Shown here: positions 1 through 64,000 of the stretch, piece by piece | Layout of the letters: each line of letters starts with the position of its first letter | Numbering within the stretch: the stretch's first letter is position 1 | Origin: Escherichia phage LQ5 | Length of the DNA: 64,000 nt | Sequence record: OR677401 | Direction: 5' to 3' (one strand) | Notes under the pieces: generated by a model | Told to the model about the DNA's origin: nothing | The model's database searches: none | The model's input: the letters and a program-made list of their open reading frames with translations, nothing else | Translations under genes and position numbers: made by a program

Positions 1-8490: not shown

Positions 8491-8674
8491 CCCTAAAAAT
8501 AAAGCGGAAATTATTCGACACTGGACTGAAACACGAGTAACTAAATGCCCTATAAAAAGTCAACACAACACCGATAAATGGTATATTGGTGAATATGTTG
8601 AGTATACTTTTATAGATAAAAATAAACGTAAACAGCATGTAGAAGAATATTGCTTAAAGGTGCAATGGTTATGA
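8462..8674 (+). CDS. hypothetical protein
   Basis: ORF 70 aa overlapping macro gene end. Confidence 0.45.
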   Translation: MKAHYPHPFDPKNKAEIIRHWTETRVTKCPIKSQHNTDKWYIGEYVEYTFIDKNKRKQHVEEYCLKVQWL

Positions 8675-8844
8675 GTCTGAGTAAAGAACAGAAAGATAAA
8701 TTGTTTGAGCTTATCCATGAGCTTATGGAACTCAACATAGAATGTGAATTTGATAACTCTCTGGATTGGGATTGGAGAGGTGGTGAAGAGGATGAGTTTT
8801 CTAAAAAGGAAAATGAATTAATTGCTTATGTAAATAGTCTTTAA
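8671..8844 (+). CDS. hypothetical acidic protein
   Basis: ATGA overlap; 57 aa. Confidence 0.5.
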   Translation: MSLSKEQKDKLFELIHELMELNIECEFDNSLDWDWRGGEEDEFSKKENELIAYVNSL

Positions 8845-8853
8845 GAAGGTAAT

Positions 8854-9426
8854 ATGGCTCAACTTTATTTTCATTATGCGGCGATGAATTCCGGGAAAAC
8901 CGCTTCATTGCTAACGGCAGCTCATAACTACAAAGAACGTGGTATGGGCGTACTCCTTTTAAAGCCTGCGATAGACAATAGAGAATCAAGCCATAGCATT
9001 TCGTCTCGTATAGGGATTAGTCAAGAGGCTAATGCCGTGACTCCGGATATGGACCTATACGAGTTCTATCGTTGGGCTGAATCTCAAAAAGATATCCACT
9101 GCGTATTTGTGGATGAAGCACAGTTCTTAGAACCTGCACAGATAAAACAACTGGCAAAGATAGTAGACAATTATAATGTTCCGGTTATGTGCTATGGGCT
9201 AAGAACTGATTTTCAGGGTAAACTGTTTCCTGGCTCTGCTGAATTACTCGCTACGGCAGATAAACTCGTTGAGTACAAAGGTGTGTGCCATTGTGGCCGT
9301 AAAGCTACTATGACTGCTAGGGTCCAGGATGGTATCGCAATTAAGGACGGCGCCCAAGTTTCTATAGGTGGCAACGATTCTTACGTGTCATTGTGCAGGA
9401 AGCACTGGATAGAAATAACGAGTTGA
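8854..9426 (+). CDS. tk: thymidine kinase
   Basis: AAMNSGKTASLL P-loop and CHCGRKA zinc motif; collinear with T4 Tk. Confidence 0.95.
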   Translation: MAQLYFHYAAMNSGKTASLLTAAHNYKERGMGVLLLKPAIDNRESSHSISSRIGISQEANAVTPDMDLYEFYRWAESQKDIHCVFVDEAQFLEPAQIKQLAKIVDNYNVPVMCYGLRTDFQGKLFPGSAELLATADKLVEYKGVCHCGRKATMTARVQDGIAIKDGAQVSIGGNDSYVSLCRKHWIEITS

Positions 9427-9433
9427 GGGTATT

Positions 9434-9712
9434 ATGGACCTAAATTCAAAGATTTTAATTCTAGCGTTCGCTGTGGCTATTTCTTATATTGTTCTTTCGC
9501 CTATCATGGATGATGTGGCTTACAAAAGAGAGATAGAGGTTGTAGCAGCGACGTATAATGCTAATAATAAAGAATGTCCTAATAAAAATGGGATGGATTT
9601 AATTAAAGCGCATTATATGCTTTCCATTACCTCGCCTATACAGAGGAATTGGGTTGAATATAATTTTAACGACGTGTTCTATTCTTATTGTCGTAAGCTT
9701 AAAAAGCTATAA
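9434..9712 (+). CDS. hypothetical membrane protein
   Basis: N-terminal hydrophobic helix ILILAFAVAISYIVLSPI. Confidence 0.6.
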   Translation: MDLNSKILILAFAVAISYIVLSPIMDDVAYKREIEVVAATYNANNKECPNKNGMDLIKAHYMLSITSPIQRNWVEYNFNDVFYSYCRKLKKL

Positions 9713-9715
9713 ATA
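9708..9715 (+). promoter_or_regulatory. possible late promoter TATAAATA
   Basis: exact TATAAATA about 90 nt upstream of the rI-like gene. Confidence 0.35.
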
Positions 9716-9804
9716 ATAATACTAACCGTAGAGCTTTAGCTTTTGGTAATCGCTATCGGTTAAGGCCGAAAGGCAAATAGTATAAAACAACAAAGGACTT
9801 TTGT

Positions 9805-10098
9805 ATGGGTATTTTCCGTACAGCGGCTTGTATCCTTATGGCGGGATGTTTAAGCCCTACAGTTTCACTAGCAAATGGTGCCAATGATAAATTGATGGAT
9901 GCATTTGCTAGTAGTGCGATGCCTGTTTATGCGCAAATGAGTAGACCCAGCGTAAAGGCCTCCGAAGACTATTGGGCCTATGTTACGGCTTCCTGGAAGA
10001 TTTCAAGTTGTCGGACTATAGAAGCGTGTTCAATTGAAGGTCGGGCCATCGGAGAGCGTTATGTAAAACTAATGAAGGTGGAAGATGAAGTTCAATGA
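9805..10098 (+). CDS. rI: lysis-inhibition regulator RI-like (signal-anchored periplasmic protein)
   Basis: 97 aa, N-terminal signal; C-terminal CSIEGRAIGERYVKLMKVE resembles T4 RI as recalled; position next to tk. Confidence 0.5.
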   Translation: MGIFRTAACILMAGCLSPTVSLANGANDKLMDAFASSAMPVYAQMSRPSVKASEDYWAYVTASWKISSCRTIEACSIEGRAIGERYVKLMKVEDEVQ

Positions 10099-10468
10099 TT
10101 TCGTACCCAGTCGAGGGTCTGAAGTGGATTCTTATATTGGTTGGCTACTGGTTTCTTTAGCCTATTTTAAGTCAGCCCATTTAGAAACCAAAAGCTATGC
10201 AAGACACAAAGCGTATGACTTCTATTATGTAGAAGTTCAAGGACCGCTGGACCAATTTAGTGAGCAATATCTTGGATTCAGTGGCAAAGAATATAAAGCA
10301 TCATTACCGTCTGCTTCAGACTTGCCTAAGGACCCGGTAGATTTTCTTGACGAGCTTCTTAAAGCATCTGATAAAATCTATGATACCCTTCCTAAGGCCA
10401 TCCAGTCGACTTTGGACGATATCACTGGCGTCTTTTACCAGACTAAGTATTTGCTGACGTTAGAATAA
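10085..10468 (+). CDS. hypothetical protein
   Basis: ORF 127 aa followed by terminator. Confidence 0.6.
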   Translation: MKFNDFVPSRGSEVDSYIGWLLVSLAYFKSAHLETKSYARHKAYDFYYVEVQGPLDQFSEQYLGFSGKEYKASLPSASDLPKDPVDFLDELLKASDKIYDTLPKAIQSTLDDITGVFYQTKYLLTLE

Positions 10469-10472
10469 TCAA

Positions 10473-10500
10473 AGGTCTCACTTCGGTGGGACCTTTTTTC
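10473..10500 (+). terminator. rho-independent terminator
   Basis: stem ggtctcac/gtgggacc (one G-U), loop ttcg, T-tract. Confidence 0.75.
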
Positions 10501-10508
10501 GTTTAGGT

Positions 10509-10537
10509 GTTTACATCCTCTAGGAACATGATACTAT
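10509..10537 (+). promoter_or_regulatory. T4-type early promoter
   Basis: GTTTAC ... GATACTATA GACCTATCAA. Confidence 0.65.
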
Positions 10538-10565
10538 AGACCTATCAACTAATGAGGAGAACAGT

Positions 10566-10802
10566 ATGAAACTTACAAGTACTACGGTTTCATTAGAATA
10601 TGAAATCAACGGTCGTATCCTTGAGATTAAGATATTCGACGACCGAAGTATCTTCGCTGATTATCGAGGATACAGAATTCGTCTAGAAAAGGACGAGCTC
10701 AAGGAACCGTGGCTCCTTAAAGACACATTAAAGGGTTGTGGATGTAAACTGAAGACTACCCAAGCCCAAGAATTAATTTCTACTATCAACAAATACTGGT
10801 GA
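10566..10802 (+). CDS. hypothetical protein
   Basis: GAGGAGAA before ATG. Confidence 0.6.
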   Translation: MKLTSTTVSLEYEINGRILEIKIFDDRSIFADYRGYRIRLEKDELKEPWLLKDTLKGCGCKLKTTQAQELISTINKYW

Positions 10803-10806
10803 TATT

Positions 10807-10989
10807 ATGTTAACTACTGAACAGATTGAACAAATCCTTAAACTGGCTACTGCTATTGAACGTGATTCTTATGATAGTGCAGTAGAACATTGCGAAGGCT
10901 ATTCATATTCCGCAATAGAGCAGTGTAAACGAGATTTGGATAACTCTAAAGCGGCATTGGTTGAGTATCTTAATGAGTTGAAAGCGTAA
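10807..10989 (+). CDS. hypothetical protein
   Basis: ORF 60 aa. Confidence 0.5.
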   Translation: MLTTEQIEQILKLATAIERDSYDSAVEHCEGYSYSAIEQCKRDLDNSKAALVEYLNELKA

Positions 10990-11110
10990 TGGCTGATGGC
11001 ACAGGAGCCTGAAGATGATTTACTATCTTGAACCTTGGGCTTGGTCAACAATGATTATAGGCCCTATTTTAATCGGTTTATTCTTTTCATGGTTAGTGAG
11101 GAAATTGTAA

Positions 11111-11308
11111 ATGTTATACGATCCAAATGGTTGTTCTGAAGATGGTGTGATTGCCCTTTTAGCAGATGTTGAAGAATCTGACGATGACGTCTTTGTTAAA
11201 GATTGGGAAGAAAAAGGTGGAATTACGCTCCAACAAGAAAATGATATGATTTGTCTGAATGCAGACCAAGTCGAAGAGCTTTATAGTATTTTAAAACATA
11301 ACCGTTGA
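11111..11308 (+). CDS. hypothetical acidic protein
   Basis: GAGG before ATG. Confidence 0.5.
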   Translation: MLYDPNGCSEDGVIALLADVEESDDDVFVKDWEEKGGITLQQENDMICLNADQVEELYSILKHNR

Positions 11309-11318
11309 GGAATAGAAA

Positions 11319-11879
11319 ATGATTATTGAAACAACTGAATTGTTTGGCGAACTGTCCGCTGAAGTAGTTAATAACGCAATTGAGCTTTCACAAGAAGACG
11401 ATAAAATCGTACTGACTATCGCTGATATTAAACCGCTTTATGATTTAATGGTTTTAGATAGACACGATTATCTTAACGGTCGGGCTAGTGCTCCTATCGA
11501 TATCAATGATGATATGTTTGCCTATATCTATAAAAATGAAACCGGGTTTAATCTGGAAAATGGTATTGAATGTCTGAGCATCAGCGATTCTGATAAATTC
11601 TTTGATTGTATTTTCAAACTGTTCCAGGAAGAATGCAAGCCGGAAGTTGAATGGAAAGTCCCTGGCCAAGATGCCGTGATTCGTTCTAGTGAAACCTTTG
11701 AAGGTGATGAAGAAGAACTGAATTATGATACTGAATTAACCGTGTATCAACATCAGGGCCGTGATTTGTTATCCTTGACCCAAAGACACGATGGTGAAAG
11801 TGAAGTGGTATTTACTAAAGACGAACTAAAAGTTTTAGTCTCTTATCTGAACTCTGTTATCCCAACTATGAACTCTTAA
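11319..11879 (+). CDS. hypothetical acidic protein
   Basis: ORF 186 aa. Confidence 0.65.
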   Translation: MIIETTELFGELSAEVVNNAIELSQEDDKIVLTIADIKPLYDLMVLDRHDYLNGRASAPIDINDDMFAYIYKNETGFNLENGIECLSISDSDKFFDCIFKLFQEECKPEVEWKVPGQDAVIRSSETFEGDEEELNYDTELTVYQHQGRDLLSLTQRHDGESEVVFTKDELKVLVSYLNSVIPTMNS

Positions 11880-11889
11880 GGAAAATATT

Positions 11890-12348
11890 ATGATTATGAT
11901 TATCAATGCAAACTCTTGGCACGCTAAACTTCATGACCGTTTTTATGACAGTCATTCTCGACCGCACTCTTTATGTGCTTACTTCTGGAAAATGGTTTGG
12001 GCTTGTTTTGCTTGTGCTGTTGTTGCAGGTAGTACGCTTTTTGGATTAACTGTTGCAGGTGTTGGTGTATTAGAGCATTTCTTTGTATTAAGTACCCCTG
12101 TTCTGTTGAGTCTAGGGTTTGTTTTAGGATTGGTTGCAATAGCTCTTATTATTGCGCTATCCATTGGTTTGGCATTCGGTGTGATGAATTTACACGCATG
12201 GTATGATGCCCGTAGAGAAGAAAAGGAATGGCAACGTATTCAAGCTGAGCGTGAAGGCCGAGAAACTAAAGAAAATATCGTTATTCAATACATTAAAGCT
12301 CGTAAATCTAAGGTCTGTCCGGTAATCCACTTCGAGGACAAAGAATGA
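11890..12348 (+). CDS. hypothetical membrane protein
   Basis: three to four hydrophobic helices. Confidence 0.6.
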   Translation: MIMIINANSWHAKLHDRFYDSHSRPHSLCAYFWKMVWACFACAVVAGSTLFGLTVAGVGVLEHFFVLSTPVLLSLGFVLGLVAIALIIALSIGLAFGVMNLHAWYDARREEKEWQRIQAEREGRETKENIVIQYIKARKSKVCPVIHFEDKE

Positions 12349-13355
12349 GAACAGTTATGAAAGGCTACTTCGGTAGCCACCTTTATGGAACAAGTACTCC
12401 AGAATCTGATGTTGATTTTAAAGAAATCTTTGTTCCACATCCGCGTGATATTCTGTTAGGTACGGCTATGAACCATACCAACCTGAATACGAATAACACT
12501 GCTTCCAAAAACACTAAAGATGATGTTGACCACGAGCTTTACAGTCTGAAATATTTCTTTAAACTGGCTGCTGAAGGCGAAACCGTTGCTCTGGATATGC
12601 TCCACACTCCACCTGAAATGGTGGTTAAATCTGATTTACCTGATGTATGGAAATTTATCCAAGACAATCGTTCACGGTTCTATACAACCAACATGAAAGC
12701 CTATTTAGGGTACGTCCGTAAGCAAGCTTCTAAATATGGTGTTAAAGGTTCTCGTCTGGCTGCTCTGCGTGGTGTACTGGCAATCGTTAACCAGATTCCT
12801 GAACAGTGGGTTGACTATCAAGAAGGAATCCCTGATAGACTTCGTCGTACTAAGGTAGAAGATATCAAACACAGACTCCCTGAAAATGAGTTCTGTGAAT
12901 GGGTATTCCATAACCATGAGAAAACAGGCCCTCAAACGTTCTATACTGTTCTAGGACGTAAGTACCAAACTACTTTGTCTTTAATCGAGCTCAAGCAATC
13001 TCTGAATAAGCTTGATGCTGAATATGGCGAACGTGCTCGTAAGGCTGAAGCTAATGAAGGTATCGATTGGAAAGCTCTGAGCCATGCTTATCGGGCTGGA
13101 TATCAATTGTTGGAAATCTACCAAACAGGCGACCTGGTATTCCCATTGCGCGAAGCCTCTATCATTAAGCTGATTAAGGCCGGTGAACTTCCATTTAAAG
13201 AGGTCCAAGAACTTCTTGAAGACACTGTTGACCTGGTTGAAGTCCTGGCCCTGCAAGCCGCTAAGAACGGTATGCCTGCTAAGGTAGATATGAAGTTCTG
13301 GGACAAGTTTGTTGAAGAGGTATACCTTGACAACCACAACTCTTATTATCGATAA
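12345..13355 (+). CDS. predicted nucleotidyltransferase-fold protein
   Basis: N-terminal GSHLYGTSTPESDVDFKEIF resembles the G-S...D.D nucleotidyltransferase signature. Confidence 0.5.
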   Translation: MRTVMKGYFGSHLYGTSTPESDVDFKEIFVPHPRDILLGTAMNHTNLNTNNTASKNTKDDVDHELYSLKYFFKLAAEGETVALDMLHTPPEMVVKSDLPDVWKFIQDNRSRFYTTNMKAYLGYVRKQASKYGVKGSRLAALRGVLAIVNQIPEQWVDYQEGIPDRLRRTKVEDIKHRLPENEFCEWVFHNHEKTGPQTFYTVLGRKYQTTLSLIELKQSLNKLDAEYGERARKAEANEGIDWKALSHAYRAGYQLLEIYQTGDLVFPLREASIIKLIKAGELPFKEVQELLEDTVDLVEVLALQAAKNGMPAKVDMKFWDKFVEEVYLDNHNSYYR

Positions 13356-13362
13356 CGAAGAA

Positions 13363-13551
13363 ATGAAGGTCTTTTTATCATATGGAAGACCCCATAAAAC
13401 CCGACGTTGGTATCTTGAAGCTGTCTGTAAAGAAACCGGACGTCGAGTCAATATCAAGTACGTGTGCAAACCTACGCCTAAACAGACAAGACAATTTGTT
13501 AACTGGGCTATAAATGATATACGCTTCCATAATTTTTGGAGCGCAATTTAG
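13363..13551 (+). CDS. hypothetical basic protein
   Basis: ORF ending inside terminator stem. Confidence 0.45.
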   Translation: MKVFLSYGRPHKTRRWYLEAVCKETGRRVNIKYVCKPTPKQTRQFVNWAINDIRFHNFWSAI

Positions 13552-13573
13552 GAACCTTCGGGTTCCTTTTTTG
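13551..13573 (+). terminator. rho-independent terminator
   Basis: ggaacc-ttcg-ggttcc then T6. Confidence 0.85.
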
Positions 13574-13591
13574 GGTTTAGTGCAAAAAAGA

Positions 13592-13620
13592 GTTTACACC
13601 TTCGTAGAGCATGTTATTAT
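13592..13620 (+). promoter_or_regulatory. T4-type early promoter
   Basis: GTTTAC ... GTTATTATGGACCTATCAA; leader gagtgaaatggagaatataatg duplicated at 361-384. Confidence 0.6.
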
Positions 13621-13657
13621 GGACCTATCAAATCTACTGAGTGAAATGGAGAATATA

Positions 13658-14638
13658 ATGTTAACTATCAAAATCAACAAAGGTATCTATCGCGGTAATG
13701 TAATCTCTGGTACGTTCATGAGTTCAGGTAAAACCTGGTTCCCTAATAAAATTCATGAATCCGAAGCTCACCTCGGTGATGGCAAGGTATTCGTACAGAT
13801 TGATGGTGTTGAACGTGGTGTATGGGTATTCAAATGTGATATCGAAACCGAAGGCGCACCAGCTCCTGCAATGGTTACTGAATCCGCTGAAGAAATGAAA
13901 CACCGTATCAACAAACGTTTTAAAGTAATGAACATGATGACTAACGGAATCATCGATGGTAAAATTCGTTCCCTTATAATCTCTGGTGCCGCAGGTATTG
14001 GTAAAACATATTCTTTGGATAAAGCATTACAGAATGCCCACGAAAATGAAACTATCGAATATAAATCAATCAACGGAAAGATTAGTGGAATCGGTCTTTA
14101 CGAGCAGCTTTGGAATAACCGCGGCCCTAATAGTGTTCTTCTTATTGATGATGTTGATGTATTCTCTGATATGGATATCCTGAACCTGTTAAAAGCAGCA
14201 TTGGATACTGGTGAAAAACGTAAGGTGTGCTGGAGCACTTCAAGTTCTTATCTTGATGATAAAAATATCGATAAAGAATTTGAGTATGAAGGCACCATCG
14301 TGTTCATCACCAACGTTGATATTGACCGTGAATTAGAGCGTGGAACTAAACTTGCTCCACACCTCCAGGCTTTAGTATCGCGTTCAGTTTACTTAGACCT
14401 CGGAGTTCACTCGAACGAAGAGATTATGGTTCGTGTTGAAGACGTTATCCTGTCCACTGATATGATGCAAAACCGTGGTCTGACTGATGCCGAGACTTAC
14501 CAAGCTTTAGCATGGATGAAGGCTAATGTATCTCGTCTTCGTAACGTATCATTACGTACAGCTCTTTATCTGGCGGACTTCATTGCCACCGATAAAAATG
14601 ACTGGAGCGAAATCGCTGAAGTTACACTTCTGAAATAA
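13658..14638 (+). CDS. AAA-type ATPase
   Basis: Walker A GAAGIGKTYSL, Walker B-like VLLIDDVD. Confidence 0.7.
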   Translation: MLTIKINKGIYRGNVISGTFMSSGKTWFPNKIHESEAHLGDGKVFVQIDGVERGVWVFKCDIETEGAPAPAMVTESAEEMKHRINKRFKVMNMMTNGIIDGKIRSLIISGAAGIGKTYSLDKALQNAHENETIEYKSINGKISGIGLYEQLWNNRGPNSVLLIDDVDVFSDMDILNLLKAALDTGEKRKVCWSTSSSYLDDKNIDKEFEYEGTIVFITNVDIDRELERGTKLAPHLQALVSRSVYLDLGVHSNEEIMVRVEDVILSTDMMQNRGLTDAETYQALAWMKANVSRLRNVSLRTALYLADFIATDKNDWSEIAEVTLLK

Positions 14639-14647
14639 GGGTGAATT

Positions 14648-14989
14648 ATGTTTGAACAATTTATTTACAATCTTTATAACGCAGGTCAGACTTTTTCCAA
14701 AGCTATGAAACAGTCTGTTGAAGACTATACTAATGAATGTAGTACTAAGTTTTCTGAGAAATTCTATAAAAATCCGTGTAGTGGAGGAGACTTCAGGAGA
14801 CTGCGCTTGGCCGTTAACACCCAGGCCTTAATAAATCTAGACCGCAAGCAGGTAAAGTTGGCAGGCGACTTCCGAGATGAACTCTGCGCCATCAGGAATG
14901 AATATCGCATTCGTATTGAACACCAACGGAAAGAGAACACTCAATCCGCATGGTTTAGTGGTCAAGCCGGTGAAAAAAGTTTCTATTAG
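14648..14989 (+). CDS. hypothetical protein
   Basis: ORF 113 aa. Confidence 0.55.
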   Translation: MFEQFIYNLYNAGQTFSKAMKQSVEDYTNECSTKFSEKFYKNPCSGGDFRRLRLAVNTQALINLDRKQVKLAGDFRDELCAIRNEYRIRIEHQRKENTQSAWFSGQAGEKSFY

Positions 14990-14991
14990 TT

Positions 14992-15020
14992 GTTTACATC
15001 TCCGGTAGAAATGATACTAT
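14992..15020 (+). promoter_or_regulatory. T4-type early promoter with SD-sequestering inverted repeat (covarying arms)
   Basis: arms atctccggtag (14998-15008) and ctactggaggt (15032-15042) pair fully when two G-U wobbles are allowed. Confidence 0.7.
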
Positions 15021-15046
15021 AGACCTATCAACTACTGGAGGTTATC

Positions 15047-15571
15047 ATGAACGCTAAAGATATTTTTTCACTGATTAATTTTAATAATGGTAATTTCAAA
15101 TCTGAAAAACAAAGCAAGTTCTTTAACGACGTTGCTTGCGGTAATGAGATTACCGTATCTGGAGGAGAGATTTACAAAAGCCGTTGGAACTGGATTGCTG
15201 TCATCGATTCAGTCGGTATTGTAGAGCTCTATAAAAACACTAACAAAAAACGTACTCTTCACTGGAGTCGTGAAACCAACCAAGCTTATCAAGCTGAACG
15301 TAACAAACGTTTAATGCCTACCGAATCCGACCTGGCAAACGTTAAATCTGATATCGCTTATTTCGATAATCTGATTGCTGAACAACAAGCTGTTATTGAT
15401 AAGTTTGACGAAATCAAAGCTTGTAAAGAGATTCCTGAATTCATGCGGGAATCAGTAAACGAACAGTACGCCCTCACTTCAGGTCGTATCGAGCAGTACA
15501 AATCACAACGAGCTGAACGCCAAGCTCTGCTTCAGAAATTTGAAGAGCGTTTAAAGACGGTTCTCGCATAA
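15047..15571 (+). CDS. hypothetical protein
   Basis: ORF 174 aa. Confidence 0.65.
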   Translation: MNAKDIFSLINFNNGNFKSEKQSKFFNDVACGNEITVSGGEIYKSRWNWIAVIDSVGIVELYKNTNKKRTLHWSRETNQAYQAERNKRLMPTESDLANVKSDIAYFDNLIAEQQAVIDKFDEIKACKEIPEFMRESVNEQYALTSGRIEQYKSQRAERQALLQKFEERLKTVLA

Positions 15572-15634
15572 ACGCTTTATACCAAGGATGGTATAATGGT
15601 TCTAGGTTCTTAATTACTTACTGAGGAAATTATT

Positions 15635-16477
15635 ATGTCACAGGCAATTAATCAAATTCGTTCTGAAGTTAAAAAAGTTGTTAAATTTGGTCGTATTCCG
15701 AGTTCTAAAGAAGTGGTTGAAAAGGTTCTATATATGATGTGGGACAAGTTCAACGTTTGTACTGTTAAAGATGACTTCACTAAAATCTTTGACAAGACCA
15801 GGTCGTTTACCTTAGAAGACCGGGTCATGAAAACTCTTCGTAAAACAGGTATGTTGTCTCGTGCTAATGCCAAAATTATTCTTAAAAATTATAACAAAGG
15901 CTACGACCTCTATGGTCGTTTAATCCAGGCGATGTCATTTGACGAAGTGGTTCAAGACCTTCATGCCAACCAACGACGTCTACTAGCACTAGGTGCTCGC
16001 CTTGCAAAAGGTCAAGATAAACAAATGACCTTTAAGACCAATGGTTCAGGCGATTGGATTATCTTTAATATTGTTAACCACCCCGGAAATGAAAATGAGT
16101 ATACCATTTCAACTTTTAGTGGTTGTCAATATGACAACTGGAAGTTCCATCTCCGATTAGCCTTGTCCGAATTAGAACAGCACGGTGTTCTTAGTTTTGG
16201 TGATGCCGAAACTGGGGTGGGTCAGCGTATTAAACTTTATAAAATTAAAGACCTGGCTGAAGAGCATTCAGAACAAGCTCCTAAACCGGAACCTGTGCCA
16301 GTGCGCAGCAATGAGAAGCATCAAGCCCAGATTGAGTATTTTAGCAATTTGCTTACTTGCTTGAATGTTACAATTCAACAACAAGATGATGAGATTTTCC
16401 GACTCTCTGGTCTGAATGCCAAAGCCAAGGCTGAACGTCAAAAATATATCGATATCCTAAATCTTCTTAAGGATTAA
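15635..16477 (+). CDS. hypothetical protein
   Basis: ORF 280 aa; leader tgaggaaattattatg. Confidence 0.65.
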   Translation: MSQAINQIRSEVKKVVKFGRIPSSKEVVEKVLYMMWDKFNVCTVKDDFTKIFDKTRSFTLEDRVMKTLRKTGMLSRANAKIILKNYNKGYDLYGRLIQAMSFDEVVQDLHANQRRLLALGARLAKGQDKQMTFKTNGSGDWIIFNIVNHPGNENEYTISTFSGCQYDNWKFHLRLALSELEQHGVLSFGDAETGVGQRIKLYKIKDLAEEHSEQAPKPEPVPVRSNEKHQAQIEYFSNLLTCLNVTIQQQDDEIFRLSGLNAKAKAERQKYIDILNLLKD

Positions 16478-16479
16478 TT

Positions 16480-16695
16480 ATGGAAATTATTGGTTTTATT
16501 CTTGCTTATCTTGTGATAGGATTTATTACTGCTTTGATTGCGCATAAAACAGGCGCGTGGAACCCGGTTAAAATTGAATCAAGCTATGATGCGGTATTCA
16601 TTACATTTGTATGGCCAGTATTTTGCTTTGCCTGGTTATGTATGCTAATTCTGTGGCCTATCGCTAAACTCTATGAAAAATTATTTGGACTCTGA
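16480..16695 (+). CDS. small membrane protein
   Basis: two hydrophobic helices. Confidence 0.55.
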   Translation: MEIIGFILAYLVIGFITALIAHKTGAWNPVKIESSYDAVFITFVWPVFCFAWLCMLILWPIAKLYEKLFGL

Positions 16696-16696
16696 T

Positions 16697-17566
16697 ATGA
16701 ACATTAAAACACGTAAAGAATATTCCATCTATGACCATGACACGACTCGTCGTATCGCTATCGATCGGCTGGCAGACTTTGGCCATATTTGTAATGGTAA
16801 TTATACTTATGGTGTAGGTCGTAAAGGGACTTATATTAGTTCTTTGAACGATTATTGCCGTTGCCCTGCTCATTTATTTGGTGCAACACTGCGAGCTAAT
16901 ATCAAAGACCTCTTGGCTACCGCAGGACGTATTTCTACGGTTCCTGTCAATATCAAGAATATTAATTTTACGGCTCGTAACCTAGTCATTAATATTCTGC
17001 CTGACGGTATTCAAGTTCGTTTCCGTCCTACCTCAAAAGGTAATAAGGCCCTTCGTGAAGCATTCGAAACCTTATTCAGAGAGGCAATGACCCGTATTAA
17101 GGCAGTAGAATCATATAAAGTTACAACCGATGAATATGCTGATTGTTTTGAGCGGGCTGATGCAGTGTATTTTAATGTTAAACTAACTCGTGAATATCTT
17201 TTGTCTTATGCCCCTTATCAATCCCAACAAAAGGACCCACAAATGGAACGTCGTATCTCTGCAGTATCATGTGACAGTGTAGGCCAGTATGCGGCCTATG
17301 ACAAATTCAAAACCACTGCTGTACCAAGCCCATTCAATTCCGAACCGTATCATTGGAAAATTAAACCCGAGAATTCTTTGGTGGTTACTAACCCTACGAT
17401 GAAACCTATCGAGAAGTATCATGAGGACCACCTCCAGGAATCAATCCACCGTTTAAACGGCCAGATCGAAGATGAGAAAAAGAGTATCCAAGACGTATTG
17501 ATTCGCATCAAGAACATGGAACTCCAGCGTGACAAGCTCCGCGCGGCAGTATTAGCTCTAAAATAA
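16697..17566 (+). CDS. hypothetical protein
   Basis: ORF 289 aa from ATG 16697. Confidence 0.65.
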   Translation: MNIKTRKEYSIYDHDTTRRIAIDRLADFGHICNGNYTYGVGRKGTYISSLNDYCRCPAHLFGATLRANIKDLLATAGRISTVPVNIKNINFTARNLVINILPDGIQVRFRPTSKGNKALREAFETLFREAMTRIKAVESYKVTTDEYADCFERADAVYFNVKLTREYLLSYAPYQSQQKDPQMERRISAVSCDSVGQYAAYDKFKTTAVPSPFNSEPYHWKIKPENSLVVTNPTMKPIEKYHEDHLQESIHRLNGQIEDEKKSIQDVLIRIKNMELQRDKLRAAVLALK

Positions 17567-17567
17567 T

Positions 17568-17597
17568 GTTTACATCCAAGGATGGATGGAGTATAAT
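17568..17597 (+). promoter_or_regulatory. sigma70-like early promoter
   Basis: GTTTAC, 18-nt spacer, TATAAT. Confidence 0.55.
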
Positions 17598-17623
17598 CTT
17601 TTAAATCTACTGAGGAGAATATC

Positions 17624-18634
17624 ATGACTCGTACTGAATACATCAATGCCTTTACTACGTATATCACTACCAACACCCCTCCGTTAACCCCATACGAGGT
17701 AATAGTTTCTAATATCAATAAATGGGTCGACCAAATTGATGATGCATTATCGCGCTGTTTCAAAGCTGAAATCGAAAAGATTGCAGGCCGTTTGTGCATT
17801 CATGATATCATTAAAACATTTAAAGGTTCTCGACTGCTTTCGCGCCTGGTCAATAAGGACATCCTTTCTGAGTTCGGTAAAGAGAAATACCCAGGTTCCA
17901 ACCGTGTTGTTAACTACAAATGGTTTGGTGATACCATAAAAGGTTATATCAAAATTAAAGGTATGGACCCTAATAGTTTATTTCCGCAACGTTGGGTTAG
18001 CGAATTCAAGGCTAACTCTGCATTAATTCTCAAAGCGGCCTCTAAAACTATAGTTTCCGGTGATTGTCGTACTATTCACCCGATGGCTAATTGCATGATT
18101 AAAACAAATAGTTATAAAGGAAAAGCTATTATTTCTGTTATTTGGTCACCTAATAGGAAACCTAAAGATGATGCGGAAGTTGTAAAGTATCAAGATATTG
18201 CTTACGATACCTTGAATACTATCGAACAAGCTTTAGCTCTGATGGATACCGTAGAGAAATATGAGACCCAAGAAGTTAAACACCACTTAGGCTGGAAAGG
18301 ATATGAAGTCTTAGTAACAGTCCGTGAAATCAAATGTACCGTTCCAAAAACTGATGCTGAAATTTACCAAGAAAAATGTGAGGAAATTGTGAACACTGAT
18401 AAAGAGCCTGCTACATTAGAAGATTTGATTAACGACTTGAACAGCCCTATCATGGCCCCTACACCAATTACTAAATCCAAGTTACCAGAAGTCGTTGCCT
18501 TGGAAAAAGCGTATAAAGACGCCCTTGCTATCAACAAAAAACTGACTGGCCAATATACCGCCGCCAAGAAACTTTGGGAAGAGTCTACCAATCGTTTAGA
18601 CCGTCTTGAACAGGCTCTGGAGCTGCTGAAATGA
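17624..18634 (+). CDS. hypothetical protein
   Basis: ORF 336 aa; GAGGAGAA before ATG. Confidence 0.7.
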   Translation: MTRTEYINAFTTYITTNTPPLTPYEVIVSNINKWVDQIDDALSRCFKAEIEKIAGRLCIHDIIKTFKGSRLLSRLVNKDILSEFGKEKYPGSNRVVNYKWFGDTIKGYIKIKGMDPNSLFPQRWVSEFKANSALILKAASKTIVSGDCRTIHPMANCMIKTNSYKGKAIISVIWSPNRKPKDDAEVVKYQDIAYDTLNTIEQALALMDTVEKYETQEVKHHLGWKGYEVLVTVREIKCTVPKTDAEIYQEKCEEIVNTDKEPATLEDLINDLNSPIMAPTPITKSKLPEVVALEKAYKDALAINKKLTGQYTAAKKLWEESTNRLDRLEQALELLK

Positions 18635-18852
18635 AATACCAATTAGCTGAAGATATTGACCAAACTATTCCTGATTGGAATGCCATTATTAAAATTGTCG
18701 AACGTCGTGAAAAAGCTTCTAAGAACGTTCCGAACTGTCCGGAATGTGGAACTGAACAGGTTCAATTGGTCCATTGGCAGACTAGTAATCTTCGTTACAA
18801 ATGCCGCCATTGTAAACATAAATTTGAGCGAGAAGAAAATGGCAAAGCGTAA
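18631..18852 (+). CDS. zinc-ribbon protein
   Basis: CPECG ... CRHCKH. Confidence 0.55.
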
Positions 18853-19075
18853 AGAATATGTAGAGGCTGCCGATAAGGCAGTCCGCGAACTTACTCTAGC
18901 TTATTATAAAGAGCACGGTAAATTTCCGGACAGTTATTCAGTATTGAAATCTGCTTTAACTCGCTCGTATAATAATATACTATCTGATGTGTATAATTTA
19001 AAATATGAGCACATGGAAAAATACGGAACAGAACTCGACCGTTCTGAAGCATTCAAACAAATATTAGGAATTTAA
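18839..19075 (+). CDS. hypothetical protein
   Basis: ATG 18839, out of frame with and overlapping previous ORF by 14 nt. Confidence 0.5.
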
Positions 19076-19076
19076 A

Positions 19077-19340
19077 ATGTTTAAAGTTTATGGTTATGAT
19101 TCAAATATTCACCGTTGTGTTTTCTGTGATAATGCCAAACGACTGCTTGAGGTTAAGAAACAACCTTACGAATTCATTAACGTGATGCCTGAAAAAGGTG
19201 TGTTTGATGATGAGAAGATTGCCGAACTCCTGGCTGCTCTTGGACGCGAATCTCAGGTAGGTTTGACTATGCCTCAGGTATTTGCTCCGGACGGAACTTC
19301 TATTGGTGGCTTTGACCAACTGCGAGCTTATTTCAAATGA
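19077..19340 (+). CDS. nrdC: thioredoxin/glutaredoxin NrdC
   Basis: 87 aa, CVFCDNAK active site; collinear with T4 NrdC as recalled. Confidence 0.9.
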   Translation: MFKVYGYDSNIHRCVFCDNAKRLLEVKKQPYEFINVMPEKGVFDDEKIAELLAALGRESQVGLTMPQVFAPDGTSIGGFDQLRAYFK

Positions 19341-19498
19341 TTGAATTAATGTTGGTTGTTTTGTATCTTATCATCGGTATTGGTTATGCTAAGACCCTAG
19401 CTAAATTAGATGATTCAGGTGACTTTTGTTCATGGCTGACGTCTATGATTTGTTGGCCTTTATTTCTGGTTGGTGCTTCATTCTGGAACTTCAAATGA
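19337..19498 (+). CDS. small hydrophobic protein (53 aa)
   Basis: ATGA-coupled to nrdC; below the 60-aa ORF-track cut-off. Confidence 0.45.
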   Translation: MIELMLVVLYLIIGIGYAKTLAKLDDSGDFCSWLTSMICWPLFLVGASFWNFK

Positions 19499-19683
19499 CT
19501 GAATTTGATACAGCTTATGGAACCTGCGCAAGAGAGTTTACAAGTGAGTTTGATACTCCTGCGCCTAGTAAAGAAACCGTATTGGCAAATCTCCCGGATT
19601 GGTTAAAAGAAGAAGCCAACGAATGGGGCTGGACTGATACTTGTGTACGTGACCAGCTATTTGAATTTATGGTGGAATTATGA
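19495..19683 (+). CDS. hypothetical acidic protein
   Basis: ATGA coupling. Confidence 0.5.
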   Translation: MTEFDTAYGTCAREFTSEFDTPAPSKETVLANLPDWLKEEANEWGWTDTCVRDQLFEFMVEL

Positions 19684-19988
19684 TTGAATTAAACGAACAA
19701 ACCATTTTTCTAGGTGATGGTACCGAAGATGACCTAGAGTATAAACTATACGAATATATGGTTTGGCTGGCTAAAGCAGAAGGTGTAGACTTTGCTGTAG
19801 CTCATCCATATGGCGAGAACACCGTTGTAATCGGTGGCACTGCTTATGAAGTCCAATGGCAATACGTTGGCCTTGAATCTGAAGAATTTGAAGAAGATGA
19901 ACACGGTGATTGGCATCCAGTCGGTCCTTGGTACTGGGAACACGGTGAACCTGATTTTGAAGTAAGTAGTTGGTGGTGTGACAGTTAA
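19680..19988 (+). CDS. hypothetical acidic protein
   Basis: ORF 102 aa. Confidence 0.55.
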   Translation: MIELNEQTIFLGDGTEDDLEYKLYEYMVWLAKAEGVDFAVAHPYGENTVVIGGTAYEVQWQYVGLESEEFEEDEHGDWHPVGPWYWEHGEPDFEVSSWWCDS

Positions 19989-20034
19989 GCCATGGTATGT
20001 CGCTCGGTGGAAAACTACCGAGCCAGAGGAACCT

Positions 20035-20064
20035 GTTTACAACGATTCCGAAATAGAGTATAAT
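20035..20064 (+). promoter_or_regulatory. sigma70-like early promoter
   Basis: GTTTAC, 18-nt spacer, TATAAT. Confidence 0.55.
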
Positions 20065-20110
20065 GAACCTTCAAACAATGATTTAATTGATATGGAATAT
20101 GGGTTTTACT

Positions 20111-20296
20111 ATGAAAACTGAACTGATTTATACTGAAAAGTTAAATGGCGGTAAAGTCTGGAAACTTCTTATTAAAGGAAGTCCTACTGATCAGTTTATG
20201 GCCACTTGTGTAGGGTTATACACCCGTCCTACTAAAAAGATGATTCGTCAATTTAAACGGTTGCATCGCTCGTTTTATAGTACATTTGAAAAATAA
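20111..20296 (+). CDS. hypothetical basic protein
   Basis: ATG 20111. Confidence 0.5.
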   Translation: MKTELIYTEKLNGGKVWKLLIKGSPTDQFMATCVGLYTRPTKKMIRQFKRLHRSFYSTFEK

Positions 20297-20333
20297 TAAA
20301 TACCCTTATCTAATAATGGTAAGGGTATAGGTC

Positions 20334-21407
20334 ATGCAAGATTTCGGGCATTGGGCGGTATTTGAAGAAGTTGATATTAAAAATTATATTGGATTTGTGT
20401 ATGTAATCACTTTTGAAGATGGCAAAAAATATGTCGGTGCTAAAAAGATTTGGAAACGAATCAAAGCTGCACCTTGCACATTTAAACGTGGTCCTAAAAA
20501 AGGGTTTGAGGAATCTGATTGGAAAACCTATACCTCATCATCCAATGAATTGAACGCAATGATAGAAAAGGGTATAAGTCCAAAAGAATATCTTATTGTA
20601 GGATGGTACCCTACTTGGGGTAAAACTCTTATGGCAGAAATGGAAATGCAATTAGCCAATGATGTTTTACGAGACCCTATGTGGCTCAATAAACAAATTG
20701 GCGGGCATTTCAACCCTAACTGCTTTGACGATTTAACAGAGGATGATATTGCAAGATGGATGGAATTTGATAAAGGGAATGAGCATGTTTCTTGGCCTAT
20801 GATGTATAAAATTGGCCAGAAAACCAAGTACGTTAAACCTGATGAAGTTAGTGAGTATATTAAATCTGGATGGCAATTTGGTCGTTCTAAAATGGAAAAA
20901 CATTCTGTTACCTATAATTGCTCTAAATTTACTATATGGGACTATGAAGAAAACAAGCCGGTGGAAGTAATAAATCAAAACGAATTCGCTCGTAATAATG
21001 ATTTAAGTAGCAACCATTTAACAAGGCTTCTTCAAGGAACCCTCGACCTAATTAAAGACCGATGGGGCCTTCCACCAGATATTGCTCGTCAGCGTTATAA
21101 ATTTCAGGACGTTTCTTCAGGAACAAAATTTTTATCCAATTCCGAGTTAGAAGAATTTTACGGTATGACTCGCGGTCAGGCTAACAAAGCTATTAAAGAT
21201 GGAAGAGCTGTTAAATTAGTAGTCGAAAGCAAAGAAGACCATATTAAAAAACTTGGCTCTATCGAATTGGTAAAAACCGAAAAGACAAAAGTTACGTCTC
21301 AAGTAATGCTTAACAGTTTTAAAGATATAGTTAATCCTATGACTACTGCCGAAAAATCAGAAATGATTGAATGGTTGGAAAGTTATATAACTTATTTGAA
21401 ATCTTAA
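20334..21407 (+). CDS. GIY-YIG-like homing endonuclease (seg-type)
   Basis: N-terminal YIGFVYVITFEDGKKYVGAKK fits the GIY...YIG pattern; AT-rich gene. Confidence 0.5.
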   Translation: MQDFGHWAVFEEVDIKNYIGFVYVITFEDGKKYVGAKKIWKRIKAAPCTFKRGPKKGFEESDWKTYTSSSNELNAMIEKGISPKEYLIVGWYPTWGKTLMAEMEMQLANDVLRDPMWLNKQIGGHFNPNCFDDLTEDDIARWMEFDKGNEHVSWPMMYKIGQKTKYVKPDEVSEYIKSGWQFGRSKMEKHSVTYNCSKFTIWDYEENKPVEVINQNEFARNNDLSSNHLTRLLQGTLDLIKDRWGLPPDIARQRYKFQDVSSGTKFLSNSELEEFYGMTRGQANKAIKDGRAVKLVVESKEDHIKKLGSIELVKTEKTKVTSQVMLNSFKDIVNPMTTAEKSEMIEWLESYITYLKS

Positions 21408-21423
21408 TGAGGAAATCGCTTAA

Positions 21424-21549
21424 ATGATTAATTTTTATGGCTATACATTTTATGCTTTAGCCGAATCTCTGAACGATGCGGTTCGTATTATGGGTGTTGA
21501 GTATCCTGCTCAATGGTTATTTGTTGTAACTAACATGTGGGTTCTTTAA
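21424..21549 (+). CDS. micro-ORF (41 aa)
   Basis: ATG after GAGGAAA; coupled to next gene by TAATG. Confidence 0.3.
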   Translation: MINFYGYTFYALAESLNDAVRIMGVEYPAQWLFVVTNMWVL

Positions 21550-21764
21550 TGAACAAATTTCGTAATGCTGTTTCTGATATCCTGGCCAATATTACATTAG
21601 TTCTGTTTATCGTATGCCTTTTAATCCTGGCTATTCCGTTTGGATTGCTGTTCATGATTATTGGTGCTCTGAGTACTGAAAAAGGTCTTGAAGGGTCTGA
21701 GTTCGAAAAACGAATCCAGGCTGTTCATAGTGTTATTGCAAAAATGATGAAGGTGAAAGAATGA
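21549..21764 (+). CDS. small membrane protein
   Basis: long hydrophobic stretch ITLVLFIVCLLILAIPFGLLFMIIGAL. Confidence 0.55.
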   Translation: MNKFRNAVSDILANITLVLFIVCLLILAIPFGLLFMIIGALSTEKGLEGSEFEKRIQAVHSVIAKMMKVKE

Positions 21765-22072
21765 AACGTTTTGAAGAATATGTAGCTTTGAATTGGACCG
21801 CTTGGGACAAGTTTGGTGATGATTGGTACTTCCATGACTGTGACCTGAACCCGGAATTCTTTAAAGGTAAGGAAGAAGACCTCAAGGACATCTACGCTTT
21901 ATCAGAGATTCATGGTATTAAACCTACTGTCTATTTCTCTTTTGATGATACCGGGTTCCTTGTACAGATTTATGTTCCTTATGAAACTGTTGATGACGAA
22001 GCTGTTTGTGAAGAAGTTCTAAAAACCTGGGACTACCAAGGAGTTATTTCCTGTGGACCAAAAGTTAACTAA
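21761..22072 (+). CDS. hypothetical protein
   Basis: ORF 103 aa. Confidence 0.55.
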   Translation: MKRFEEYVALNWTAWDKFGDDWYFHDCDLNPEFFKGKEEDLKDIYALSEIHGIKPTVYFSFDDTGFLVQIYVPYETVDDEAVCEEVLKTWDYQGVISCGPKVN

Positions 22073-22370
22073 AATTGAGATTTACGGTATCCCTGAGACA
22101 GTCATGCGCTGTCCAGGGTGCATTGCTGTTCTATCGCTCCTAAATTCCCTTTCTATCCCATATACTTTCTATCCTGTGATTAACCAGACGCCGTCAGGCG
22201 CAGTATATGACAAGCCTCTTATAGTATCATTGGCCAAACGTGCAGGCTTCAAGAGCTTAGCGATACGCTATCCTGTCATATTTGTCGATAATAAGAAAAT
22301 AGAAAATATTCCTGCCTTCAAATCGCTTTTGATTGAACTTGGTTATGACCGAGATTTAATTGAAGATTAG
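22053..22370 (+). CDS. CxxC thioredoxin-fold-like protein (possible NrdH-type redoxin)
   Basis: KIEIYGIPETVMRCPGC motif. Confidence 0.4.
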   Translation: MDQKLTKIEIYGIPETVMRCPGCIAVLSLLNSLSIPYTFYPVINQTPSGAVYDKPLIVSLAKRAGFKSLAIRYPVIFVDNKKIENIPAFKSLLIELGYDRDLIED

Positions 22371-22371
22371 T

Positions 22372-22400
22372 GTTTACTTCCTCTCCTCACGTGTTATAGT
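22372..22400 (+). promoter_or_regulatory. T4-type early promoter with SD-sequestering inverted repeat
   Basis: arms tcctcacgtgtt (22384-22395) and aacacatgagga (22411-22422). Confidence 0.6.
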
Positions 22401-22429
22401 CTATCCTATCAACACATGAGGAGAACATT

Positions 22430-22612
22430 ATGACTATCCAAGATAAAGAAATTAAAGCCGACCAGTATTATTTGGTAAATGGGCGTGCGGTTCGTGTAAT
22501 TGCTGCTAGCGATTCAGACGTATGGTACCGTGTACTAGACCATAGAAATATTCCATTGATGGTATGTGACCGTAGTTTGTTTTGTTCGATAGCTAAGGAA
22601 ATTAAATTATGA
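22430..22612 (+). CDS. hypothetical protein
   Basis: GAGGAGAA before ATG. Confidence 0.55.
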   Translation: MTIQDKEIKADQYYLVNGRAVRVIAASDSDVWYRVLDHRNIPLMVCDRSLFCSIAKEIKL

Positions 22613-22863
22613 GCCTGAAATTACACTCAATGAAAAATATCATTACCCTTAATCTGGATGATGAGCGCCTGATTTTTCTCACCGTCACTGATAAGAATAT
22701 TGAAATTGCAAATGGTCCTAAGACTTATTGTTGCCCAGTGAAGAATTGGAAACATGTAACCTTTTTGACCCTGTGCGACCGTCTGAAAGATATTAAGTTA
22801 GATTTGGATGTCAAAGATGTCCAATACATTAAAAATCTTATTGGATACAAACTGCTGAGGTAA
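22609..22863 (+). CDS. hypothetical protein
   Basis: ATGA coupling. Confidence 0.55.
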   Translation: MSLKLHSMKNIITLNLDDERLIFLTVTDKNIEIANGPKTYCCPVKNWKHVTFLTLCDRLKDIKLDLDVKDVQYIKNLIGYKLLR

Positions 22864-22865
22864 CT

Positions 22866-23159
22866 ATGGGTAAAACTATTCGTCGTAAAGAATTGTCTGT
22901 AAAAGATTTTTATTATTCCGGACGTCGTAAAGCACCGGACGGCGTAAGTCAGGAACTGGTTGAAGAAAATATCTTCCGTTCTGACAAGTGGAAACGTATG
23001 CGCGGTGTTGATTCTGAAGTTAAGAACGAAATGAACCGCCAGCTTCGTAAAGAAGTGAGAAAGCTGAAAAAAGATGTTTACAATGACGATGAACCTGATT
23101 ACAATACTTCTCATCGAGTTGCAAAACGTAAATCAAACGAGTGTTATCGTTACAGCTGA
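22866..23159 (+). CDS. hypothetical basic protein
   Basis: ORF 97 aa, Lys/Arg rich. Confidence 0.55.
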   Translation: MGKTIRRKELSVKDFYYSGRRKAPDGVSQELVEENIFRSDKWKRMRGVDSEVKNEMNRQLRKEVRKLKKDVYNDDEPDYNTSHRVAKRKSNECYRYS

Positions 23160-23166
23160 GGAAAAT

Positions 23167-23379
23167 ATGAATCCACAATCTTTATTGTCACAACGTATTG
23201 CTGAAGAACGTCGTCAATTCTTTGAAAATATGAGAGCCCAAGGTATTGATGACGAACGTTTTCTAATTTGGTTTTGGGACCACAAGCACTCAAGCTGCTC
23301 CGGTGCTTTGTTACTTTCCGCTGGAATGATGTACGAAGGCTGGAAAGGTGCATTAAAATATAAATTGAAACAGCAATAA
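23167..23379 (+). CDS. hypothetical protein
   Basis: GAGGAAAA before ATG 23167. Confidence 0.5.
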   Translation: MNPQSLLSQRIAEERRQFFENMRAQGIDDERFLIWFWDHKHSSCSGALLLSAGMMYEGWKGALKYKLKQQ

Positions 23380-23408
23380 TTTACAAACTCTTGGGACCAG
23401 AGTATAAT
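23380..23408 (+). promoter_or_regulatory. sigma70-like promoter with -10 inside a palindrome
   Basis: TTTACA, 17-nt spacer, TATAAT; inverted repeat tgggacca (23392-23399) / tggtccca (23408-23415). Confidence 0.5.
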
Positions 23409-23447
23409 GGTCCCACGGATTATAAATTTTTAACTGAGGAAATTATT

Positions 23448-23777
23448 ATGTCACAAGCTATTAAAAACGTACTGAACTCTTTCGCTTTCGATAAAGTAAA
23501 CGAACTGATGAATACCGGTTTTGTGACTCCTGAAATTCTTGACCAATGGGTTGCTGAACTGCTGCCAATCATGCACTCTAAAGACCAGAAAATTGGTAAG
23601 AACGGTATTCGTGAAATCCTGGTTCAATATATCCTTGATGAATTCGATGTCGCTGCCTTTGGTGTAGAATCTAAAGCTTGGGCCCCTGGTGAAATCACGG
23701 ATAAAACCATCCGTCGTATGAAAAACCAACGTAAGAAAAAATTCGTTGACCTGAAAATTGTTAAGGCAGCGAAATGA
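23448..23777 (+). CDS. hypothetical protein
   Basis: leader tgaggaaattattatg identical to the 15635 gene leader. Confidence 0.6.
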   Translation: MSQAIKNVLNSFAFDKVNELMNTGFVTPEILDQWVAELLPIMHSKDQKIGKNGIREILVQYILDEFDVAAFGVESKAWAPGEITDKTIRRMKNQRKKKFVDLKIVKAAK

Positions 23778-24040
23778 TTAAAATAAAACTCTCTAATTAC
23801 GATAAAAACTTGGAAATGATTGCTATGAAAGAAGAACTCTTGAATGATGTCCACTTTACAGGTTATGCAGTTCAATTTAATGGTGATGGGACTCTCCAGA
23901 TTGAGGGTGACCACTTTATCATCGAATACGAATTTAAACAGTATTGGCTGTATGCAAAAGATGAGGTTGGCGGTGTTGATTACGTCGACGAGTTCGATAA
24001 CCTAGATGATGCCTTGGAAGGAGCTCGATTCCTACAATGA
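23774..24040 (+). CDS. hypothetical protein
   Basis: ATGA coupling. Confidence 0.55.
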   Translation: MIKIKLSNYDKNLEMIAMKEELLNDVHFTGYAVQFNGDGTLQIEGDHFIIEYEFKQYWLYAKDEVGGVDYVDEFDNLDDALEGARFLQ

Positions 24041-24300
24041 AACCCATATCCACCACCCTCGCCTACGAAGGTCTCGGATTTTTCTTAATAGATAACTGTA
24101 TGGATGTTGAGTTTGTTTGTGGTGAGACTTCTTTAGTATGGAAGTCTCATATTTCCAAATACAACCATCGTGAATATCCAAGTCTTTTTAAAGAATTTTG
24201 TGGATATATGTCTGAACATGGATGTACTGATACAATTTCTTATTCCGAGTTCACACAAATCCTTGAAACCGTATTTCAGGCTTATTGCTTACTCCGTTGA
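24037..24300 (+). CDS. hypothetical protein
   Basis: ATGA coupling. Confidence 0.55.
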   Translation: MKPISTTLAYEGLGFFLIDNCMDVEFVCGETSLVWKSHISKYNHREYPSLFKEFCGYMSEHGCTDTISYSEFTQILETVFQAYCLLR

Positions 24301-24335
24301 TGCTTTAAAAGGGTCTTCAAATACTATGATATAAT
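24301..24335 (+). promoter_or_regulatory. possible MotA-dependent middle promoter (TGCTTTA box plus -10)
   Basis: TGCTTTA at 24301-24307, TACTAT/TATAAT downstream; upstream of gene 55. Confidence 0.3.
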
Positions 24336-24366
24336 AGACCTATGATTTGAGTTATCTGAGGTAACA

Positions 24367-24924
24367 ATGACCGAAATTAAACTGACTAAAAATAACTATG
24401 TAAATAATAAGGAGCTTCTGAAAGCTATCACCCAATGGAAAACAGAACTCAGAGAAAATACCGATCCTAATAAAATAGTTCGCCAGAACGACGTTATCGG
24501 CTTGGCTATTATGCTCATTGCTGAAGGACTAAGTAAACGTTTCAACTTCTCAGGATATACCCAATCTTGGAAGCAAGAAATGATTGCTGATGGAATCGAA
24601 GCTTCGATTAAAGGTCTTCACAACTTCGACGAAACAAAATACGACAACCCACATGCATATATCACTATGGCTTGTTTTAATGCCTTCGTTCAGCGTATCA
24701 AAAAAGAACGTAAAGAAATGGCAAAGAAATATAGCTACTTCGTCCATAATGTCTATGACAGTAATGATGACGACATGGTAGGTATTGCAGATGAAACCTT
24801 TATCCAAGATATCTACGACAAAATGACTCAGTATGAAACCTCTTTAACTAAAGCACCAGGGTCTGATAAGAGTGCCGAACCTAAAGTTGGTGAATTGGAT
24901 TTTTTATATGGAACATCAGATTAA
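24367..24924 (+). CDS. 55: late-transcription sigma factor gp55
   Basis: 185 aa, long collinear match to T4 gp55 as recalled ([55 protein letters not shown]). Confidence 0.95.
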
Positions 24925-25138
24925 TATCACTCCACTTTTAGATGGAATGGAAGACTTCGAAGCACTCCCTTATTTTATTAAATTGATATTACGGGATGTT
25001 AAAGGCCTTCCTATTGATATTGACCCACTTAACGTCAGGAATATTGAATTCACTTCTCCTGATAATAACGTAGATTATCGTTATCATGTTGAGAACGCTA
25101 ATTTCTACTTCACTATTGAATTGACTCCAAAGGATTAA
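24908..25138 (+). CDS. hypothetical protein
   Basis: ATG 24908 overlapping gene 55 end. Confidence 0.5.
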
Positions 25139-25139
25139 T

Positions 25140-25451
25140 ATGCAAAGCCATGACATTTCTCAATTGACCGATGAGCAAATTGAAGAAGCCCAGCAACGTT
25201 TAGAAGAGCACAATATTAAAGAAGCTAATTCTCAAGCGGCTAAGATTCTTAAGAAGAATGCTCGTGAAATCCGTCGTTTAAATCTCCATGCCCAAGGCGC
25301 TGTACTTGAAAACAACTTTGAAGCATATAAGTACGCTTTAATTAAATTACGCGGTATTTACCGTCAACCTGTTACTGATGAACTTGTTCAATTGATGTGG
25401 GAATCTACCCGCAAACAAATTTGGGAAATCGTCAATGGCCCTAGTAAATAA
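25140..25451 (+). CDS. hypothetical protein
   Basis: ORF 103 aa. Confidence 0.55.
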   Translation: MQSHDISQLTDEQIEEAQQRLEEHNIKEANSQAAKILKKNAREIRRLNLHAQGAVLENNFEAYKYALIKLRGIYRQPVTDELVQLMWESTRKQIWEIVNGPSK

Positions 25452-25635
25452 ACCCTTTAAACGGCTTCTTATTGGGGCCGCCTTTAGACTTCGCTCATAC
25501 AGTAATATCTGTATTAAGCAGTCCGAAACCGAATATAAAATGGTCGGCCAGTATTCCGATGGAATTTTTCGGATTGAGCCTGTAGCCAAGGTTTGGGTAG
25601 ATTCTCATCAACTTAAGAAATGGTGGCAACGATGA
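25435..25635 (+). CDS. hypothetical basic protein
   Basis: ORF 66 aa overlapping previous end. Confidence 0.35.
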   Translation: MALVNKPFKRLLIGAAFRLRSYSNICIKQSETEYKMVGQYSDGIFRIEPVAKVWVDSHQLKKWWQR

Positions 25636-25693
25636 TAACGTGGACAGGTGGCTAATGAAAGACGAATACGAAAAAGTTTAAGAGGTTGTATGA

Positions 25694-25867
25694 ATGACGA
25701 ATTCGATGGATTTTGATAAGATTAAATCTGACAAAAACGAGATGATACTTCAATTTGAAGCCGCTCGTATTAAAGCAGAAAATGAAGGTACTATTACCTA
25801 TAAGCCTATCAAGTTCAGGTCTAATCACGAACCTCTGTACGGTGTATTAGTTGGTAAAGGAGCTTAG
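25694..25867 (+). CDS. hypothetical small protein (57 aa)
   Basis: ends in terminator stem. Confidence 0.4.
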   Translation: MTNSMDFDKIKSDKNEMILQFEAARIKAENEGTITYKPIKFRSNHEPLYGVLVGKGA

Positions 25868-25878
25868 GCTCCTTTTTT
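25857..25878 (+). terminator. rho-independent terminator
   Basis: ggagc-ttag-gctcc then T6. Confidence 0.8.
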
Positions 25879-25907
25879 GCTTTCTAAACGGATGATAAAA
25901 TAAATCT

Positions 25908-26762
25908 ATGAAATACATTACATACCTGACAATATATTCCGGGACTAAGCTTCCACCGTTTTATATAGGGTCCACTACTTTAGAGAAGCATTTAAAAGGA
26001 TACCATGGGAGCGTCCTTTCTAAAGCATATAAAGAAATCTATAACAAGGAGCTTTTAGAGCATCCTGAATTATTTGACTCATGTATTGTAAGTGAACACC
26101 CTACAAGAGAAGAGGCTTTAGAAGCTGAAAGAATGTACCAGTTAAGAACCGATGCGGCCCAAAATCCTCTATTCTTTAATATGGCTGTCGCAGCTCCTAA
26201 AGGATTCTTTGGGCTTTCGCTACCTAAAGAGCAACACCCTCTTTACGGCTCTCATAATGCTAAAGGATATATTCATTCCTATAATCCTGTTACATTAGAA
26301 CAAACCTTTGCACCTACAGTCCCCGAAGGATACGTAGAAGGTCGTTCTCCTAATTATAAAGCGTCTAGTCATAATAAGGGTAAGAAGTGGTATAACAATG
26401 GCGTTGATAAAGGATTATTTGTAGAAGGAAAACAACCTGAATCTTGGGTCCTTGGCAGTTTTCTAACCGATGAACATAAGAAAAACTTGAAAAAGACCGA
26501 TGGGATATATGACCCTGATATTCAAAAAGAATTAAAAGAGCTTTGGATTTCTACTGGATTTTTGCCACCGTATAAATTTAGAGAAATAGCTTTAGCTAAA
26601 GGTTTTATGGATGGTAATTATCACAATTTGGTTTATAAAATTTTTAAGCCTACAGTTACAATTACTAGACCTAAGAAAATCTGGGCTAATGACGGCATAA
26701 AAAGCTTTATGATTTCTGAGATAGAATTTAATAGTGAAATACATTATAAAGGTAGATTATGA
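25908..26762 (+). CDS. GIY-YIG-like putative homing endonuclease
   Basis: YITYLTIYSGTKLPPFYIGST N-terminus; AT-rich; sits where T4 carries alpha-glucosyltransferase. Confidence 0.4.
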   Translation: MKYITYLTIYSGTKLPPFYIGSTTLEKHLKGYHGSVLSKAYKEIYNKELLEHPELFDSCIVSEHPTREEALEAERMYQLRTDAAQNPLFFNMAVAAPKGFFGLSLPKEQHPLYGSHNAKGYIHSYNPVTLEQTFAPTVPEGYVEGRSPNYKASSHNKGKKWYNNGVDKGLFVEGKQPESWVLGSFLTDEHKKNLKKTDGIYDPDIQKELKELWISTGFLPPYKFREIALAKGFMDGNYHNLVYKIFKPTVTITRPKKIWANDGIKSFMISEIEFNSEIHYKGRL

Positions 26763-27781
26763 AAATTTTGAATATAGGTGATTTGCATATCGGAGTAAAA
26801 GCCGATGACCCTTGGATTCAGGAAATCCAGCTTAACGGTATTAAACAGGCTGTAGAATATTCTAAAGCAAACAATATTGATACATGGATTCAATATGGTG
26901 ATTGGTTCGATGTACGCAAGGCTATCACCCATAAATGTATGGAATTTAATCGCGGTCTGGTGGAAATTATCAGCGATGCAGGTATTAAAGTCCATGTTAT
27001 AATTGGTAACCATGATGCAACGTTTAAAAATAGCATAACTCCTAATGCGGTTTCTGAACTTCTTACTCAGTATGAAAATTTTACTGTTTACGAGAAACCT
27101 ACTACGGTTAACTTTGATGGCACCGAAATTGATTTGATTCCATGGATGTGTGAAGAAAACACGACCGATATCATGGACCATATCAAAAATACCACAGCAG
27201 ATTTCTGTATAGGTCACTGGGAATTAAATGGTTTCTATTTCTATAAAGGAATGAAATCTCATGGTTTAGAACCTGATTTCCTTAAGAAGTATAAGCAAGT
27301 ATGGTCTGGCCACTTCCACACCATTTCTGATGCGGCAAACGTTAAGTATATTGGTACGCCCTGGACCCTAACTGCGGGTGATGAGAACGACCCTCGTGGC
27401 TTCTGGATTTTCGATACAGAAACCCATAAAATGGATTTCATCATCAATGAAACTTGTTGGCACCGTAAGATTCATTACCCGAATGCGACTATCGATTACA
27501 AAGATTTTACAAATATTGCGGTTCGTGTTATAGTCGATAAAATTGATGACGGGCTTACTAAGTTCGAATCAGAGCTTGAAAAGGTTGTCCACTCTTTGCG
27601 TATTGTGTCTAAGGTAGATAACAGTGTTGATATCGATGATTCTGAAGAGGAAGATGAAGTTAAGTCCCTCTTGGATATGATGTATGATTATATCGATGCC
27701 CTCCCTGATGGCCACACTGAAGACGATGTTAAAGCCCTTAAGACTATGGCCGCACAACTTTATAATGAGGTTACACGATGA
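26759..27781 (+). CDS. 47: recombination endonuclease subunit gp47 (Mre11-like)
   Basis: phosphoesterase motifs GDLHIG, GDWFD, GNHD; collinear with T4 gp47. Confidence 0.95.
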   Translation: MKILNIGDLHIGVKADDPWIQEIQLNGIKQAVEYSKANNIDTWIQYGDWFDVRKAITHKCMEFNRGLVEIISDAGIKVHVIIGNHDATFKNSITPNAVSELLTQYENFTVYEKPTTVNFDGTEIDLIPWMCEENTTDIMDHIKNTTADFCIGHWELNGFYFYKGMKSHGLEPDFLKKYKQVWSGHFHTISDAANVKYIGTPWTLTAGDENDPRGFWIFDTETHKMDFIINETCWHRKIHYPNATIDYKDFTNIAVRVIVDKIDDGLTKFESELEKVVHSLRIVSKVDNSVDIDDSEEEDEVKSLLDMMYDYIDALPDGHTEDDVKALKTMAAQLYNEVTR

Positions 27782-28041
27782 CTTTAGATGAATTCAAAAA
27801 ATCAGGCCTTGAACTAGAACACGACTGCATCGTTATTGATGACGATAACCAAACGAATATCATTAAGTTCTGGTTTGAAGCCGTGAGCACTCGCGATACC
27901 AACGAGCTTATTAAAGTTTATGTTGCTACTGATTGGGCTGTGGAATTTAGCTTTAATGTAATGGTAGATGATACTCCAGAAACATTAATTCATATGGCTG
28001 AATCATGCATCAAGGATGCTTATAATGATGAAAATGTATAA
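27778..28041 (+). CDS. hypothetical protein
   Basis: ATGA coupling. Confidence 0.55.
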   Translation: MTLDEFKKSGLELEHDCIVIDDDNQTNIIKFWFEAVSTRDTNELIKVYVATDWAVEFSFNVMVDDTPETLIHMAESCIKDAYNDENV

Positions 28042-28240
28042 ACATGATTTTCATATTGGCGATGGCTGGTTCGGTAATGTAGAATGGGACGTGGATGGTT
28101 CTTGGTATACCGGAACTATGTATGTCACTTCTGAATATTCTGAAGGTGTTTCATGGGCCATGGAACTTGACGACGTGTTTGCTTCTTCCGAAGAAATGCT
28201 AGAATATGCTGAACAAACAATTCGTGAGAACAATACATGA
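28016..28240 (+). CDS. hypothetical acidic protein
   Basis: ORF 74 aa. Confidence 0.5.
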   Translation: MLIMMKMYKHDFHIGDGWFGNVEWDVDGSWYTGTMYVTSEYSEGVSWAMELDDVFASSEEMLEYAEQTIRENNT

Positions 28241-29919
28241 AGACTTTTAAGTTAAAGAAAGTAACGTATAAAAATATTATGTCGGTAGGCCAGCAACCTA
28301 TTACAATCCAACTTGACAAGGTCCAAAAGACCTTAGTCACCGGTAAAAATGGTGCTGGGAAATCTACGTTCCTTGAAGCCGTTACATTTGCTCTGTTCGG
28401 TAAGCCTTTTCGTGATGTTAAGAAAGGGCAGTTGATTAACTCAAGTAATAAGAAAGACCTTTTGGTCGAACTGTGGATGGAATATGATGGCAAAGAATAC
28501 TACATCAAACGTGGGCAAAAACCGAACGTTTTTGAAATCTCTTGTGGCGGTGAACGTCTTGATGAATCTGCCAGCAGTAAAGACTTCCAAGCAGAATTTG
28601 AACAGCTTATCGGAATGTCCTATGCAAGCTTCAAACAGATTGTCGTACTTGGTACAGCAGGGTATACCCCTTTCATGGGTTTGTCGACCCCTGCGCGCCG
28701 AAAGCTTGTGGAAGACCTCTTAGAGGTTTCTGTATTAGCGGATATGGATAAGTTGAACAAATCTTTGATTCGCGAGACTAATAGCCAAATCCAAGTAATA
28801 GACGTTAAGCAGGATTCTATTACCCAACAGATTAAAATTTATAATGACAACGAAGAACGTCAACGTAAATTATCCGGCGAGAACGCAGCAAGACTACAAG
28901 TAATGTATGACGAGCTCGTTAAAGAAGCCAGGACTGCGAAGGGCCATATAGAAAAACTAACTGATGAATTACTCAATGTCATTGTCGACGATGACCCTAG
29001 CAACTCCATGAGTGACCTGAGCAATAAAGGGTTTGCAATCAAGAATGATATGGCAACCTTTACTAAGGTCGTGAAATTATACGAAACCGGTGGTAGTTGT
29101 CCTACATGTATGCAAGGATTGGAAGAGCATGGAAATATCCTTACTAAAATTAAGGATAAGAACTTTGAGCTTCAAAAATCTTTGGATAAGATTAACGAGC
29201 AATACCAAGAGCTCAAACTTATTAAAGACCAAGTAACTGAGCAACGTAATAAAGCGCTGGCTATTAAATCTCAGATAGCTACTCATAAGCAACAAGCTGT
29301 TACTGCTGTAGAGAAAGCTAAAAAGGTTAAAGTATTAATCGACCAAGCCGCTGCTGAGTTCGTAAGTAATGCCGAAGAGATTGCAGCGCTTCAAGCAGAG
29401 CTTGATAAAATCGTCTCTACCAAATCGTCCTTGGTAATGGAAAAATACCATCGTGGAATTCTGACAGAAATGTTGAAGGATACAGGTATTAAAGGTTCCA
29501 TTATTAAGAAATACATTCCTATCTTTAATAAGCAGATAAATTCTTATTTGAAGATTATGGAAGCCGACTACGTCTTTACACTAGACGAAGAGTTCAATGA
29601 GACGATTAAATCACGTGGGCGTGAAGACTTTAGTTATGCTTCATTTTCACAGGGTGAGAAAGCACGTATTGATATCGCACTACTTTTTACATGGCGTGAT
29701 ATTGCTTCTAAGGTATCAGGTGTTAATATCAGCACGTTAATTCTTGATGAGGTATTTGACAGTGCTACTGACGCTGAAGGCGTTAAGACCATTGCAACCA
29801 TCTTGAATAGCCTTGAGGATACGAACGTGTTCATTATCTCTCACCGAGACCATGACCCACAAGCATATGGCCAACATCTTCAAATGAAGAAAGTTGGACG
29901 ATTCACGGTGTTGGAATGA
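28237..29919 (+). CDS. 46: recombination endonuclease subunit gp46 (Rad50/SbcC-like ATPase)
   Basis: Walker A GKNGAGKST, CPTC zinc hook, signature FSQGEKARIDIALL, Walker B LILDEVFD. Confidence 0.95.
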   Translation: MKTFKLKKVTYKNIMSVGQQPITIQLDKVQKTLVTGKNGAGKSTFLEAVTFALFGKPFRDVKKGQLINSSNKKDLLVELWMEYDGKEYYIKRGQKPNVFEISCGGERLDESASSKDFQAEFEQLIGMSYASFKQIVVLGTAGYTPFMGLSTPARRKLVEDLLEVSVLADMDKLNKSLIRETNSQIQVIDVKQDSITQQIKIYNDNEERQRKLSGENAARLQVMYDELVKEARTAKGHIEKLTDELLNVIVDDDPSNSMSDLSNKGFAIKNDMATFTKVVKLYETGGSCPTCMQGLEEHGNILTKIKDKNFELQKSLDKINEQYQELKLIKDQVTEQRNKALAIKSQIATHKQQAVTAVEKAKKVKVLIDQAAAEFVSNAEEIAALQAELDKIVSTKSSLVMEKYHRGILTEMLKDTGIKGSIIKKYIPIFNKQINSYLKIMEADYVFTLDEEFNETIKSRGREDFSYASFSQGEKARIDIALLFTWRDIASKVSGVNISTLILDEVFDSATDAEGVKTIATILNSLEDTNVFIISHRDHDPQAYGQHLQMKKVGRFTVLE

Positions 29920-30107
29920 GTGATTTTATAACAGGCCAGCATTTGTTGGCCGTTCCTGAACTAAAGCGGTATGTTTTAGTTAATAACTTCTCTGGAGACG
30001 AACATCTTGTTACTGAAGATTATCTCCGAAATGCTTTTACGACAGAGTATGATAAAATCATGTCGAACAGGAACCCTGCCTGGTTCGTTTATGAATACTT
30101 TGATTAA
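29916..30107 (+). CDS. hypothetical protein
   Basis: ATGA coupling. Confidence 0.5.
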   Translation: MSDFITGQHLLAVPELKRYVLVNNFSGDEHLVTEDYLRNAFTTEYDKIMSNRNPAWFVYEYFD

Positions 30108-30115
30108 ACGTTAAG

Positions 30116-30139
30116 TGCTTTAAAATATTGATTTATAAT
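30116..30139 (+). promoter_or_regulatory. possible MotA-dependent middle promoter
   Basis: TGCTTTA box 30116-30122, 11-nt gap, TATAAT 30134-30139. Confidence 0.4.
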
Positions 30140-30169
30140 ACATCTACCAACCAAATGAGAGAAAATATT

Positions 30170-30583
30170 ATGTTTGCTAACGCTATTACTGTTAAAGATA
30201 TCCAAGTTAAAACCATTCGTACCGATTCCAACCCGCACAATCAAAATCGTATTCGTAAATCATGGGTACTGAATATTGATACCAACTCTGCACGTCGTCT
30301 GCAGTCTCTTCCACAAGAAACTAAGTTCATGCTCTACGGTATCATTGATAACGACGTATCTGATAAGTGGGTAGAAATCATGCGTCGTCATTATAACGAT
30401 TCGCTGGCCGCAGGTGCTAAACTGGTTATCGACCGTGATGGTTCTGAACGTCTCGAAGATGATTATTGCGTAGATTTTGACGAACAGTTGCTTGAAGCCG
30501 GTGCTATTGTTGCTTCCCAGATTCCAGAGTATATTGAATCTCTGCCTGAATCCATTCGTAAACAAATGATCGTTATTGCTTAA
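30170..30583 (+). CDS. rpbA: RpbA-like RNA polymerase-binding protein (positional call)
   Basis: 138 aa between gene 46 and gene 45 as in T4. Confidence 0.4.
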   Translation: MFANAITVKDIQVKTIRTDSNPHNQNRIRKSWVLNIDTNSARRLQSLPQETKFMLYGIIDNDVSDKWVEIMRRHYNDSLAAGAKLVIDRDGSERLEDDYCVDFDEQLLEAGAIVASQIPEYIESLPESIRKQMIVIA

Positions 30584-30607
30584 TTTTTGACTTGATAAGG
30601 AAACATT

Positions 30608-31306
30608 ATGAAATTCTCTAAAGAAACTCTGAACATTCTGAAAAACTTCTCCAGTATTAACCCAGGTATCATGCTTAAGCCTGGTAACACTATTCTAACT
30701 CGTTCAGTAACGGGTGCAAGTTATGGTGAAGCTACTGTAAGCGATACCTTTGATATCGAAGCCGCAATCTATGATTTGAACGGCTTCTTAAGTATTCTGT
30801 CATTGGTATCTGATAGTGCTGAAGTTTCGGTAAGTGAAGACCAAACCACCTTAATTATTAAAGACCAACGTTCAACTATTAAATGGCCTATTGCCGACCC
30901 AAGTACAATTGCATTCCCAAGCAAAGCTATTCCATTCCCGGTGGCTGAAGTTATTTTTGACCTTAAAGCCGAAGATTACCAACAGTTGATGCGTGTGTCC
31001 TCTGGATTGAGTATTGATACATTTGCTATCACTGTAGACAACGGTAAAATTGTAATCAATGGCTACAAACAAGTTGATGATAAGGACCTGGCACGTCCAT
31101 TGTATTCCTTAGTGGTTGCAGACCATGATGGTCCTGAATTCAAATTCATTATCAACAAAACCAATATGAAAATGATGCCTGCTGATTACCATGTATTGCT
31201 ATGGGCTCGTGGTGAAGGTCAGGATGCTCGTTTCGCAGCCAAGTTTGAAGGTTCACAAGCTTCTTATGTATTGGCTATGGAAGCAGGCTCAAGCCACTCG
31301 TTCTAA
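30608..31306 (+). CDS. 45: sliding clamp gp45
   Basis: collinear with T4 gp45 N-terminus as recalled (LKNF..IN.GIMLK.G..I.TR.V.G..Y.EA..SD..D...AIYDLNGFL.ILSLV). Confidence 0.95.
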   Translation: MKFSKETLNILKNFSSINPGIMLKPGNTILTRSVTGASYGEATVSDTFDIEAAIYDLNGFLSILSLVSDSAEVSVSEDQTTLIIKDQRSTIKWPIADPSTIAFPSKAIPFPVAEVIFDLKAEDYQQLMRVSSGLSIDTFAITVDNGKIVINGYKQVDDKDLARPLYSLVVADHDGPEFKFIINKTNMKMMPADYHVLLWARGEGQDARFAAKFEGSQASYVLAMEAGSSHSF

Positions 31307-31872
31307 TGTACATTTGCTATCATAATACAATAACAAATACCAAAACTAAGGATGTCTACCATTATTTCGGTAGACACCGTGTTACTCCTGAAGAATATTA
31401 TGGTACTGGTAAATTTGTTAAGAAATGCAAACGAGAAAATGCTATAACTCCTGGTGTTTGGGAGTTTAGTATTGAGGTTGTCCACAAAGCGGATACATTT
31501 AAAGAAGCCAAACTTATTGAAGAGGCACTTGTTAAAGAAGGTATTGCCAAGTATGGTTCACGTTGTGTTAATAAAGCTCCCGGTGGTCCGGGTGGTGTAG
31601 ATTTCCACAGTGCTGAATCTAAACGTAAGATGTCTATCAGCCGAACCGGAAAATCAAGAACATTTTCCGAAAGCCATAAGCTTAATTGCTCTAAATGGCA
31701 ACGCTCTGAAATATGGCAGAATTATGAAGAGCTCCGTAAGATTTGGATAGAACTTGGTATGCCTAAAAAGGGTAGATTTAGTACGCTTTTACAAAATTAT
31801 GGATATAATTATTCTGCAAACGAATTGAATAAAATTGTTAAACATTTTAATGAGGAAAATAATAATGAGTAA
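31306..31872 (+). CDS. degenerate GIY-YIG/seg-like homing endonuclease-like protein
   Basis: YICYHNTITNTKTKDVYHYFG N-terminus parallels the 25908 gene; C-terminal HSAESKRKMSISRTGKSRTFSESHK resembles DNA-binding repeats of phage homing endonucleases; inserted between genes 45 and 44. Confidence 0.4.
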   Translation: MYICYHNTITNTKTKDVYHYFGRHRVTPEEYYGTGKFVKKCKRENAITPGVWEFSIEVVHKADTFKEAKLIEEALVKEGIAKYGSRCVNKAPGGPGGVDFHSAESKRKMSISRTGKSRTFSESHKLNCSKWQRSEIWQNYEELRKIWIELGMPKKGRFSTLLQNYGYNYSANELNKIVKHFNEENNNE

Positions 31873-32842
31873 AGTGGTAAATGGTTTAACTATTAATGAA
31901 AATGACTTCATGTGGGAACAGAAATATCGTCCGGGTACTTTATCTGAATGTATTCTGCCTGCACATGATAAAGAAACTCTCCAAGCCATTGTTAATAAGG
32001 GTCTAATCCCTAACATTATCCTAGTCTCTGCTTCACCAGGCACAGGTAAAACTACCGTAGCTAAAGCATTGTGTGCTGATACAAATTCAGATATGCTTTT
32101 TGTTAACGGTTCCGACTGCCGTATTGATTTCGTTCGTAATGAACTTACTCGTTTTGCATCTTCCAAATCTATCGAAGGTAAACGTAAGGTAATTGTTATC
32201 GACGAATTCGACCGCGCAGGTGTTGCTGAAGCTCAACGTCACCTTCGTTCATTCTTAGAGGCCTATTCCTCAAACTGTTCTGTAATTATTACAGCAAACA
32301 ATATTGATGGTATTATCGGCCCACTTCAATCCCGTTGTCGTGTTATTAAATTTGGTGAAGCCACTCCAGCCGACCAAACATCCATGATGAAAGAAATGAT
32401 TCATCGTGCTGTAGCAATCTGTAAAAACGAAAATATCGAAGTCGAAGACCTTAAAGTTATTGCTGCCTTAGTTAAACAAAACTTTCCTGACTTCCGTAAA
32501 ACAGTTAACCAACTGGACCGTTACTCATCCGGTGGTAAAATCGATACAGGCATTTTGAGTATTGTAATGAATACCAATTCGCCTATCGATGAAGTAGTGG
32601 CTGCACTTAAAGATAAAAACTTTAAAGAACTCCGTGCATTAGCTCCACGCCATGTCAATGACTATTCCAACTTTATTATGTCGCTGGCTAACGAACTCTA
32701 TGGTAAATTGCCTGGGCCAAGCATTGTTAGAATGTACGAAATTGTCGGTGAAAATAACCAATACCATGGTATTGCGGCCAACCCAGAAATTCACATGACT
32801 TATCTGTTCATCCAACTTGCTCTGGAGCTCCAATGGCTATAA
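31865..32842 (+). CDS. 44: clamp loader large subunit gp44 (AAA+)
   Basis: Walker A SPGTGKTT, DEFDR, SRC motif; collinear with T4 gp44. Confidence 0.95.
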   Translation: MSKVVNGLTINENDFMWEQKYRPGTLSECILPAHDKETLQAIVNKGLIPNIILVSASPGTGKTTVAKALCADTNSDMLFVNGSDCRIDFVRNELTRFASSKSIEGKRKVIVIDEFDRAGVAEAQRHLRSFLEAYSSNCSVIITANNIDGIIGPLQSRCRVIKFGEATPADQTSMMKEMIHRAVAICKNENIEVEDLKVIAALVKQNFPDFRKTVNQLDRYSSGGKIDTGILSIVMNTNSPIDEVVAALKDKNFKELRALAPRHVNDYSNFIMSLANELYGKLPGPSIVRMYEIVGENNQYHGIAANPEIHMTYLFIQLALELQWL

Positions 32843-33405
32843 GTCTTTTTGATGATGACGTCGAACTGAACGAACATGAAGTTGCTTGGAAATCACGTAA
32901 TGACGCTGCAATTCAAGCCTTGGCCGATTCATTTAAAGAAAAGGCTGAAAACGAACTGTTCGCTATTATGAACGATATCACGTATGGTAAGAACCAACGT
33001 AACCTGGCTCAATCGGAAAACTATAATCAATTTTGGCTCGATAATAGTTTGAGCCAACATGTGGATTGCATTATGCAAGCTGCAATGGTTAACTGTTTGA
33101 AACTTGATGACCAAAGTCATTTCAACTATCTTTTACACGCAGTTCCTAAGGGTAAGAGATTTGGTAAATGGGCTAAGGCCCGTGATGATGAAGTTAGTGT
33201 AGTTTTTATTACTCGTTTATTGATGAAATACCATTCAATTAATAATGATGACGCTTATCGTTATCTCGAGACTTATAAAATTAAAGGACATCTTCCAGCG
33301 GTTCTTAAGAAGATGAAAGGGCTGGTTACTGACGAGTTCCTGAAATCCGTAACCAAAAATGTTAAAGAACAAAAAGACTTGAAAAAGAAAGCATTGGAAT
33401 GGTAA
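32833..33405 (+). CDS. 62: clamp loader small subunit gp62
   Basis: position and size (190 aa) between gene 44 and regA. Confidence 0.8.
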   Translation: MAISLFDDDVELNEHEVAWKSRNDAAIQALADSFKEKAENELFAIMNDITYGKNQRNLAQSENYNQFWLDNSLSQHVDCIMQAAMVNCLKLDDQSHFNYLLHAVPKGKRFGKWAKARDDEVSVVFITRLLMKYHSINNDDAYRYLETYKIKGHLPAVLKKMKGLVTDEFLKSVTKNVKEQKDLKKKALEW

Positions 33406-33411
33406 ATTAAA

Positions 33412-33774
33412 ATGATTGAAATTACTCTGAAACAACCTGAAGACTTCTTGAAAGTGAAAGAGACCCTAACTCGTATGGGTATCGCTAATAATAAAGAAAA
33501 GAAACTATATCAATCCTGCCACATTCTGCAAAAGCAAGGGCTATATTATATCGTCCACTTTAAAGAGATGTTACGTATGGATGGCCGCCAAGTTGATATC
33601 GATGGTGAAGACTATCAACGTCGAGATTCAATTGCCCAGCTTCTTAAGGAGTGGGGACTGATTGATATCGTAGACGACTCTGAGCTGTTCGAAATCACTA
33701 ATAATTTCCGTGTCATTTCCTTTAAGCAGAAAAATGACTGGGAACTACTGTCTAAATACACAATCGGTAATTAA
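33412..33774 (+). CDS. regA: translational repressor RegA
   Basis: 120 aa, position immediately upstream of gene 43, matches T4 RegA as recalled. Confidence 0.9.
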   Translation: MIEITLKQPEDFLKVKETLTRMGIANNKEKKLYQSCHILQKQGLYYIVHFKEMLRMDGRQVDIDGEDYQRRDSIAQLLKEWGLIDIVDDSELFEITNNFRVISFKQKNDWELLSKYTIGN

Positions 33775-33783
33775 ATTAAGCAA

Positions 33784-33806
33784 AGGGACTTCGGTCCCCT
33801 TTTTGG
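33784..33806 (+). terminator. rho-independent terminator
   Basis: gggac-ttcg-gtccc then T-tract. Confidence 0.8.
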
Positions 33807-33862
33807 AGTATAATAATTCATCAACAAACAAAAGACAATCACTCGTCTATAAAGGAAATGAA

Positions 33863-36574
33863 ATGCAAGAATTCTATTTGACAGTCGAACAAATCGGTGA
33901 TAATATTCTCGAACGTTACATCGATAAAAATGGTAACGAACGTAGTCGTGAAGTTCCATACAAGCCTACAATGTTTATGCATGCTAATCCAGAGCAAGCC
34001 GTAAAATACATTGATATCTATGGTAAGGGTTGTGTTAAGAAAGAATTCGACTCTATGCGTGATGCATCCCAATGGATGAAACGTATGGATGATATGGGCC
34101 TCGAAGCCCTGGGTATGGACGACTATAAATTAGCCTATTTGTCTGATACCTATCGTAAAGAAATCAAATATGATTCTTCTAAGATTCGTATTGCTAACTT
34201 CGACATCGAGGTAACATCTCCTGATGGATTCCCTGAACCAGCTCAGGCTAAACATCCTATCGATGCCATTACCCACTACGACTCGATTGACGATAAATTC
34301 TATGTATTCGACCTTTTAGTTTCGCCTTATGGTACTGTTGAAGAGTGGTCGATTAAAATCGCTGAGAAACTCCAAGACGAAGGTGGTGACGAAGTTCCAC
34401 AGGAAATCATTGACAAAATCGTTTATCTTCCGTTTAATTCTGAAGAAGAAATGATGCTTGAGTACTTGAATTTCTGGCAACAGAAAACTCCTGTGATTTT
34501 GACTGGATGGAACGTTGAGTCGTTTGACGTACCGTACGTTTATAACCGTCTGAAAAATCTGTTCGGTGAGAACACTGCTAAGCGATTAAGCCCACATCGT
34601 AAAACTCGTGTTAAAGTTATTGAGAACATGTACGGTGCTCGTGAAATCATTACATTGTTCGGTATCTCTGTTCTGGATTATATCGACCTCTATAAAAAAT
34701 TCAGCTTCACCAACCAGCCTTCTTATTCTCTGGATTATGTTTCTGAATATGAATTGAAAGTGGGTAAGTTGAAATATGATGGTCCAATCTCTAAGTTACG
34801 TGAGACGAACCACCAACGATATATTTCCTATAACATTATCGACGTATATCGTGTAGTGCAGATTGATATGAAGCGTCAGTTCATTCTTCTGAGTTTGGAC
34901 ATGGGTTATTATGCCAAGATGCAGATTCAGTCGGTGTTCAGTCCAATTAAGACTTGGGACGCTATTATCTTTAATAGCCTTAAAGAGCAAGGCAAGGTAA
35001 TTCCACAAGCTCGTTCACACGTGGTTCAACCTTATCCCGGTGCTTTCGTTAAGGAACCTATTCCTAACGCTTACAAATATGTAATGAGTTTCGACCTTAC
35101 ATCTCTGTACCCGAGTATCATTCGACAAGTGAATATAAGCCCAGAGACCATCGCAGGGACATTCGCTAACGCACCGATACATGAATATATTGCCGGAACA
35201 GCTCCGCGTCCTAGCGACGTCTACAGTTGCTCTCCTAACGGCATGATGTACTATAAAGACCGCGATGGTGTGATTCCTACAGAAATCACCAAGGTGTTCT
35301 TACAACGTAAAGAACATAAAGGTTATATGCTTGCAGCTCAACGTAATGGTGAGTTAATTAAAGAAGCATTAGAAAATCCTAATCTCTCGGTTGATAGTCC
35401 ACTGGATATCGATTATCGTTTTGACTTCTCTGACGAAATCAAAGCCAAGATTAAAACGCTGTCAGCACCTTCTTTAAGAGAAATGTTGTTCAGAGCTGAA
35501 CGTACCGAAGTTGCAGGTATGACTGCTCAGATTAACCGTAAGTTGCTTATCAACTCCCTTTATGGTGCACTTGGTAACGTATGGTTCCGTTATTACGACC
35601 TCAGGAACGCAACTGCAATCACATTGTTTGGTCAAATGGCCCTCCAATGGATTGAACGTAAGGTTAACGAATATCTGAATAGCGTGTGTAAGACTGAAAA
35701 CCAGAAGTTCGTGCTCTATGGTGATACTGACTCCATTTATGTTAAGGCGGATGCAATCATCAATAAAGTAGGCGAAGACAAATTCCGTGATACTAACCAC
35801 TGGGTTGACTTCTTAGATAAATTTGCACGTGAACGTATGGAACCGGCTATTGATGCAGGCTTCCGTGAGATGTGCGAGTACATGAACAACAAACAGCACT
35901 TGATGTTCATGGACCGAGAAGCTATCGCAGGTCCTCCACTTGGTTCTAAAGGTCTTGGTGGATTCTGGACAGGTAAGAAACGTTATGCACTGAACGTTTG
36001 GGACATGGAAGGTACTCGTTATGCCGAACCGCACTTGAAAATCATGGGTCTCGAAACCCAGAAATCAAGTACACCTAAAGCAGTTCAGAAAGCTCTGAAA
36101 GAATGTATCCGTCGTATGCTTCAGGAAGGCGAGGCCTCTTTGCAAGAATATTTCAAACAGTTTAATAAGGAATTTAACGAACTAAACTATGTAAGCATTG
36201 CAGCAGTATCCAGTGCTAACAACATCGAGAAATATAATGAAGGTGGATTCCCGGGTTCTAAATGTCCATACCACATCAAAGGTTGCTTAGCTTACATGCG
36301 TGCTTCTGCAGGTGATTTGACTATGCCTCGTATCGTTGATGGTGAAAAGGTATATGTACTGCCACTTAAAGAAGGCAACCCGTTTGGTGAAGCTTGTATG
36401 GCATGGCCGTCAGGTATTGAACTTCCGGTTCAGATTCGTGACCAAGTCCTCCGTTGGATGGACTACAACGTACTGTTCCAAAAGACCTTTATCAAACCTC
36501 TGACCGGTTTTACTGAGTCTGCTAAAATCGACTACGAGAAAAAAGCAACATTATTTGATATGTTCGACTTTTAA
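33863..36574 (+). CDS. 43: DNA polymerase gp43 (family B)
   Basis: exo motifs FDIEV, YNIIDV; pol motifs DLTSLYPS, YGDTDS; very close to RB69 gp43 as recalled; start trimmed to MQEFYLT. Confidence 0.97.
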   Translation: MQEFYLTVEQIGDNILERYIDKNGNERSREVPYKPTMFMHANPEQAVKYIDIYGKGCVKKEFDSMRDASQWMKRMDDMGLEALGMDDYKLAYLSDTYRKEIKYDSSKIRIANFDIEVTSPDGFPEPAQAKHPIDAITHYDSIDDKFYVFDLLVSPYGTVEEWSIKIAEKLQDEGGDEVPQEIIDKIVYLPFNSEEEMMLEYLNFWQQKTPVILTGWNVESFDVPYVYNRLKNLFGENTAKRLSPHRKTRVKVIENMYGAREIITLFGISVLDYIDLYKKFSFTNQPSYSLDYVSEYELKVGKLKYDGPISKLRETNHQRYISYNIIDVYRVVQIDMKRQFILLSLDMGYYAKMQIQSVFSPIKTWDAIIFNSLKEQGKVIPQARSHVVQPYPGAFVKEPIPNAYKYVMSFDLTSLYPSIIRQVNISPETIAGTFANAPIHEYIAGTAPRPSDVYSCSPNGMMYYKDRDGVIPTEITKVFLQRKEHKGYMLAAQRNGELIKEALENPNLSVDSPLDIDYRFDFSDEIKAKIKTLSAPSLREMLFRAERTEVAGMTAQINRKLLINSLYGALGNVWFRYYDLRNATAITLFGQMALQWIERKVNEYLNSVCKTENQKFVLYGDTDSIYVKADAIINKVGEDKFRDTNHWVDFLDKFARERMEPAIDAGFREMCEYMNNKQHLMFMDREAIAGPPLGSKGLGGFWTGKKRYALNVWDMEGTRYAEPHLKIMGLETQKSSTPKAVQKALKECIRRMLQEGEASLQEYFKQFNKEFNELNYVSIAAVSSANNIEKYNEGGFPGSKCPYHIKGCLAYMRASAGDLTMPRIVDGEKVYVLPLKEGNPFGEACMAWPSGIELPVQIRDQVLRWMDYNVLFQKTFIKPLTGFTESAKIDYEKKATLFDMFDF

Positions 36575-36576
36575 GT

Positions 36577-36606
36577 GTTTACATACCACAAGGAACGTGG
36601 TAGTAT
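36577..36606 (+). promoter_or_regulatory. T4-type early promoter
   Basis: GTTTAC ... TAGTAT then cctatcaac. Confidence 0.55.
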
Positions 36607-36636
36607 CCTTCCTATCAACTACATGAGGAAATTACA

Positions 36637-36873
36637 ATGGAAGCTTTAATCGTTAGTGCTGGTGTTTTAGGATTCGGTTCTCTGGTTATTATGTTCATCG
36701 GTTACTTTTTACCATGGATTCTGGCTCTTCTGCGAGGCACTCGTAGTAATGTCGGAATTTTCTTCCTTAATCTCCTGTTAGGCTGGACGATGATTGGTTG
36801 GGTAGTGGCTTTAATCTGGGCTATCGTCGCTGAACGTAAATCAAACGCACAAATCATTATTGTTAAGCAATGA
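36637..36873 (+). CDS. imm: superinfection-immunity (Imm)-like small membrane protein
   Basis: two TM helices with GIFFLNLLLGWTMIGWVVALIWAI; position between genes 43 and 42 as for T4 imm. Confidence 0.4.
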   Translation: MEALIVSAGVLGFGSLVIMFIGYFLPWILALLRGTRSNVGIFFLNLLLGWTMIGWVVALIWAIVAERKSNAQIIIVKQ

Positions 36874-37007
36874 AAATAATTATTTTATTTCTTATAATGA
36901 CTGCCTTTACCATTTATTGGGCAGTGGCAATTCCGCCAATGATTCCGACACTAATCATCGGATGGATTATTCTTATAGCACAAATTAAGTATAACTGTTT
37001 TAATTGA
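36870..37007 (+). CDS. hydrophobic micro-protein (45 aa)
   Basis: ATGA-coupled; single TM; not in ORF track (below 60 aa). Confidence 0.35.
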   Translation: MKIIILFLIMTAFTIYWAVAIPPMIPTLIIGWIILIAQIKYNCFN

Positions 37008-37014
37008 GGATATT

Positions 37015-37515
37015 ATGAAAAAGTTAATTATCGCAATGAGTATGCTCCTATCAGGTTGTGCGGTCCAATATGGTGATGCAGTTTCGGCTGATGAAGTTGG
37101 TAAAGCTCGTATCGCAGCTGAACAGAAACAATTCGATGGCGAAATGAAATTCCGTGCAGGTTCTGGACTTGTGTACACCCGAGCCAATAATCAATGTGGT
37201 AATAACTGTGCAAAATATGCTCAAAGGGAAATCGAATTCCAACGTGAACAAGAGTCTAAGCGTGAAGCGGTACTAGCCAAACACCAGGCAGAAATGAAGC
37301 GTCAAGATGATTTGTACAAAAAGCAGAAACTGTATGCGATGTGCGTAAACCATATCAATCTACAGATTTCCATCCACGAGGCTCGTTATTACGAAATGCT
37401 CGAAACCGAGAGCTTCGGTAAAGCTCGTGATTATAAGAAACAAATCGATAAGCTCAAGACCAAAGCACCGGCGGCAATAAAACAGTGTATTGAAATCGGT
37501 AAAGATAAGATTTAA
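37015..37515 (+). CDS. lipoprotein
   Basis: lipobox-like LLSGC after signal MKKLIIAMSM. Confidence 0.6.
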   Translation: MKKLIIAMSMLLSGCAVQYGDAVSADEVGKARIAAEQKQFDGEMKFRAGSGLVYTRANNQCGNNCAKYAQREIEFQREQESKREAVLAKHQAEMKRQDDLYKKQKLYAMCVNHINLQISIHEARYYEMLETESFGKARDYKKQIDKLKTKAPAAIKQCIEIGKDKI

Positions 37516-37575
37516 GCAATACCAATTTATTAAAAATAGTGTATAATGTACCTACATTCACTTGAGGAACAGATA

Positions 37576-39249
37576 ATGAAAAAGGTTGTTATTTTAGGCG
37601 CGGGTCTTGGCTCACGGTTGTATCCAATTACCAACGAAATCCCGAAGGTACTGGTTAACTACAAACAACATACTGTATTAAAACATTTGTATGATTTGTA
37701 TAGTAATCAATCAGATGAAATTATTCTGGTTATTCACAGCAAATTTAACGACCTCGTTAAAGGCTATATTAAATCCATTAACATGATTAATAGTGATAAG
37801 CCCAAATTCACTATTCGTAACGTTGATGTTGCCAATGGTTCGGCTCATGCTATCGATTGCATTGCCGAAGATATCATTGGGCACAATGTCTTGTTTAACT
37901 GGTGTGATATTATTCCTGAAGGTCATAAAGTTGAGTGGGATAACGACTACTGTTATACCTATGGGACTGACTGTCGTTTTACATTTGAAGAACCGTACTT
38001 GCGTGAAATTGGTACCGGTGGTGGTGTGGTTGGTTTGTATCAGGTTGCTAATTGGACAGGCTTCAACCGTTCTAATTATGGCGAAGACCTTGCTGATAAC
38101 CTGGATTCGATGGTCCATTTGACCGAACGTAAGCTGGACTTTGTAGTTGATGTCGGTGACAAATTGAAACTGGCTAAGGCCCATGAAGATTCTGAAATTA
38201 ACCGTGAATTTAATAAATTAGAGTTCACTGAGAATCTAGCTATTAAAGTACCTACAAACGAATTAGGTAAAGAAATCCAATCTAAAGAAATCAATTGGTA
38301 CAATTCTATTGATTCTGAATTCGTTCCTAGCATTGTAGACTTTGCTCCAGGTGAATTCATTAAAATGGAACGTATCTTTGGTCGAACCATGGCAGATGCC
38401 TACCGGTTTATGTCTAAAGAAACTAAAGTCCTAATGGTTTATAAGGTTATTAGTGCATTACGTTCGTTCGGTGGAACTATCGATAATCCGTCCGATGAGC
38501 AATGGTATTCTGATGTTAAGAAAGAAGTATTGGACAAGGTCCTTATTCGTAATGCTTCTATTGCCGGATTGATTGAAGGCTTTGCTCCACAGGGTATTAC
38601 CCATGTTAACGACTTCAAGGTAGGCGACCCAGAAAAACTTCTTCGTCACGCCTTAGAAATTCTGTCTGAACATAAAGAACCGTACCAACTTATTCATGGC
38701 GACCCGCACTACAGTAATATTATGTTGTCGGACGAAGGTAATATTAAAATCATCGACCCACGTGGTTATTTTGGTAATAGTTCTAAAGGCCCTGCGATTT
38801 ATGATGAAGCTAAGGTGCTTTATTCTATCGATGGTTATGACAAATTTAACTCTGACCCTCTATGGGGCGGATTAACTCGTAACGGAACTCGTGTATTCGT
38901 TGATATTGAAAAGGTTATGCCTTTAGATGATATTCCGATGTGTACATTTAAGCACAAGCTCTGGATTGCCGTTATTTGGATGGCATTGGCAGGTTACTTT
39001 AAAAATAACCCTCTGAAAGCTCTGGGCGCTTATTACAATGGGCTATATCAACTGAGTGTGCTGCTGAAGCGGCATCCTCGTAAGCGTAAGCTTATCACAG
39101 GTGAATTCGTTGATGAAGTTCGCGACCCTATCACGGCTCAAATTATCACTCGTTGTCCTGATAAGTGGGTTTTGCTTGACCAAGAAACTGGTGTAAAATA
39201 TAAACCTACAGGTTCTACCGAACTCCACAAACAATGGAAGAAAATTTAA
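37576..39249 (+). CDS. bifunctional nucleotidyltransferase / kinase (predicted sugar-1-phosphate nucleotidyltransferase fused to APH/choline-kinase-like kinase)
   Basis: N-terminus ILGAGLGSRLYPITNEIPKVL matches the NTP-transferase glycine loop; C-terminus LIHGDPHYSNIML ... IIDPRGY matches the HGD..N / D-x-x-G kinase catalytic and metal loops. Confidence 0.65.
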   Translation: MKKVVILGAGLGSRLYPITNEIPKVLVNYKQHTVLKHLYDLYSNQSDEIILVIHSKFNDLVKGYIKSINMINSDKPKFTIRNVDVANGSAHAIDCIAEDIIGHNVLFNWCDIIPEGHKVEWDNDYCYTYGTDCRFTFEEPYLREIGTGGGVVGLYQVANWTGFNRSNYGEDLADNLDSMVHLTERKLDFVVDVGDKLKLAKAHEDSEINREFNKLEFTENLAIKVPTNELGKEIQSKEINWYNSIDSEFVPSIVDFAPGEFIKMERIFGRTMADAYRFMSKETKVLMVYKVISALRSFGGTIDNPSDEQWYSDVKKEVLDKVLIRNASIAGLIEGFAPQGITHVNDFKVGDPEKLLRHALEILSEHKEPYQLIHGDPHYSNIMLSDEGNIKIIDPRGYFGNSSKGPAIYDEAKVLYSIDGYDKFNSDPLWGGLTRNGTRVFVDIEKVMPLDDIPMCTFKHKLWIAVIWMALAGYFKNNPLKALGAYYNGLYQLSVLLKRHPRKRKLITGEFVDEVRDPITAQIITRCPDKWVLLDQETGVKYKPTGSTELHKQWKKI

Positions 39250-39608
39250 TGCATCTGTGTTTTGATATCGATAATACCATTACTCACTGGCAAGATGACC
39301 GTGATTACGAAAACTTTAAACCGGACACCGAAATGGTGTCCATGATTAATAAGCTTTATGATGAAGGGTACGAGATTACCTTGTTCACTGCCCGTGGTAT
39401 GACTTCATGCGGCCCGGGTCGAATCTTGGTTGAAGTAGTTCCTGCATTAGTTAAGAACCTTGAAAAGATTGGATTGAAATATCACAATCTGCTTACACAT
39501 AAGCCGAGTTATACTTTTATCATCGATGACCGAGCAATCCGTCCTGACCACTTTAAAGAAATGGTTCGTGAAGGAACTCTTGAAACCTATAAGGCATATC
39601 ATCCGTGA
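39234..39608 (+). CDS. HAD-superfamily phosphatase
   Basis: motif I CFDIDNTIT (DxDxT), motif IV FIIDD; alternative start at 39249. Confidence 0.6.
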   Translation: MEENLMHLCFDIDNTITHWQDDRDYENFKPDTEMVSMINKLYDEGYEITLFTARGMTSCGPGRILVEVVPALVKNLEKIGLKYHNLLTHKPSYTFIIDDRAIRPDHFKEMVREGTLETYKAYHP

Positions 39609-40141
39609 AACCAAAAATCATTGTTATCGACGGCCCGGATAATTCCGGGAAGTCTACTTTAATTGAATCACTTTTATCTGATAAGAAATATCGTCTTATC
39701 GATTTCCCTAAAAAGATTAACGGCAAATGCATTTCATTAGGGACTGATAATGACAAGGCTTTAGTCGAGACGTTGTATAAGTTTTTAGACCCTAATTTTG
39801 TCTACATCTTAGACCGTGGGTATCCTAGTAATATTGTTTACTCTGGATTCCTTCGTGGTGAAATGGACCCTTATGTAGAATTAGCAGATTGGATTGATTT
39901 CAAAAAAGAATTCAATATCATTGAGATTATTTTAACCCGTAATCCATTAGATGAAGACTTTGAAGATGACCTTATTAAATTAACCAAAGATGAGTTCAAC
40001 CTAACTATCCAGCAATATGAAACATGTTTTGAAAACGTGTTTAAAATCTTAAATCACGACGGCCATAATAACTTGCTTAACGTCGATATGGTAGAATTAA
40101 AACGTCTGAATGAATATATTGAAAATAAGGTGAATAAATGA
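39605..40141 (+). CDS. P-loop (thymidylate-kinase-like) nucleotide kinase
   Basis: IVIDGPDNSGKSTL Walker A; LDRGY resembles the Tmk DRY motif. Confidence 0.6.
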   Translation: MKPKIIVIDGPDNSGKSTLIESLLSDKKYRLIDFPKKINGKCISLGTDNDKALVETLYKFLDPNFVYILDRGYPSNIVYSGFLRGEMDPYVELADWIDFKKEFNIIEIILTRNPLDEDFEDDLIKLTKDEFNLTIQQYETCFENVFKILNHDGHNNLLNVDMVELKRLNEYIENKVNK

Positions 40142-40836
40142 AACACATTACCGCTGTTAGTTTTGAAAACGCGTTTAAGCAAATGAACGAAGAAATCCTG
40201 GAAGCTCCACAGTTTGCAGTTGATTCTCGTATCGGCCGTTGTTATGAAATTGGTTCTGCTTCGGTAGAAGTACTGGATGCAAGCACCTATAAATTCACCG
40301 ACCCTCGTATTAATCGTATCAACTATGATTATGCCGAATCCTTTTGGAAGTTTATGATTTCTGGTGGTACTGACGCTGCTGAAGCATTTAAGGAATATCC
40401 TAATGTTGCTAAGTTCATTGATAAGCCGAAAAGTGACGTATTGCCTGCAAACTTCAACACTTTCTATGGACCTCGAATTGTGGCCCAACTCCCGGCCCTA
40501 CTTAAAGAGCTTAAAGAGAAGCCTAACTCAAGACGAGTTGTGTTCCAAATTCTCCAAGAACAAGACCAGGCCCTCCTTGATTCTGACGAATCCTTAGAAT
40601 ACCCATGTACCGATTCGGTGACATATTATATTCGTGATGGACGTCTGTATGCACATACTCATATGCGTTCACAGAACTGTGCTATCGTTATGCAGCTGGA
40701 TTTCTATCTGCAGGGTAAACTGATGGCCTTTATTGCTGAACAGTGTGGTGTTGGTCTGGGTACGTATTCCCATACTATGGTTAGTGCACACGTATTTGAA
40801 CGTGATTTTGACTACGTTCGAGGATTCCTGAAATGA
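40138..40836 (+). CDS. 42: thymidylate-synthase-family pyrimidine hydroxymethylase (dCMP hydroxymethylase-like, gp42 slot)
   Basis: catalytic EYPCTDS cysteine; MRSQNCAIVMQLD aligns by eye with T4 gp42 MRSNDVVFGFRND, Asp at the TS Asn specificity position. Confidence 0.65.
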   Translation: MKHITAVSFENAFKQMNEEILEAPQFAVDSRIGRCYEIGSASVEVLDASTYKFTDPRINRINYDYAESFWKFMISGGTDAAEAFKEYPNVAKFIDKPKSDVLPANFNTFYGPRIVAQLPALLKELKEKPNSRRVVFQILQEQDQALLDSDESLEYPCTDSVTYYIRDGRLYAHTHMRSQNCAIVMQLDFYLQGKLMAFIAEQCGVGLGTYSHTMVSAHVFERDFDYVRGFLK

Positions 40837-41726
40837 GTTTGTTTATCGTTCCTATTTTCAGTATGCGTAGTTACGAAACAGGTGAATATGCCGTCCTTAA
40901 GGACGGTAATTTTCAACTCCATTTAAACCGTGCTTGCCCAGGTGATTATCTGGCTTATCCTAGAAATTCGAGCGATATCAAAGAATGCATTGAATTATTT
41001 CCTGAACTGAATTTTGTACCGCTTTGGTATAAAGAAAATGCTTATGAAACTCGTAAACATTTTTGGTCTGAAAACGAGTTCGTTGTTGATTCGTTAATCG
41101 AATACTATGACTGCTCAGGATTGGTAACCGATATCACAGGTTATGATGGCACTCAGACTGTACAATTCAACTTTAACATTACAATGGACCCTGAAGTTCC
41201 TCGTTATTATATCGACGAGTTTATTGATACCGACGTGTCCTCAGTTGAACGTTCGATTTATACCACAGTCCTGAATCAATGTCAGAAAGACGTCCTGGTG
41301 TCACGAGGTGCGTCCTCTGATAAGATTTTTGTAGACCAAAAGGTAATTAATCCGGCAGTAATTGAGCGTTACTCTGAAGGCCTAGCGCCTATTAAAATTG
41401 ATGGTATTTTCCACCCATTCCGTATTTCGGATAAGTGTTATCAATTCGAAAGAGTTGTAGACCAAGCTGCGGCTGAAGGTGCTCGTCTTTATATCACCGA
41501 CCCGAATGATTCATTTAAGCGTGAAGACTATCGTCCTGATGTAGAGATTATTAAATTCAAACCGAGTAAGGTTGAATATTATCAGATTCTGAAATCAAGA
41601 CCTCATATCATTTATCATGAGAATCCCGGTTTAGTATTCCATCCTGGTCTGGCTGAATTCATTTATTTCGGTGCCCATATCCATTCTGAGCACGAAATGC
41701 CAAGTTATGAGGACGTGGTCCTTTAA
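40833..41726 (+). CDS. hypothetical protein in the beta-glucosyltransferase slot (candidate DNA sugar transferase)
   Basis: 297-aa ORF ATGA-coupled to hydroxymethylase; no recognisable T4 beta-gt similarity. Confidence 0.35.
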   Translation: MSLFIVPIFSMRSYETGEYAVLKDGNFQLHLNRACPGDYLAYPRNSSDIKECIELFPELNFVPLWYKENAYETRKHFWSENEFVVDSLIEYYDCSGLVTDITGYDGTQTVQFNFNITMDPEVPRYYIDEFIDTDVSSVERSIYTTVLNQCQKDVLVSRGASSDKIFVDQKVINPAVIERYSEGLAPIKIDGIFHPFRISDKCYQFERVVDQAAAEGARLYITDPNDSFKREDYRPDVEIIKFKPSKVEYYQILKSRPHIIYHENPGLVFHPGLAEFIYFGAHIHSEHEMPSYEDVVL

Positions 41727-41803
41727 CGCTGTAAATGTGAAGTGATATAATTACCCTATCTTAAAACGTGAGTAAAATATAATGATGCCTATGGAAAAAT
41801 ATA

Positions 41804-42976
41804 ATGTCTGATTTAAAATCCCGTTTGATTAAAGCTTCTACTTCTAAAATGACTGCCGACCTGACCAAATCTAAATTGTTTAATGGTCGTGACGAAGTTC
41901 CTACTCGTATCCCTATGCTGAATATTGCATTAGGCGGTGCGTTGAATGCAGGCTTACAATCAGGTTTGACAATCTTTGCTGCTCCATCTAAACACTTTAA
42001 AACGTTGTTTGGACTTACCATGGTTGCGGCATATATGAAGAAATATCCAGACGCAATTTGTTTGTTCTACGACTCTGAGTTTGGTGCTTCAGAATCTTAT
42101 TTCCGTTCGATGGGTGTTGATTTAGAACGTGTGGTTCATACACCAATCCAGTCAGTCGAACAGCTTAAAGTTGATATGACCAACCAATTAGAAGAAATTA
42201 CTCGTGGCGAAAAGGTTATTATCTTTATCGACTCTATCGGTAACACTGCTTCTAAGAAAGAAACCGAAGATGCTTTGAACGAGAAAGTTGTAGGTGATAT
42301 GACTCGTGCTAAATCACTGAAATCTCTGTTCCGTATCGTAACACCTTATCTGACCATCAAAGATATCCCTTGTGTAGCAATTAACCATACGGCTATGGAA
42401 ATTGGTGGAATGTACCCTAAAGAGATTATGGGTGGTGGTACTGGTATTCTGTACTCTGCTTCTACCGTGTTCTTTATCTCTAAACGTCAGGTTAAAGATG
42501 GTACTGAGCTCACTGGTTATGACTTCACACTGAAGGCCGAGAAATCTCGTACGGTTAAAGAGAAATCAACGTTCCCGATTACAGTGAACTTCGAAGGTGG
42601 TATCGACCCATTCAGTGGATTGCTTGAAATGGCTACTGATATCGGCTTTGTCGTGAAACCTAAAGCTGGTTGGTATAATCGTGCATTCCTTGACGAAACC
42701 ACAGGTGAAATGGTTCAAGAAGAAAAAGCATGGCGTGCTAAAGCTACCGATTGTGTCGAGTTCTGGGGACCGCTGTTTAAACATGCCCCGTTCCGTGAAG
42801 CAATCGAGAATAAGTATAAGCTCGGTGCAATTAATTCTATTAAAGAAGTTGACGATGCAGTGAACGACCTTATTAACTCTCGTGTCTCTAAGAACGTTGC
42901 TGTTAAATTAGGTGGTAATGCCCAAAGCGCCGCTGATATCGAAAACGATTTAGAAGAGATGGATTTAGATGACTGA
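41804..42976 (+). CDS. uvsX: recombinase UvsX (RecA-like)
   Basis: collinear with T4 UvsX as recalled (MSDLKSRLIKASTSK ... CLFYDSEFG ... ETEDALNEKVV.DMTRAK). Confidence 0.95.
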   Translation: MSDLKSRLIKASTSKMTADLTKSKLFNGRDEVPTRIPMLNIALGGALNAGLQSGLTIFAAPSKHFKTLFGLTMVAAYMKKYPDAICLFYDSEFGASESYFRSMGVDLERVVHTPIQSVEQLKVDMTNQLEEITRGEKVIIFIDSIGNTASKKETEDALNEKVVGDMTRAKSLKSLFRIVTPYLTIKDIPCVAINHTAMEIGGMYPKEIMGGGTGILYSASTVFFISKRQVKDGTELTGYDFTLKAEKSRTVKEKSTFPITVNFEGGIDPFSGLLEMATDIGFVVKPKAGWYNRAFLDETTGEMVQEEKAWRAKATDCVEFWGPLFKHAPFREAIENKYKLGAINSIKEVDDAVNDLINSRVSKNVAVKLGGNAQSAADIENDLEEMDLDD

Positions 42977-43298
42977 TTTATCTGATTTAGATAATTTTGT
43001 TAAAGATACCGAAGAGGGTCCTAGTGACCCTCGTTATTATGAGAAATCATTAGATATAATCCGTAAGTCAATGGGATCGGTTAAGCAGGAAATTATGCTT
43101 ACTTTACCCGATGGCACTGCTCACATCGTTTATGTGATGAATATTGTTATTGAGAAAGATGGAAAAGTGTCGGTTGATTTCGGAACACCTTCCGAAGACC
43201 GAAAAGAAGAGCTGGCGCTTCATGTAGAAAAATGTGTTACAATGCAAATACAAGAAGAACTGGATAAAATTAAATCTAAGAGGTGGTGGAAGTGGTAG
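42969..43298 (+). CDS. 40: gp40-like protein (positional call)
   Basis: 109-aa ORF between uvsX and gene 41. Confidence 0.4.
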   Translation: MTDLSDLDNFVKDTEEGPSDPRYYEKSLDIIRKSMGSVKQEIMLTLPDGTAHIVYVMNIVIEKDGKVSVDFGTPSEDRKEELALHVEKCVTMQIQEELDKIKSKRWWKW

Positions 43299-44722
43299 AA
43301 ACTATTTTGGCTCAACTGCTAGGCAATAGTGATTATTTCACTAAGGTCTGGCCTTATATGAATGATTCTTATTTTGACCAGGGTCCTGCAAAGACCCTTT
43401 TCAAAGAAATTAAAAAACATGTCAATGAATATAATGCAGTGCCTTCTAAGAACGCATTGAGCATTGCATTAGATAACAGTACGCTTTCAGAAGTTGAACA
43501 CCAAGGCGCTAAAGAGCTTTTAAGTTCGCTGAATGCCGGACCTGAAGACCAAGAATGGTTGGTTAAAGAGACGGAGAAATACGTTCAGAAAGCAGCGATG
43601 TATAATGCAACTTCAAAAATCATTGAAATCCAAACTAATGCCGACCTTCCGGTTGAGCAACAAAATAGAAAACTTCCAGGTATTGGTGCTATTCCGGATA
43701 TCATGCGTGATGCATTATCGATTTGTTTCGATTCTGAATTAGGTCATGACTGGATGGATGACTATGAAGAACGATTCAAAAGTTATTCCGATAAAGCACG
43801 TAAGGTTCCATTCCGTCTTAATATTCTGAATAAGATTACCAAGGGTGGTGCTGAGTTTGGTACTGAAAACGTATTGTTGGCAGGAACAAACGTAGGTAAG
43901 TCTCTTGGTCTTTGTTCATTGGCTGCTGATTACCTTCAATCTGGTTACGATGTTCTTTATATCTCCATGGAGATGGCAGAGGAAGTATGTGCTAAGCGTA
44001 TCGATGCCAACCTTCTGGACGTGTCGCTGGATGATATCGATGATGGTCACGTCTCGTGGCCTGAATATAAAGCTAAGATGGATAAATGGCGTTCAACTGC
44101 TACTTTAGGTCGTTTAAAGATTAAACAGTATCCTACTGGCGGTGCTAATGCCGATACATTCCGTGCATTATTAAACGAATACAAGCTCAAACAAAACTTT
44201 GTCCCACAGGTCGTTATCGTTGACTACTTGGCTATCTGTGCATCGTCTCGTACGAAAGTTTTCTCTGAAAACAGTTACGGATTGATTAAGATGGTTGCTG
44301 AAGAACTACGTGGACTTGCAGTAGAGAAGAAATTACTGTTGTGGACTGCAGCCCAGACTACTCGTGGTGCGAACGTTGCAGCCGAAATCGATATGGCCGA
44401 TATTGCTGAATCCTTTGGTATTGCACATACTGCAGACTTCATGTTGGGTGTGGTCGAGACAGAAGAGTTCGCTCAGATGGGTATGCAGATGGTTAAGCAG
44501 CTTAAATCTCGTTATGGTGATAAGAGCTACTACAACAAATTTAAGATTGGTGTTAAGAAAGGAAATCAACGTTGGTATGAAGTTGAAGACGATTCCAACC
44601 CAGGTCCAGTGAACACGGTACGTGAGGCTACAGGTGAGATGAATCGCCAAGCCGAGGTCAATCGACAGACGCGTGTTAATAGAAGTGATTTGGACGATTT
44701 AGCAGCATCTATCAAATTTTAA
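43283..44722 (+). CDS. 41: replicative DNA helicase gp41 (DnaB-like)
   Basis: Walker A GTNVGKSLGL; collinear with T4 gp41. Confidence 0.95.
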   Translation: MVEVVETILAQLLGNSDYFTKVWPYMNDSYFDQGPAKTLFKEIKKHVNEYNAVPSKNALSIALDNSTLSEVEHQGAKELLSSLNAGPEDQEWLVKETEKYVQKAAMYNATSKIIEIQTNADLPVEQQNRKLPGIGAIPDIMRDALSICFDSELGHDWMDDYEERFKSYSDKARKVPFRLNILNKITKGGAEFGTENVLLAGTNVGKSLGLCSLAADYLQSGYDVLYISMEMAEEVCAKRIDANLLDVSLDDIDDGHVSWPEYKAKMDKWRSTATLGRLKIKQYPTGGANADTFRALLNEYKLKQNFVPQVVIVDYLAICASSRTKVFSENSYGLIKMVAEELRGLAVEKKLLLWTAAQTTRGANVAAEIDMADIAESFGIAHTADFMLGVVETEEFAQMGMQMVKQLKSRYGDKSYYNKFKIGVKKGNQRWYEVEDDSNPGPVNTVREATGEMNRQAEVNRQTRVNRSDLDDLAASIKF

Positions 44723-44748
44723 GGAGCTTCGGCTCCTTTTTTGTTTTT
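44722..44748 (+). terminator. rho-independent terminator
   Basis: ggagc-ttcg-gctcc then T-tract. Confidence 0.85.
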
Positions 44749-44752
44749 AAGG

Positions 44753-44782
44753 GTTTACATCTCCTGTAGGCGTGATACTATA
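44753..44782 (+). promoter_or_regulatory. T4-type early promoter
   Basis: GTTTAC atctcctgtag ... GATACTATA. Confidence 0.7.
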
Positions 44783-44805
44783 GACCTATCAACTTGGAGA
44801 ACAAA

Positions 44806-45123
44806 ATGAAAACCATCGACTGTAAAGCAGAATATAAAGTGTATTATCACGGAAGTTGTAGTGTTGCTAATATCGGTAATATGCTTTGTCCTCCTGAGGA
44901 GACAGGAGTTCTGTCTGAAACCGGTCGTAAGAAAAACCTAAATCGTGTGTTCTTTACTGAAGATATCGGTTTGGCTAAGATTTATGCTGGACGTGCAGCT
45001 CGTTCAGTGGGAGGAGAACCCCGTCTTTATCGTGTAATTGCTCCGGTGGATGTGGTTTGTTTAAATGATACTAAAGGCGCTACGGTTTATCATGCTGAAT
45101 GGGCCTTCTGCGAGGAAATCTAA
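44806..45123 (+). CDS. hypothetical protein
   Basis: GGAGAA before ATG 44806. Confidence 0.6.
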   Translation: MKTIDCKAEYKVYYHGSCSVANIGNMLCPPEETGVLSETGRKKNLNRVFFTEDIGLAKIYAGRAARSVGGEPRLYRVIAPVDVVCLNDTKGATVYHAEWAFCEEI

Positions 45124-45318
45124 ATGTCTGAATCAATTAAAGTAAAATTTGTCGGCCATTTCGCCAACGGTGATACCGCTACCAAAGAAGCTTCAGTGCG
45201 TGAAAACGATATCGTGTGGGTGACTACCCAATTCGCTGAAGTCAATAATATTTTGGTTAAGGCGTATGTCGACGACGTAGAAGTTTATGAACATGATGCC
45301 CGTATTGAGGAAATCTAA
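45124..45318 (+). CDS. dmd: Dmd-like small protein (putative antitoxin against RnlA/LsoA-type toxins)
   Basis: 64 aa; position downstream of gene 41; motif VWVTTQFAEVNNILVKAYVDD recalled as Dmd-like (unverified). Confidence 0.35.
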   Translation: MSESIKVKFVGHFANGDTATKEASVRENDIVWVTTQFAEVNNILVKAYVDDVEVYEHDARIEEI

Positions 45319-45459
45319 ATGGAAGAATTTGAATGTGTAGTATGTGGTTGTTCGGTCTGTGAAGACCAGGCAGTATTTGATGCTTGGGACAACGCAACCT
45401 GTTTAGACTGTGACAGCGAATTCGAAGAAATTGCTCATAAACATGAAGGCGAGGAATAA
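45319..45459 (+). CDS. zinc-ribbon micro-protein (46 aa)
   Basis: CVVCGCSVC ... CLDCD; below ORF-track cut-off. Confidence 0.4.
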   Translation: MEEFECVVCGCSVCEDQAVFDAWDNATCLDCDSEFEEIAHKHEGEE

Positions 45460-45699
45460 ATGAATATCGTACTAATGAAACCAACTCCTAGCTCTTTTTG
45501 GAATAAATCTTTCGGTAAGCATAATATGTTTATCCAACGTACCGTAAACAACTGGGAACTAGTTCTTTCAGTGGGCCACAACGATTATGAACAAGAATAC
45601 GTAGAGTTCTTCGAATTTCCTGTGAAGCCCACTAAGCGTCAGATTCGTCAGACAAAACGTAAATTCCGTAAAATTTCTTTGGAAGATTCATTAAAATAA
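45460..45699 (+). CDS. hypothetical basic protein
   Basis: TAAATG coupling. Confidence 0.55.
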   Translation: MNIVLMKPTPSSFWNKSFGKHNMFIQRTVNNWELVLSVGHNDYEQEYVEFFEFPVKPTKRQIRQTKRKFRKISLEDSLK

Positions 45700-45700
45700 A

Positions 45701-45730
45701 GTTTACAACGGTCTATGGTAGTGATACTAT
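45701..45730 (+). promoter_or_regulatory. T4-type early promoter
   Basis: GTTTAC ... GATACTATGGACCTATCAA. Confidence 0.7.
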
Positions 45731-45758
45731 GGACCTATCAACTACCGAGGAGAACATT

Positions 45759-46052
45759 ATGAAAAAGTTATTAATCGCAGCAATCCTTACAGTAGCGTCA
45801 TGTGGCACGGCTCCAGTTACGGCTGGATTGGATAAAGACCTTTGTGAATGGTCTATGACTGCAGACCAAGAATCGGTTGAACATCAGATTTATGCTGATA
45901 TCATGAACATCACTAAACGCGACCGCCCTGATATGGTTAAAGAAGTGTCAGACCAATTGGCTTCAAGCGGTGTTATGCAATATAACTATGTTTTGTATTG
46001 CGATGCCAATTTCGATAACAAAAATATCGTTAAAGAGGTGACAGGTGAATAA
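45759..46052 (+). CDS. sp: periplasmic/lipoprotein, Spackle-like by size and position
   Basis: signal MKKLLIAAILTVASC; 97 aa. Confidence 0.35.
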   Translation: MKKLLIAAILTVASCGTAPVTAGLDKDLCEWSMTADQESVEHQIYADIMNITKRDRPDMVKEVSDQLASSGVMQYNYVLYCDANFDNKNIVKEVTGE

Positions 46053-46485
46053 GATTAACAGAAATTTAGTTATCAAAAAACTTCGTTGTAAAAATCCAAA
46101 TGCACAAGCATACAGGATGTTTTGGAGCGACGACCACCAATACCTAGGTTATTTTCTTGTTGATAGCGATGATCGAATTACAATGGCTCATAAACTTCTT
46201 AACAGAGAATTAAACCATTGGCAAGAACTTATTGCGGTGAGGTCTAAATTATTTTCTCGCAATACAATGCACCAATTGGTTTATTTTTTCGCCGAAGGTA
46301 TTCCTGACAAGGTTGAGTTTGATGGATTCGAATTTAAAGACATCCTCCCAGACAACGAATTGAACGACCGCGTTAATATGGACATCCCTAGCAAGTATAT
46401 CAAAAACAGTCTGTTGAAAATTCTGGAAGCTCCGGTTTATTCAATAGATGACCAGATTTTTAATGCCTTTATGAATCGAGGTTAA
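46045..46485 (+). CDS. hypothetical protein
   Basis: ORF 146 aa. Confidence 0.6.
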   Translation: MNKINRNLVIKKLRCKNPNAQAYRMFWSDDHQYLGYFLVDSDDRITMAHKLLNRELNHWQELIAVRSKLFSRNTMHQLVYFFAEGIPDKVEFDGFEFKDILPDNELNDRVNMDIPSKYIKNSLLKILEAPVYSIDDQIFNAFMNRG

Positions 46486-46486
46486 T

Positions 46487-46708
46487 ATGTTTGTCTTAAC
46501 TCAATTCTCTAAAGCCGTGTATAGTTACTCTTGTCAGTGGGAAGTCTTTATCGATTCTCCTTCACCTAAGTATGGTGTTTTTGGACGAGTAACTACTCAA
46601 GCTTATGTCGCACGGCCGACTAAGCGCCAGCTTCGTAAACTTAAAAAGGCCCATCGCCAACTGATTGAGAGAAGGGAACAATATGAGTGCAATGTGTACG
46701 GGCTCTAA
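46487..46708 (+). CDS. hypothetical basic protein
   Basis: ORF 73 aa. Confidence 0.5.
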   Translation: MFVLTQFSKAVYSYSCQWEVFIDSPSPKYGVFGRVTTQAYVARPTKRQLRKLKKAHRQLIERREQYECNVYGL

Positions 46709-46874
46709 GATTTCTGTATTCGAATTATTCGAAGAGTATGAAATCGTATCAAAGGACCAAGAAGCTATCCATATTATTGCCGGTGATGGTGTGACTTGGA
46801 TTATTCCACTTTACCACGAAGATACGTACGAAGTCACTGATGCAAATGGTGATAAAGCTATTTTCGTAATATAA
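46683..46874 (+). CDS. hypothetical protein
   Basis: ATG 46683 with GGGAACAA upstream; overlaps previous ORF. Confidence 0.4.
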   Translation: MSAMCTGSKISVFELFEEYEIVSKDQEAIHIIAGDGVTWIIPLYHEDTYEVTDANGDKAIFVI

Positions 46875-46877
46875 ATA
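46870..46877 (+). promoter_or_regulatory. late promoter TATAAATA
   Basis: exact TATAAATA 13 nt upstream of AGGAG and micro-ORF 46891. Confidence 0.5.
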
Positions 46878-46890
46878 AGGCCAGGAGCCT

Positions 46891-47052
46891 ATGAAATCTT
46901 TTAAAGAAGTTATGAACGAAGATATGGTCGCAGGCGATGCAGGTGGAAACCCATCTAATATTGCCTCCGGAACTACCTCAGGCGCAGTCGTCAACAAAGG
47001 GCCTGAACAAATCCCATCTAAAAAGCGTAAAGAAAAATCCGAAAACGAATGA
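46891..47052 (+). CDS. micro-protein (53 aa)
   Basis: AGGAGCC then ATG; below ORF-track cut-off. Confidence 0.4.
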   Translation: MKSFKEVMNEDMVAGDAGGNPSNIASGTTSGAVVNKGPEQIPSKKRKEKSENE

Positions 47053-47090
47053 TATAATGGCTCTATTAATTTAGAGCCCAAGGAAAAATA

Positions 47091-48119
47091 ATGTCATATG
47101 TCGATAGAGAATTTGCTGTACGTGCCTTGAATTACCAACCTAAATTCAGACAAGTAACCGGTAGTGATTTTAAATTAAACTGCCGTTGTCGTGTATGTGG
47201 CGACTCCCTAAAAGATGAAAACAAAGCTCGTTTTTGGGCCTATCCGGCCAATGACGGCTCCGTAATGCTGCACTGTTTTAACTGTGACTATTCAGCAGGA
47301 ATTAAGAAGTATCTATACGAATATGAGCCTGATTTATATCGAGAATATATTCTTGAGAAACATAAAGAGCAATCGTTCGGGAGACAAGCTGCACCTAAGG
47401 TGGAGATATCAGAAAAGATTAAAGCCAAGATGCCTGTCATCGAAAAGCTTAATTTCTGTGAACGTCTGGATAGAATGCCAAAGGACCATCCTATTATCAA
47501 ATATGTAACACTACGTTGCATTCCTGAAAACAAATGGAATCGCTTATGGTTTACTAAAGAATGGCCGGCATTGGTGAACTCTGTCAATCCAGGGACCTAT
47601 TCTAAAGAAATGCCTGAGCCTCGTTTGGTTATTCCAATTTTCAATAAGAATAAACAAATTGAAAGTTTTCAGGGTCGAGCCTTACGTAAAGATGCTCCAC
47701 AAAAATATATTACAATAAAAGCTCATGACCAAGCTACAAAAATATATGGAATGGATACAGTTGACGAACGTCAGTTGGTGTGGGTAATGGAAGGCCCTAT
47801 TGACTCTTTGTTTGTTCCGAATGCAATAGCAATTACTGGCGGGTCGTTGGACTTGGCTATGGTTCCATGTAAAGAAACTCGTGCCTGGGTAATGGACAAT
47901 GAACCCCGCCATCCTGACACAATTAAGCGTATGCAACGATTAGTTGATGCTGGCGAAAGGGTTCTATTCTGGGACAAGGCTCCATGGCCTTCTAAAGATA
48001 TAAATGATATGATTATGAAAGATAAAGCTGATATAAATGATGTACTGGCATATATGAAAGCTAATATAGCCCAAGGTTTAATGGCAAAAATGAGACTTTC
48101 AAAATATTCTAAAATTTAG
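47091..48119 (+). CDS. 61: DNA primase gp61
   Basis: zinc ribbon CRCRVCGD ... HCFNCDY; collinear with T4 gp61. Confidence 0.95.
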   Translation: MSYVDREFAVRALNYQPKFRQVTGSDFKLNCRCRVCGDSLKDENKARFWAYPANDGSVMLHCFNCDYSAGIKKYLYEYEPDLYREYILEKHKEQSFGRQAAPKVEISEKIKAKMPVIEKLNFCERLDRMPKDHPIIKYVTLRCIPENKWNRLWFTKEWPALVNSVNPGTYSKEMPEPRLVIPIFNKNKQIESFQGRALRKDAPQKYITIKAHDQATKIYGMDTVDERQLVWVMEGPIDSLFVPNAIAITGGSLDLAMVPCKETRAWVMDNEPRHPDTIKRMQRLVDAGERVLFWDKAPWPSKDINDMIMKDKADINDVLAYMKANIAQGLMAKMRLSKYSKI

Positions 48120-48316
48120 GCAGGAACTCCGCTAAAGAATCCAATTATGCTTAATACGTGTTCCATTGTAACCGCTGGTAAAATTATCCCTTGGCTAGCG
48201 GCTACAGGGACTACTAGAAGATTCCAAAGGAATACGTCTAGCGCAAGAAAACCTAACATCATTTTCTTGTCTTTCTTTTCGGCCAATTTCCAGATTTGGT
48301 AAAAAATACTGCCCAT
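48116..48316 (-). CDS. small membrane protein on the minus strand
   Basis: strong RBS caggaggataacATG on minus strand; two hydrophobic helices; convergent with gene 61, divergent from the HNH gene. Confidence 0.55.
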   Translation of the reverse strand: MGSIFYQIWKLAEKKDKKMMLGFLALDVFLWNLLVVPVAASQGIILPAVTMEHVLSIIGFFSGVPA

Positions 48317-48378
48317 GTTATCCTCCTGTTAAATTAATATTTATAACTTGCTTTACAAATTAATGATACAATTATCCC

Positions 48379-49035
48379 ATGAATTACGAAAAAATATACC
48401 AGGAATTAATATCTAAAGGAAAATTAAGAGGTTCTAAGCGGTCTTTATCATATTATACGGAAGAACACCATGTTATACCTAGATGTATGAATGGTTCTGA
48501 TGATAAAAACAATTTAGTTGCTTTATTGCCAAGAGAACACTTTGTAGCTCATAGGCTTTTAACAAAAATATATCCCGAAGTAAAAGGTCTACATTATGCT
48601 GTTAATTTAATGAGATATAATAAAGGAGTTAAATTAACTAGTAGAACTATAGCCACGTTAAGAGAAAATAACGCTAAAGCATTTTCAGGAAAAAATAACC
48701 CGATGTTTGGTAAACCTTCCTGGATTAGAGGGATGAAAACTCCTGAAGAAACTAAAGCCAAAATGCGCCTGGCTCATAAAGATAAAATTATATCTGATGA
48801 AGCCAAGGCCAATATGAGTAAAGCTAGAAAAGGAAGATTTAGTGGTAAAGATTCCCCTAGATATGGTTTACCGAATCCTAGGCGTGGAGAAATATGGAAT
48901 AGTTACGATATGCTTTACGAATTATGGGTTTACAATAATAAACCTAAACGCACCAAATTTAATAAAATAGCTGTTGATAATGGATATCCTGATATTTGTT
49001 ATCGACGAATGATAGAAAACTTTAATAGGAAATAA
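48379..49035 (+). CDS. HNH homing endonuclease with C-terminal DNA-binding repeats
   Basis: EEHHVIPRCMNGSDDKNNLVALLPREHFVAHRL HNH core; repeats NNPMFGK, TPEETKAKM, SDEAKANMSKARKG; AT-rich. Confidence 0.8.
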   Translation: MNYEKIYQELISKGKLRGSKRSLSYYTEEHHVIPRCMNGSDDKNNLVALLPREHFVAHRLLTKIYPEVKGLHYAVNLMRYNKGVKLTSRTIATLRENNAKAFSGKNNPMFGKPSWIRGMKTPEETKAKMRLAHKDKIISDEAKANMSKARKGRFSGKDSPRYGLPNPRRGEIWNSYDMLYELWVYNNKPKRTKFNKIAVDNGYPDICYRRMIENFNRK

Positions 49036-49039
49036 TATA

Positions 49040-49561
49040 ATGGCATTTTTTAACGAATGTAGTGGTTTGATTTCTGGTGTTGATAAAGCTGAGGAAGCTT
49101 ATTTTAATGCTCTGATTCATGAAGATAAAGACCCTCTGCAGGTTATGCTTGATATGCAGAAATCATTACAGGTCCGTTTGGCTACTGAAAAATCTGAATT
49201 TAACTCTAACCCCGATGAACTGGCTACTGCAGGTCAAGTTGTCGATTGGCTTCGCAACCAGAAAGATTATATTGATGACGAATTCCGTGAACTGTTGACT
49301 TCTCTTGGTGGCATGAGCAATGGCGAAAAAGATGCATCTGCAGTATGGAAGCCTTGGAAAGCTCAACATGCTGAACGTCGTGAAACCCTGATTAACGATT
49401 TGTCTCCTGAAGACCAGCTCGAAATTAAATTCGAAATGATTGATATTCTGCACTTTGTTCTGAATATGTTCCAAGGTCTTGGACTGACTGCTGAAGAAAT
49501 CTTTAAACTGTATTACCTGAAAAATGCCGAGAACTTTGCTCGCCAGGACCGAGGTTATTAA
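49040..49561 (+). CDS. 56: dCTPase/dUTPase gp56 (MazG-like)
   Basis: collinear with T4 gp56 as recalled (DPLQVMLDMQ ... DDEFRELLTSLG ... EIFKLYYLKNAENFARQDRGY). Confidence 0.9.
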   Translation: MAFFNECSGLISGVDKAEEAYFNALIHEDKDPLQVMLDMQKSLQVRLATEKSEFNSNPDELATAGQVVDWLRNQKDYIDDEFRELLTSLGGMSNGEKDASAVWKPWKAQHAERRETLINDLSPEDQLEIKFEMIDILHFVLNMFQGLGLTAEEIFKLYYLKNAENFARQDRGY

Positions 49562-49563
49562 GT

Positions 49564-49571
49564 TATAAATA
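49564..49571 (+). promoter_or_regulatory. late promoter TATAAATA upstream of soc
   Basis: exact TATAAATA 32 nt before soc ATG. Confidence 0.7.
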
Positions 49572-49602
49572 CACCTGTAATTAAACAACAAAGGAGTTAA
49601 TT

Positions 49603-49836
49603 ATGGGTGGTTTCGTTAATATTAAAACCTTTACGCATCCGGCTGGTGAAGGTAAAGAAGTTAAAGGTGTTGAAGTATCTGTCCCGTTTGAAATCTATTC
49701 AAACGAGCATCGTATTGCGAATGCACACTATCAGACATTTCCTTCTGAAAAGGCGGCATACACTACTGTAGTAACTGATGCAGCCGATTGGCGAACTAAG
49801 AACGCGGCGATGTTTACGCCTACCCCAGTAGTTTAA
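49603..49836 (+). CDS. soc: small outer capsid protein Soc
   Basis: VNIKTF ... AHYQTFPSEKAAY matches T4 Soc as recalled. Confidence 0.9.
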   Translation: MGGFVNIKTFTHPAGEGKEVKGVEVSVPFEIYSNEHRIANAHYQTFPSEKAAYTTVVTDAADWRTKNAAMFTPTPVV

Positions 49837-49840
49837 TTAT

Positions 49841-49868
49841 AAGGAACCTTCGGGTTCCTTTTTTGGTT
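49841..49868 (+). terminator. rho-independent terminator
   Basis: ggaacc-ttcg-ggttcc then T-tract. Confidence 0.85.
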
Positions 49869-49930
49869 TTAAGGGTTTACTTTCTAAGAAGGTTATGTTA
49901 AGATGGTCTTATCTTATAGAGGAGAATGCT

Positions 49931-50140
49931 ATGTTAAATCGTTGGATTAAACCAAATAAAACTTTAGATGAAATTATCGCTAATCATGTATTGAAAAAGT
50001 ACTTCTATACGCCTTGGTATACCGAAGTTATTGTCCATTCATTTATGATGCATGAAGACGGTTCTATCGAATTTAATGCCGAAATCCGTCACGAGACTGA
50101 TGATATCGATAAAGTTGAATTTAAACGAGGTTTCCTATGA
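49931..50140 (+). CDS. hypothetical protein
   Basis: GAGGAG before ATG 49931. Confidence 0.55.
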   Translation: MLNRWIKPNKTLDEIIANHVLKKYFYTPWYTEVIVHSFMMHEDGSIEFNAEIRHETDDIDKVEFKRGFL

Positions 50141-50454
50141 TTCGTTGGCTTAAGAATTTTTTCAAGACCAAACCTGGTGAAGGGGTGGTTCCTATCTCAG
50201 GTCTGAAGGAATATGTTTATGTGGGCGATGGTATGATGGAAGAAGTTATACGGCAACCTGAAAAAGCAGGTAATGTGGGCCTGGGCACCCTTCCTTTGAA
50301 TTCTAAAAAGTTTAAAGAGCATCTAGAAGCTCGTCGCACAAGCCATATTGATACCACTCCTATTATGGTTGCGGCTGCTGTTAGTTCATGGACTGGTGAT
50401 TCTTCTTATTCTGACTCAGGAAGCTGTGGCTCATCGTCCGGCTCGTGTGATTGA
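50137..50454 (+). CDS. hypothetical protein with Ser/Gly/Cys-rich tail
   Basis: C-terminus [17 protein letters not shown]. Confidence 0.55.
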   Translation: MIRWLKNFFKTKPGEGVVPISGLKEYVYVGDGMMEEVIRQPEKAGNVGLGTLPLNSKKFKEHLEARRTSHIDTTPIMVAAAVSSWTGDSSYSDSGSCGSSSGSCD

Positions 50455-50654
50455 TGAAACCTTTATCATGGCTTAAAGATTGGCTAGACCGTCCTGGTGA
50501 TTATCTTGATGACGGGTGGTTGGACCAAGCTAATGCAGAAATGAAACGCGAGTCCGAAGAATGGATTCTTAAAGGTATCCGTGAAGAACGCGAAAAGAAA
50601 TTAGAACGCGAAGCTCTTAGAATTATGCGTGACATCTATGGGGATAAATCATGA
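50451..50654 (+). CDS. hypothetical protein
   Basis: ATGA coupling. Confidence 0.5.
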
Positions 50655-50818
50655 CTACTGAAGAGGCCGAAAAACAAGCTAAAGAGGCACTGGATTTGCT
50701 TCTTAAAATTGGTAGTAAAATGATGGAAGAAAACGAGAAATACATCCAAGAAAATAAAATTCCGGATGGTCCTTTAGTAGGTAAACTAAAAAGAGGAAAA
50801 TATAATGAAAGTCTATGA
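50651..50818 (+). CDS. hypothetical small protein (55 aa)
   Basis: ATGA coupling; overlaps next gene start. Confidence 0.35.
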
Positions 50819-51296
50819 ACTCGAATTCCATGTACGTGATTCTGCCGGACAAACGCGACCTTATGATGCTACGGCATGTCTTATCCTTGTCGATAATGGC
50901 ACGAATTCTATAACCCAGTTAGAAACACGATTAAAAGATATTAAGCTTCCAGAAAATATTATGATGAAGGCGTATCATAATAAAAATGTTGATGTTGCTG
51001 AAGGTTGTCCTTTTAGCCTGGCTGAAGCATTACATATCAAGGGTTATCGTTATCCGGCGGACCCATACGCCGAAGGAACCATGGATATTTTCTATAAGGA
51101 TAGAGATAAAATGGCAAATGAGCGTCTTAAAGGTCGTACATATTTGATTTCCGCTACCGAAGACCTTACTGAAGTCGAACGTCAGATTTGGAAACACTTT
51201 GATATTGGATTGCGCTTTACCATGACTGAAGACGCTATTTGCGATGCTAAGGCGCGAGCTCGTATGTATGGCTACGGTCCTATCGGTGGTTACTAA
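50805..51296 (+). CDS. hypothetical protein (163 aa; T4 mrh position)
   Basis: GAGGAAAA before ATG. Confidence 0.55.
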
Positions 51297-51484
51297 TGGA
51301 CTTGTTTGATATGTTCGTCATTCCGGACCCTGAGCCTGAAACAACTCAGGAGCCGCCTGTTGACCTTGTCAACGAACTTGATATGATTATACAGAAGCAT
51401 GGTTTTAAGTTGCCTAAAGATGTTCTTAGTGACCTAGCTTCTTATTACTTAGACCCTCCACCCTGGGCTCCTTGGGTAAAATAA
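51296..51484 (+). CDS. hypothetical acidic protein
   Basis: ATGG coupling. Confidence 0.5.
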   Translation: MDLFDMFVIPDPEPETTQEPPVDLVNELDMIIQKHGFKLPKDVLSDLASYYLDPPPWAPWVK

Positions 51485-51486
51485 AG

Positions 51487-51515
51487 TTTTACACCTCCTC
51501 CCTTCATGTTATAAT
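51487..51515 (+). promoter_or_regulatory. sigma70-like promoter followed by SD hairpin
   Basis: TTTTAC ... TATAAT; hairpin atgacctc (51514-51521) / gaggtcat (51532-51539). Confidence 0.45.
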
Positions 51516-51539
51516 GACCTCTAAATCACTGGAGGTCAT

Positions 51540-52109
51540 ATGAACATCGAACAAAAATGTCTTTATCAAGACCGAATCAATTCCAAATTCTCAAAACACG
51601 AACAGAATCTTTTAGAAAAATGTCTGGATGCTAAAAAAGACCCTAACTTCCATTACGACCTTGACAAACTGGTTCGCAAGCATGTTACTTCAGCGGTTCC
51701 AGTAGAGTTGTATCGTGGGATTACCACCAGAGAACTTGAGCAATTAGAGCTCCTTTCAGTAGGGTGTCAATGGTCTCCTGGTCGAGTTACTTCTTTTAGT
51801 ACACAATACTCACAGGCTCGTCAGTTCGCAGGGGCATGGGAATATGGAACCAGAACCATTTTAAGTCTCAGGAATGCACCGTTCATTTTCGACTACTATA
51901 ACCATGCTATCGACCTTGTTCTTGCAGGGAATGTAGATGAGCTTGAAATAGATGAAACCCGTATAGACCTCTACGATATGGTCGAAACTGAATGTGAGTT
52001 CATGGTCTCCAGCCAATCACGATTTGAGATTGTGGAAATCGAAACTATCAAAAGGGACCCGTACGAAATCGAGTACAAAACAATTCATTTAAAAATGTTG
52101 GATTTTTAG
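51540..52109 (+). CDS. modB: Mod-type ADP-ribosyltransferase (ModB-like)
   Basis: R-S-E-type pattern: VELYRGIT, SFST, acidic C-terminal region; position after soc. Confidence 0.5.
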   Translation: MNIEQKCLYQDRINSKFSKHEQNLLEKCLDAKKDPNFHYDLDKLVRKHVTSAVPVELYRGITTRELEQLELLSVGCQWSPGRVTSFSTQYSQARQFAGAWEYGTRTILSLRNAPFIFDYYNHAIDLVLAGNVDELEIDETRIDLYDMVETECEFMVSSQSRFEIVEIETIKRDPYEIEYKTIHLKMLDF

Positions 52110-52138
52110 TTTACAGGCAAGGAAGCTTGTGGTACTAT
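52109..52138 (+). promoter_or_regulatory. T4-type early promoter
   Basis: GTTTAC ... GGTACTATC. Confidence 0.55.
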
Positions 52139-52163
52139 CTTTCTATCAACTGAGGAGAATAAT

Positions 52164-52778
52164 ATGTTATACCCTAACCACAGATTATCAGAGTTCTATG
52201 ACAATGTTAAGTGCGATGATTTCCGTGAAAACATTCAGTGTGAAATCGACCAGCAGTATTCTGATTTAGAACAGAGTACCCTCTGGCTGTGTATGGAAAA
52301 TAAACCGGATTGCATCCAAGAAACTCTGAATAAAATTATCCGTAAGAATCTGACTTCTGTAGTGCCTGACAAGCTGTACCGTGGAATTTCTAAGAAAACT
52401 TTGAAATACCTTGAATCGGTAGGATGTGTCGGCGCTACTATTGAATTTGACAGGGTAATGAGCTTCTCTAAAGATTTTAAGATTGCCCGTAATTTTGCTT
52501 CATATAATTTTTACGGAACTAAAAATATTTTCTGTATTAACGATGCCCCCTTTGCATTTGATTATCAGGAAGCAATCTTTAAAATGATTTGTGGCGCTCC
52601 TCCCGAAGAGTTCAACGGGCCGTATCCTGAAATAACTCGAACTTCAAACTTACAACTAGTGAATGATGAGGATGAGATGATGTTCCCTGCGGGAACTACG
52701 CTGCGCGTAGACTCTATTGAGAAGGTTTATGGATGGCAAGATTATACATTATGGAATCTTTCCGTTCTTTCTTACTGA
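52164..52778 (+). CDS. modA: Mod-type ADP-ribosyltransferase (ModA-like paralogue)
   Basis: KLYRGIS ... MSFSKDF parallel to upstream paralogue. Confidence 0.5.
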   Translation: MLYPNHRLSEFYDNVKCDDFRENIQCEIDQQYSDLEQSTLWLCMENKPDCIQETLNKIIRKNLTSVVPDKLYRGISKKTLKYLESVGCVGATIEFDRVMSFSKDFKIARNFASYNFYGTKNIFCINDAPFAFDYQEAIFKMICGAPPEEFNGPYPEITRTSNLQLVNDEDEMMFPAGTTLRVDSIEKVYGWQDYTLWNLSVLSY

Positions 52779-52847
52779 ACCACCCGGTTTAATTGAAAGG
52801 CAAAGTCCTTGATTCATTATACCGTCGAAAATTTAAAGCAAAAAAGT

Positions 52848-52876
52848 GTTTACTTTACCGAGCAACATGATACTAT
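52848..52876 (+). promoter_or_regulatory. T4-type early promoter
   Basis: GTTTAC ... GATACTATAGACCTATCA. Confidence 0.65.
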
Positions 52877-52916
52877 AGACCTATCAGCTAATCGTCCGTA
52901 AGATGAGAAAAATATT

Positions 52917-53666
52917 ATGCCTACTATTAAAACTAACGATGAATTTGAGTTAAAGGTTTACAAACGTCGCGAACACACTAAAGCCTCTGCCAAAAAACGT
53001 GGTAAGGACTTTAACCTGTCTAGTAAGTACGTTCGTAGACTTCTTGAACAAAAAGTGTGTGCATATTCAGGCGAGCGCTTTGATGAGAATTCAGATAAAG
53101 ATAAGATTTCGTTTGAACGCTTTAACAACGATATAGGTTATATCGAAGGTAATGTAATCCCGGTTAAAGTTAAGTACAACGGGTTGCGAGCTGATTTGTC
53201 TTTAGATGAATTGAAACGTGCACAGACTCGTTTAGCGTCCCGTATTTCAGGTGGTTCTAAAATGCCTAATAGTTTTAAAGTTACCCCAGATAATTATTAT
53301 AAAATTCGTAAAATAGTTAAAAATATTAAAGATACCCAAAGAGGTCTTAAAAAGCGTGAAAAACGTCTTAAGGACCTTATTAAATCAGGAGCCACTGATA
53401 ATACCCCTTCTGTCATCGCGGTTAAGGCCCGTATCCATGGTTCTAACGCTTCAATAGGTACTATGGAAAAGGGTCTTAAATCTTTAATTGGTGGGCCTGA
53501 TTGGCGTGTCAAGTTTAAATTGTCTGAAGCAGAAACGCGTTACGATATGTATGATAAAATTATTCAAGGTCTGGAGCGTTTAGAACACCTTTCTTTTATT
53601 GACAAAATGAAGTTGAAAAAAGGTCTTCCGCTGAATGCTTCAATTTTTTCACTGATTAGAGGTTAA
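52917..53666 (+). CDS. hypothetical basic protein (249 aa; T4 srd position)
   Basis: ORF with own early promoter. Confidence 0.55.
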   Translation: MPTIKTNDEFELKVYKRREHTKASAKKRGKDFNLSSKYVRRLLEQKVCAYSGERFDENSDKDKISFERFNNDIGYIEGNVIPVKVKYNGLRADLSLDELKRAQTRLASRISGGSKMPNSFKVTPDNYYKIRKIVKNIKDTQRGLKKREKRLKDLIKSGATDNTPSVIAVKARIHGSNASIGTMEKGLKSLIGGPDWRVKFKLSEAETRYDMYDKIIQGLERLEHLSFIDKMKLKKGLPLNASIFSLIRG

Positions 53667-53670
53667 CGTG

Positions 53671-53967
53671 ATGTACTATGCATACGTATTAGTTCACAAG
53701 GACAAAGACGGGTACGAAATTCCATTAGAAGAGGCCGGTGAAGTGACTTTGTATTCGACAAAGATTGGAGCCGATACCGCTCTATCCGTTTATGAAATGT
53801 CAACAAAAAGATATCTTCGGCTTGGACGCCTTGAAACGGTGTGCACACCTAGAAAATGGTGGTTTGATAAGTGGGAAACTAAAACAGTATATCCTACCGA
53901 AGAACGAGCCCGAGAACTTAAATTAGTTTTAGACACTTTATATGTTAAGCGAGTAAAATTGGCATGA
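53671..53967 (+). CDS. hypothetical protein
   Basis: ATG 53671. Confidence 0.5.
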   Translation: MYYAYVLVHKDKDGYEIPLEEAGEVTLYSTKIGADTALSVYEMSTKRYLRLGRLETVCTPRKWWFDKWETKTVYPTEERARELKLVLDTLYVKRVKLA

Positions 53968-55295
53968 TTACATTTGAAGACTTGAACATCGGCCAGAGGA
54001 CGGCCTTTAAAGAAATCATTGAAGCTATTAAACGACGTAAGGGCGAATGGATTACATTGAACGGCCCTGCTGGTACGGGTAAAACAACCCTTACCAAATT
54101 TATTCTTGACCATCTAGTCAAGAATGGTGAACTCGGAGTTATTTTGACTGCACCTACCCATGCGGCCAAAAAGGTGTTGTCGAAACTCGCAGGTCAAGAA
54201 GCATCAACAATCCATAGAATCTTAAAGATTAACCCTACTACGTACGAAGACCAGGACATCTTTGAACAACGCGAAGCTCCTGACTTGAGCAAATGTAGCG
54301 TTCTGGTTGTTGATGAAGGCTCGATGATTGACGGTAAGCTGTTTAAGATTATCGAATCTTCAGTGCCACCATGGTGTACTGTATTAGGGATTGGCGACAG
54401 AGCTCAGCTACAGCCAGTGGAACCTGGAAGTGATGGTAGTCCACAGTTGTCTCCGTTCTTTACCCATCCAAAAATCAAGCAATTGCATTTGACCGAAGTA
54501 ATGCGTAGCAATGCTCCAATCATTGAGGTTGCTACTGAAATCCGTAATGGCGGATGGTTTAGAGATTGTGTATTCGAAGGACATGGTGTCCATGGTTTTA
54601 AATCTCAAACTGCTTTAAAAGATTTTATGATGAATTATTTTTCCATTGTAAAAGACGCGGATGCCTTATTTGAAAATAGGATGTTTGCTTATACAAATAA
54701 ATCGGTTGAAAAGCTGAATAGCATTATTCGTAAAAAGCTTTATGAAACCGATGCACCTTATATCAAGGGTGAAATCCTGGTGATGCAAGAGCCTTTTATG
54801 AAGGAACTTGAATACGATGGTAAGAAATTCTCTGAAACCATTTTTAATAACGGTCAAATGGTTCGTATTCTGGATGTGAACCACACCTCATTGTTCTTGT
54901 CTGCTAAGGATGTAGGCACTCGTCAAATGATTAATTACTGGGACCTGCAAGTAGAATCTGTTGATGAAGACGACGAGTACTATGTAGAGCATTTAAAGGT
55001 TATCGATGAGGCTTCAGTTGAGAAGTTCCATTATTTCTTGGCTAAGGTTGCTACAGAGTACAAAGCCATGCGTGGTAGTGGTAAGAAACCTAAGTGGGCT
55101 GATTTCTGGAAAGCCAAGCGAATGTTCAGTAAGGTTCGAGCTCTTCCTGTGAGCACTGTTCATAAATCCCAAGGACTTACAGTCCAAAACAGTTTCATCT
55201 ATACTCCATGCATGCATATGGCTGATGCGAATTTAGCTTCACAGCTGGCTTATGTTAGTATTACTCGTGCTCGTACTGACGCCTACTACGTTTGA
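53964..55295 (+). CDS. dda: DNA helicase Dda (SF1)
   Basis: Walker A GPAGTGKTTL, Walker B VLVVDEGSM; 443 aa. Confidence 0.9.
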   Translation: MITFEDLNIGQRTAFKEIIEAIKRRKGEWITLNGPAGTGKTTLTKFILDHLVKNGELGVILTAPTHAAKKVLSKLAGQEASTIHRILKINPTTYEDQDIFEQREAPDLSKCSVLVVDEGSMIDGKLFKIIESSVPPWCTVLGIGDRAQLQPVEPGSDGSPQLSPFFTHPKIKQLHLTEVMRSNAPIIEVATEIRNGGWFRDCVFEGHGVHGFKSQTALKDFMMNYFSIVKDADALFENRMFAYTNKSVEKLNSIIRKKLYETDAPYIKGEILVMQEPFMKELEYDGKKFSETIFNNGQMVRILDVNHTSLFLSAKDVGTRQMINYWDLQVESVDEDDEYYVEHLKVIDEASVEKFHYFLAKVATEYKAMRGSGKKPKWADFWKAKRMFSKVRALPVSTVHKSQGLTVQNSFIYTPCMHMADANLASQLAYVSITRARTDAYYV

Positions 55296-55303
55296 GGAAA
55301 ATA

Positions 55304-55542
55304 TGATTAAAGTAACTAAAGACCAATTTTATAAGTTGAAATTCGAAACCGAACATATTATTAAAGTCAACCAAAATAATATCAGCATTAGGCAAAAGGC
55401 CCATACTGTCCTGAACTCTCTTAAAGAGATTGAAAGTGATTTTATTGCAGTACAAAATCTGATGGACGACAATATCTCTTCGGTTTATATTGAAGACTAC
55501 ACCGTTGGCCAAATCCGAGACCTTATGAGGTACGTTAAATGA
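55304..55542 (+). CDS. hypothetical protein
   Basis: GAGGAAAA before ATG 55304. Confidence 0.55.
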
Positions 55543-56213
55543 AAGATATAATTATTGACTTTGAAACCTTTGCCACTACTCAAAATGCAGCGGTTATCGA
55601 CCTAGCCGTAATTGCTTACGACCCTAATCCAGAGGTTGTAGAAACGTTTGAAGAGCTTACTCAACGAGGCCTTCGTATTAAATTTGACCTCGCTTCTCAA
55701 CGTGATAAACGACTGTTTTCTAAAAGCACGTTGCAGTGGTGGAAAGAGCAAGGGCCTGAAGCGCGTAAAAACCTGGCTCCATCTGAAATTGATGTGTCCA
55801 CTTCTATTGGTCTCGGTAATTTCCTGGAATACTGCCGTAAAAACGAAGTAGACCAATGGAAATCCCAGATGTGGTGTCGTGGAATGTCCTTTGACTTTCC
55901 TATCTTAGTCGACCTTATTCGTGATGCTTATCGTTCTGAAGGGGTTCCTGAGAATGAAATCGATACCAGTAAATTAGAACCGGTTAAATTCTGGAACCAA
56001 CGTGACATCCGTACAGCTATTGAAGCATATTCACTAATTCGTGGATTGAGCATGTGTCCTCTGCCTAACGGAACATTGAATGGCTTTGTTGCTCATGACT
56101 CCATCCATGACTGTGCTAAGGATATCTTGATGCTTAAATATGCCCAACGTTATGCCTTAGGCCTGGAAGATGTCCCTGAGAATCCGGACCCATTAAGTAT
56201 AAAAAATCGATAA
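55539..56213 (+). CDS. dexA: exonuclease A (DEDDh)
   Basis: collinear with T4 DexA as recalled (IDFET ... AVIDLAVIA.DPNPEVVETF ... CRGMSFDFPILVDLIRD ... FVAHDSIHDCAKDILM). Confidence 0.9.
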   Translation: MKDIIIDFETFATTQNAAVIDLAVIAYDPNPEVVETFEELTQRGLRIKFDLASQRDKRLFSKSTLQWWKEQGPEARKNLAPSEIDVSTSIGLGNFLEYCRKNEVDQWKSQMWCRGMSFDFPILVDLIRDAYRSEGVPENEIDTSKLEPVKFWNQRDIRTAIEAYSLIRGLSMCPLPNGTLNGFVAHDSIHDCAKDILMLKYAQRYALGLEDVPENPDPLSIKNR

Positions 56214-56217
56214 AAGT

Positions 56218-56246
56218 GTTTACTTCTCCTCATGACATGATATTAT
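56218..56246 (+). promoter_or_regulatory. T4-type early promoter with SD-sequestering inverted repeat
   Basis: arms ttctcctcatg (56224-56234) and catgaggagaa (56259-56269), perfect 11 bp. Confidence 0.7.
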
Positions 56247-56273
56247 CTACCCTATCAACATGAGGAGAACAAA

Positions 56274-56783
56274 ATGAAAATTTATCGAGTGGAGTCATCG
56301 TTCAGTATCTTAGATAACAGCGATGTTATAGCAATCACTCACCAACAGTGCCGCCAATTAACACCGTATAGAGGCTCGTTTGATGAATGGAGCGAAGGTT
56401 GGTTATTAGAAGTAGGTTTCGACAAACCTAATTTTAGACACCACCATACCAATAATAAAAATATTCCACTACCAGGTCAAGACAAGTTGTTGGTGGAAAA
56501 TTCTAATAAAACCATTCGAACTAAGTGGAACCAGCCTGATTATGAAGGCTGTGATGATTATATTCCAGGTTGGTTTGTTAATCTCTACCATTTTGCTTTT
56601 GCCAGTGAGTATGATATGATGCGCTGGTTCACTCGTGAAGAGCGTGAAGAATTATCTTCTAAAGGATTCTATCTTGCCGTTTACGAAATCCCTGAAGATG
56701 AGGTTGTCATTGGTGGCCGCCAAGTAATGTTCCGCAAATCCCATGCTGAACTCGTAGATTTTATTGAATTGAGAACAATATGA
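56274..56783 (+). CDS. hypothetical protein
   Basis: ORF 169 aa. Confidence 0.65.
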   Translation: MKIYRVESSFSILDNSDVIAITHQQCRQLTPYRGSFDEWSEGWLLEVGFDKPNFRHHHTNNKNIPLPGQDKLLVENSNKTIRTKWNQPDYEGCDDYIPGWFVNLYHFAFASEYDMMRWFTREEREELSSKGFYLAVYEIPEDEVVIGGRQVMFRKSHAELVDFIELRTI

Positions 56784-57328
56784 AATTTAATTACAACCCT
56801 AAATACACCCCGAATCCGGCAGCTAAACTGATTGATTTTGATGTTTTAAGCACTTATGTATGCCCTGTTAAACCACTGGAAATTAAGGAACCTGCTATGA
56901 ATACTCAGACTATCGAAATCGGCAAAACCTACAAACTGGTTGAACCTGAAATTAAAACTAAGGCCTTGATTTCTGGCCATAAAACTCTGACTGAGGTTTT
57001 TGGCGAAGGCGAATTTATTGTTGAAGAATTTACCAAAAGTGAGTGGTTCTCTAAAGCCTATATTCTCCACGGCCGTCGTTTAGACAATAACAAAATTGAG
57101 CAAACCCTGGTTTATGAAGCAGAGTTAATCCTGTTCCAAGAAGTTGAAGAACAAGACCCTACCGACCTTCTAACTCGTGCTGTGTCTATCCGTCGTCCTT
57201 TTGATAATCCTATCTGTGGTTGGGTAACAGACCAGTGGGTTGAAGACGGTGTTGAGCTGCTGAACGTTGTACATGCTGGTGATTTTAGCGTAGTACCTCG
57301 TAGTGCAGTGGTTAATGTATTGAATTAG
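56780..57328 (+). CDS. hypothetical protein, paralogue A
   Basis: C-terminus GWVTDQWVEDGVELLNVVHAGDFSVVPRS shared with next gene. Confidence 0.65.
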   Translation: MKFNYNPKYTPNPAAKLIDFDVLSTYVCPVKPLEIKEPAMNTQTIEIGKTYKLVEPEIKTKALISGHKTLTEVFGEGEFIVEEFTKSEWFSKAYILHGRRLDNNKIEQTLVYEAELILFQEVEEQDPTDLLTRAVSIRRPFDNPICGWVTDQWVEDGVELLNVVHAGDFSVVPRSAVVNVLN

Positions 57329-57330
57329 TA

Positions 57331-57359
57331 GTTTACTTTATCGAGAGCCATGTTATAAT
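57331..57359 (+). promoter_or_regulatory. sigma70-like promoter with -10 inside a palindrome
   Basis: GTTTAC ... TATAAT; inverted repeat gagagccat (57344-57352) / atggctctc (57359-57367). Confidence 0.55.
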
Positions 57360-57401
57360 GGCTCTCATGGAGAATAAACTTATTAACCAAGAGAGAAAAT
57401 T

Positions 57402-57953
57402 ATGATTACTATCGGTGAAATTGTTCGTGTATCCAAAGAATCTCGCTCAAAAGCCGCAGGTCGTTTTGTTGAAGTTGCAGGTATTCGTACTAATTTAGTA
57501 GGCGGAATTAAAGAAGTTAAAGTGCGTATTATTCCTAAAAATGGCCATACCGAAACCGAATTTGCCTATGTGCATCCTAAATTCTTGGAATCGACTGAAT
57601 TTACTGGACACATCGCTCCTGTAGTTGAAGAAGTTGAATCCCATGATGGGTATGTATGTGAAAGCAATGATATCCGTGGCGTAGTAGCTCAAGACGTTGA
57701 AACTATTGACCAATCTCATGTTGGTGTTGATTTCAAATGGAAATTAGGTAAAGGTGTCTTTTTCGTTTCACCTAAACCGTTTGAATACAATTGCAAGTAT
57801 GGCCCGACTTATGAAACCACTAGTATGTCCGGTTACATCACAGACCAATGGGTTGAAGAAGGTGTTAAGCTGTATAACATCGTGTTCCTTGGCACCTTTA
57901 AAGTAGTTCCTGAAAGTTTTATTGTTGAGTACGCTGATATTCATTTTGCATAA
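57402..57953 (+). CDS. hypothetical protein, paralogue B
   Basis: C-terminus GYITDQWVEEGVKLYNIVFLGTFKVVPES. Confidence 0.65.
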   Translation: MITIGEIVRVSKESRSKAAGRFVEVAGIRTNLVGGIKEVKVRIIPKNGHTETEFAYVHPKFLESTEFTGHIAPVVEEVESHDGYVCESNDIRGVVAQDVETIDQSHVGVDFKWKLGKGVFFVSPKPFEYNCKYGPTYETTSMSGYITDQWVEEGVKLYNIVFLGTFKVVPESFIVEYADIHFA

Positions 57954-58025
57954 AGTTTAAAAACAGTATACACTATGGTAGGGTAGTGATACTATTACCC
58001 TATCAACAAATGAGAGGAAAATAAA

Positions 58026-58244
58026 ATGGCTAAAGTTACTGTGAACTCGACTCGTGAAGAATTTGAAGATGTTCTGTTCAACCCTGATTTAATCGTGGTT
58101 CAAAAGGAACATTCTGATACGTTTTCTCATTTATCGTCGGTTTATGTATACGAAAACCAAGGTGACAAAAATCCTATCTATGCAGTGTTCCGTGAAATCA
58201 CTGCTGAAGGCATTGACTACTGGAAGGAGACTTATAATGTCTAA
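58026..58244 (+). CDS. hypothetical protein
   Basis: ORF 72 aa. Confidence 0.55.
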   Translation: MAKVTVNSTREEFEDVLFNPDLIVVQKEHSDTFSHLSSVYVYENQGDKNPIYAVFREITAEGIDYWKETYNV

Positions 58245-58641
58245 TGAAGCTAAATTTGAAGCCGGTAAATGGTACTATTTTAAAGATGAGGCGGCCGAAG
58301 CTGAATTCCGTCGTAGAGATATCAATAATATTGTAGCCGATGTTATTATTGAAGGTGAAGGTTTTTCCCCGGTTAAAATTTCAAATGGATGTGTAATCAA
58401 CTTCGACCTGGTTTACGGCGATAATAAAGATATGGTTATATACGCTAGTGAGAGGAAATTTTTTACCGAAATGGTTGAAGTTGAGTGCGACGAAGAATTG
58501 GATGAAGACCGTGATTATGGCTACGATGATAGTGATGATCTGTCCGAACTAAGTGATTTCCCTTTGACTAAAATCACTATCTCTAATAATTCTGAAGCCT
58601 GGTCAGTTTTCCAGATGTTGAAAGCTCACTTTAAGGAATAA
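58237..58641 (+). CDS. hypothetical acidic protein
   Basis: GGAGA before ATG 58237. Confidence 0.55.
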   Translation: MSNEAKFEAGKWYYFKDEAAEAEFRRRDINNIVADVIIEGEGFSPVKISNGCVINFDLVYGDNKDMVIYASERKFFTEMVEVECDEELDEDRDYGYDDSDDLSELSDFPLTKITISNNSEAWSVFQMLKAHFKE

Positions 58642-58642
58642 T

Positions 58643-58819
58643 ATGCCACTTTATGATTACAAATGCCAATCTGAAGACTGTGCAAAAGAATACGAAAAAA
58701 TCAAGAAAATCTCTGAAAGAGATAATGATGTTTGTCCTGATTGCCATCGGCTGGCTGTTCGGTTAGTCTCGGCTCCTAAACATGTTAATGGCGGTTTTTA
58801 CGACCTGCTGACTAAGTGA
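58643..58819 (+). CDS. zinc-ribbon protein (58 aa, FmdB-like pattern)
   Basis: MPLYDYKCQSEDC ... CPDCH; below ORF-track cut-off. Confidence 0.5.
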   Translation: MPLYDYKCQSEDCAKEYEKIKKISERDNDVCPDCHRLAVRLVSAPKHVNGGFYDLLTK

Positions 58820-58825
58820 GAAATT

Positions 58826-59086
58826 ATGAAATATATTAATCGTTCTATTGCAGCTCTCGTATTAGCAGTTTCTTTGGTTGGATGTACTGATGCCGATAAT
58901 GCTACCCGTGTATTGGATGCAAATGGCTACGAACAAATCCAAATCACAGGATACAACCTATTTGGCTGCTCTGAAGATGATTTCCAACGTACAGGCTTTA
59001 TTGCTGTGGGTCCGACAGGTAAAAGGGTTGAAGGAACTGTTTGTTCCGGATTATTCTTTAAAAAGTCGACCATTCGATTTGATTAA
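58826..59086 (+). CDS. lipoprotein
   Basis: signal with lipobox LVGC. Confidence 0.6.
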   Translation: MKYINRSIAALVLAVSLVGCTDADNATRVLDANGYEQIQITGYNLFGCSEDDFQRTGFIAVGPTGKRVEGTVCSGLFFKKSTIRFD

Positions 59087-59104
59087 GGGCTTCGGCCCTT
59101 TTAT
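59086..59104 (+). terminator. probable rho-independent terminator
   Basis: gggc-ttcg-gccc then TTTTA. Confidence 0.55.
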
Positions 59105-59152
59105 GCTTTAAGTGAAATGGGATAATATTCTCCTACTACATGAGGAAATAAC

Positions 59153-60970
59153 ATGATTAAGAATGAAATTAAAGTACTGTCCGACATTGAACATATCAAA
59201 AAACGTAGTGGGATGTATATTGGCTCAAGTGCTAATGAAGCTCACGGTCGATTCCTGTTTGGTAATTTTACACAGGTAAACTATGTTCCTGGACTGGTTA
59301 AATTAATTGATGAAATCATTGATAACTCTGTCGATGAAGCTATTCGTACCAATTTTAAATTCGCAAATAAAATTGATGTTCAAATTAAGAATAACCAGGT
59401 TTCAGTTTCTGATAATGGTCGTGGTATTCCACAAGCAATGGTCACCGACCAAAATGGTGAACAGATTCCAGGTCCTGTAGCTGCATGGACTATTCCAAAG
59501 GCAGGTGGTAACTTTGGAGATGACGCTGAGCGTAAGACAGGCGGCATGAATGGTGTCGGTAGTAGTTTAACTAATATCTTCTCTGTTTTGTTCACAGGCA
59601 TCACCTCTGATGGCGAGAATGAAATTACAGTTAACTGTTCCAACGGAATGGAAAACAAAGGTTGGTCTACTAAGAAATCTAAAGGTAAGGGTACTTCGGT
59701 TATATTCACCCCAGACTTTAATCATTTCGAAGAAAATAGCCTGTCACAAATTTATCTGGATATTACATTAGACCGATTGCAAACTCTGGCCGTAATTTAT
59801 CCTGATATTCAATTTACTTTTAATGGTAAAAAAGTAGATGGCAACTTTAAAAAGTATGCTAAGCAATTTGGTGAAGACTTTGTAATCCAAGAAACTGATA
59901 ACGTTTCGATGGCATTCACTCCTTCTCCGGATGGATTTCGTCAACTGACTTATGTAAACAATATCCACACCAAGAATGGGGGTCATCATGTTGAATGCGT
60001 GTTTGATGATATCTGCGAACATCTCTTGCCAGGCATCAAGAAGAAATATAAAGGCATTGAAGTAACTAAAGCTCGTGTTAAAGAATGCCTTACGATGGTG
60101 ATGTTCATTCGTGATATGAGCAACATGCGTTTTGATTCACAGACTAAAGAACGTTTGACCTCTCCTTTTGGTGAGATTCGCAATCATATCCAAATTGATG
60201 CTAAGAAAATTGCTCAAGCCATTCTTAAAGTTGATGGGTTGATTATGCCTATCGTTGAAGCTGCTTTAGCACGTAAATTAGCAGCTGAAAAGGCTGCCGA
60301 AACTAAAGCCGCTAAGAAAGCTTCTAAAGCCAAGGTCCATAAGCATATTAAAGCTAACTTATATGGCAAAGATGCTGATACCACATTGTTCCTAACCGAA
60401 GGTGATTCCGCTATGGGTCCTTTCATTGAAGTTCGTAATAAAGACCTTCAAGGCGGTTACCCATTGCGTGGTAAGGTTATGAATACCTGGGGAATGACAG
60501 CAACAGATATCATGAAGAACAAGGAACTATTTGATATCTGTGCAATCACTGGATTGGTTATTGGTGAACCCGCAGAGAAAACCAACTATCGTAATATTGC
60601 TATTATGACCGATGCCGATGTGGATGGTACTGGTTCGATTTATCCATCATTGCTAGCCTTCTTTAGTCAATGGCCCGAATTGTTCGAACAAGGCCGAGTA
60701 CGGTTCTGTAAAACTCCGGTGATTATTGCTCAGGTTGGTAAAGAACAGGAATGGTTCTATGATGTGCCTAGTTATACCAAAGCTAAGGACTCTCTACCAA
60801 AACATTCTATTCGGTATATCAAAGGACTAGGTTCTCTTGAGAAAGCTGAATACCGTCGAATGATTCAAGACCCTAAATTTGATGTGGTTCAATTACCTGA
60901 AGATTGGAAAGAACAGTTCGAAATGCTCCTTGGTAATGACCCTCAACTCCGTAAGGCCTGGATGTCGTAA
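59153..60970 (+). CDS. 39: DNA topoisomerase II large subunit gp39, unsplit (includes the region T4 encodes as gene 60)
   Basis: GHKL ATPase N-terminus; C-terminal MTDADVDGTGSIYPSLLAFFSQWPELFEQGR continuous across the T4 gene 60 bypass junction. Confidence 0.9.
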   Translation: MIKNEIKVLSDIEHIKKRSGMYIGSSANEAHGRFLFGNFTQVNYVPGLVKLIDEIIDNSVDEAIRTNFKFANKIDVQIKNNQVSVSDNGRGIPQAMVTDQNGEQIPGPVAAWTIPKAGGNFGDDAERKTGGMNGVGSSLTNIFSVLFTGITSDGENEITVNCSNGMENKGWSTKKSKGKGTSVIFTPDFNHFEENSLSQIYLDITLDRLQTLAVIYPDIQFTFNGKKVDGNFKKYAKQFGEDFVIQETDNVSMAFTPSPDGFRQLTYVNNIHTKNGGHHVECVFDDICEHLLPGIKKKYKGIEVTKARVKECLTMVMFIRDMSNMRFDSQTKERLTSPFGEIRNHIQIDAKKIAQAILKVDGLIMPIVEAALARKLAAEKAAETKAAKKASKAKVHKHIKANLYGKDADTTLFLTEGDSAMGPFIEVRNKDLQGGYPLRGKVMNTWGMTATDIMKNKELFDICAITGLVIGEPAEKTNYRNIAIMTDADVDGTGSIYPSLLAFFSQWPELFEQGRVRFCKTPVIIAQVGKEQEWFYDVPSYTKAKDSLPKHSIRYIKGLGSLEKAEYRRMIQDPKFDVVQLPEDWKEQFEMLLGNDPQLRKAWMS

Positions 60971-61014
60971 TAAATATGTATGGTACTAATTGGTACCATA
61001 CAAAAGGAGACTTT

Positions 61015-61176
61015 ATGAGAAAGTACTGGGTTACGCTCGTCACCGGTGAATACGGTTATATCTGGACTGATACTAGACCTCAGTTTGCAGAATACGTGAC
61101 TATTACAGTCGAGACATGGGACGGCGAAGTTTACCAAACCCGCGGACAAGTCTATAAGGTCGATTCAAGTAACTAA
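61015..61176 (+). CDS. micro-protein (53 aa)
   Basis: AAGGAGA before ATG 61015. Confidence 0.4.
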   Translation: MRKYWVTLVTGEYGYIWTDTRPQFAEYVTITVETWDGEVYQTRGQVYKVDSSN

Positions 61177-61183
61177 ACTAATA

Positions 61184-61203
61184 AGGGCCTTCGGGCCCTT
61201 TTC
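61184..61203 (+). terminator. rho-independent terminator
   Basis: gggcc-ttcg-ggccc then TTTT. Confidence 0.7.
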
Positions 61204-61253
61204 GGGGTTTACAAAGACCTGTGGTTATGATAGGATTATCTAGAGGTGAGAAT

Positions 61254-61577
61254 ATGATTATGCAAGATAACAGTATAGTGAACACTGACAACCTGGCTCT
61301 ATCCTTTATGGAAACAGCCATACGAAATTGTAAGGACGAAGGAATAGTGACTACAAGCGGTAAGGGACTTGAATACCTTAAGGCTGTAAAATCTATTGCC
61401 TTAAAGATTAAAGATAACCAGGCGCTCTCTCCTGTGGTCCAGGAAAAGGTTTTAGAGATAATGTATCGCCATCGGGATCACAAGAGTACAATGGGTTCTA
61501 TGAGAAGAATTCTGGCTGAACTAGGTTCTACCAGAGAATATGTTCAACATGAGGTAGTTAAAAATGACAAACTTTAA
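61254..61577 (+). CDS. hypothetical protein
   Basis: GAGGTGAG before ATG 61254. Confidence 0.55.
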   Translation: MIMQDNSIVNTDNLALSFMETAIRNCKDEGIVTTSGKGLEYLKAVKSIALKIKDNQALSPVVQEKVLEIMYRHRDHKSTMGSMRRILAELGSTREYVQHEVVKNDKL

Positions 61578-61767
61578 AGTGAATATTGATTTGTTCGATA
61601 AAGCCGTCCATAAAGAATTCCGGTTAATCCAACGATTTTTTGATATCAATGCGGCTGAGGATTTTAAAGAACGCTTTAAAGAAATCAGATATAAAATACT
61701 CAACGACATCGCTACTAAGGACGAGCTCCTTGAAGTGGCAGACATTTTTAAACGTAACCTGAATTGA
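61564..61767 (+). CDS. hypothetical protein
   Basis: ORF 67 aa upstream of rIIA. Confidence 0.5.
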   Translation: MTNFKVNIDLFDKAVHKEFRLIQRFFDINAAEDFKERFKEIRYKILNDIATKDELLEVADIFKRNLN

Positions 61768-61774
61768 GAAAAAT

Positions 61775-63985
61775 ATGATTATTGAAACCGAAAAAGAACA
61801 AATCATTGGTAATGGTGCTAAGTCCACAGGCTTTACTATTCAGGCATCGCCTAAGGTCTTTAAAATTTTGTCATCAGACCTTTATAGTAATAAAGTACGT
61901 GCCGTAGTTCGTGAACTAATTACCAACATGATTGATGCCCATATTCTAAATGGTAATAAAGAACGTTGGAAAGTACAGGTTCCTGGTAAACTAGACCCTC
62001 GCTTTGTATGTCGTGATTTCGGTCCGGGTATGAGTGATTTCCAAATTCGTGGTGATGAAAACGAAACAGGTTTGTACAACTCTTATTTCGCATCATCCAA
62101 AACGGCTTCTAACGATTTCATCGGTGGCTTTGGCCTTGGTTCAAAATCTCCGTTCAGTTATACCGAAACGTTTAATATCACCTCATGGCATAACGGTGAA
62201 GTTCGTGGTTATGTAGCTTATATGGATGGTGATGGCCCGCAGATTAAACCTACTTTCGTAGAACCCATGCAGCCAGGTGATAAAACAGGTATCGAAATCA
62301 CGGTTCCTGTTGATGAAGAAGATTTCCGTAAGTTTGAAACTGAAGTTCGTTATATCATGCGGCCTTTCATTGGTCTTGGTGATGTAGACGGTGTTGAAGT
62401 TGATTATTTCCCTGAATTTGACGATTACCATCCTGTAACCACTACAAATTATGGCAGCTTCGAACGTTCAGGACTTTATGCAGTTTATGGTGGTATTGTT
62501 TATCCATTGGATTCCGCCTATAATAAAGGCACGTGGATGCGTACTCGCCATGATGTGGTTTATATTAAGTTCCCTATGGGTTCACTGGATATTGCTCCTT
62601 CTCGTGAAGTGTTGTCTCTTGATAAACGTACGATGGAAAATATTGCAACCCGTATCGAAGCACTGGATGCAGTGGTCTTTAAAAACGATACACAGGAATG
62701 GGTTGAATCTGATAATCCACGCCATGTTTATCGTGACCTTTCTAACCTTGGTTACAGTGCTCGTGACTATCTTACCAAAAAAGGTGGAACTAGCCTGTTT
62801 ACTACAGAAAAATTGACATATGAGAAATTATACCAGCGTTATACCCTTCAAAACGACCTTATTAATTTAGGTGTGGTTTACGAAGTCGTTTCAGACCCAC
62901 GTTTGAAACGAATTAAGTCAAGTGGTAATACTTCTTCGGTAGCAGGACTTAGTAATTTATTAGGCATTAATAAGAAAGAAATCCATGTTGTTTATGATGA
63001 TGAAAAAGGTCGTGTGCCGTTAGTTCGAGGTCTTTGGGCTCTGGCAATGGACAACAGTGCTTCGGCTAAGAAAATTGTTAAAGAGAACAATATTCCTAAA
63101 TACGGAACTGACCTTATTTTTGTCGACCCAAATTCAATGTTGCAAATGCAACAACTTGAAAAGGTTAAAGAACTTTTTAAAGGTGACATAATTCATTTTT
63201 ATAAAGTCTCTGAACTGAATAAAATTGTTAAGCCATGGATTCCGGTTACTGTCCGTTCATCAGAACCGCGCCCTAAAACACCAAGTGCTTATCGTTGGTT
63301 TATTAAAGACGGGCGCTGGCAACAAGAGACCATGTATTTGACTGCTGCCGAAGCAGAAGAAATTACAGGTTATGTTCTGTTTGGTAGCCGTTCTGATATC
63401 ATGGGAATGGATGAAGCTTATGGTATCTTTGACATCAATACCACTACCATGTGTCGTATGGCTAATTTGATTGGTGCTACCGAATTCCATATCATTCGCC
63501 CTCAGATTGCCAAAAAGATTAAAAAGTTAGGCCAGTGTGAATGCTTGATGGAAGCTACATTAGAAGCCTATGCCAAAGCTCTAGATGCGGTAGATGTTGA
63601 TGATTACCTTGGTAGTAATACCCGTGCTCGGTATTACCTTGAAATTATTGCCAAGTTCCCTGAGCTCGGTTTCATGACCAAGTATTTCAGTGATAAACCT
63701 GTGACTGAAGCATATACTCGTCTGAGTAATTTCTATGATATATTCCGTTATATGAATTTCCATGGTTATATCACTGATGACAAGCTTTCCGTTATCAAGA
63801 AAATTTGTAACAATACTTTTTTTAAGTTGACTGATAATGCTTCAAGCAACAATGATAAAATGACTGTACAGTTTGAATCTGATTACCATTTAGTTTCAGA
63901 CTACATGTATCGTCGTGGAACATCCATTACCGAGGCTTCTGTAGCTCAAATTGTTAAATTCATGAAAGCCGTGGAAGCGGCTTAA
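61775..63985 (+). CDS. rIIA: rIIA protein (membrane-associated, GHKL-like ATPase fold)
   Basis: collinear with T4 rIIA as recalled (KVFKILSSDLY.NK.RAVVRELITNMIDAH ... RFVCRDFGPGMSDF). Confidence 0.95.
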   Translation: MIIETEKEQIIGNGAKSTGFTIQASPKVFKILSSDLYSNKVRAVVRELITNMIDAHILNGNKERWKVQVPGKLDPRFVCRDFGPGMSDFQIRGDENETGLYNSYFASSKTASNDFIGGFGLGSKSPFSYTETFNITSWHNGEVRGYVAYMDGDGPQIKPTFVEPMQPGDKTGIEITVPVDEEDFRKFETEVRYIMRPFIGLGDVDGVEVDYFPEFDDYHPVTTTNYGSFERSGLYAVYGGIVYPLDSAYNKGTWMRTRHDVVYIKFPMGSLDIAPSREVLSLDKRTMENIATRIEALDAVVFKNDTQEWVESDNPRHVYRDLSNLGYSARDYLTKKGGTSLFTTEKLTYEKLYQRYTLQNDLINLGVVYEVVSDPRLKRIKSSGNTSSVAGLSNLLGINKKEIHVVYDDEKGRVPLVRGLWALAMDNSASAKKIVKENNIPKYGTDLIFVDPNSMLQMQQLEKVKELFKGDIIHFYKVSELNKIVKPWIPVTVRSSEPRPKTPSAYRWFIKDGRWQQETMYLTAAEAEEITGYVLFGSRSDIMGMDEAYGIFDINTTTMCRMANLIGATEFHIIRPQIAKKIKKLGQCECLMEATLEAYAKALDAVDVDDYLGSNTRARYYLEIIAKFPELGFMTKYFSDKPVTEAYTRLSNFYDIFRYMNFHGYITDDKLSVIKKICNNTFFKLTDNASSNNDKMTVQFESDYHLVSDYMYRRGTSITEASVAQIVKFMKAVEAA

Positions 63986-64000
63986 TCTAAGGAAATATTA

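Follow-up and report, generated by a model that had tools for sequence, protein, structure and literature searches.

Early-promoter cassettes of Escherichia phage LQ5 in which the promoter spacer pairs with the Shine-Dalgarno sequence of the next gene

The window analyzed here, a stretch of 64 kb from Escherichia phage LQ5 (OR677401), belongs to a T4-type myovirus of the genus Dhakavirus whose nearest relative by megablast is phage QL01 (98.9%). Annotated relatives give the gene order e - denV - regB - tk - nrdC.x - 49 - 55 - 47 - 46 - 45 - 43 - uvsX - 41 - 61, and by these annotations the window corresponds to the early region. The pattern GTTTAC-N17-TAnnnT occurs 13 times in the window versus 1.1 times expected, with 12 of the 13 on the + (coding) strand, and looser rules recover about 21 early-promoter cassettes followed by a Shine-Dalgarno (SD) sequence and a start codon.

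One of these cassettes wholly occupies the 57-nt intergenic gap, from upstream stop to ATG, between two genes in a neighborhood where all genes lie on the + strand (Table 1). Only 2 nt separate the upstream stop codon from the -35 hexamer. The promoter reads GTTTAC-N17-TACTAT with an upstream TG and a gene on the same strand, as is typical of early (sigma-70) promoters, and consensus spacing would place its transcription start at the A at about 15027, 7 nt past the -10 hexamer. The linker following the -10 carries the motif CTATCAAC, of which 17 occurrences were found versus 2.3 expected.

Table 1. Parts of the cassette upstream of the gene at 15047, its flanking genes, and related cassettes in the LQ5 window.
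Feature	Position	Strand	Sequence, basis or remark
Upstream gene, 113 aa	14648..14989	+	ORF list; stop codon 14987-14989
-35 hexamer GTTTAC, T4-type early (sigma-70) promoter	14992..14997	+	invariant across the 14992 cassette family
5' arm, anti-SD	14998..15008	+	atctccggtag, contains CTCC; read from sequence
Extended -10	15012..15020	+	TG at 15012-15013, -10 hexamer TACTAT at 15015-15020; sequence
Linker with recurrent CTATCAAC motif	15021..15031	+	agacctatcaa; near-invariant in the 14992 cassette family
3' arm, contains SD	15032..15042	+	ctactggaggt, GGAGG at 15037-15041; sequence
Downstream gene, 174 aa, nrdC-region ORF, PHROG 2274	15047..15571	+	ORF list; ATG at 15047
Sister cassette upstream of denV	3791..3849	+	atctcctgtag 3797-3807 / ctacaggagat 3831-3841, perfect 11 bp
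Sister cassette upstream of regB	6602..6661	+	arms identical to those of the denV cassette
Cassette with shifted, longer arms	22372..22432	+	tctcctcacgtgt 22382-22394 / acacatgaggaga 22412-22424, 13 bp, one C.A mismatch
Cassette with perfect 11-bp helix	56218..56276	+	ttctcctcatg 56224-56234 / catgaggagaa 56259-56269
Class B cassette	51487..51542	+	5' arm atgacctc pairs with ggaggtcat on the SD

The first 11 nt of the -35/-10 spacer, which lie wholly upstream of the -10 hexamer and of the predicted start site, can pair with the segment that carries the SD of the downstream gene. All 11 positions pair, nine as Watson-Crick pairs and two as wobbles (T14999.G15041 and G15004.T15036), and the 23-nt loop would contain the start site; an inner helix of 5 bp joins TGATA (15012-15016) to TATCA (15026-15030). 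A preliminary description of this locus had given the same two arms and had noted that every position pairs if two G-U wobbles are allowed, and both statements are borne out. Folded as + strand RNA, the hairpin has a free energy of -17.6 kcal/mol (z -3.5), and none of 200 shuffled sequences folded as well. The same element yields a z of -1.4 as - strand RNA and, using DNA parameters, of -1.5 (+ strand) and -0.1 (- strand).

No terminator-like site was found on the + strand from 13568 to 16766. Since no terminator lies between the early promoter at 13592 and the 14992 cassette, read-through RNA from upstream must cross the cassette. A scan of positions 1-20000 for intrinsic terminators did not call the hairpins at 14998-15042, 3797-3841 or 6608-6652, whose tails are A-rich, and a U-run downstream of the 14992 stem is absent. 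An Rfam scan of the whole 64-kb window retrieved no matches at the gathering threshold.

Each cassette was folded twice, as read-through RNA and as RNA starting 7 nt after the -10. For the 14992 cassette, opening the SD costs 13.0 kcal/mol in the read-through RNA versus 2.0 in the own-start RNA. The six cassettes at 3791, 6602, 14992, 22372, 51487 and 56218 together range from 10.7 to 16.4 kcal/mol in read-through RNA and from 1.4 to 2.3 in own-start RNA, and the nine remaining window cassettes from 1.5 to 5.2 and from 0.3 to 3.0, respectively. At 316, 23379, 57331 and 57966, the hairpin encloses the -10 and leaves the SD outside. The SD-masking hairpin is thus an optional part of the early cassette, as many have no such hairpin or one around the -10 only.

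Among the hairpin cassettes, the position of the 5' arm varies, and at 51487 it covers both the end of the -10 and the region of the start site. The statement in the preliminary description that related cassettes keep the anti-SD logic with other arm sequences holds for both of its examples, as the spacer pairs with the SD at 22372, with one C.A mismatch, and at 56218, perfectly. The upstream stop codon lies 1-4 nt from the -35 in five of the six hairpin cassettes and 24 nt from it at 3791; the five terminator-preceded cassettes of the window start 30-40 nt past the upstream stop codon. The SDs of the cassettes are GGAG sequences of the RegB type followed by an A-rich tract, several of them fitting the 11-nt RegB/S1 consensus GGAGRAYARAA, and the SD of the 56218 cassette fits the RegB/S1 consensus GGAGAACAAAA. 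As a side observation, the cassettes at 3791, 6602, 14992, 44753 and 3088 are obviously paralogous, and those at 3088 and 44753 are "half cassettes" that keep the 5' arm next to an unrelated or degenerate 3' half.

Compared with the denV cassette, both arms at 14992 have changed, as had been noted: the 5' arm by T to G at arm position 7, and the 3' arm by A to T at position 5 and A to G at position 10. The preliminary description took these to be compensatory changes, a claim that survives in part. Only the change from U-A to A-U relative to the denV cassette is a real two-sided change, but an older one. In contrast, orthologous cassettes in QL01, E33, IME281, IME341, dhabil and others have the 5' arm atctccAgtag with a Watson-Crick A-U pair at the position in question, so the G.U pair of LQ5 stems from a single A to G transition, which the helix happens to tolerate. 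The outer U.G pair is fixed throughout the orthologue group. Uncompensated mismatches also occur: the JS98 orthologue has atctccAttag, which creates a U-C mismatch, and the denV cassette of dhabil has G opposite A. Within the closest 14992 family, about three of seven arm changes preserve pairing, and the minor-allele fraction is 0.05-0.06 in the arms versus 0.25 at four adjacent free spacer positions. Taken alone, the 14992 pair is a thin example of covariation, weaker than had been claimed.

Dhakavirus orthologues of the 15047 gene retain the cassette, and more distant orthologues (76% protein identity) carry a wholly different one. In 39 T4-type contigs at denV, and in many at regB, the SD upstream of the gene pairs with a promoter segment although the arm sequences are unrelated (for example tgtag/ctaca, gtttg/caaac, ttttagt/actaaaa, tctagttg/caactaga, tgtaagt/acttaca, tcttg/caaga and ccaag/cttgg). 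Phage T4 itself has this layout at both genes. Its denV cassette is identical to that of the LQ5 window at 48 of 50 positions, which is not special given that the flanking denV DNA is 91% identical, and its regB cassette has the arms ttttcctcttgactg / cagttaagaggagaa. The 5' arm takes one of two recurrent placements, directly after the -35 (class A) or over the end of the -10 and the ~7 nt that follow (class B). Among 97 cassettes with the SD paired upstream (helix of at least 7 bp required), the 5' arm is confined to positions before +7 in 66, and in 18 more its end falls at +7 to +9; the hairpin falls partly or wholly within the cassette's own predicted transcript in the other 13.

Selection on arm complementarity was examined in 239 distinct cassettes from T4-type phages, de-duplicated on the full cassette. 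Loci were gathered by protein match, a pattern scan of IMG/VR having given only 12 stretches. In an alignment-free test, the pre-start segment pairs with its own SD at -8.59 kcal/mol versus -6.44 kcal/mol with non-cognate SDs. With one representative per cluster, own pairing remains stronger than cross pairing at 129 clusters (z -10.3), 66 clusters (z -5.5) and 31 clusters (z -3.4), and at the 31-cluster level at most 7 of 2000 permutations were as good as own pairing.

A second test used 40 unique class A arm pairs anchored on CTCC and GGAG alone. Paired cells made up 86.1% versus 70.4% after shuffling, cells with two-sided changes numbered 73 versus 30.2, and the covariation score was 0.384 versus 0.143. 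None of 500 shuffles reached the observed pairing, two-sided-change or covariation values, a count that is not to be read as a probability given that the cassette sequences are related by descent. All seven variable pairs show two-sided changes, with which a separate count agrees. When the partner arm was slid by 1-3 columns as a control, pairing was 41-50% and covariation scores were 0.06-0.11. In a haplotype test, full complementarity to the own partner was seen in 10 of 25 arm-tetramer haplotypes, compared with 1.2% of 255 non-cognate combinations. A single-linkage grouping of the arm haplotypes was dropped; it merged all paired types, one compensatory change amounting to two differences. 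The preliminary description had proposed a covariation check on aligned cassettes, and the outcome depends on how they are aligned: the core-anchored comparison is the one that no shuffle matched, whereas RNAalifold, given a plain MAFFT alignment of 48 cassettes, predicted no structure, because 17- and 18-nt spacers and variable linkers put the arms in different columns. Together, these comparisons show strong selection for pairing of the promoter-spacer arm with the SD arm. Other functions hold the -35, the -10 and the SD core constant, so the hairpin would be maintained by co-variation of the flanking arm positions.

We think it probable, though far from assured, that the SD is masked on read-through RNA and that the transcript from the cassette's own promoter, without the 5' arm, is translated. 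The 58-bp intergenic cassette would then be an early (sigma-70) promoter placed within an RNA hairpin in which the SD of the next gene provides the 3' arm. A polymerase starting at about 15027, in the loop, would produce a transcript that lacks the 5' arm, with the SD free and the gene translated; the GGAG of this transcript would also be exposed to the phage RegB nuclease, such that the message may be translated and then quickly inactivated. Read-through RNA started upstream would carry both arms and form the 11-bp helix, leaving the SD masked and the 15047 gene silent, and its untranslated stretch may favor Rho-dependent attenuation as well. Each gated gene would be translated only from its own early promoter and so be insulated from upstream transcription, and gating together with RegB would confine synthesis to the first minutes of infection.

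Two facts fit such an insulating role, namely that the hairpins are not intrinsic terminators and that terminator-preceded cassettes lack a strong hairpin. A strong anti-SD hairpin was found in 0 of 27 cassettes that follow an intrinsic terminator and in 52 of 208 others (p = 0.001), using a strict terminator definition, a liberal version having been dropped for its weak false positives. The same exclusion at the cluster level, 0 of 18 versus 20 of 112, is borderline (p = 0.07). Against the gating model, the SD-masking hairpin is optional among early cassettes, 13 of the 97 hairpins reach into the predicted own transcript, mismatched variants persist in nature (JS98, the dhabil denV cassette and the window cassette at 22372), and the benefit to the phage of silencing early genes on read-through RNA is not obvious.

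The gating model has a precedent among T4 late genes. For e, soc, 49 and I-TevI of T4, it has been established experimentally that long transcripts mask the SD and that a promoter inside the hairpin yields translatable RNA (PMC3014915); this late-gene gating goes back to McPheeters et al. 1986 and later work reviewed in the same article. The 14992 cassette resembles it in that the SD lies in a stable helix on read-through RNA and that the 5' arm precedes the predicted start, such that RNA from the proximal promoter would lack the 5' strand. Several differences are evident, however. The LQ5 cassettes embed an early sigma-70 promoter (GTTTAC-N17-TGnTAnnnT) rather than a gp55 late promoter, their 5' arm occupies the -35/-10 spacer in class A and straddles the -10/+1 junction in class B, and the early form is a cassette repeated at many genes. 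Rather than delaying translation to the late period, the early cassettes would limit it to the early period or to the gene's own promoter.

From the literature on T4 early promoters and RegB sites, the cassettes share GTTTAC, the extended -10 and the GGAG SD, and regB lies downstream of such a cassette as it does in T4. The papers searched describe the promoter and cleavage at the SD, but not an anti-SD arm encoded in the spacer. In reviews of T4 transcription and post-transcriptional control, the SD-masking hairpins listed all belong to late-promoter genes or homing endonucleases, and the early-promoter case is absent from the 2010 review (PMC3014915). It was likewise not found in the recent literature that we searched, older T4 papers and the 2003 genome review being outside that search.

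The cassettes also belong with the PeSL (promoter-early stem-loop) cassettes (Arbiol et al. 2010, PMC2839356; Comeau et al. 2014, PMC4122927), in which a stem-loop has been read as a terminator or attenuator and as a recombination site. Both are short intergenic cassettes with a strong early promoter, an overlapping stem-loop, and an SD and start codon at the 3' end, both are repeated many times and found at gene-replacement boundaries, and both include partial ("half") cassettes. The 14992 cassette shares the promoter, the stem-loop, the SD with its ATG, the repetition and the replacement, but not the compact stem-loop distinct from the SD. The published stem-loops are compact and apart from the SD (Gn-loop-Cn in RB49 and phi1, or just upstream of the promoter in PST and T4), whereas in LQ5 the SD itself forms the 3' arm, with the -10 and the start site enclosed in a loop of 21-25 nt. 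Translation, ribosomes and compensatory change have no occurrences in the two PeSL papers.

A PeSL-type module that serves as a transcription attenuator and in recombination, with the SD overlap a by-product of very short intergenic space, is an alternative that deserves weight, although we regard it as rather unlikely. In published work, such cassettes had promoter activity and recombined with one another, and one stem-loop strongly reduced downstream lacZ (PMC2839356, PMC4122927). The half cassettes at 3088 and 44753, in which the 5' arm stands beside an unrelated or degenerate 3' half, and the entirely different cassette carried by distant orthologues of the 15047 gene also speak for such a module, and the mutual exclusion of terminator and hairpin is compatible with an attenuator role as well. 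However, no U-run follows the stem and no anti-SD hairpin was called terminator-like, and dozens of unrelated arm families have their 3' arm centered on the SD core. The -10-only hairpins show that a design leaving the SD free is possible, and recombination by homology does not call for complementarity between the two arms.

A role in RNA processing or stability, in which the hairpin shields the GGAG from RegB (or RNase E/G) or acts as a protective 3' hairpin for the upstream message, seems to us improbable as the primary function. RNA structure is reported to block, or protect against, cleavage by RegB, the SDs are GGAG with several fitting the 11-nt RegB/S1 consensus, and regB itself has the hairpin in many phages. 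Nevertheless, a masked SD would block the 30S subunit too, so any message protected in this way would be untranslatable, and there is no evidence of processing sites at the 14992 cassette. Protection from RegB would largely be a companion effect of the gating model, not an alternative to it.

The preliminary description further held that RNA structure, and not DNA sequence, is under selection. Selected complementarity is upheld by the tests above, and the 14992 hairpin by itself is significant only as + strand RNA; the family-wide preference for RNA is not, as isolated mismatches with Watson-Crick pairs on either side, counted strand-symmetrically, gave G.U and A.C at 5:5 and, in a larger set, at 6:6. 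A first count on MFE helices had given G.U to A.C at 37:5 and was rejected, since folding rules extend helices through G.U and not through A.C. Covariation demonstrates selected complementarity and by itself does not tell the molecule. With the family-wide wobble test null, the case for RNA comes from context: the SD always forms the 3' arm, the 5' arm ends at or before the predicted start, the loop measures 21-25 nt, and the 14992 hairpin reaches significance on the + strand of RNA only.

An inverted repeat selected as DNA, i.e., a cruciform or single-stranded hairpin that modulates promoter melting, replication or recombination, would produce the same covariation and the same symmetric count (G.T 6, A.C 6), and perfect cassettes fold equally well as DNA on both strands (z -6.7 and -5.9 for the denV cassette at 3791, which also folds well as RNA of either strand). 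We nonetheless consider a DNA-level function quite improbable. The 14992 element, significant as + strand RNA, does not reach significance as DNA on either strand. Arms 21-25 nt apart are unfavorable for cruciform extrusion. They also vary freely, so no fixed protein site is conserved, and the 3' arm is in every case the SD, a feature of the RNA level.

Translational coupling, in which ribosomes finishing the upstream gene open the hairpin on read-through RNA, might be suggested by the upstream stop codons 1-4 nt from the -35 in five of the six hairpin cassettes, and is very improbable in our view. The stop codon and the 5' arm are 8-13 nt apart with the -35 hexamer between them, and at this distance the footprint of a terminating ribosome would reach at most the first 1-2 pairs of the helix; at 3791, moreover, the gap is 24 nt. 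Finally, the notion that pairing is not selected at all, with the cassettes being recent copies of one palindromic ancestor and the covariation a matter of shared descent and chance, has hardly any credibility: several window cassettes are indeed paralogous (3791, 6602, 14992, 44753 and 3088), only about three of seven arm changes in the closest family retain pairing, and RNAalifold finds no structure on the plain alignment, yet in each of about eight unrelated arm types the two partners are complementary, the slid-register controls keep the relatedness while pairing falls to 41-50%, and the own-pairing signal persists at 31 clusters.

The architecture is widespread among T4-type phages and present in T4, and we tentatively put forward a broader version of the gating model, one that is possible but goes well beyond the 14992 locus. 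Across the Tevenvirinae, an anti-SD arm in the early-promoter spacer or at the -10/+1 junction might act as a modular translational insulator, such that each early gene bearing it is translated from its own promoter only; it might substitute for a terminator where genes abut, close the early window together with RegB, and move with the gene when genes are shuffled. If the gating model is right, what is known for a handful of T4 late genes would apply to early genes as a class, regB and denV of T4 among them, and the conservation of some early-promoter spacers would be explained. The "mobile cassettes" of the PeSL literature would gain a translational function that makes shuffled genes autonomous in their expression, and the compact natural design of ~58 bp, insulating genes from read-through, could be reused in synthetic constructs.

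The late motif TATAAATA is absent from the 14992 cassette and occurs in the window only at 2564, 9708, 46870 and 49564. The first of these belongs to gene e, which has the classic late form in LQ5: TATAAATA at 2564-2571 overlaps aatacctcct, which is paired with aggaggtatt.

The hairpin upstream of gene e (lysozyme) has the classic T4 late-promoter form and provided a positive control, from within the window, for the logic of placing a promoter inside a hairpin that also holds the Shine-Dalgarno sequence (SD). There, TATAAATA is overlapped by the arm aatacctcct, which pairs with the SD-side arm aggaggtatt.

Within the early cassette family, the 11-nt linker containing CTATCAAC shows almost no variation. 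This motif occurs 17 times in the window against 2.3 expected, with 15 of the 17 copies on the + strand, and lies directly 3' of the predicted early-transcript start, where its TATCA forms an inner 5-bp helix with the extended -10 TGATA. We also compared the SD regions of early cassettes with GGAGRAYARAA, the published RegB/S1 target consensus, and found seven such sites (three exact, four with one mismatch), each 10-11 nt ahead of an ATG.

Positions of the features in the window
Feature	Position	Remarks
CTATCAAC sites (part of the 17)	3824, 6635, 10542, 15025, 22406, 44786, 56252	
Gene e hairpin	2564-2596	ATG at 2594
TATAAATA, gene e	2564-2571	
Arm aatacctcct	2568-2577	
Arm aggaggtatt	2584-2593	
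GGAGRAYARAA, exact	372, 44796, 56264	+ strand; early-cassette SD regions
GGAGRAYARAA, one mismatch	3836, 10556, 13648, 52154	+ strand; early-cassette SD regions
Second hairpin type	316-382, 23379-23450, 57331-57404, 57966-58028	
Intrinsic terminators	10471-10496, 13550-13567, 44721-44738, 49841-49860, 61185-61198	G+C-rich; UUCG tetraloop, then T-run
Half cassettes	3088-3172, 44753-44808	5' half retained

A second type of hairpin, similar to published subclasses of promoter-early stem-loops (PeSLs), pairs an arm within the promoter spacer with one directly 3' of the -10; the -10 sits in the loop, and the SD takes no part in the hairpin. Five early promoters in the window are preceded, 8-24 nt upstream, by an intrinsic terminator with a UUCG tetraloop, and in all five of these cassettes SD masking is weak. 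In the jumbo T4-related contigs (345-378 kb; loci L053-L059), the element about 75 nt upstream of denV has its TTGAC -35 within a hairpin that is rich in G/C and has a T-run after it (e.g. gggTTGACttcggtcagccc-tttt). Such a terminator-promoter overlap is typical of PeSLs as first described, and unlike the anti-SD design, in which the promoter-side arm pairs with the SD.

In the two half cassettes, the retained 5' half includes the arm atctcct(g/a)tag, and the 3' half is unrelated at 3088 and degenerate (cttggagaa) at 44753; the arrangement is consistent with recombination within the loop, as proposed for PeSLs. At loci L020-L022, the orthologues of the 15047 gene share 76% protein identity with it and carry, about 75 nt upstream, a cassette unrelated to that at 14992, with a GTGTAC -35 and a -10 enclosed by the hairpin arms tatggg(g)a / (t)tcccata; the cassette has therefore been swapped while the gene was retained.

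Follow-up and report, generated by a model that had tools for sequence, protein, structure and literature searches.

A GIY-YIG nuclease gene stands in the place of the endonuclease VII gene in a Dhakavirus and in other T4-like phages

Endonuclease VII of phage T4 (gp49; PDB 1EN7, 1E7D, 1E7L, 2QNC, 2QNF) is a 157-aa protein with an HNH/zinc catalytic domain, and gp49 is essential in T4 according to Petrov et al. (2010, PMC2993671). That paper names RB16 (RB16ORF270c) and Aeromonas phage 65 (65ORF061w) as phages without gp49 that carry a 'putative alternative nuclease'. In the literature on these alternative nucleases, no mention was found of a gp49-derived C-terminus, of long forms or of Dhakavirus alleles. 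GIY-YIG domains are known from SegE and the other free-standing Seg homing endonucleases of T4, for which control by a late promoter and a hairpin is common (PMC2988022). Two papers on the eukaryotic Holliday junction resolvase subunit Slx1 (PMC3045582, PMC9071465) give a precedent for a GIY-YIG site that resolves junctions and flaps. Module exchange between endonuclease VII and homing endonucleases also has a precedent in T4-like phages: F-CphI of cyanophage S-PM2 is a homing endonuclease that took over the catalytic domain, with its motif, from endonuclease VII (PMC6083498). The nuclease described here is the converse chimera, a non-catalytic endonuclease VII part joined to a homing-type catalytic domain.

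The gene was found in 64,000 nucleotides of Escherichia phage LQ5 (OR677401), referred to below as the window, which represent a Dhakavirus, a JS98-like relative of T4. In T4 (NC_000866) the gene order is nrdC, 49.3, 49.2, 49.1, pin, 49, nrdD (with I-TevII), mobC, nrdG, 55.8, nrdH, 55.6 to 55.1 and 55; a sequence-only reading of the window had correctly placed gene 49, pin, nrdD and nrdG between nrdC and gene 55. The immediate 5' neighbour of 55.8 in T4 is nrdG, which nrdD and mobC separate from gene 49. Apart from the changes described below, the interval is syntenic with T4 and keeps counterparts of 49.3, 49.1, the C-terminal part of Pin, 55.8, nrdH and the 55.x genes:

19077..19340, plus strand: nrdC, thioredoxin/glutaredoxin-like, 87 aa, left border of the interval (85% identical to T4 NrdC, 99% to JS98 NrdC; Pfam Glutaredoxin E=5e-7)
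19680..19988, plus strand: gp49.3 homologue (78% identity to T4 gp49.3 over 102 aa; phrog_4203)
19978..20121, plus strand: gp49.1 homologue (T4 gp49.1, tblastn E=8e-15)
20111..20296, plus strand: small ORF akin to the T4 Pin C-terminus (DUF7279; JS98 orf76; PF23945 E=4e-16)
21537..21764, plus strand: gp55.8 homologue, small membrane protein (T4 gp55.8, tblastn E=9e-12; phrog_1930)
22053..22370, plus strand: nrdH glutaredoxin homologue (61% identity to T4 NrdH)
23391-23777, plus strand: gp55.2 homologue, 128 aa long with TTG as start codon, ~109 aa if translation begins at the first ATG
24367..24924, plus strand: gene 55, late sigma factor, 185 aa, right border of the interval (79% identical to T4 gp55; phrog_234 E=9e-69)

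The ORF at 20111..20296 is 95% identical to JS98 orf76 and matches the C-terminal 18 aa of T4 Pin. The pin-like orf78 and orf77, normally 5' of orf76 in JS98 and PSD9, are deleted, and JS98 L002 4124-4577 has no counterpart in the window. The nrdH gene is kept despite the absence of nrdD and nrdG. The sequence-only reading had seen no ORF above 105 aa besides a GIY-YIG gene; the 357-aa ORF at 20334-21407 is real, but the gp55.2 homologue is one more such ORF on the plus strand.

Gene 49, nrdD and nrdG are all missing between nrdC and gene 55. When T4 gp49, JS98 gp49, T4 NrdG and both NrdD exon translations were searched by tblastn against the whole 64-kb window, the absence already noticed in the interval was confirmed, and the sole significant match was one of 13 aa between gp49 residues 85-97 and the last codons of the 357-aa ORF. 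In Shigella phage PSD9 (Dhakavirus), the closest complete genome (169,768 bp; identity to the window of 93-99% over the aligned blocks), gp49, NrdD and NrdG find no match anywhere. JS98 lacks nrdD and nrdG at the nrdC-55 locus, and the suggestion that the lineage lacks these two genes thus proved right. JS98-type phages without a GIY-YIG gene share this loss, so the loss and the GIY-YIG gene are unconnected, and the proposal that a mobile endonuclease marks the rearranged region is not supported. The nrdC-to-55 interval is the Dhakavirus version of the T4 block, changed by two independent events. The first is the loss of nrdD and nrdG (anaerobic ribonucleotide reductase) from this Dhakavirus block, the second an exchange of gene 49 for a SegE-type GIY-YIG domain with a homing-endonuclease-like DNA-binding region and a gp49 helix. 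The elements of the second event are as follows:

20295..20302, plus strand: late-promoter-like box AATAAATA, identical in JS98 and T4 5' of gene 49
20300..20328, plus strand: RNA hairpin with an 11-bp stem, ending 5 nt before the ATG; gene 49 leader hairpin
20334..21407, plus strand: chimeric nuclease gene in the gene-49 slot, 357 aa (phrog_7363 over its full length, E=1e-179)
20361..20699, plus strand: GIY-YIG catalytic domain (aa 10-122)
20796..21340, plus strand: putative DNA-binding region, Seg/I-HmuI-like (aa ~155-335; boundaries approximate)
21360..21404, plus strand: C-terminal helix EMIEWLESYITYLKS, homologous to gp49 residues 83-97
21408..21427, plus strand: relic of Dhakavirus gene 49, its final 20 nt, TGAGGAAATCGCTTAAATGA, no longer in frame or coding

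JS98 carries gene 49 at this locus. The window stays homologous to JS98 and T4 as far as position 20329, which is 3 nt ahead of the gene 49 ATG; homology to JS98 restarts exactly at 21408. The GIY-YIG gene stands in for JS98 L002 4797-5252, all of gene 49 except the final 20 nt, and the relic is identical to JS98 gene 49 nt 455-474 at 20/20 positions. The GIY-YIG gene is an allelic replacement of gene 49 from the start codon to near the stop codon; rather than being inserted beside a rearrangement, as had been supposed, it swaps with gene 49 ORF for ORF. In PSD9 the gene is nucleotide-for-nucleotide identical to the window copy (100%), while the flanks are 93-96% identical.

The slot is that of T4 gene 49 down to the position of the start codon, and the leader is the same. 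The hairpin has a minimum free energy of -15 kcal/mol (z = -3.8), and none of 200 shuffles folds as well. It is also present 5' of JS98 and T4 gene 49. In every lineage examined, gene 49 and the GIY genes alike have a late-promoter-like box and a hairpin just 5' of the start codon, with differing stem sequences. We take the box AATAAATA to be the late promoter of gene 49, which Barth et al. reportedly described in 1988. The GIY-YIG gene has inherited its box and hairpin from the gene 49 leader. A review (PMC2988022) cites Barth et al. 1988 for translational repression by RBS sequestration, with the gene list 'soc, e, 39, 25 and 26', not 49. Since a late promoter with an RBS-sequestering hairpin is typical of T4 homing endonucleases too (PMC2988022), the leader cannot discriminate between a substitute for endonuclease VII and a homing endonuclease.

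The 357-aa protein, more than twice the length of gp49, matches PF19835 (SegE_GIY-YIG) with E=5e-34 and 117.6 bits, against a cut-off of 25 bits. The canonical GIY-YIG residues are invariant. Neither the endonuclease VII catalytic domain (PF02945; also sought by tblastn and phmmer) nor the dimerisation domain (PF09124) was found in the protein, and catalysis would come from the GIY-YIG domain. Residues 98-157 of gp49 are lost and only a helix of 13-15 aa is left, which shares 9 of 13 aa with T4 gp49 85-97 (tblastn); at the DNA level, ~33 bases are identical to T4 gene 49 in a 38-column alignment. By hhalign, residues 343-357 of the nuclease pair with gp49 83-97 (E=0.035), and the helix match alone is weak (E=0.035-0.045). 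The helix is conserved in RB16, S16, TG1, Ac42 and 20 short-form sequences of alignment A2, and is absent from the D484 and phage 65 homologues. It is collinear with long forms of the family, where the endonuclease VII dimerisation domain takes up the ~60 aa that follow.

Three such metagenomic long forms (P0023, P0024 and P0025) join PF19835 to PF09124 with E from 1e-11 to 5e-16, and long forms carry gp49 residues 84-157. Residues 359-430 of P0024 give an ungapped alignment to gp49 86-157 with 44% identity (E=5e-19), and in a comparison with solved structures P0024 matches only chains of T4 endonuclease VII (E=1.4e-14). P0024 and P0025 are also located between nrdC-like genes and nrdD. Sequence comparison thus establishes a gp49 ancestry for the C-terminus of the 357-aa family. 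Because the long relatives keep the whole dimerisation domain, the family derives from gene 49, with a GIY-YIG module in exchange for the HNH/zinc catalytic domain.

The family occupies the gene-49 slot in at least eight T4-like lineages, with orthologues there in RB16, S16, TG1, Ac42, PSD2001 and D484. In RB16 and S16 the GIY-YIG gene lies directly 5' of nrdD with a 4-nt overlap, like gene 49 in T4. The RB16 homologue, RB16p243, is 57% identical over the full length and lies between nrdC and nrdD, the place of gene 49; ST65p046 of Aeromonas phage 65 shows 35% identity over aa 1-237. We infer that RB16ORF270c is RB16p243, the old ORF names corresponding to the present locus tags, and the RB16 member of this family seems to be what Petrov et al. 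(2006/2010) called a 'putative alternative nuclease'. In Vibrio phage D484 the GIY gene lies between 'head morphogenesis' and RNA ligase on the opposite strand, and phi-pp2/KVP40 carries gp49 at the equivalent place (PMC3468402). Ten records of the RB16 group have a GIY gene at position X of dam-nrdC-X-nrdD, and the fifteen records of ~75% coverage among the matches listed mostly have endonuclease VII at X, with flanks 90-92% identical. The gene is likewise patchy within Dhakavirus and Gaprivervirus.

Of the 2202 phage records matched by a chimeric query (GIY aa 1-344 plus T4 gp49), 45 contain a full-length orthologue, and each of these matches the GIY part only, at a single place; the exception is PSD2001, which has a 46-aa relic of gene 49 just 3' of the GIY gene. 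In the complete S16 genome gp49 was not found by tblastn or phmmer --max. In these records the GIY-YIG gene, a single-copy gene, and gp49 are mutually exclusive.

The gene is under purifying selection. Between the window and Bp7, 257 codons contain 49 synonymous and 7 non-synonymous differences. Protein identity (72% to S16, 57% to RB16) equals or exceeds that of gp55, gp47, NrdC and NrdH. The gene carries three 1-nt deletions in the Bp7 record and an in-frame deletion of 33 aa in phage 005; should the Bp7 frameshifts be real, Bp7 can do without the C-terminal third.

Position, exclusivity and ancestry together suggest that this gene-49 derivative with its GIY-YIG module is most likely the substitute branch-resolving and packaging nuclease, a reading we hold with moderate confidence. 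The nuclease would be made late in infection and act as an oligomer, probably a dimer, and would supply debranching and Holliday-junction cutting of the T4 endonuclease VII type for recombination and DNA packaging. Slx1 offers a functional analogy only: beyond the fold it has no detectable sequence relation to the nuclease, which has no RING/PHD and no Slx4 partner. The patchiness within genera may stem from allelic replacement of gene 49 in mixed infections, which could use the flanks common to gene 49 and possibly the nuclease's own cleavage of gene-49 alleles (homing). Several observations count against a substitute nuclease: a GIY-YIG domain with an extended DNA-binding region is the architecture of sequence-specific homing endonucleases, the spread within genera is patchy like that of mobile elements, PF02945 and PF09124 are gone and the remaining 13-15 aa helix is missing in D484 and phage 65, and the deletions in Bp7 and phage 005 weigh in the same direction.

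The gene could instead be a purely selfish Seg-type homing endonuclease that targets gene 49, converts its alleles and destroys it, the phage surviving because the terminase nuclease, gp46/47, UvsW or host RuvC/RusA covers for endonuclease VII. We regard this as rather unlikely. The catalytic domain belongs to the Pfam family of SegE, the DNA-binding region is modular with a Seg-type repeat, RefSeq annotates a homing endonuclease, and close relatives are polymorphic for presence at one locus. In PSD2001 an incoming cassette with Dhakavirus-type flanks left the relic of the resident gene 49, and the window and PSD9 genes are identical between more diverged flanks. The occupation of the gene-49 slot even in the other neighbourhood of D484 fits a targeting of gene 49 itself. 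However, gene 49 is essential in T4 (PMC2993671), yet gp49 is missing from every record with the GIY gene. Nor does the gene show decay: it is strongly constrained, single-copy and as conserved across genera as core proteins. No selfish use is obvious for the gp49-derived helix, kept across genera at the protein level, or for the complete dimerisation domain of the long forms. Unlike Seg endonucleases, the nuclease replaces a gene rather than lying between genes and keeps to one slot across genera; it is only ~20% identical to the S16 SegE-like protein over 123 aligned residues (E=0.005). It also looks quite unlike the genuine strain-specific homing-endonuclease-like insertions of the same window, which are intergenic indels absent from PSD9:

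25908-26762, 31306-31872 and 48379-49035: strain-specific homing-endonuclease-like insertions

Homing and functional substitution for endonuclease VII are not mutually exclusive. Another role, such as anti-defence or an attack on the DNA of host or competitors, in phages where gp49 function is dispensable, is improbable; it leaves unexplained why many lineages have strictly either this gene or gene 49 at one locus, and why the dimerisation domain or helix and the gene-49 leader are retained. Relocation of gene 49, nrdD and nrdG outside the window, an option the sequence-only reading had kept, is highly improbable: the absence was read from 64 kb of a ~170-kb genome in this isolate, but complete PSD9, with its identical GIY gene, has none of the three, they lie, where present, in the nrdC-55 block of every T4-like genome inspected, and gp49 occurs elsewhere in 0 of the 45 records with a GIY orthologue.

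The comparisons point to a normally essential DNA-debranching enzyme, endonuclease VII, having been replaced in place by a hybrid nuclease that probably does the same job.

Positions 19000-25000 matched JS98-like T4 relatives of the genus Dhakavirus by megablast, the best being PSD9 (95.7%), followed by vB_EcoM-E33 and Bp7. Block by block, PSD9 is 93-99% identical to the entire window. The T4 gene order given in the sequence-only reading for the segment from nrdC to gene 55 agrees with the NC_000866 record: nrdC, 49.3, 49.2, 49.1, pin, 49, nrdD (with I-TevII), mobC, nrdG, 55.8, nrdH, 55.6-55.1, 55. The corresponding interval of LQ5 is delimited as follows.

19077-19340: nrdC, left border of the interval
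20334-21407, plus strand: GIY-YIG gene (357 aa), in the slot of gene 49
24367-24924: gene 55, right border of the interval

Between these borders, 49.3, 49.1, 55.8, nrdH and the 55.x genes all have homologues, as does the C-terminus of Pin (DUF7279). Gene 49, nrdD and nrdG had been noted as missing here, which was borne out by tblastn over all 64 kb: T4 and JS98 gp49 (endonuclease VII), T4 NrdG and the translations of both NrdD exons gave no significant match. None of the three genes is found in the complete PSD9 genome, and the suggestion that they were relocated was rejected on this ground. The 357-aa ORF is real, but it is not, as had been stated, the only one exceeding 105 aa, since the gp55.2 homologue (23391-23777) is longer than that as well. 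At the junction 20102-20111 the 49.1 ORF directly joins the DUF7279 ORF; the pin-like orf78 and orf77, present between 49.1 and orf76 in JS98 (L002, the JS98 locus, 4124-4577), Bp7 and PSD9, are missing.

For nrdD and nrdG the other possibility raised, that the lineage lacks them, was confirmed. NrdD and NrdG had no match in the window or the complete PSD9 genome, while the same queries detected S16 NrdD and NrdG at 76% identity as a positive control. In JS98, too, both are missing from this locus, where 55.8 follows directly after gene 49, and TG1 and Ac42 are likewise arranged without them. Dhakaviruses without a GIY-YIG gene share the loss, which is therefore unconnected to the endonuclease gene, and the idea of a mobile endonuclease marking the rearrangement was not supported. 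The lack of these two genes appears to be an ordinary trait of the lineage. The nrdH glutaredoxin homologue (22053-22370, 61% identical to T4 NrdH) is kept despite this loss, as it is in JS98, TG1 and Ac42.

Homology of the window to JS98, where gene 49 occupies L002 4799-5272, ends at 20329 (L002 4796) and restarts at 21408 (L002 5253), so that 1078 bp with the GIY-YIG ORF stand in place of 456 bp of gene 49. Upstream the leader of gene 49 is retained, and downstream its last 20 nt (TGAGGAAATCGCTTAAATGA) remain, out of frame. Gene 49 has thus been exchanged here rather than lost through deletion. The 40 nt before the ATG of the GIY-YIG gene contain AATAAATA (20295-20302) and a hairpin with an 11-bp stem, both common to JS98 and T4 gene 49. 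When leaders were folded one by one, the same layout was seen for the GIY genes of S16, TG1, Ac42, PSD2001, L011 (the locus of the metagenomic relative P0025) and L012, with differing stem sequences, a covariation judged by inspection. RNAalifold gave no consensus structure for the upstream regions, because loop lengths vary and the regions align poorly. The leader indicates that the GIY-YIG gene is probably expressed late. Barth et al. 1988 is reportedly the paper on gene 49. RBS sequestration as a means of translational repression is described in a review (PMC2988022) that cites Barth et al. 1988. T4 homing endonucleases use the same leader design (PMC2988022), so the leader is not decisive between the rival readings of the gene.

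The 357-aa ORF matched phrog_7363 (E=1e-179, residues 1-357 over 356 profile positions) and, over the full length and at 57-72% identity, proteins of RB16 (RB16p243), S16 (gp48), TG1 (gp083) and Ac42 (Ac42p114). SegE_GIY-YIG (PF19835) was detected at aa 10-122 with 117.6 bits (cut-off 25; E=5e-34). The GIY and YIG tyrosines, the catalytic Glu (Glu102), the structural Asn and the GIY-YIG fold are all present, and the canonical residues are invariant. By tblastn, a single full-length copy per genome (54-72% identity) was found in the T4-like groups matched, which are listed here with their carriers.

Tegunavirus: TG1, phiR1-RT
Gelderlandvirus: S16, STML-198, Melville
RB16 group: RB16, leE, Klebsiella phages
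Ac42
Aeromonas avDM phages
Gaprivervirus: PSD2001
others

Remoter homologues occur in 253-kb vibriophages and Aeromonas phage 65. Matches in Synechococcus phages (34% coverage, E=2e-7) were rejected as orthologues, since no part beyond the GIY-YIG domain is covered. In RB16, S16, TG1, Ac42, PSD2001 and D484 the GIY-YIG gene holds the gene-49 slot. In RB16 and S16 it lies directly 5' of nrdD with a 4-nt overlap, like T4 gene 49; the TG1 copy comes after pinA, and that of Ac42 is two genes upstream of nrdH. Vibriophage D484 carries it on the opposite strand between 'head morphogenesis' and RNA ligase, the position tabulated for gp49 of phi-pp2/KVP40 (PMC3468402).

Occupancy of the slot varies among close relatives. 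At position X of the locus dam-nrdC-[X]-nrdD, ten RB16-group records have the GIY-YIG gene, and most of the fifteen records listed at ~75% coverage have endonuclease VII, with flanks 90-92% identical. Among Dhakaviruses the gene is present in PSD9, Bp7, E33 and the window, and absent from JS98, IME08, QL01 and WG01. By tblastn the family occurs in 12 Escherichia-phage records, JS98, IME08 and T4 not being included. Among the matches listed, relatives with informative annotation carry the GIY gene as 'homing endonuclease' at 96-97% (Bp7 RefSeq) or 87% (005) query coverage, and most of those at 77-82% have endonuclease VII. Presence or absence at one locus among close relatives is a feature shared with free-standing homing endonucleases. 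Unlike these, which insert within or between genes and spare host functions, the GIY-YIG gene ousts gene 49. The 357-aa protein is not a sporadic homing endonuclease.

The window does contain a genuine strain-specific free-standing endonuclease, exemplified by the 284-aa homing-endonuclease-like ORF at 25908-26762 (phrog_10820, E=2e-83; phrog_314). It lies in an 814-bp insertion (25921-26734) not found in PSD9, Bp7 or JS98, stands where gene 47.1 would be and shares 4 nt with the start of gene 47. Two further ORFs sit in segments missing from PSD9. One, of 188 aa (31306-31872), lies between gene 45 and gene 44 in a 594-bp segment and matches phrog_314 'homing endonuclease' (E=3e-16), with a weak NUMOD3 match. 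The other is a 218-aa HNH/NUMOD3 ORF (48379-49035; phrog_655, E=2e-54), 33% identical to T4 MobC, in a 680-bp segment.

Mutual exclusivity of the GIY-YIG gene and gp49 was examined in a larger set of genomes. No gp49 was found by tblastn in the complete PSD9 and S16 genomes, nor by phmmer --max in S16. A chimeric query of GIY residues 1-344 joined to T4 gp49 matched 2202 phage records at 2206 places. Among the matches listed, 45 records contain a full-length orthologue, and in all 45 the match was to the GIY part alone, at one place. No intact gp49 accompanies the GIY-YIG gene in these 45 records, in complete PSD9 and S16 or, within the 64 kb, in LQ5 itself. The single exception is PSD2001, where 46 aa remain of the resident gene 49 (residues 118-157); this relic, annotated 'endonuclease VII', lies next to nrdD and overlaps its start. 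In L021, the PSD2001 locus (OK254198), positions 4540-4780, which follow the GIY gene, hold a copy of the 3' end of Dhakavirus gene 49, the start of a small MINFYG ORF and finally the relic. This arrangement is the footprint that a cassette left on coming in. Four of the 2202 records, all outside the 60 listed, have two matching places and could carry both genes or a duplicated gp49.

Further support for a link to endonuclease VII is provided by the C-terminus. The terminal residues EMIEWLESYITYLKS of the 357-aa protein match gp49 83-97 (DYLEWLENLLTYLKS), with 9 of 13 amino acids identical; the DNA alignment to T4 gene 49 at this motif spans 38 columns with about 33 identical bases. Hhalign of the short forms, which end at this helix, against gp49 recovered the correct 15 columns, a weak match on its own (E=0.035). 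The motif is kept in RB16, S16, TG1, Ac42 and 20 short-form sequences. Its conservation across genera marks it as a family trait and not local debris, and a fresh relic of the Dhakavirus gene 49 was ruled out on the same ground; the only local relic is the 20-nt stretch behind the stop codon. Beyond the 13-aa helix, tblastn and phmmer with gp49 found nothing in the 357-aa protein. Pfam searches matched neither PF02945, the HNH/zinc catalytic domain of endonuclease VII, nor the PF09124 dimerisation domain, of which just the preceding helix (gp49 83-97) is kept.

Three long forms from metagenomic clusters, P0023 (427 aa), P0024 (432 aa) and P0025 (499 aa), continue past the helix into a complete PF09124 (E 1e-11 to 5e-16). 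P0024 359-430 aligns with gp49 86-157 without gaps (44% identity, E=5e-19), and T4 endonuclease VII chains were its only matches among solved structures. The P0024 and P0025 loci lie between nrdC-like genes and nrdD. By these alignments the family is a chimera, in which a GIY-YIG module and a DNA-binding region replace the HNH/zinc domain of gp49 and are joined to its C-terminal part; the short forms have lost gp49 residues 98-157. The long forms are either ancestral or arose secondarily, when a short form recombined with a resident gene 49 through the helix common to both. As they show, the exchange probably proceeded by swapping the catalytic module on a kept oligomerisation scaffold. P0025 itself (L011 8001-9500, Logan SRR14300940) has two stretches resembling the dimerisation domain, and nrdD downstream of it is interrupted by an I-HmuI/NUMOD-like ORF.

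An AF2 model of the 357-aa protein had a mean pLDDT of 77, with values below 50 in the linker 111-155 and mostly above 85 for residues 200-357. Helices 321-333 and 338-356, the final two, were predicted confidently and may serve in oligomerisation. Foldseek with the whole model gave no match. PDB sequences searched with the short form, by sequence and by profile, likewise yielded nothing. Over the first 257 codons, 49 synonymous and 7 non-synonymous differences separate the gene from that of Bp7 (L001, the Bp7 genome NC_019500, 4617-5690). The Bp7 copy has 1-nt deletions after nt 773, 912 and 938, which together restore the frame and explain why it is annotated as a 'homing endonuclease' cut short at 271 aa together with a small ORF. 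They are probably sequencing errors; at least the first lies in a GG run. The copy in phage 005 is shortened by 33 aa through an in-frame deletion in or beside the low-confidence linker. Identity of the protein to S16 (72%) and RB16 (57%) is at least that of gp55, gp47, NrdC and NrdH. At all 1074 nt the gene equals PSD9 95981-97054, while adjoining blocks are 93-96% identical, a mosaicism suggesting that this segment may have been exchanged recently.

Among phage enzymes that resolve Holliday junctions, endonuclease VII is the textbook case, and T4 cannot do without it. The best-supported reading of these data is that the GIY-YIG protein would be the phage's substitute for it; position, exclusivity and ancestry point to a putative role in junction cleavage and packaging. 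Replacement of gp49 by 'putative alternative nucleases' has been noted in RB16 and phage 65 (Petrov et al. 2010, PMC2993671), and both carry homologues of the GIY-YIG protein. The main rival is a purely selfish element. The patchy spread within genera, the PSD2001 footprint and the 100% identity to PSD9 within 93-96% flanks do show a cassette that moves between phages, with gene 49 always the landing place. Such movement could occur by ordinary recombination via the gene-49-derived ends or by true homing. The essentiality of gp49, the perfect exclusivity with it, the purifying selection on the gene and the dimerisation parts it has kept all speak against selfishness alone. Tentatively, the substitute for endonuclease VII may itself be a homing endonuclease that was domesticated and joined to the non-catalytic part of endonuclease VII; it is possible, if on balance doubtful, that it acts as an oligomeric GIY-YIG nuclease in junction resolution and packaging and still converts gene-49 alleles to itself in mixed infections.

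The LQ5 copy belongs to a family to which earlier papers have drawn attention, and the gene is already present, unremarked, in the GenBank relatives PSD9, Bp7 and E33. In the literature searched we found no description of the endonuclease VII ancestry of the C-terminus, of the long forms or of the repeated allele-for-allele replacement. Because databases label the gene 'homing endonuclease' or 'hypothetical', surveys that score gp49 as a core or quasi-core gene report plain absence. Natural pairs of closely related phages differ in whether this position holds gene 49 or the GIY-YIG gene, among neighbouring genes of 85-99% protein identity (JS98 versus PSD9, Bp7 or LQ5; leN versus leE), and are ready material for testing whether a GIY-YIG enzyme can serve in place of endonuclease VII in resolving junctions and packaging DNA. 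If the domesticated, self-converting nuclease is real, it would represent a class of phage resolvase not demonstrated before, and a selfish element that spreads by destroying an essential gene while providing its function.

Follow-up and report, generated by a model that had tools for sequence, protein, structure and literature searches.

The window analysed here, a stretch of 64,000 nucleotides from Escherichia phage LQ5 (OR677401), carries nearly all of its genes on the + strand and includes a regB gene. The 2 kb around the first of the three inverted repeats considered (site 1) were 90-95% identical to the Dhakavirus genomes QL01, Bp7, WG01, JS98 and IME08, the region around site 2 was 99.3% identical to Escherichia phage LHE83, and the window is that of a Dhakavirus, i.e. 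a JS98/Bp7-like relative of T4. According to the annotations of Bp7 and WG01, the homologues of T4 genes 55.3 and 55.2 flank site 1, and a motB homologue is located directly downstream of site 2. Site 3 precedes an ORF of 70 amino acids to which no function is assigned. All three elements are intergenic, between the upstream stop codon and the downstream SD or start codon, as is found in PeSL (promoter-early stem-loop), the promoter/stem-loop cassettes described for RB49/phi1, T4/PST and KVP40/nt-1, while for JS98 PeSL-like sequences are noted at g43 alone (Arbiol et al. 2010, PMC2839356; Comeau et al. 2014, PMC4122927). The gap between the stop codon and the -35 element was 0, 3 and 13 nt at the three sites, and 31-35 nt separated the end of the hairpin from the ATG of the following gene, which in each case had an SD. 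The 25 nt upstream of the -35 had an A+T content of 84%, 72% and 72%, compared with 61% for the window, so that the A+T-rich upstream stretch of PeSL was present throughout, with a modest excess at sites 2 and 3. The coordinates are collected in Table 1.

Table 1. Inverted repeats, predicted promoter elements, candidate RegB motifs and genes at the three sites, and further members of the cassette family
Feature	Position	Strand	Sequence or remark
Site 1, -35	23380..23385	+	TTTACA; immediately preceded by the stop codon of the 55.3-like ORF
Site 1, inverted repeat	23392-23415	+	8 bp arms, 8 nt loop
Site 1, 5' arm	23392..23399	+	TGGGACCA; within the spacer, about -23 to -16
Site 1, loop	23400-23407	+	GAGTATAA
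Site 1, -10	23403..23408	+	TATAAT; in the loop, last base in the 3' arm
Site 1, 3' arm	23408..23415	+	TGGTCCCA; discriminator
Site 1, RegB/S1-type motif	23417..23427	+	GGATTATAAAT; 1 nt past the hairpin; consensus form GGA(G/U)RAYARAA
Site 1, SD of the gene	23436-23441	+	GAGGAA
55.2 homologue (DUF7570)	23448..23777	+	served by site 1
Site 2, -35	57332..57337	+	TTTACT
Site 2, inverted repeat	57343-57366	+	9 bp arms, 6 nt loop
Site 2, 5' arm	57343..57351	+	GAGAGCCAT; within the spacer
Site 2, loop	57352-57357	+	GTTATA
Site 2, -10	57354..57359	+	TATAAT; extended -10 with TGt in front; its final two bases belong to the 3' arm
Site 2, 3' arm	57358..57366	+	ATGGCTCTC
Site 2, RegB-type motif	57369..57379	+	GGAGAATAAAC; 2 nt past the hairpin, 10/11 match to the RegB consensus
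motB homologue	57402..57953	+	served by site 2
Site 3, -35	317..322	+	TGTACA; TTTACA in relatives L054 and L057
Site 3, inverted repeat	323-350	+	10 bp arms, 8 nt loop
Site 3, 5' arm	323..332	+	AGGTCTATAG; within the spacer
Site 3, loop	333-340	+	GTGTGATA
Site 3, extended -10	336..344	+	TGATACTAT; hexamer TACTAT at 339-344
Site 3, 3' arm	341..350	+	CTATAGACCT; conserved box after the -10 in its promoter family
Further member	45710..45735	+	TTTACA-N17-TACTAT promoter; 11-bp hairpin GGTCTATGGTA/TACTATGGACC (2 G.U) covers the -10
Further member, upstream of cef homologue	57976..58005	+	hairpin of up to 13 bp covering a TACTAT -10
Perfect core of the cef-upstream hairpin	57979-58002	+	TAGGGTA/TACCCTA

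Inverted repeats exist at all three sites and are perfect, and their arms are unrelated in sequence, as the original prediction had claimed. That prediction had the correct coordinates for site 1, placed site 2 one base too far to the right (57344-57367 instead of 57343-57366) and took site 3, with its 10 bp arms, to extend over 325-349 instead of 323-350. It had also put the -10 hexamer into the loop of each palindrome, which is correct for sites 1 and 2 save for the last one or two bases of the hexamer, and incorrect for site 3, where the hexamer straddles the loop and the 3' arm with two bases in the loop and four in the arm. The sequence taken for the -10 of site 3, gtgtgata, is itself questionable: since relatives carry TTTACA at the -35 of this site and the spacer is 16 bp long, the -10 should be TACTAT at 339-344. 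This promoter, TGTACA-16-TACTAT with a TG extension, fits a large promoter family of the window with the consensus TTTACA-N16-tGaTACTATAGACCTATCAAC. GATACT was also considered as the -10 of this family and was excluded by its spacing, which left TACTAT with the TG extension. The promoters of site 1 (TTTACA-17-TATAAT) and site 2 (TTTACT-16-TATAAT) have near-consensus sigma-70 sequences, and sigma-70-like -35 and -10 elements at a spacing of about 17 bp, another property of PeSL, were found at all three sites.

The sites had been proposed to represent a second promoter class, but their -35, -10 and spacing were the same as those of the other sigma-70-type early promoters of the window. Comparison with the MotA/AsiA-dependent promoters of T4 gave a similar answer, as the three sites carry T(T/G)TAC(A/T) and no TGCTT at -35 and are not of the MotA-dependent type. 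A late-promoter reading of the TATAAAT found after site 1 was dropped because TATAAATA is not kept in the orthologues. From their sequences, sites 1-3 are predicted to be ordinary sigma-70 early promoters with the hairpin overlaid on positions that RNA polymerase ignores. The pairs in sites 1 and 2 and in all of their relatives keep one register relative to the -10. The 5' arm spans roughly -23 to -16 and lies within the spacer, immediately before the position of an extended -10, and the 3' arm spans roughly -7 to +1, in the discriminator; both are promoter stretches under little sequence constraint. Transcription usually starts 7 nt after the -10. By this distance, the predicted start would be the last base of the stem at site 1 (A23415) and the base next to the stem at site 3 (A351). 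A search at sites 1-3 for base pairs between the hairpin arms and the SD of the downstream gene found none; this SD is unpaired, 20-30 nt past the hairpin.

Among the ten strongest promoter matches on the + strand, two had their -10 enclosed by a perfect stem of 8 bp or more. When the spacer and the downstream bases of the ten best promoters were shuffled, the mean number of stems of at least 8 bp was 0.0044, and two such stems were reached in none of 5000 shuffles. The stems of sites 1-3 are perfect, 8-10 bp long and have energies of -15 to -20 kcal/mol, with folding z-scores of -3.5, -6.9 and -3.7, respectively. The palindromes of the original prediction are real and far beyond chance, and a stable stem-loop as in the PeSL subclass overlapping the -10 was found at each of the three sites. 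In the whole window, a flanking stem of at least 7 bp was present at 8 of 644 -10-like hexamers. Five of these eight were intergenic and just upstream of genes, namely four early-promoter cassettes and the leader of gene e. An Rfam scan of the whole window gave no family at threshold.

The conservation of the hairpins was examined in loci from IMG/VR, 43 with a 55.2 homologue, 9 for the motB junction and 6 for site 3. Relatives retained a hairpin at the 55.3/55.2 junction, with the sequence of its stem altered: the TGGGACCA/TGGTCCCA stem of the window has counterparts in GGGAGCA/TGCTCTC and GAGAGA/TCTCTC in relatives, in TGAGGAC/GTCCTCA in Klebsiella phage Marfa (Marfavirus) and in GGGTCAT/ATGACCC in VR20 (Gaprivervirus). 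Twenty-two distinct cassettes (Dhakavirus, Gaprivervirus, Marfavirus and others) were aligned with the -10 as anchor, and the alignment was reproduced by MAFFT. Since the -35/-10 layout is the same in every early-type cassette, the anchored alignment is independent of the structure. The helix, formed by columns 21-28 with 37-44, had 94.1% of its cells paired, compared with 77.4% in shuffled alignments (0/500) and 33-51% when the partner was slid by 1-3 columns. Both sides had changed in six of the eight pairs, including flips from C-G to G-C, which cannot go through a wobble intermediate. The covariation score was 0.647, compared with 0.290 after shuffling (0/500) and at most 0.19 after sliding, where it should be considered that the aligned cassettes are related by descent and that the shuffle control ignores phylogeny. 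The six internal pairs contained eight G.U cells on the + strand and not a single A.C or other mismatch. A two-strand DNA structure would tolerate neither or both, so the occurrence of G.U without A.C indicates sense-strand RNA. Judged from these alignments, the hairpin is selected as a structure of the sense-strand RNA, although a C-to-T bias on the non-template strand may have contributed to the excess of G.U. The stem of site 3 was invariant in its 6 loci, and the covariation covers the site 1/2 cassette family only.

An IMG/VR scan was also carried out with ACTCTTG-N6-GAGTATAAT, a pattern in which the region of the 5' arm was represented only by N6 and the 3' side was left free. It returned 36 distinct sequences, 24 of which follow T[TGA]TACA at the -35, and all 24 are from T4-like genomes. 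Every one of these 24 formed a helix of 7-8 bp between the N6 and downstream bases. Seven different stems occurred among them, with irregular pairs that were only G.U and never A.C. Among the 12 distinct sequences lacking such a -35, which are from unrelated contigs, no helix was found in 11.

The hairpin at the 55.3/55.2 boundary did not depend on the type of promoter, or even on its presence. Karamvirus-like genomes carry at the 55.2 junction a promoter with a MotA-box-like TTTGCTA, and a hairpin of 11-17 bp surrounds its -10. These MotA-type orthologues were judged by per-sequence folds, which gave -13 to -18 kcal/mol with one exception at -6.8 kcal/mol (L025); the stems differ in sequence, and in a MAFFT/RNAalifold analysis they were broken by the alignment, with a weak consensus of -4.2 kcal/mol. 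In one relative (L026), both the -35 and the -10 are lost and the hairpin GAGGAC-CTAGT-GTCCTC is retained. In Tequatrovirus (Yersinia phage ZN18 and others), the 55.3/55.2 junction lacks a promoter and is occupied by the canonical terminator AAGGGC-TTCG-GCCCTTTTTT. As the hairpin persists with a MotA-box-like promoter, without a promoter or as a terminator, the conserved element at this boundary is an RNA hairpin, and the promoter is optional. The original prediction had directed attention to close relatives in which the promoters are conserved and the palindromes are lost; the opposite was seen, with the palindromes kept in relatives and, in L026, even where the -35 and -10 are gone. The design with the -10 in the hairpin loop is also used by T4-type phages at motB.

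Next to the hairpins of sites 1 and 2 is a candidate motif of the kind cleaved by RegB with S1. In the alignment, GGA is invariant at 1-3 nt past the helix and is followed by (G/U)nAYAAA. The strong RegB/S1 consensus is GG*AGRAYARAA, GGAU being tolerated, and T4 RegB cuts the GGAU of ORF 55.2 and the motB sequence GGAG-U-A-U-A-A-A-A (Durand et al. 2006, PMC1702504). The motif of site 1 occupies the position of GGATAATAAAA in the T4-type 55.2 leader, a sequence present in Marfavirus, in Gaprivervirus and at the 55.2 junction of Tequatrovirus. The site 2 motif corresponds in position to GGAGTATAAAA, the motB leader site of the T4 type, which is found in the motB promoter of Tequatrovirus, and the published motB substrate is identical to the sequence located 2 nt after the Tequatrovirus motB hairpin, agTTTACAaactcttGGGACCAgagTATAATGGTCCTgtGGAGTATAAAA. 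Published cleavage by RegB thus concerns both sites, but in their T4 counterparts only. Of the two GGAU upstream of T4 55.2, it is presumably the hairpin-adjacent one that is cut, because it fits the A-rich rule and the one in the SD does not. At site 1 itself, the motif GGAUUAUAAAU is a GGAU with two departures from the A-rich consensus (U at positions 5 and 11), and GGAU needs the strict A-rich consensus according to Durand et al. (2006, PMC1702504); the orthologues have a perfect GGAUAAUAAAA or GGAUAACAAAA. The RegB pattern was not enriched across the window (31 matches compared with 24 expected), and the link to RegB therefore relies on position and orthology and not on frequency. The GGA(G/U) motif was absent after the hairpins of the MotA-type orthologues, so the coupling of hairpin and RegB motif is not universal.

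The cassettes belong to a repeated family, further members of which were found in the window (Table 1). The IMG/VR scan gave 2-4 cassette copies per T4-like genome, located at different loci. In Gaprivervirus, cassettes of the site 1 type are found at the position of motB, and GGGGTCA/TGACCCC among them is a compensatory variant. In one relative (L057), the sequence upstream of site 3 has been replaced exactly at the -35, and when the window is compared with Bp7, promoter cassettes lie at the edges of several indels. Cassette swaps, flank replacement and indel breakpoints of this kind, as described for the mobile and repeated PeSL, were thus seen in the compared loci. Other cassettes of the window have UUCG-loop terminators just upstream of the -35.

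On balance we lean towards the explanation that the three sites are promoter/stem-loop cassettes of the PeSL kind in a Dhakavirus, whose hairpin is formed in read-through RNA and has a role at the cistron boundary. The two parts of this explanation are not equally firm. That the sites are PeSL-type cassettes with a hairpin acting at the RNA level is held with good confidence. The specific role of the hairpin in 3'-end formation together with RegB is suggested by the position of the motifs and is proposed tentatively, with rather more doubt than conviction. According to this explanation, the spacer and discriminator of a normal early promoter for host sigma-70 would have co-evolved to become complementary, with the -10 kept in or at the loop as the invariable part of the promoter. 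Because the predicted start is at or just after the last base of the 3' arm, formation of the hairpin would be limited to read-through RNA that comes from the upstream gene; the promoter's own RNA, with its start placed by the 7-nt rule, would lack it. Read-through RNA hairpins were among the possibilities raised by the original prediction, and this one gained support from the compensatory changes, from the restriction of irregular pairs to G.U on the sense strand and from the coincidence of the hairpin end with the predicted start.

In read-through transcripts, the hairpin could serve as a cistron-boundary element. Cleavage by RegB 3-5 nt downstream of it, or else pausing or partial termination, would leave the upstream mRNA ending in a 3' stem-loop, and such a terminal structure would shield the upstream message from 3' exonucleases. 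The downstream gene would then be expressed mainly from its own promoter and have a fate separate from that of the upstream message. In the promoter's own transcript, the RegB site would fall at about +3 to +14, where a cut would take away the triphosphate-bearing 5' end, which fits the published decay route through RegB, PNK and RNase E/G. If the hairpin and the RegB site form one processing module, a more doubtful possibility taken up below, this module would set the 3' end and the stability of the upstream message and would strip the local transcript of its triphosphate, a coupling which is described in neither the PeSL nor the RegB literature.

As the main rival for their function, the hairpins could be terminators or attenuators of RNA polymerase arriving from upstream that stop accumulation across successive early promoters, which is the model of the PeSL authors. 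One PeSL stem-loop of RB49 was as effective as rrnB T1 in reducing the expression of lacZ (Arbiol et al. 2010, PMC2839356), but the stem-loop in that assay is different from those studied here. Also in line with attenuation, the Tequatrovirus 55.3/55.2 junction has its canonical terminator just where the window has the promoter hairpin, and UUCG-loop terminators precede the -35 of other cassettes in the window. However, a U-run was sought after each of the three stems and none was found (CGGAUUAU, AUGGAGAA and AUCAAAAC), so the hairpins are not canonical intrinsic terminators, and they are also absent from the results of the terminator scan. E. coli RNA polymerase is not normally released by a hairpin that lacks a U-tract, and we regard attenuation as an unlikely main function. 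A role at the level of DNA, either by cruciform or slipped structures which tune promoter opening with supercoiling or by hot spots for cassette recombination, is considerably less probable. Cassettes are indeed found at different loci in different genomes and flank indels, and the three stems of the window, being perfect palindromes, fold almost equally on either strand. Against this, the imperfect pairs of the relatives are all G.T on the + strand and never A.C, which weakens the hairpin of the - strand, although both hairpins are required for a cruciform. Cruciforms are also formed poorly by stems of 8-10 bp with loops of 6-8 nt, and the cruciform-prone elements of the original prediction are disfavoured by the strand asymmetry and by these dimensions. 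Recombination needs sequence identity and not intramolecular complementarity, and would leave the compensatory changes unexplained.

The proposal that the palindromes are operators of a special promoter class, which would be shut off or activated by a dimeric regulator of phage or host, had in its favour a dyad symmetry centred on the -10, which is the classical layout for a repressor. Half-site conservation was looked for between the three sites and among orthologues and was not found. No arm sequence is shared by the three sites, and orthologous arms have been replaced with the pairing maintained (GGGACCA, GGGAGCA, GAGAGCA, TGAGGAC, GGGTCAT), whereas a protein site would conserve the bases and not their complementarity; half-changes of the G.U type would even break the dyad symmetry of the DNA. 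This part of the original prediction could not be upheld, and an operator is the least probable of the explanations considered, with next to no weight left. Hardly more credible is a lack of function, in which the palindromes would have arisen by chance or be the neutral legacy of a duplicated cassette. It is true that close relatives share the cassettes by descent and that site 3 has no informative variation, but the shuffle test, the two-sided changes with transversion flips, the retention of the hairpin in L026 and the helix-free control matches all speak against it.

The favoured explanation, a PeSL-type cassette with a hairpin in read-through RNA, can be compared with several known systems. 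In PeSL, an A+T-rich stretch is followed by sigma-70-like -35 and -10 elements, and the same is found here; in both cases, the elements are intergenic, are followed by an SD and ATG and occur in many copies per genome (Arbiol et al. 2010, PMC2839356; Comeau et al. 2014, PMC4122927). The stem-loop of RB49/phi1 PeSL is mostly located between the -35 and -10 or overlaps the -10, and G-T pairs are tolerated (PMC2839356; PMC4122927). PeSL cassettes are linked with small ORFs, indels, cassette exchange and plastic regions, and mobility is likewise seen here; recombination into mini-circles and a lowering of downstream expression by the stem-loop are further properties ascribed to PeSL. Unlike those of PeSL, the stems described here do not consist of polyG/polyC. 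Reports on PeSL do not deal with covariation, with a sense-strand G.U asymmetry, with the coincidence of stem end and start or with a RegB motif or RNases. Thus the PeSL kind of cassette is known, and what is added here, in modest detail, is the Dhakavirus case, the covariation, the start-site geometry and the link to RegB sites.

The RegB/S1 consensus, GGAGRAYARAA, matches the motif found directly after the hairpins, and cleavage of T4 counterparts has been demonstrated experimentally for the motB leader, GGAGUAUAAAA, and for the GGAU of ORF 55.2 (Durand et al. 2006, PMC1702504). RegB sites are, however, defined as single-stranded 11-mers with no requirement on their 5' side (PMC1702504), and a conserved 5' hairpin has not been described as a part of them. 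In the T4 genes e, soc, 49 and I-TevI, the promoter is within or beside the 5' arm of a hairpin, so that read-through RNA folds and the local transcripts lack the 5' arm, and the logic of transcript origin is the same as at the sites here (Uzan & Miller 2010, PMC3014915). The 3' arm in those genes contains the SD or AUG, the promoter is a late one and the effect is on translation, unlike at sites 1-3. Elsewhere in the window, however, there are true analogues of this arrangement that have early promoters. The hairpins at sites 1-3 also share with terminators and 3' stabilisers a G+C-rich stem-loop at a cistron boundary, and differ from them in having no U-tract and in being superimposed on the promoter instead of preceding it. 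Familiar examples of such intrinsic terminators and intercistronic 3' stabiliser hairpins are the UUCG-loop hairpins of T4 and the REP-type stabilisers. A cruciform-regulated promoter was reportedly engineered by Horwitz and Loeb in 1988 with an artificial palindrome, its regulation being by supercoil-driven extrusion at the level of DNA. It resembles the present sites in having the -10 region within a palindrome; the evidence here points to RNA.

The three sites illustrate how T4-type phages fit a promoter, an RNA structure, a processing site and a ribosome-binding site into the 60-80 nt between genes, with the hairpin using exactly those promoter positions that are unread by RNA polymerase and adjoining known RegB sites. 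The PeSL idea is thereby given a concrete, testable molecular role, and a link is made between the literature on the shuffling of regulatory cassettes and that on RegB-mediated inactivation of early mRNA, which were so far unconnected. For annotation, such sites should be called neither operators nor a new promoter class, and in the design of synthetic phage promoters, edits of the spacer or discriminator may alter the fate of the upstream mRNA. A wider possibility, which we regard as doubtful, is that early and some middle promoters of Tevenvirinae act as 'transcript-origin discriminators', with a 5' arm encoded in the spacer, at which the upstream RNA would fold and the local RNA would stay open, with the hairpin and RegB site forming one co-evolving module. 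The discriminating fold would then be either a boundary hairpin set against a RegB site, as at sites 1 and 2, or a helix that sequesters the SD. Cassettes of the form TTTACA-anti-SD-TACTAT...SD, which are early promoters with an SD-sequestering helix, are also present in the window.

Overlap of hairpin and promoter was not confined to early promoters with a -35 element. A MotA-box-like CGCTTTA lies 12 bp before the TATAAT of the hairpin at 15577-15596. This site may represent a middle promoter built on the same promoter/hairpin overlap design. In MotA-type 55.2 junctions (loci L009 and L020-L042, where a MotA-box promoter stands at the 55.3/55.2 gene boundary), the TTTG of the MotA box pairs with a conserved downstream CAAA in the motif ATGTCAAA, and a single hairpin of 15-17 bp therefore encloses the entire middle promoter between the -30 box and about +3. 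The pairing region is found about 40-90 nt 5' of the ATG in these loci.

Other stem-loops in the window have counterparts among the subclasses of PeSL, the promoter-early stem-loop cassettes of T4-type phages. Hairpins of the canonical terminator type, which have T-runs and tetraloops of the UUCG type, mostly lie immediately 5' of the -35 element of an early promoter, an arrangement corresponding to the subclass with the stem-loop upstream of the promoter described for T4/PST. The subclass with the stem-loop between -35 and -10 is represented by three hairpins, one of which (36586-36604) extends into the first bases of the -10.

A second hairpin design was observed at early promoters of the form TTTACA-N16-TACTAT, in which the spacer is an anti-Shine-Dalgarno (anti-SD) sequence. 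In the window, this spacer and the downstream gene's SD form a helix of 10-12 bp, as in the perfect 12-bp case ATCTCCTGTAGT ... ACTACAGGAGAT, and the large loop holds the -10 together with a conserved ATAGACCTATCAAC box. In read-through RNA the SD would be sequestered, and in RNA started at the local promoter it would not. The same logic is known from the T4 genes e, soc and 49, with early promoters in the version of the window. As judged from its leader sequence, the lysozyme gene e of the window has its SD sequestered in a hairpin, the way in which lysozyme translation is known to be controlled in T4-type phages.

Directly 5' of the start codons of + strand early genes, perfect or near-perfect matches to the consensus of the RegB/S1 site, an early-mRNA cleavage motif, were found (GGAGAATAAAA, GGAGAACAAAA, GGATGATAAAA), most of which also serve as SD. 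The motif at 25890 is preceded by a terminator hairpin (25856-25875), the same order as at the T4-type 55.2 junction.

Features of the window by class
Feature	Position	Details
Hairpin with TATAAT within 3' arm	15577-15596	TTATACCA-AGGA-TGGTATAA
UUCG-type terminator hairpins	10471-10496; 13550-13567; 44721-44738; 49841-49860; 61183-61200; 59087-59100; 33785-33798	
Early promoters with hairpin inside -35/-10 spacer	17574-17589; 36586-36604; 52110-52130	ATCCA/TGGAT; TACCAC/GTGGTA; ACAGGCAAG/CTTGTGGT
Anti-SD promoter hairpins	3797-3840; 6608-6652; 14998-15043; 22382-22424; 56224-56267	
Anti-SD promoter hairpins, weaker cases	10512-10560; 44750-44806	
Gene e (lysozyme) leader	2560-2596	late promoter TATAAATA, hairpin AATACCTCCT-ATACTC-AGGAGGTATT, ATG
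RegB/S1 motifs, perfect	372-382; 44796-44806; 56264-56274; 25890-25900	
RegB/S1 motifs, one mismatch	13648; 52154; 3836; 10556; 58016	
ORF, 218 aa	48379-49035 (+)	NUMOD3 motif (Pfam, E = 1e-6); HNH-like EHHVIPR...N...H stretch
ORF, 284 aa	25908-26762 (+)	
Adjacent paralogous ORFs, MotB-like pair	56780-57328; 57402-57953	each ~183 aa

A Pfam search with the 284-aa ORF gave no match, nor did a blastn comparison of the segment of about 815 bp in which it lies (25921-26734) with the stretch of Bp7 that was covered (record 3000-36000). The 218-aa ORF is probably a free-standing homing endonuclease; next to it is a short - strand ORF that is likely spurious. A C-terminal motif, ITDQWVE(D/E)GV(E/K)L, is conserved between the two MotB-like paralogues, and the cassette of site 2, an early promoter with its -10 at the loop of a perfect inverted repeat, is placed exactly between them.

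Follow-up and report, generated by a model that had tools for sequence, protein, structure and literature searches.

The closest described systems to the locus considered here are found in T4 and its relatives. T4 SegA is a free-standing GIY-YIG homing endonuclease encoded between uvsX and beta-gt, and I-TevI is an intron-encoded GIY-YIG nuclease of the T4 td gene. The T4 gene order from gene 55 to gene 47 is 55, a-gt.5, a-gt.4, a-gt.3, a-gt.2, mobB, a-gt, 47.1 and 47, with the HNH gene mobB lying between a-gt.2 and alpha-gt (PMC2988022 Table 1). JS98-type phages have already been reported to lack glucosyltransferases (PMC2993671), RB69 gp48 has been shown experimentally to be a 5-hydroxy-dCMP synthase and Dhakaviruses are listed among the groups which share the synteny of the same RB69 cluster (PMC13326640).

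Organisation of the gene 55 to gene 47 interval

The window, by which we mean the whole 64,000-nucleotide stretch of DNA that was analysed, belongs to a Dhakavirus of the JS98/IME08/Bp7 type, its closest relative, phage KIT01, being 97% identical. Its gene 55 to gene 47 interval is very probably the ordinary T4-type arrangement of this genus (55, a-gt.5, a-gt.4, a-gt.3, a-gt.2, terminator, 47) plus one mobile insert, a SegA-type homing endonuclease gene (ORF284), with the absence of alpha-gt being an independent matter. The locus is ordinary biology, i.e. another example of a known gene type. The following features were identified:

24367-24924, + strand: gene 55 (late sigma factor), left anchor; 79% amino acid identity to T4 gp55 over 185 aa
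24908-25138, + strand: a-gt.5 orthologue, 76 aa, DUF5491 (blastp to T4 a-gt.5, E = 4e-17; Pfam DUF5491, E = 2.7e-14; phrog_1169)
25140-25451, + strand: a-gt.4 orthologue, 103 aa, DUF2654 (blastp to T4 a-gt.4, E = 8e-24; Pfam DUF2654, E = 4e-23)
25435-25635, + strand: a-gt.3 orthologue, 66 aa (blastp to T4 a-gt.3, E = 1.4e-16; phrog_1648, E = 4e-28)
25694-25867, + strand: a-gt.2 orthologue, 57 aa, DUF5486 (blastp to T4 a-gt.2, E = 7e-21; Pfam DUF5486, E = 2e-19)
25856-25875, + strand: terminator-like hairpin, AAAGGAGC-TTAG-GCTCCTTT followed by a T-run (terminator scan)
25908-26762, + strand: ORF284, free-standing SegA-like GIY-YIG homing endonuclease gene, long form, 284 aa (phrog_10820, E = 2e-83; phrog_314)
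26759-27781, + strand: gene 47 (SbcD/Mre11-like recombination nuclease subunit), right anchor; 70% amino acid identity to T4 gp47 (Pfam Metallophos, E = 1e-9)

Gene 55 is also annotated under that name in KIT01, Bp7 and IME08. A preliminary description of this DNA had placed four small ORFs, a terminator and a 284-aa ORF between genes 55 and 47, and all of these were found where it had put them. It had also proposed that the small ORFs and the GIY-YIG-like gene replace the alpha-gt of the corresponding T4 interval. T4 does carry alpha-gt in this interval, as its gene order confirms, but the homing endonuclease gene mobB and gene 47.1 had been left out of that comparison. The small ORFs of the window follow the same order as T4 a-gt.5, a-gt.4, a-gt.3 and a-gt.2, which in T4 lie between gene 55 and alpha-gt, so that their orthologues are found beside alpha-gt and do not replace it. 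The slot which is occupied by ORF284 is that of the small gene 47.1 and not that of alpha-gt.

Absence of alpha-gt and predicted DNA modification

In agreement with the preliminary description, tblastn found no alpha-gt homologue within the interval, anywhere in the 64 kb of the window or in KIT01, the complete genome of which served as a proxy for the rest of this genome, and T4 b-gt likewise has no homologue in either the window or KIT01. One weak a-gt tblastn match at 39375-39482 (E = 0.019, 36 aa) was rejected, as it lies in frame within a HAD-phosphatase ORF (TIGR01689) and was taken to be generic Rossmann-like similarity.

The region from 37546 to 41726 encodes homologues of the RB69 arabinosylation cluster, with identities of 79% to RB69 gp48, 64-69% to gp46:47 (a putative arabinosyltransferase), 62% to gp51, 41-44% to gp52:53 and 38% to gp45. 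Three RB69 proteins have no homologue in the window or in KIT01, namely gp3 (the second arabinosyltransferase), gp50 and gp55 (the arabinose-5-phosphate isomerase); as gp3 is among them, the DNA would be predicted to carry a single arabinose. Alpha-gt is presumably missing because the lineage is predicted to use RB69-like 5-hydroxycytosine and arabinose, not glucosyl-hydroxymethylcytosine. Judged from gene content, its absence fits an RB69-like arabosyl-5-hydroxycytosine cluster, and thus a non-glucose modification system, which is consistent with the alternative modification chemistry that had been suggested earlier; beyond the genome matching this published scheme, there is nothing new here regarding DNA modification. 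The absence of alpha-gt is independent of the endonuclease gene, and the Dhakavirus lineage never carries alpha-gt.

The missing alpha-gt and the alternative modification cluster are also what would be seen if the small ORFs and the GIY-YIG gene had taken the alpha-gt slot during a switch of modification chemistry, but we consider this to be extremely improbable. It is refuted by two known arrangements: a gene of the same family coexists with alpha-gt in phage G9062, and RB69, which resembles the window in lacking alpha-gt and in which a-gt.2 adjoins gene 47, differs from it in carrying neither an endonuclease gene nor 47.1 at this spot. In addition, most Dhakaviruses carry 47.1 at this position, the small ORFs adjoin alpha-gt in T4, and comparison of the model structure found no glycosyltransferase fold or motif in ORF284. 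For annotation, the lesson is that lost synteny is not replacement.

Identity and domains of ORF284

The predicted domains of ORF284, the stop codon of which overlaps the start of gene 47 (ATGA), are:

25908-26207, + strand: GIY-YIG nuclease domain, residues 1-100
26268-26759, + strand: predicted DNA-binding region, residues 121-284
26469-26654, + strand: four-helix Myb/homeodomain-like bundle, residues 188-249

The 'homing endonuclease' family phrog_314 matched ORF284 with E = 7e-19, and alignment of the ORF284 family profile to T4 SegA by hhalign (probability 95.1%, E = 3e-8, 172 columns) included the YIG strand, both the G-Y-x-G-S and the Asn motifs, the Glu-bearing helix and the helical 'GFP..Y' domain at the C-terminus. 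The AF2 model (pLDDT 86.6) contains a three-stranded sheet with flanking helices, which is the GIY-YIG fold, and this predicted structure matches I-TevI, UvrC and other GIY-YIG nucleases. The GIY-YIG-like N-terminus which had been proposed from the translation is therefore supported by PHROG, by fold and by the SegA profile match. Other comparisons gave less: pairwise BLAST of ORF284 against T4 SegA detected no similarity, NCBIfam gave no match, and PDB chains, searched with ORF284 alone and with the profile of its family, yielded nothing above noise (troponin T, a designed repeat protein). The Pfam GIY-YIG model (PF01541) scored 15.4 bits (E = 0.023), which does not reach its gathering cut-off of 22.6, and gave sub-threshold matches in 16 of 39 relatives (best E = 4.9e-4). 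As hhalign of the family against I-TevI gave a probability of just 9%, the identity of ORF284 rests on the fold match together with the SegA match.

Across 39 diverse relatives Y6 and Y10 (strand 1), Y19-I20-G21 (strand 2), E74 and N91 are invariant, and all of these family-invariant residues are kept in ORF284. E74 and N91, which compare with the metal-binding E75 and the conserved N90 of I-TevI, fall in a helix and a loop of the model which match those of I-TevI. No clear counterpart of the canonical catalytic Arg (R27 in I-TevI) was seen: K27/H28 stand at this position in ORF284 and K, R or N across the family, with no invariant Arg following the YIG strand; T4 SegA deviates likewise at the catalytic Arg position. 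The helix which bears R27 and H31 in I-TevI is approximately 10 residues shorter in ORF284 and has no conserved Arg. As in I-TevI, a flexible linker joins the nuclease domain of ORF284 to an extended DNA-binding domain, at the end of which lies a helical module, but ORF284 is not intron-encoded and has no zinc finger.

Residues 121-284 comprise three beta-hairpin 'W-x-N-x-G ... G-R/K' modules. These stand where SegA has NUMOD3-like repeats; NUMOD3 itself (Pfam PF07460) is present in 20 of the 39 relatives and gave no match in ORF284, which carries the W-x-N-x-G hairpin modules and the Myb-like bundle in its place. SegA and ORF284 are alike in being free-standing, low in GC and adjacent to a conserved recombination gene, and differ in insertion site, ORF284 lying upstream of gene 47 and SegA upstream of uvsX. 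T4 mobB shares nearly the same neighbourhood as ORF284 (PMC2988022 Table 1), and genes of this kind have therefore landed repeatedly between genes 55 and 47, although mobB belongs to the HNH catalytic family and has no sequence similarity to ORF284. The mobB homologue of the window is found elsewhere, at 48379-48870.

ORF284 had been described as AT-rich, which holds only in a modest sense. The 71 ATG-initiated + strand ORFs with a length of 100 aa or more have a mean GC content of 0.396 (sd 0.022) and a mean GC3 of 0.349 (sd 0.046), compared to 0.356 and 0.277 for ORF284. This nevertheless gives 25908-26762 a foreign-looking composition, ORF284 having the fourth lowest GC of the 71, and the three lower genes are also homing-endonuclease-like. 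Based on sequence comparison and predicted structure, ORF284 appears to be a selfish free-standing homing endonuclease gene of a kind well known from phages, with a predicted nuclease activity, a putative target and presumed homing. This gene is poorly treated in the public records of close relatives: it is left unannotated in IME08, its start is put at an internal codon in KIT01, and RefSeq labels relatives of ORF284 as 'HNH endonuclease'. We rejected this label, which PHROG 10820 also bears, due to the GIY-YIG fold and the lack of an HNH motif.

Transcription and translation signals

The terminator-like hairpin has an 8-bp stem and a TTAG loop which contains the a-gt.2 stop codon; in its extended form the RNA fold has an energy of -14.7 kcal/mol (z = -2.75 vs shuffled sequences). 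It is kept in all Dhakavirus alleles at the locus, and its counterpart 3' of a-gt.2 in G9062 carries a terminator annotation. Sequence reading identified two further elements:

25878-25901, + strand: middle-promoter-like element, TGCTTTC, 11 nt, TAAAAT
26748-26755, + strand: Shine-Dalgarno-like AAAGGTAG for gene 47

The first of these, which we take to resemble the T4 MotA-box/-10 consensus, stops 6 nt upstream of the ORF284 ATG. It is also found directly before 47.1 in WG01 and before the spacer in AnYang, and is therefore native to the locus and no part of the endonuclease gene. No recognisable Shine-Dalgarno sequence was seen upstream of the ORF284 ATG, and since the -10-like hexamer is also just 6 nt from this codon, expression of ORF284 may be very low. 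The AAAGGTAG element is embedded in the final codons of ORF284, is kept in the scar allele described below and probably acts as the Shine-Dalgarno sequence of gene 47.

Alleles of the a-gt.2/47 junction

At least five alleles of the a-gt.2/47 junction were found in Dhakavirus. Most genomes (63 records, including JS98 and JS10) carry 47.1; the long endonuclease form is present in KIT01, SHP1 and the window; ecom005 has the long form with a 99-nt in-frame deletion; IME08, QL01, NC-G, IME540 and two more carry a short, domain-swapped form of 205 aa; and Bp7, PSD9, E33 and ABTNLS3 carry a scar left by a deletion between 12-nt repeats. Alignment with the Bp7 deletion allele located these repeats in the window:

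25909-25920, + strand: left 12-nt direct repeat TGAAATACATTA (ORF284 codons 1-5)
26735-26746, + strand: right copy of the 12-nt direct repeat

An 826-nt deletion between the two repeat copies yields exactly the scar of the four genomes, in which the 31-nt scar junction is identical. We rejected the 65-nt spacer of the Bp7 type as an ancestral empty site: it keeps the endonuclease start, the first four codons (MKYI) and the last eight codons, and these genomes have a gene 47 block which is otherwise found only with the long form. The MKYI start is conserved in ORF284 homologues at other loci and the last eight codons form part of a conserved protein module. A single phage genus therefore displays the homing-endonuclease life cycle, from the uninvaded 47.1 state and the intact gene to the internally deleted and short forms and, where the gene has been cleanly excised, the scar.

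The association with the gene 47 site extends beyond the genus. In Tequatrovirus vB_EcoM_G9062 an ORF284 homologue, downstream of an intact alpha-gt, overlaps the gene 47 start, and the same overlap is seen in Marfavirus EI and in four divergent metagenomic T4-like contigs (endonucleases 59-73% identical).

Alleles of ORF284 differ by 20-31 synonymous and 3-8 non-synonymous changes, giving dN/dS values of 0.04-0.07, close to those of the essential gene 47. This shows strong purifying selection, and on this basis we rejected ORF284 as a pseudogene. If ORF284 were what is left of a homing endonuclease gene that has lost its activity and is decaying, this would account for the sub-threshold Pfam score, the poor ribosome-binding site and the in-frame deletion (ecom005) and full deletion scars seen in relatives. 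We nevertheless find this very unlikely for ORF284 itself, since KIT01, SHP1 and the window all have an uninterrupted ORF, dN/dS is near that of gene 47, the family-invariant residues are all kept and the model is confident.

Gene 47 and its diverged 5' block

Gene 47 is strongly diverged from that of other Dhakaviruses at its 5' end:

26759-27158, + strand: diverged gene 47 5' block, candidate co-conversion tract, holding the motif I variant GDLHIG

Compared to WG01 and IME08, this block has 55-81% identity per 100 nt, followed by 95-100% further on. Gene 47 falls into two haplogroups which are approximately 70% identical in the first 400 nt and 94-99% identical in the remainder. At ≥ 95% identity the group-A block was found in just 7 phages of 1022 records, all with the long form or the scar, the next best record having 73%; linkage is perfect, as every such genome has the block and no other record does. 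No donor with more than 73% identity was found among phage records, and the closest sequence, metagenomic contig L027, is 83-88% identical over the first 200 nt of the block and is no donor. From these alignments the block looks like a co-conversion tract, the sharp boundary of which would fall within gene 47, a recombination gene that is essential. The linkage is seen in few genomes, 7 in addition to the window, and these are related. One ordinary recombination event could have imported both block and gene, with no need for endonuclease-driven conversion.

The linkage also bears on whether ORF284 has been domesticated and no longer homes, serving instead as a nuclease that excludes competing phages or is directed at host DNA, or as a DNA-binding regulator of gene 47. 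The low dN/dS would suit such a role, as a purely selfish gene at fixation need not show such selection, as would the lack of a clear catalytic Arg and the location of the gene 47 translation signals in the 3' end of ORF284. We regard domestication as unlikely, however: most of the genus is without the gene, presence/absence together with deletion and scar alleles indicates that it is dispensable, linkage to a foreign flanking block is a classic homing signature, and the homing endonucleases listed as active (PMC2988022 Table 1) include T4 SegA, which shares the motif variant of ORF284.

If ORF284 is a homing endonuclease, its C-terminal modules (beta-hairpin repeats and Myb-like bundle) would bind the DNA of a co-infecting relative without the endonuclease gene, at a long and asymmetric site close to 47.1 or to the beginning of the gene 47 coding sequence, and the tethered N-terminal GIY-YIG domain would cut this DNA. 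Recombinational repair off the endonuclease-bearing genome would then copy the gene along with approximately 400 nt from the 5' end of gene 47 next to it. The copied block differs by approximately 30% and would therefore be resistant to cutting.

The comparison points to the 47.1/gene 47 motif I region as a candidate target. Motif I is non-consensus (GDLHIG or GDWHFG) in 8/8 gene 47 copies linked to the long form, and is GDWHLG in all short-form and 47.1 genomes; the correlation is not universal, as RB69, which is without an endonuclease gene here, also has a non-consensus motif I (GDFHIG). A tentative proposal, which we think may well be wrong, is that the long form recognises the DNA of gene 47 motif I (G-D-W-H-L-G, codons 7-12), and that repeated homing, using an active site without the canonical Arg, pushed resistant non-consensus codons (GDLHIG/GDWHFG) and a foreign 400-nt block into an essential gene in at least four T4-like lineages. 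If this were true, the gene targeted would encode the Mre11/SbcD-like nuclease on which double-strand-break repair, and so homing, depends.

Layout of the interval between genes 55 and 47

In a megablast search, 24300-27800 of the window matched Dhakavirus, a genus of T4-type phages (JS98/IME08/Bp7 group), and most closely Escherichia phage KIT01 (97.4% over the full 3.5 kb). The whole window is colinear, in reverse orientation, with KIT01 positions 1-63063. The preliminary description had placed small ORFs, a terminator and a 284-aa ORF (ORF284) between genes 55 and 47, and this layout was confirmed.

Features of the interval
24367-24924, gene 55 (79% amino acid identity to T4)
24908-25138, a-gt.5 orthologue (blastp against T4 a-gt.5, E = 4e-17)
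25140-25451, a-gt.4 orthologue (blastp against T4 a-gt.4, E = 8e-24)
25435-25635, a-gt.3 orthologue (blastp against T4 a-gt.3, E = 1e-16)
25694-25867, a-gt.2 orthologue (blastp against T4 a-gt.2, E = 7e-21)
25856-25875, hairpin with T-run (-14.7 kcal/mol, z = -2.75)
25908-26762 (+), ORF284, 284 aa
26759-27781, gene 47 (70% amino acid identity to T4)

The small ORFs, which also match DUF5491, DUF2654 and DUF5486 and have the same annotation in relatives, had been taken as a replacement for alpha-gt, but they are orthologues of genes which T4 has beside a-gt. The order in the T4 record is 55, a-gt.5, a-gt.4, a-gt.3, a-gt.2, mobB, a-gt, 47.1, 47; of these genes, the interval lacks only mobB, a-gt and 47.1.

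All alleles of the locus, those with 47.1 included, have the terminator and a TGCTTTC-N11-TAAAAT element (25878-25901); both are native to the locus. The ORF284 ATG follows TAAAAT by just 6 nt, and inspection of the sequence before it found no Shine-Dalgarno sequence, suggesting that translation is weak. Weak translation is usual for homing endonuclease genes.

ORF284 is a SegA-like homing endonuclease gene

ORF284 is a free-standing GIY-YIG homing endonuclease gene of a known, SegA-like kind, with putative activity and target. It had been described as AT-rich with a GIY-YIG-like N-terminus, and both points held, the AT-richness modestly so. Its GC of 0.356 and GC3 of 0.277 lie below the ORF averages (0.396, sd 0.022, and 0.349, sd 0.046), and its GC is the fourth lowest among 71 window ORFs. 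It matched the PHROG homing endonuclease families phrog_10820 (E = 2e-83) and phrog_314 (E = 7e-19), with a sub-threshold match to Pfam GIY-YIG (E = 0.023). A database search gave 263 relatives. In a family alignment of 39 diverse relatives the first ~100 residues were strongly conserved, with Y6, T8, Y10, G12, P16, Y19, I20, G21, Y32, G34, S38, E48, F56, A70, E74 and N91 invariant; sub-threshold GIY-YIG matches were found in 16 of the 39, SegE_GIY-YIG in 4 and NUMOD3 modules in 20. The top three Foldseek hits in the PDB for an AlphaFold2 model built from this alignment (mean pLDDT 86.6) were the I-TevI catalytic domain (probability 0.97-1.0), with only noise below. The family profile also matched T4 SegA over 172 columns (95% probability, E = 3e-8), including the unusual motif G-Y-x-G-S and, at the C-terminus, the helical domain. 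No clear counterpart of the canonical catalytic arginine was found in ORF284 in the family alignment or the I-TevI comparison; T4 SegA deviates at the same residue and is listed as an active homing endonuclease (PMC2988022).

The window, KIT01 and SHP1 alleles differ by 20-31 synonymous and 3-8 non-synonymous changes, and the resulting dN/dS of 0.04-0.07, near that of gene 47 (0.01-0.02), shows purifying selection on the protein. As the first residue of the conserved GIY strand is residue 3, the genuine start is the ATG at 25908; the internal start annotated for the KIT01 gene (3109-3963 of record L005), 28 codons too late, is therefore wrong. The IME08 record (L003) leaves an intact 205-aa endonuclease gene (3109-3726) unannotated and over-extends gp47 by 27 codons. 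The RefSeq label 'HNH endonuclease' on family members (records L001 and L011) was rejected, as the fold is GIY-YIG.

The endonuclease gene is associated with gene 47 and not with alpha-gt

The GIY-YIG gene had also been proposed to fill the alpha-gt slot, which comparison with other phages contradicts. Both genes coexist in Tequatrovirus vB_EcoM_G9062, arranged as 55, a-gt.5-.2, terminator, alpha-glucosyltransferase, terminator, ORF284 homologue (207 aa, 66% identity, overlapping gene 47), gene 47. Klebsiella Marfavirus EI lacks alpha-gt and has a 205-aa homologue overlapping the gene 47 start; four metagenomic T4-like contigs have long-form homologues (59-73% identity), all placed after a-gt.2 and overlapping gene 47 by the same 4 nt; and in RB69, where alpha-gt is absent, a-gt.2 is followed directly by gene 47. 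These arrangements argue that the endonuclease gene and alpha-gt are independent of each other. ORF284 is specialised for the site upstream of gene 47.

At this site, most records of Dhakavirus have a homologue of 47.1 (63 records, including JS98, JS10 and SP18, by megablast with the WG01 allele). The small 47.1 gene encodes a membrane protein. T4 and WG01 (record L013, 1723-1866) have 76% identity across 47.1, against about 65-70% in neighbouring DNA, and share an identical 24-nt stretch, ATTTCAATAATTTTATTTTGCATT, which may be conserved as a signal or serve as a target for an endonuclease.

The 3' half specific to the long form was found only in KIT01, SHP1 and ecom005, the last with an in-frame loss of 99 nt in the helical domain. 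A short form of 205 aa, intact, with the first ~164 codons in common and a different 3' end, is present in IME08, QL01, NC-G, IME540 and two further phages. This 3' end (IME08 record L003, 3540-3730) is 85.6% identical to the Klebsiella Marfavirus phages EI and HMGUkp2, whereas flanking genes are ~65-70% identical between the genera, suggesting that the DNA-binding end was swapped between them.

In Bp7, PSD9, E33 and ABTNLS3 a 65-nt spacer takes the place of the gene, with the same junction in all four; it equals the window sequence minus 826 nt between two 12-nt direct repeats, TGAAATACATTA (left 25909-25920, right 26735-26746). The left repeat coincides with the conserved start of the endonuclease itself (MKYI) and the right lies within its conserved last module, which argues for a deletion scar and rules out a virgin site. 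The scar retains the last ~25 nt of the endonuclease gene, including the Shine-Dalgarno-like AAAGGTAG of gene 47. AnYang has a different spacer of 57 nt.

The 5' end of gene 47 differs with the endonuclease allele

The left flank of the window locus is 96-100% identical to WG01 and IME08, the first 400 nt of gene 47 only 55-83% per 100 nt and the following 600 nt, which make up the rest of the gene, 92-99%. Across 13 genomes, these first 400 nt divide Dhakavirus into two groups ~70% apart, with the remaining 623 nt 94-99% identical, and one group (group A) consists of exactly the long-form and scar genomes. In a search that matched gene 47 in 1022 phage records, only 7 phages had the group-A block at ≥ 95%, those with the long form or scar; the next best match was 73%. 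Outside this group, the block comes closest to that of a metagenomic contig (83-88% in its first 200 nt) which carries a 73%-identical long form. Such a pattern would be expected from joint entry of the endonuclease gene and neighbouring gene 47 sequence, although ordinary recombination could also have produced the diverged block and its linkage.

Phosphoesterase motif I of gp47 (window 26759-26800 and homologues) is GDLHIG or GDWHFG in all eight gene 47 copies linked to the long form, and in every genome with the long form or its scar, whereas T4, short-form and 47.1 genomes have GDWHLG. This suggests that a candidate target of the long form may overlap the motif I codons. The correlation is weakened by RB69, which has GDFHIG and no endonuclease gene at this locus.

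DNA modification genes

The reported absence of alpha-gt was upheld: tblastn with T4 a-gt and b-gt gave no credible match in the window or the complete KIT01 genome. The sole weak glucosyltransferase match fell inside a HAD-phosphatase ORF. The absence had been tied to a different modification chemistry, which is reasonable given the RB69-cluster homologues listed below, but is already known and unrelated to ORF284. Glucosyltransferases were noted as missing from JS98-type phages in 2010 (PMC2993671), and Dhakaviruses are listed as sharing RB69 cluster synteny (PMC13326640).

RB69 homologues within 37546-41726
gp52:53 (nucleotidyltransferase/kinase), 41-44%
gp51 (phosphatase), 62%
gp45 (kinase), 38%
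gp48 (5-hydroxy-dCMP synthase by experiment, PMC13326640), 79%, against only 25% to T4 gp42
gp46:47, 64-69%

Homologues of RB69 gp3 (second arabinosyltransferase), gp55 (arabinose-5-phosphate isomerase) and gp50 were not found in the window or the KIT01 genome. The arabinosylation cluster (37015-41726) is thus reduced relative to RB69, and might add a single arabinose and rely on a host isomerase. A 166-aa ORF (37015-37515) stands at the place of the RB69 isomerase.

Other homing-endonuclease-like genes

The three ORFs below share with ORF284 the lowest four GC values among the window's ORFs and are all absent from KIT01 at the corresponding places.

20334-21407, SegE-type GIY-YIG ORF (Pfam E = 5e-34)
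31306-31872, 188-aa NUMOD3-like ORF between genes 45 and 44
48379-49035, HNH and NUMOD3 ORF, 42% identical to T4 MobB

JS98 and JS10 were reported to be without homing-endonuclease-like genes (PMC2993671). Between 45.2 and gene 46, KIT01 carries a mob-like endonuclease gene (record L006, 32846-33562) which is absent from the window, around 29919. Endonuclease gene content varies at several loci between genomes which are ~95% identical.
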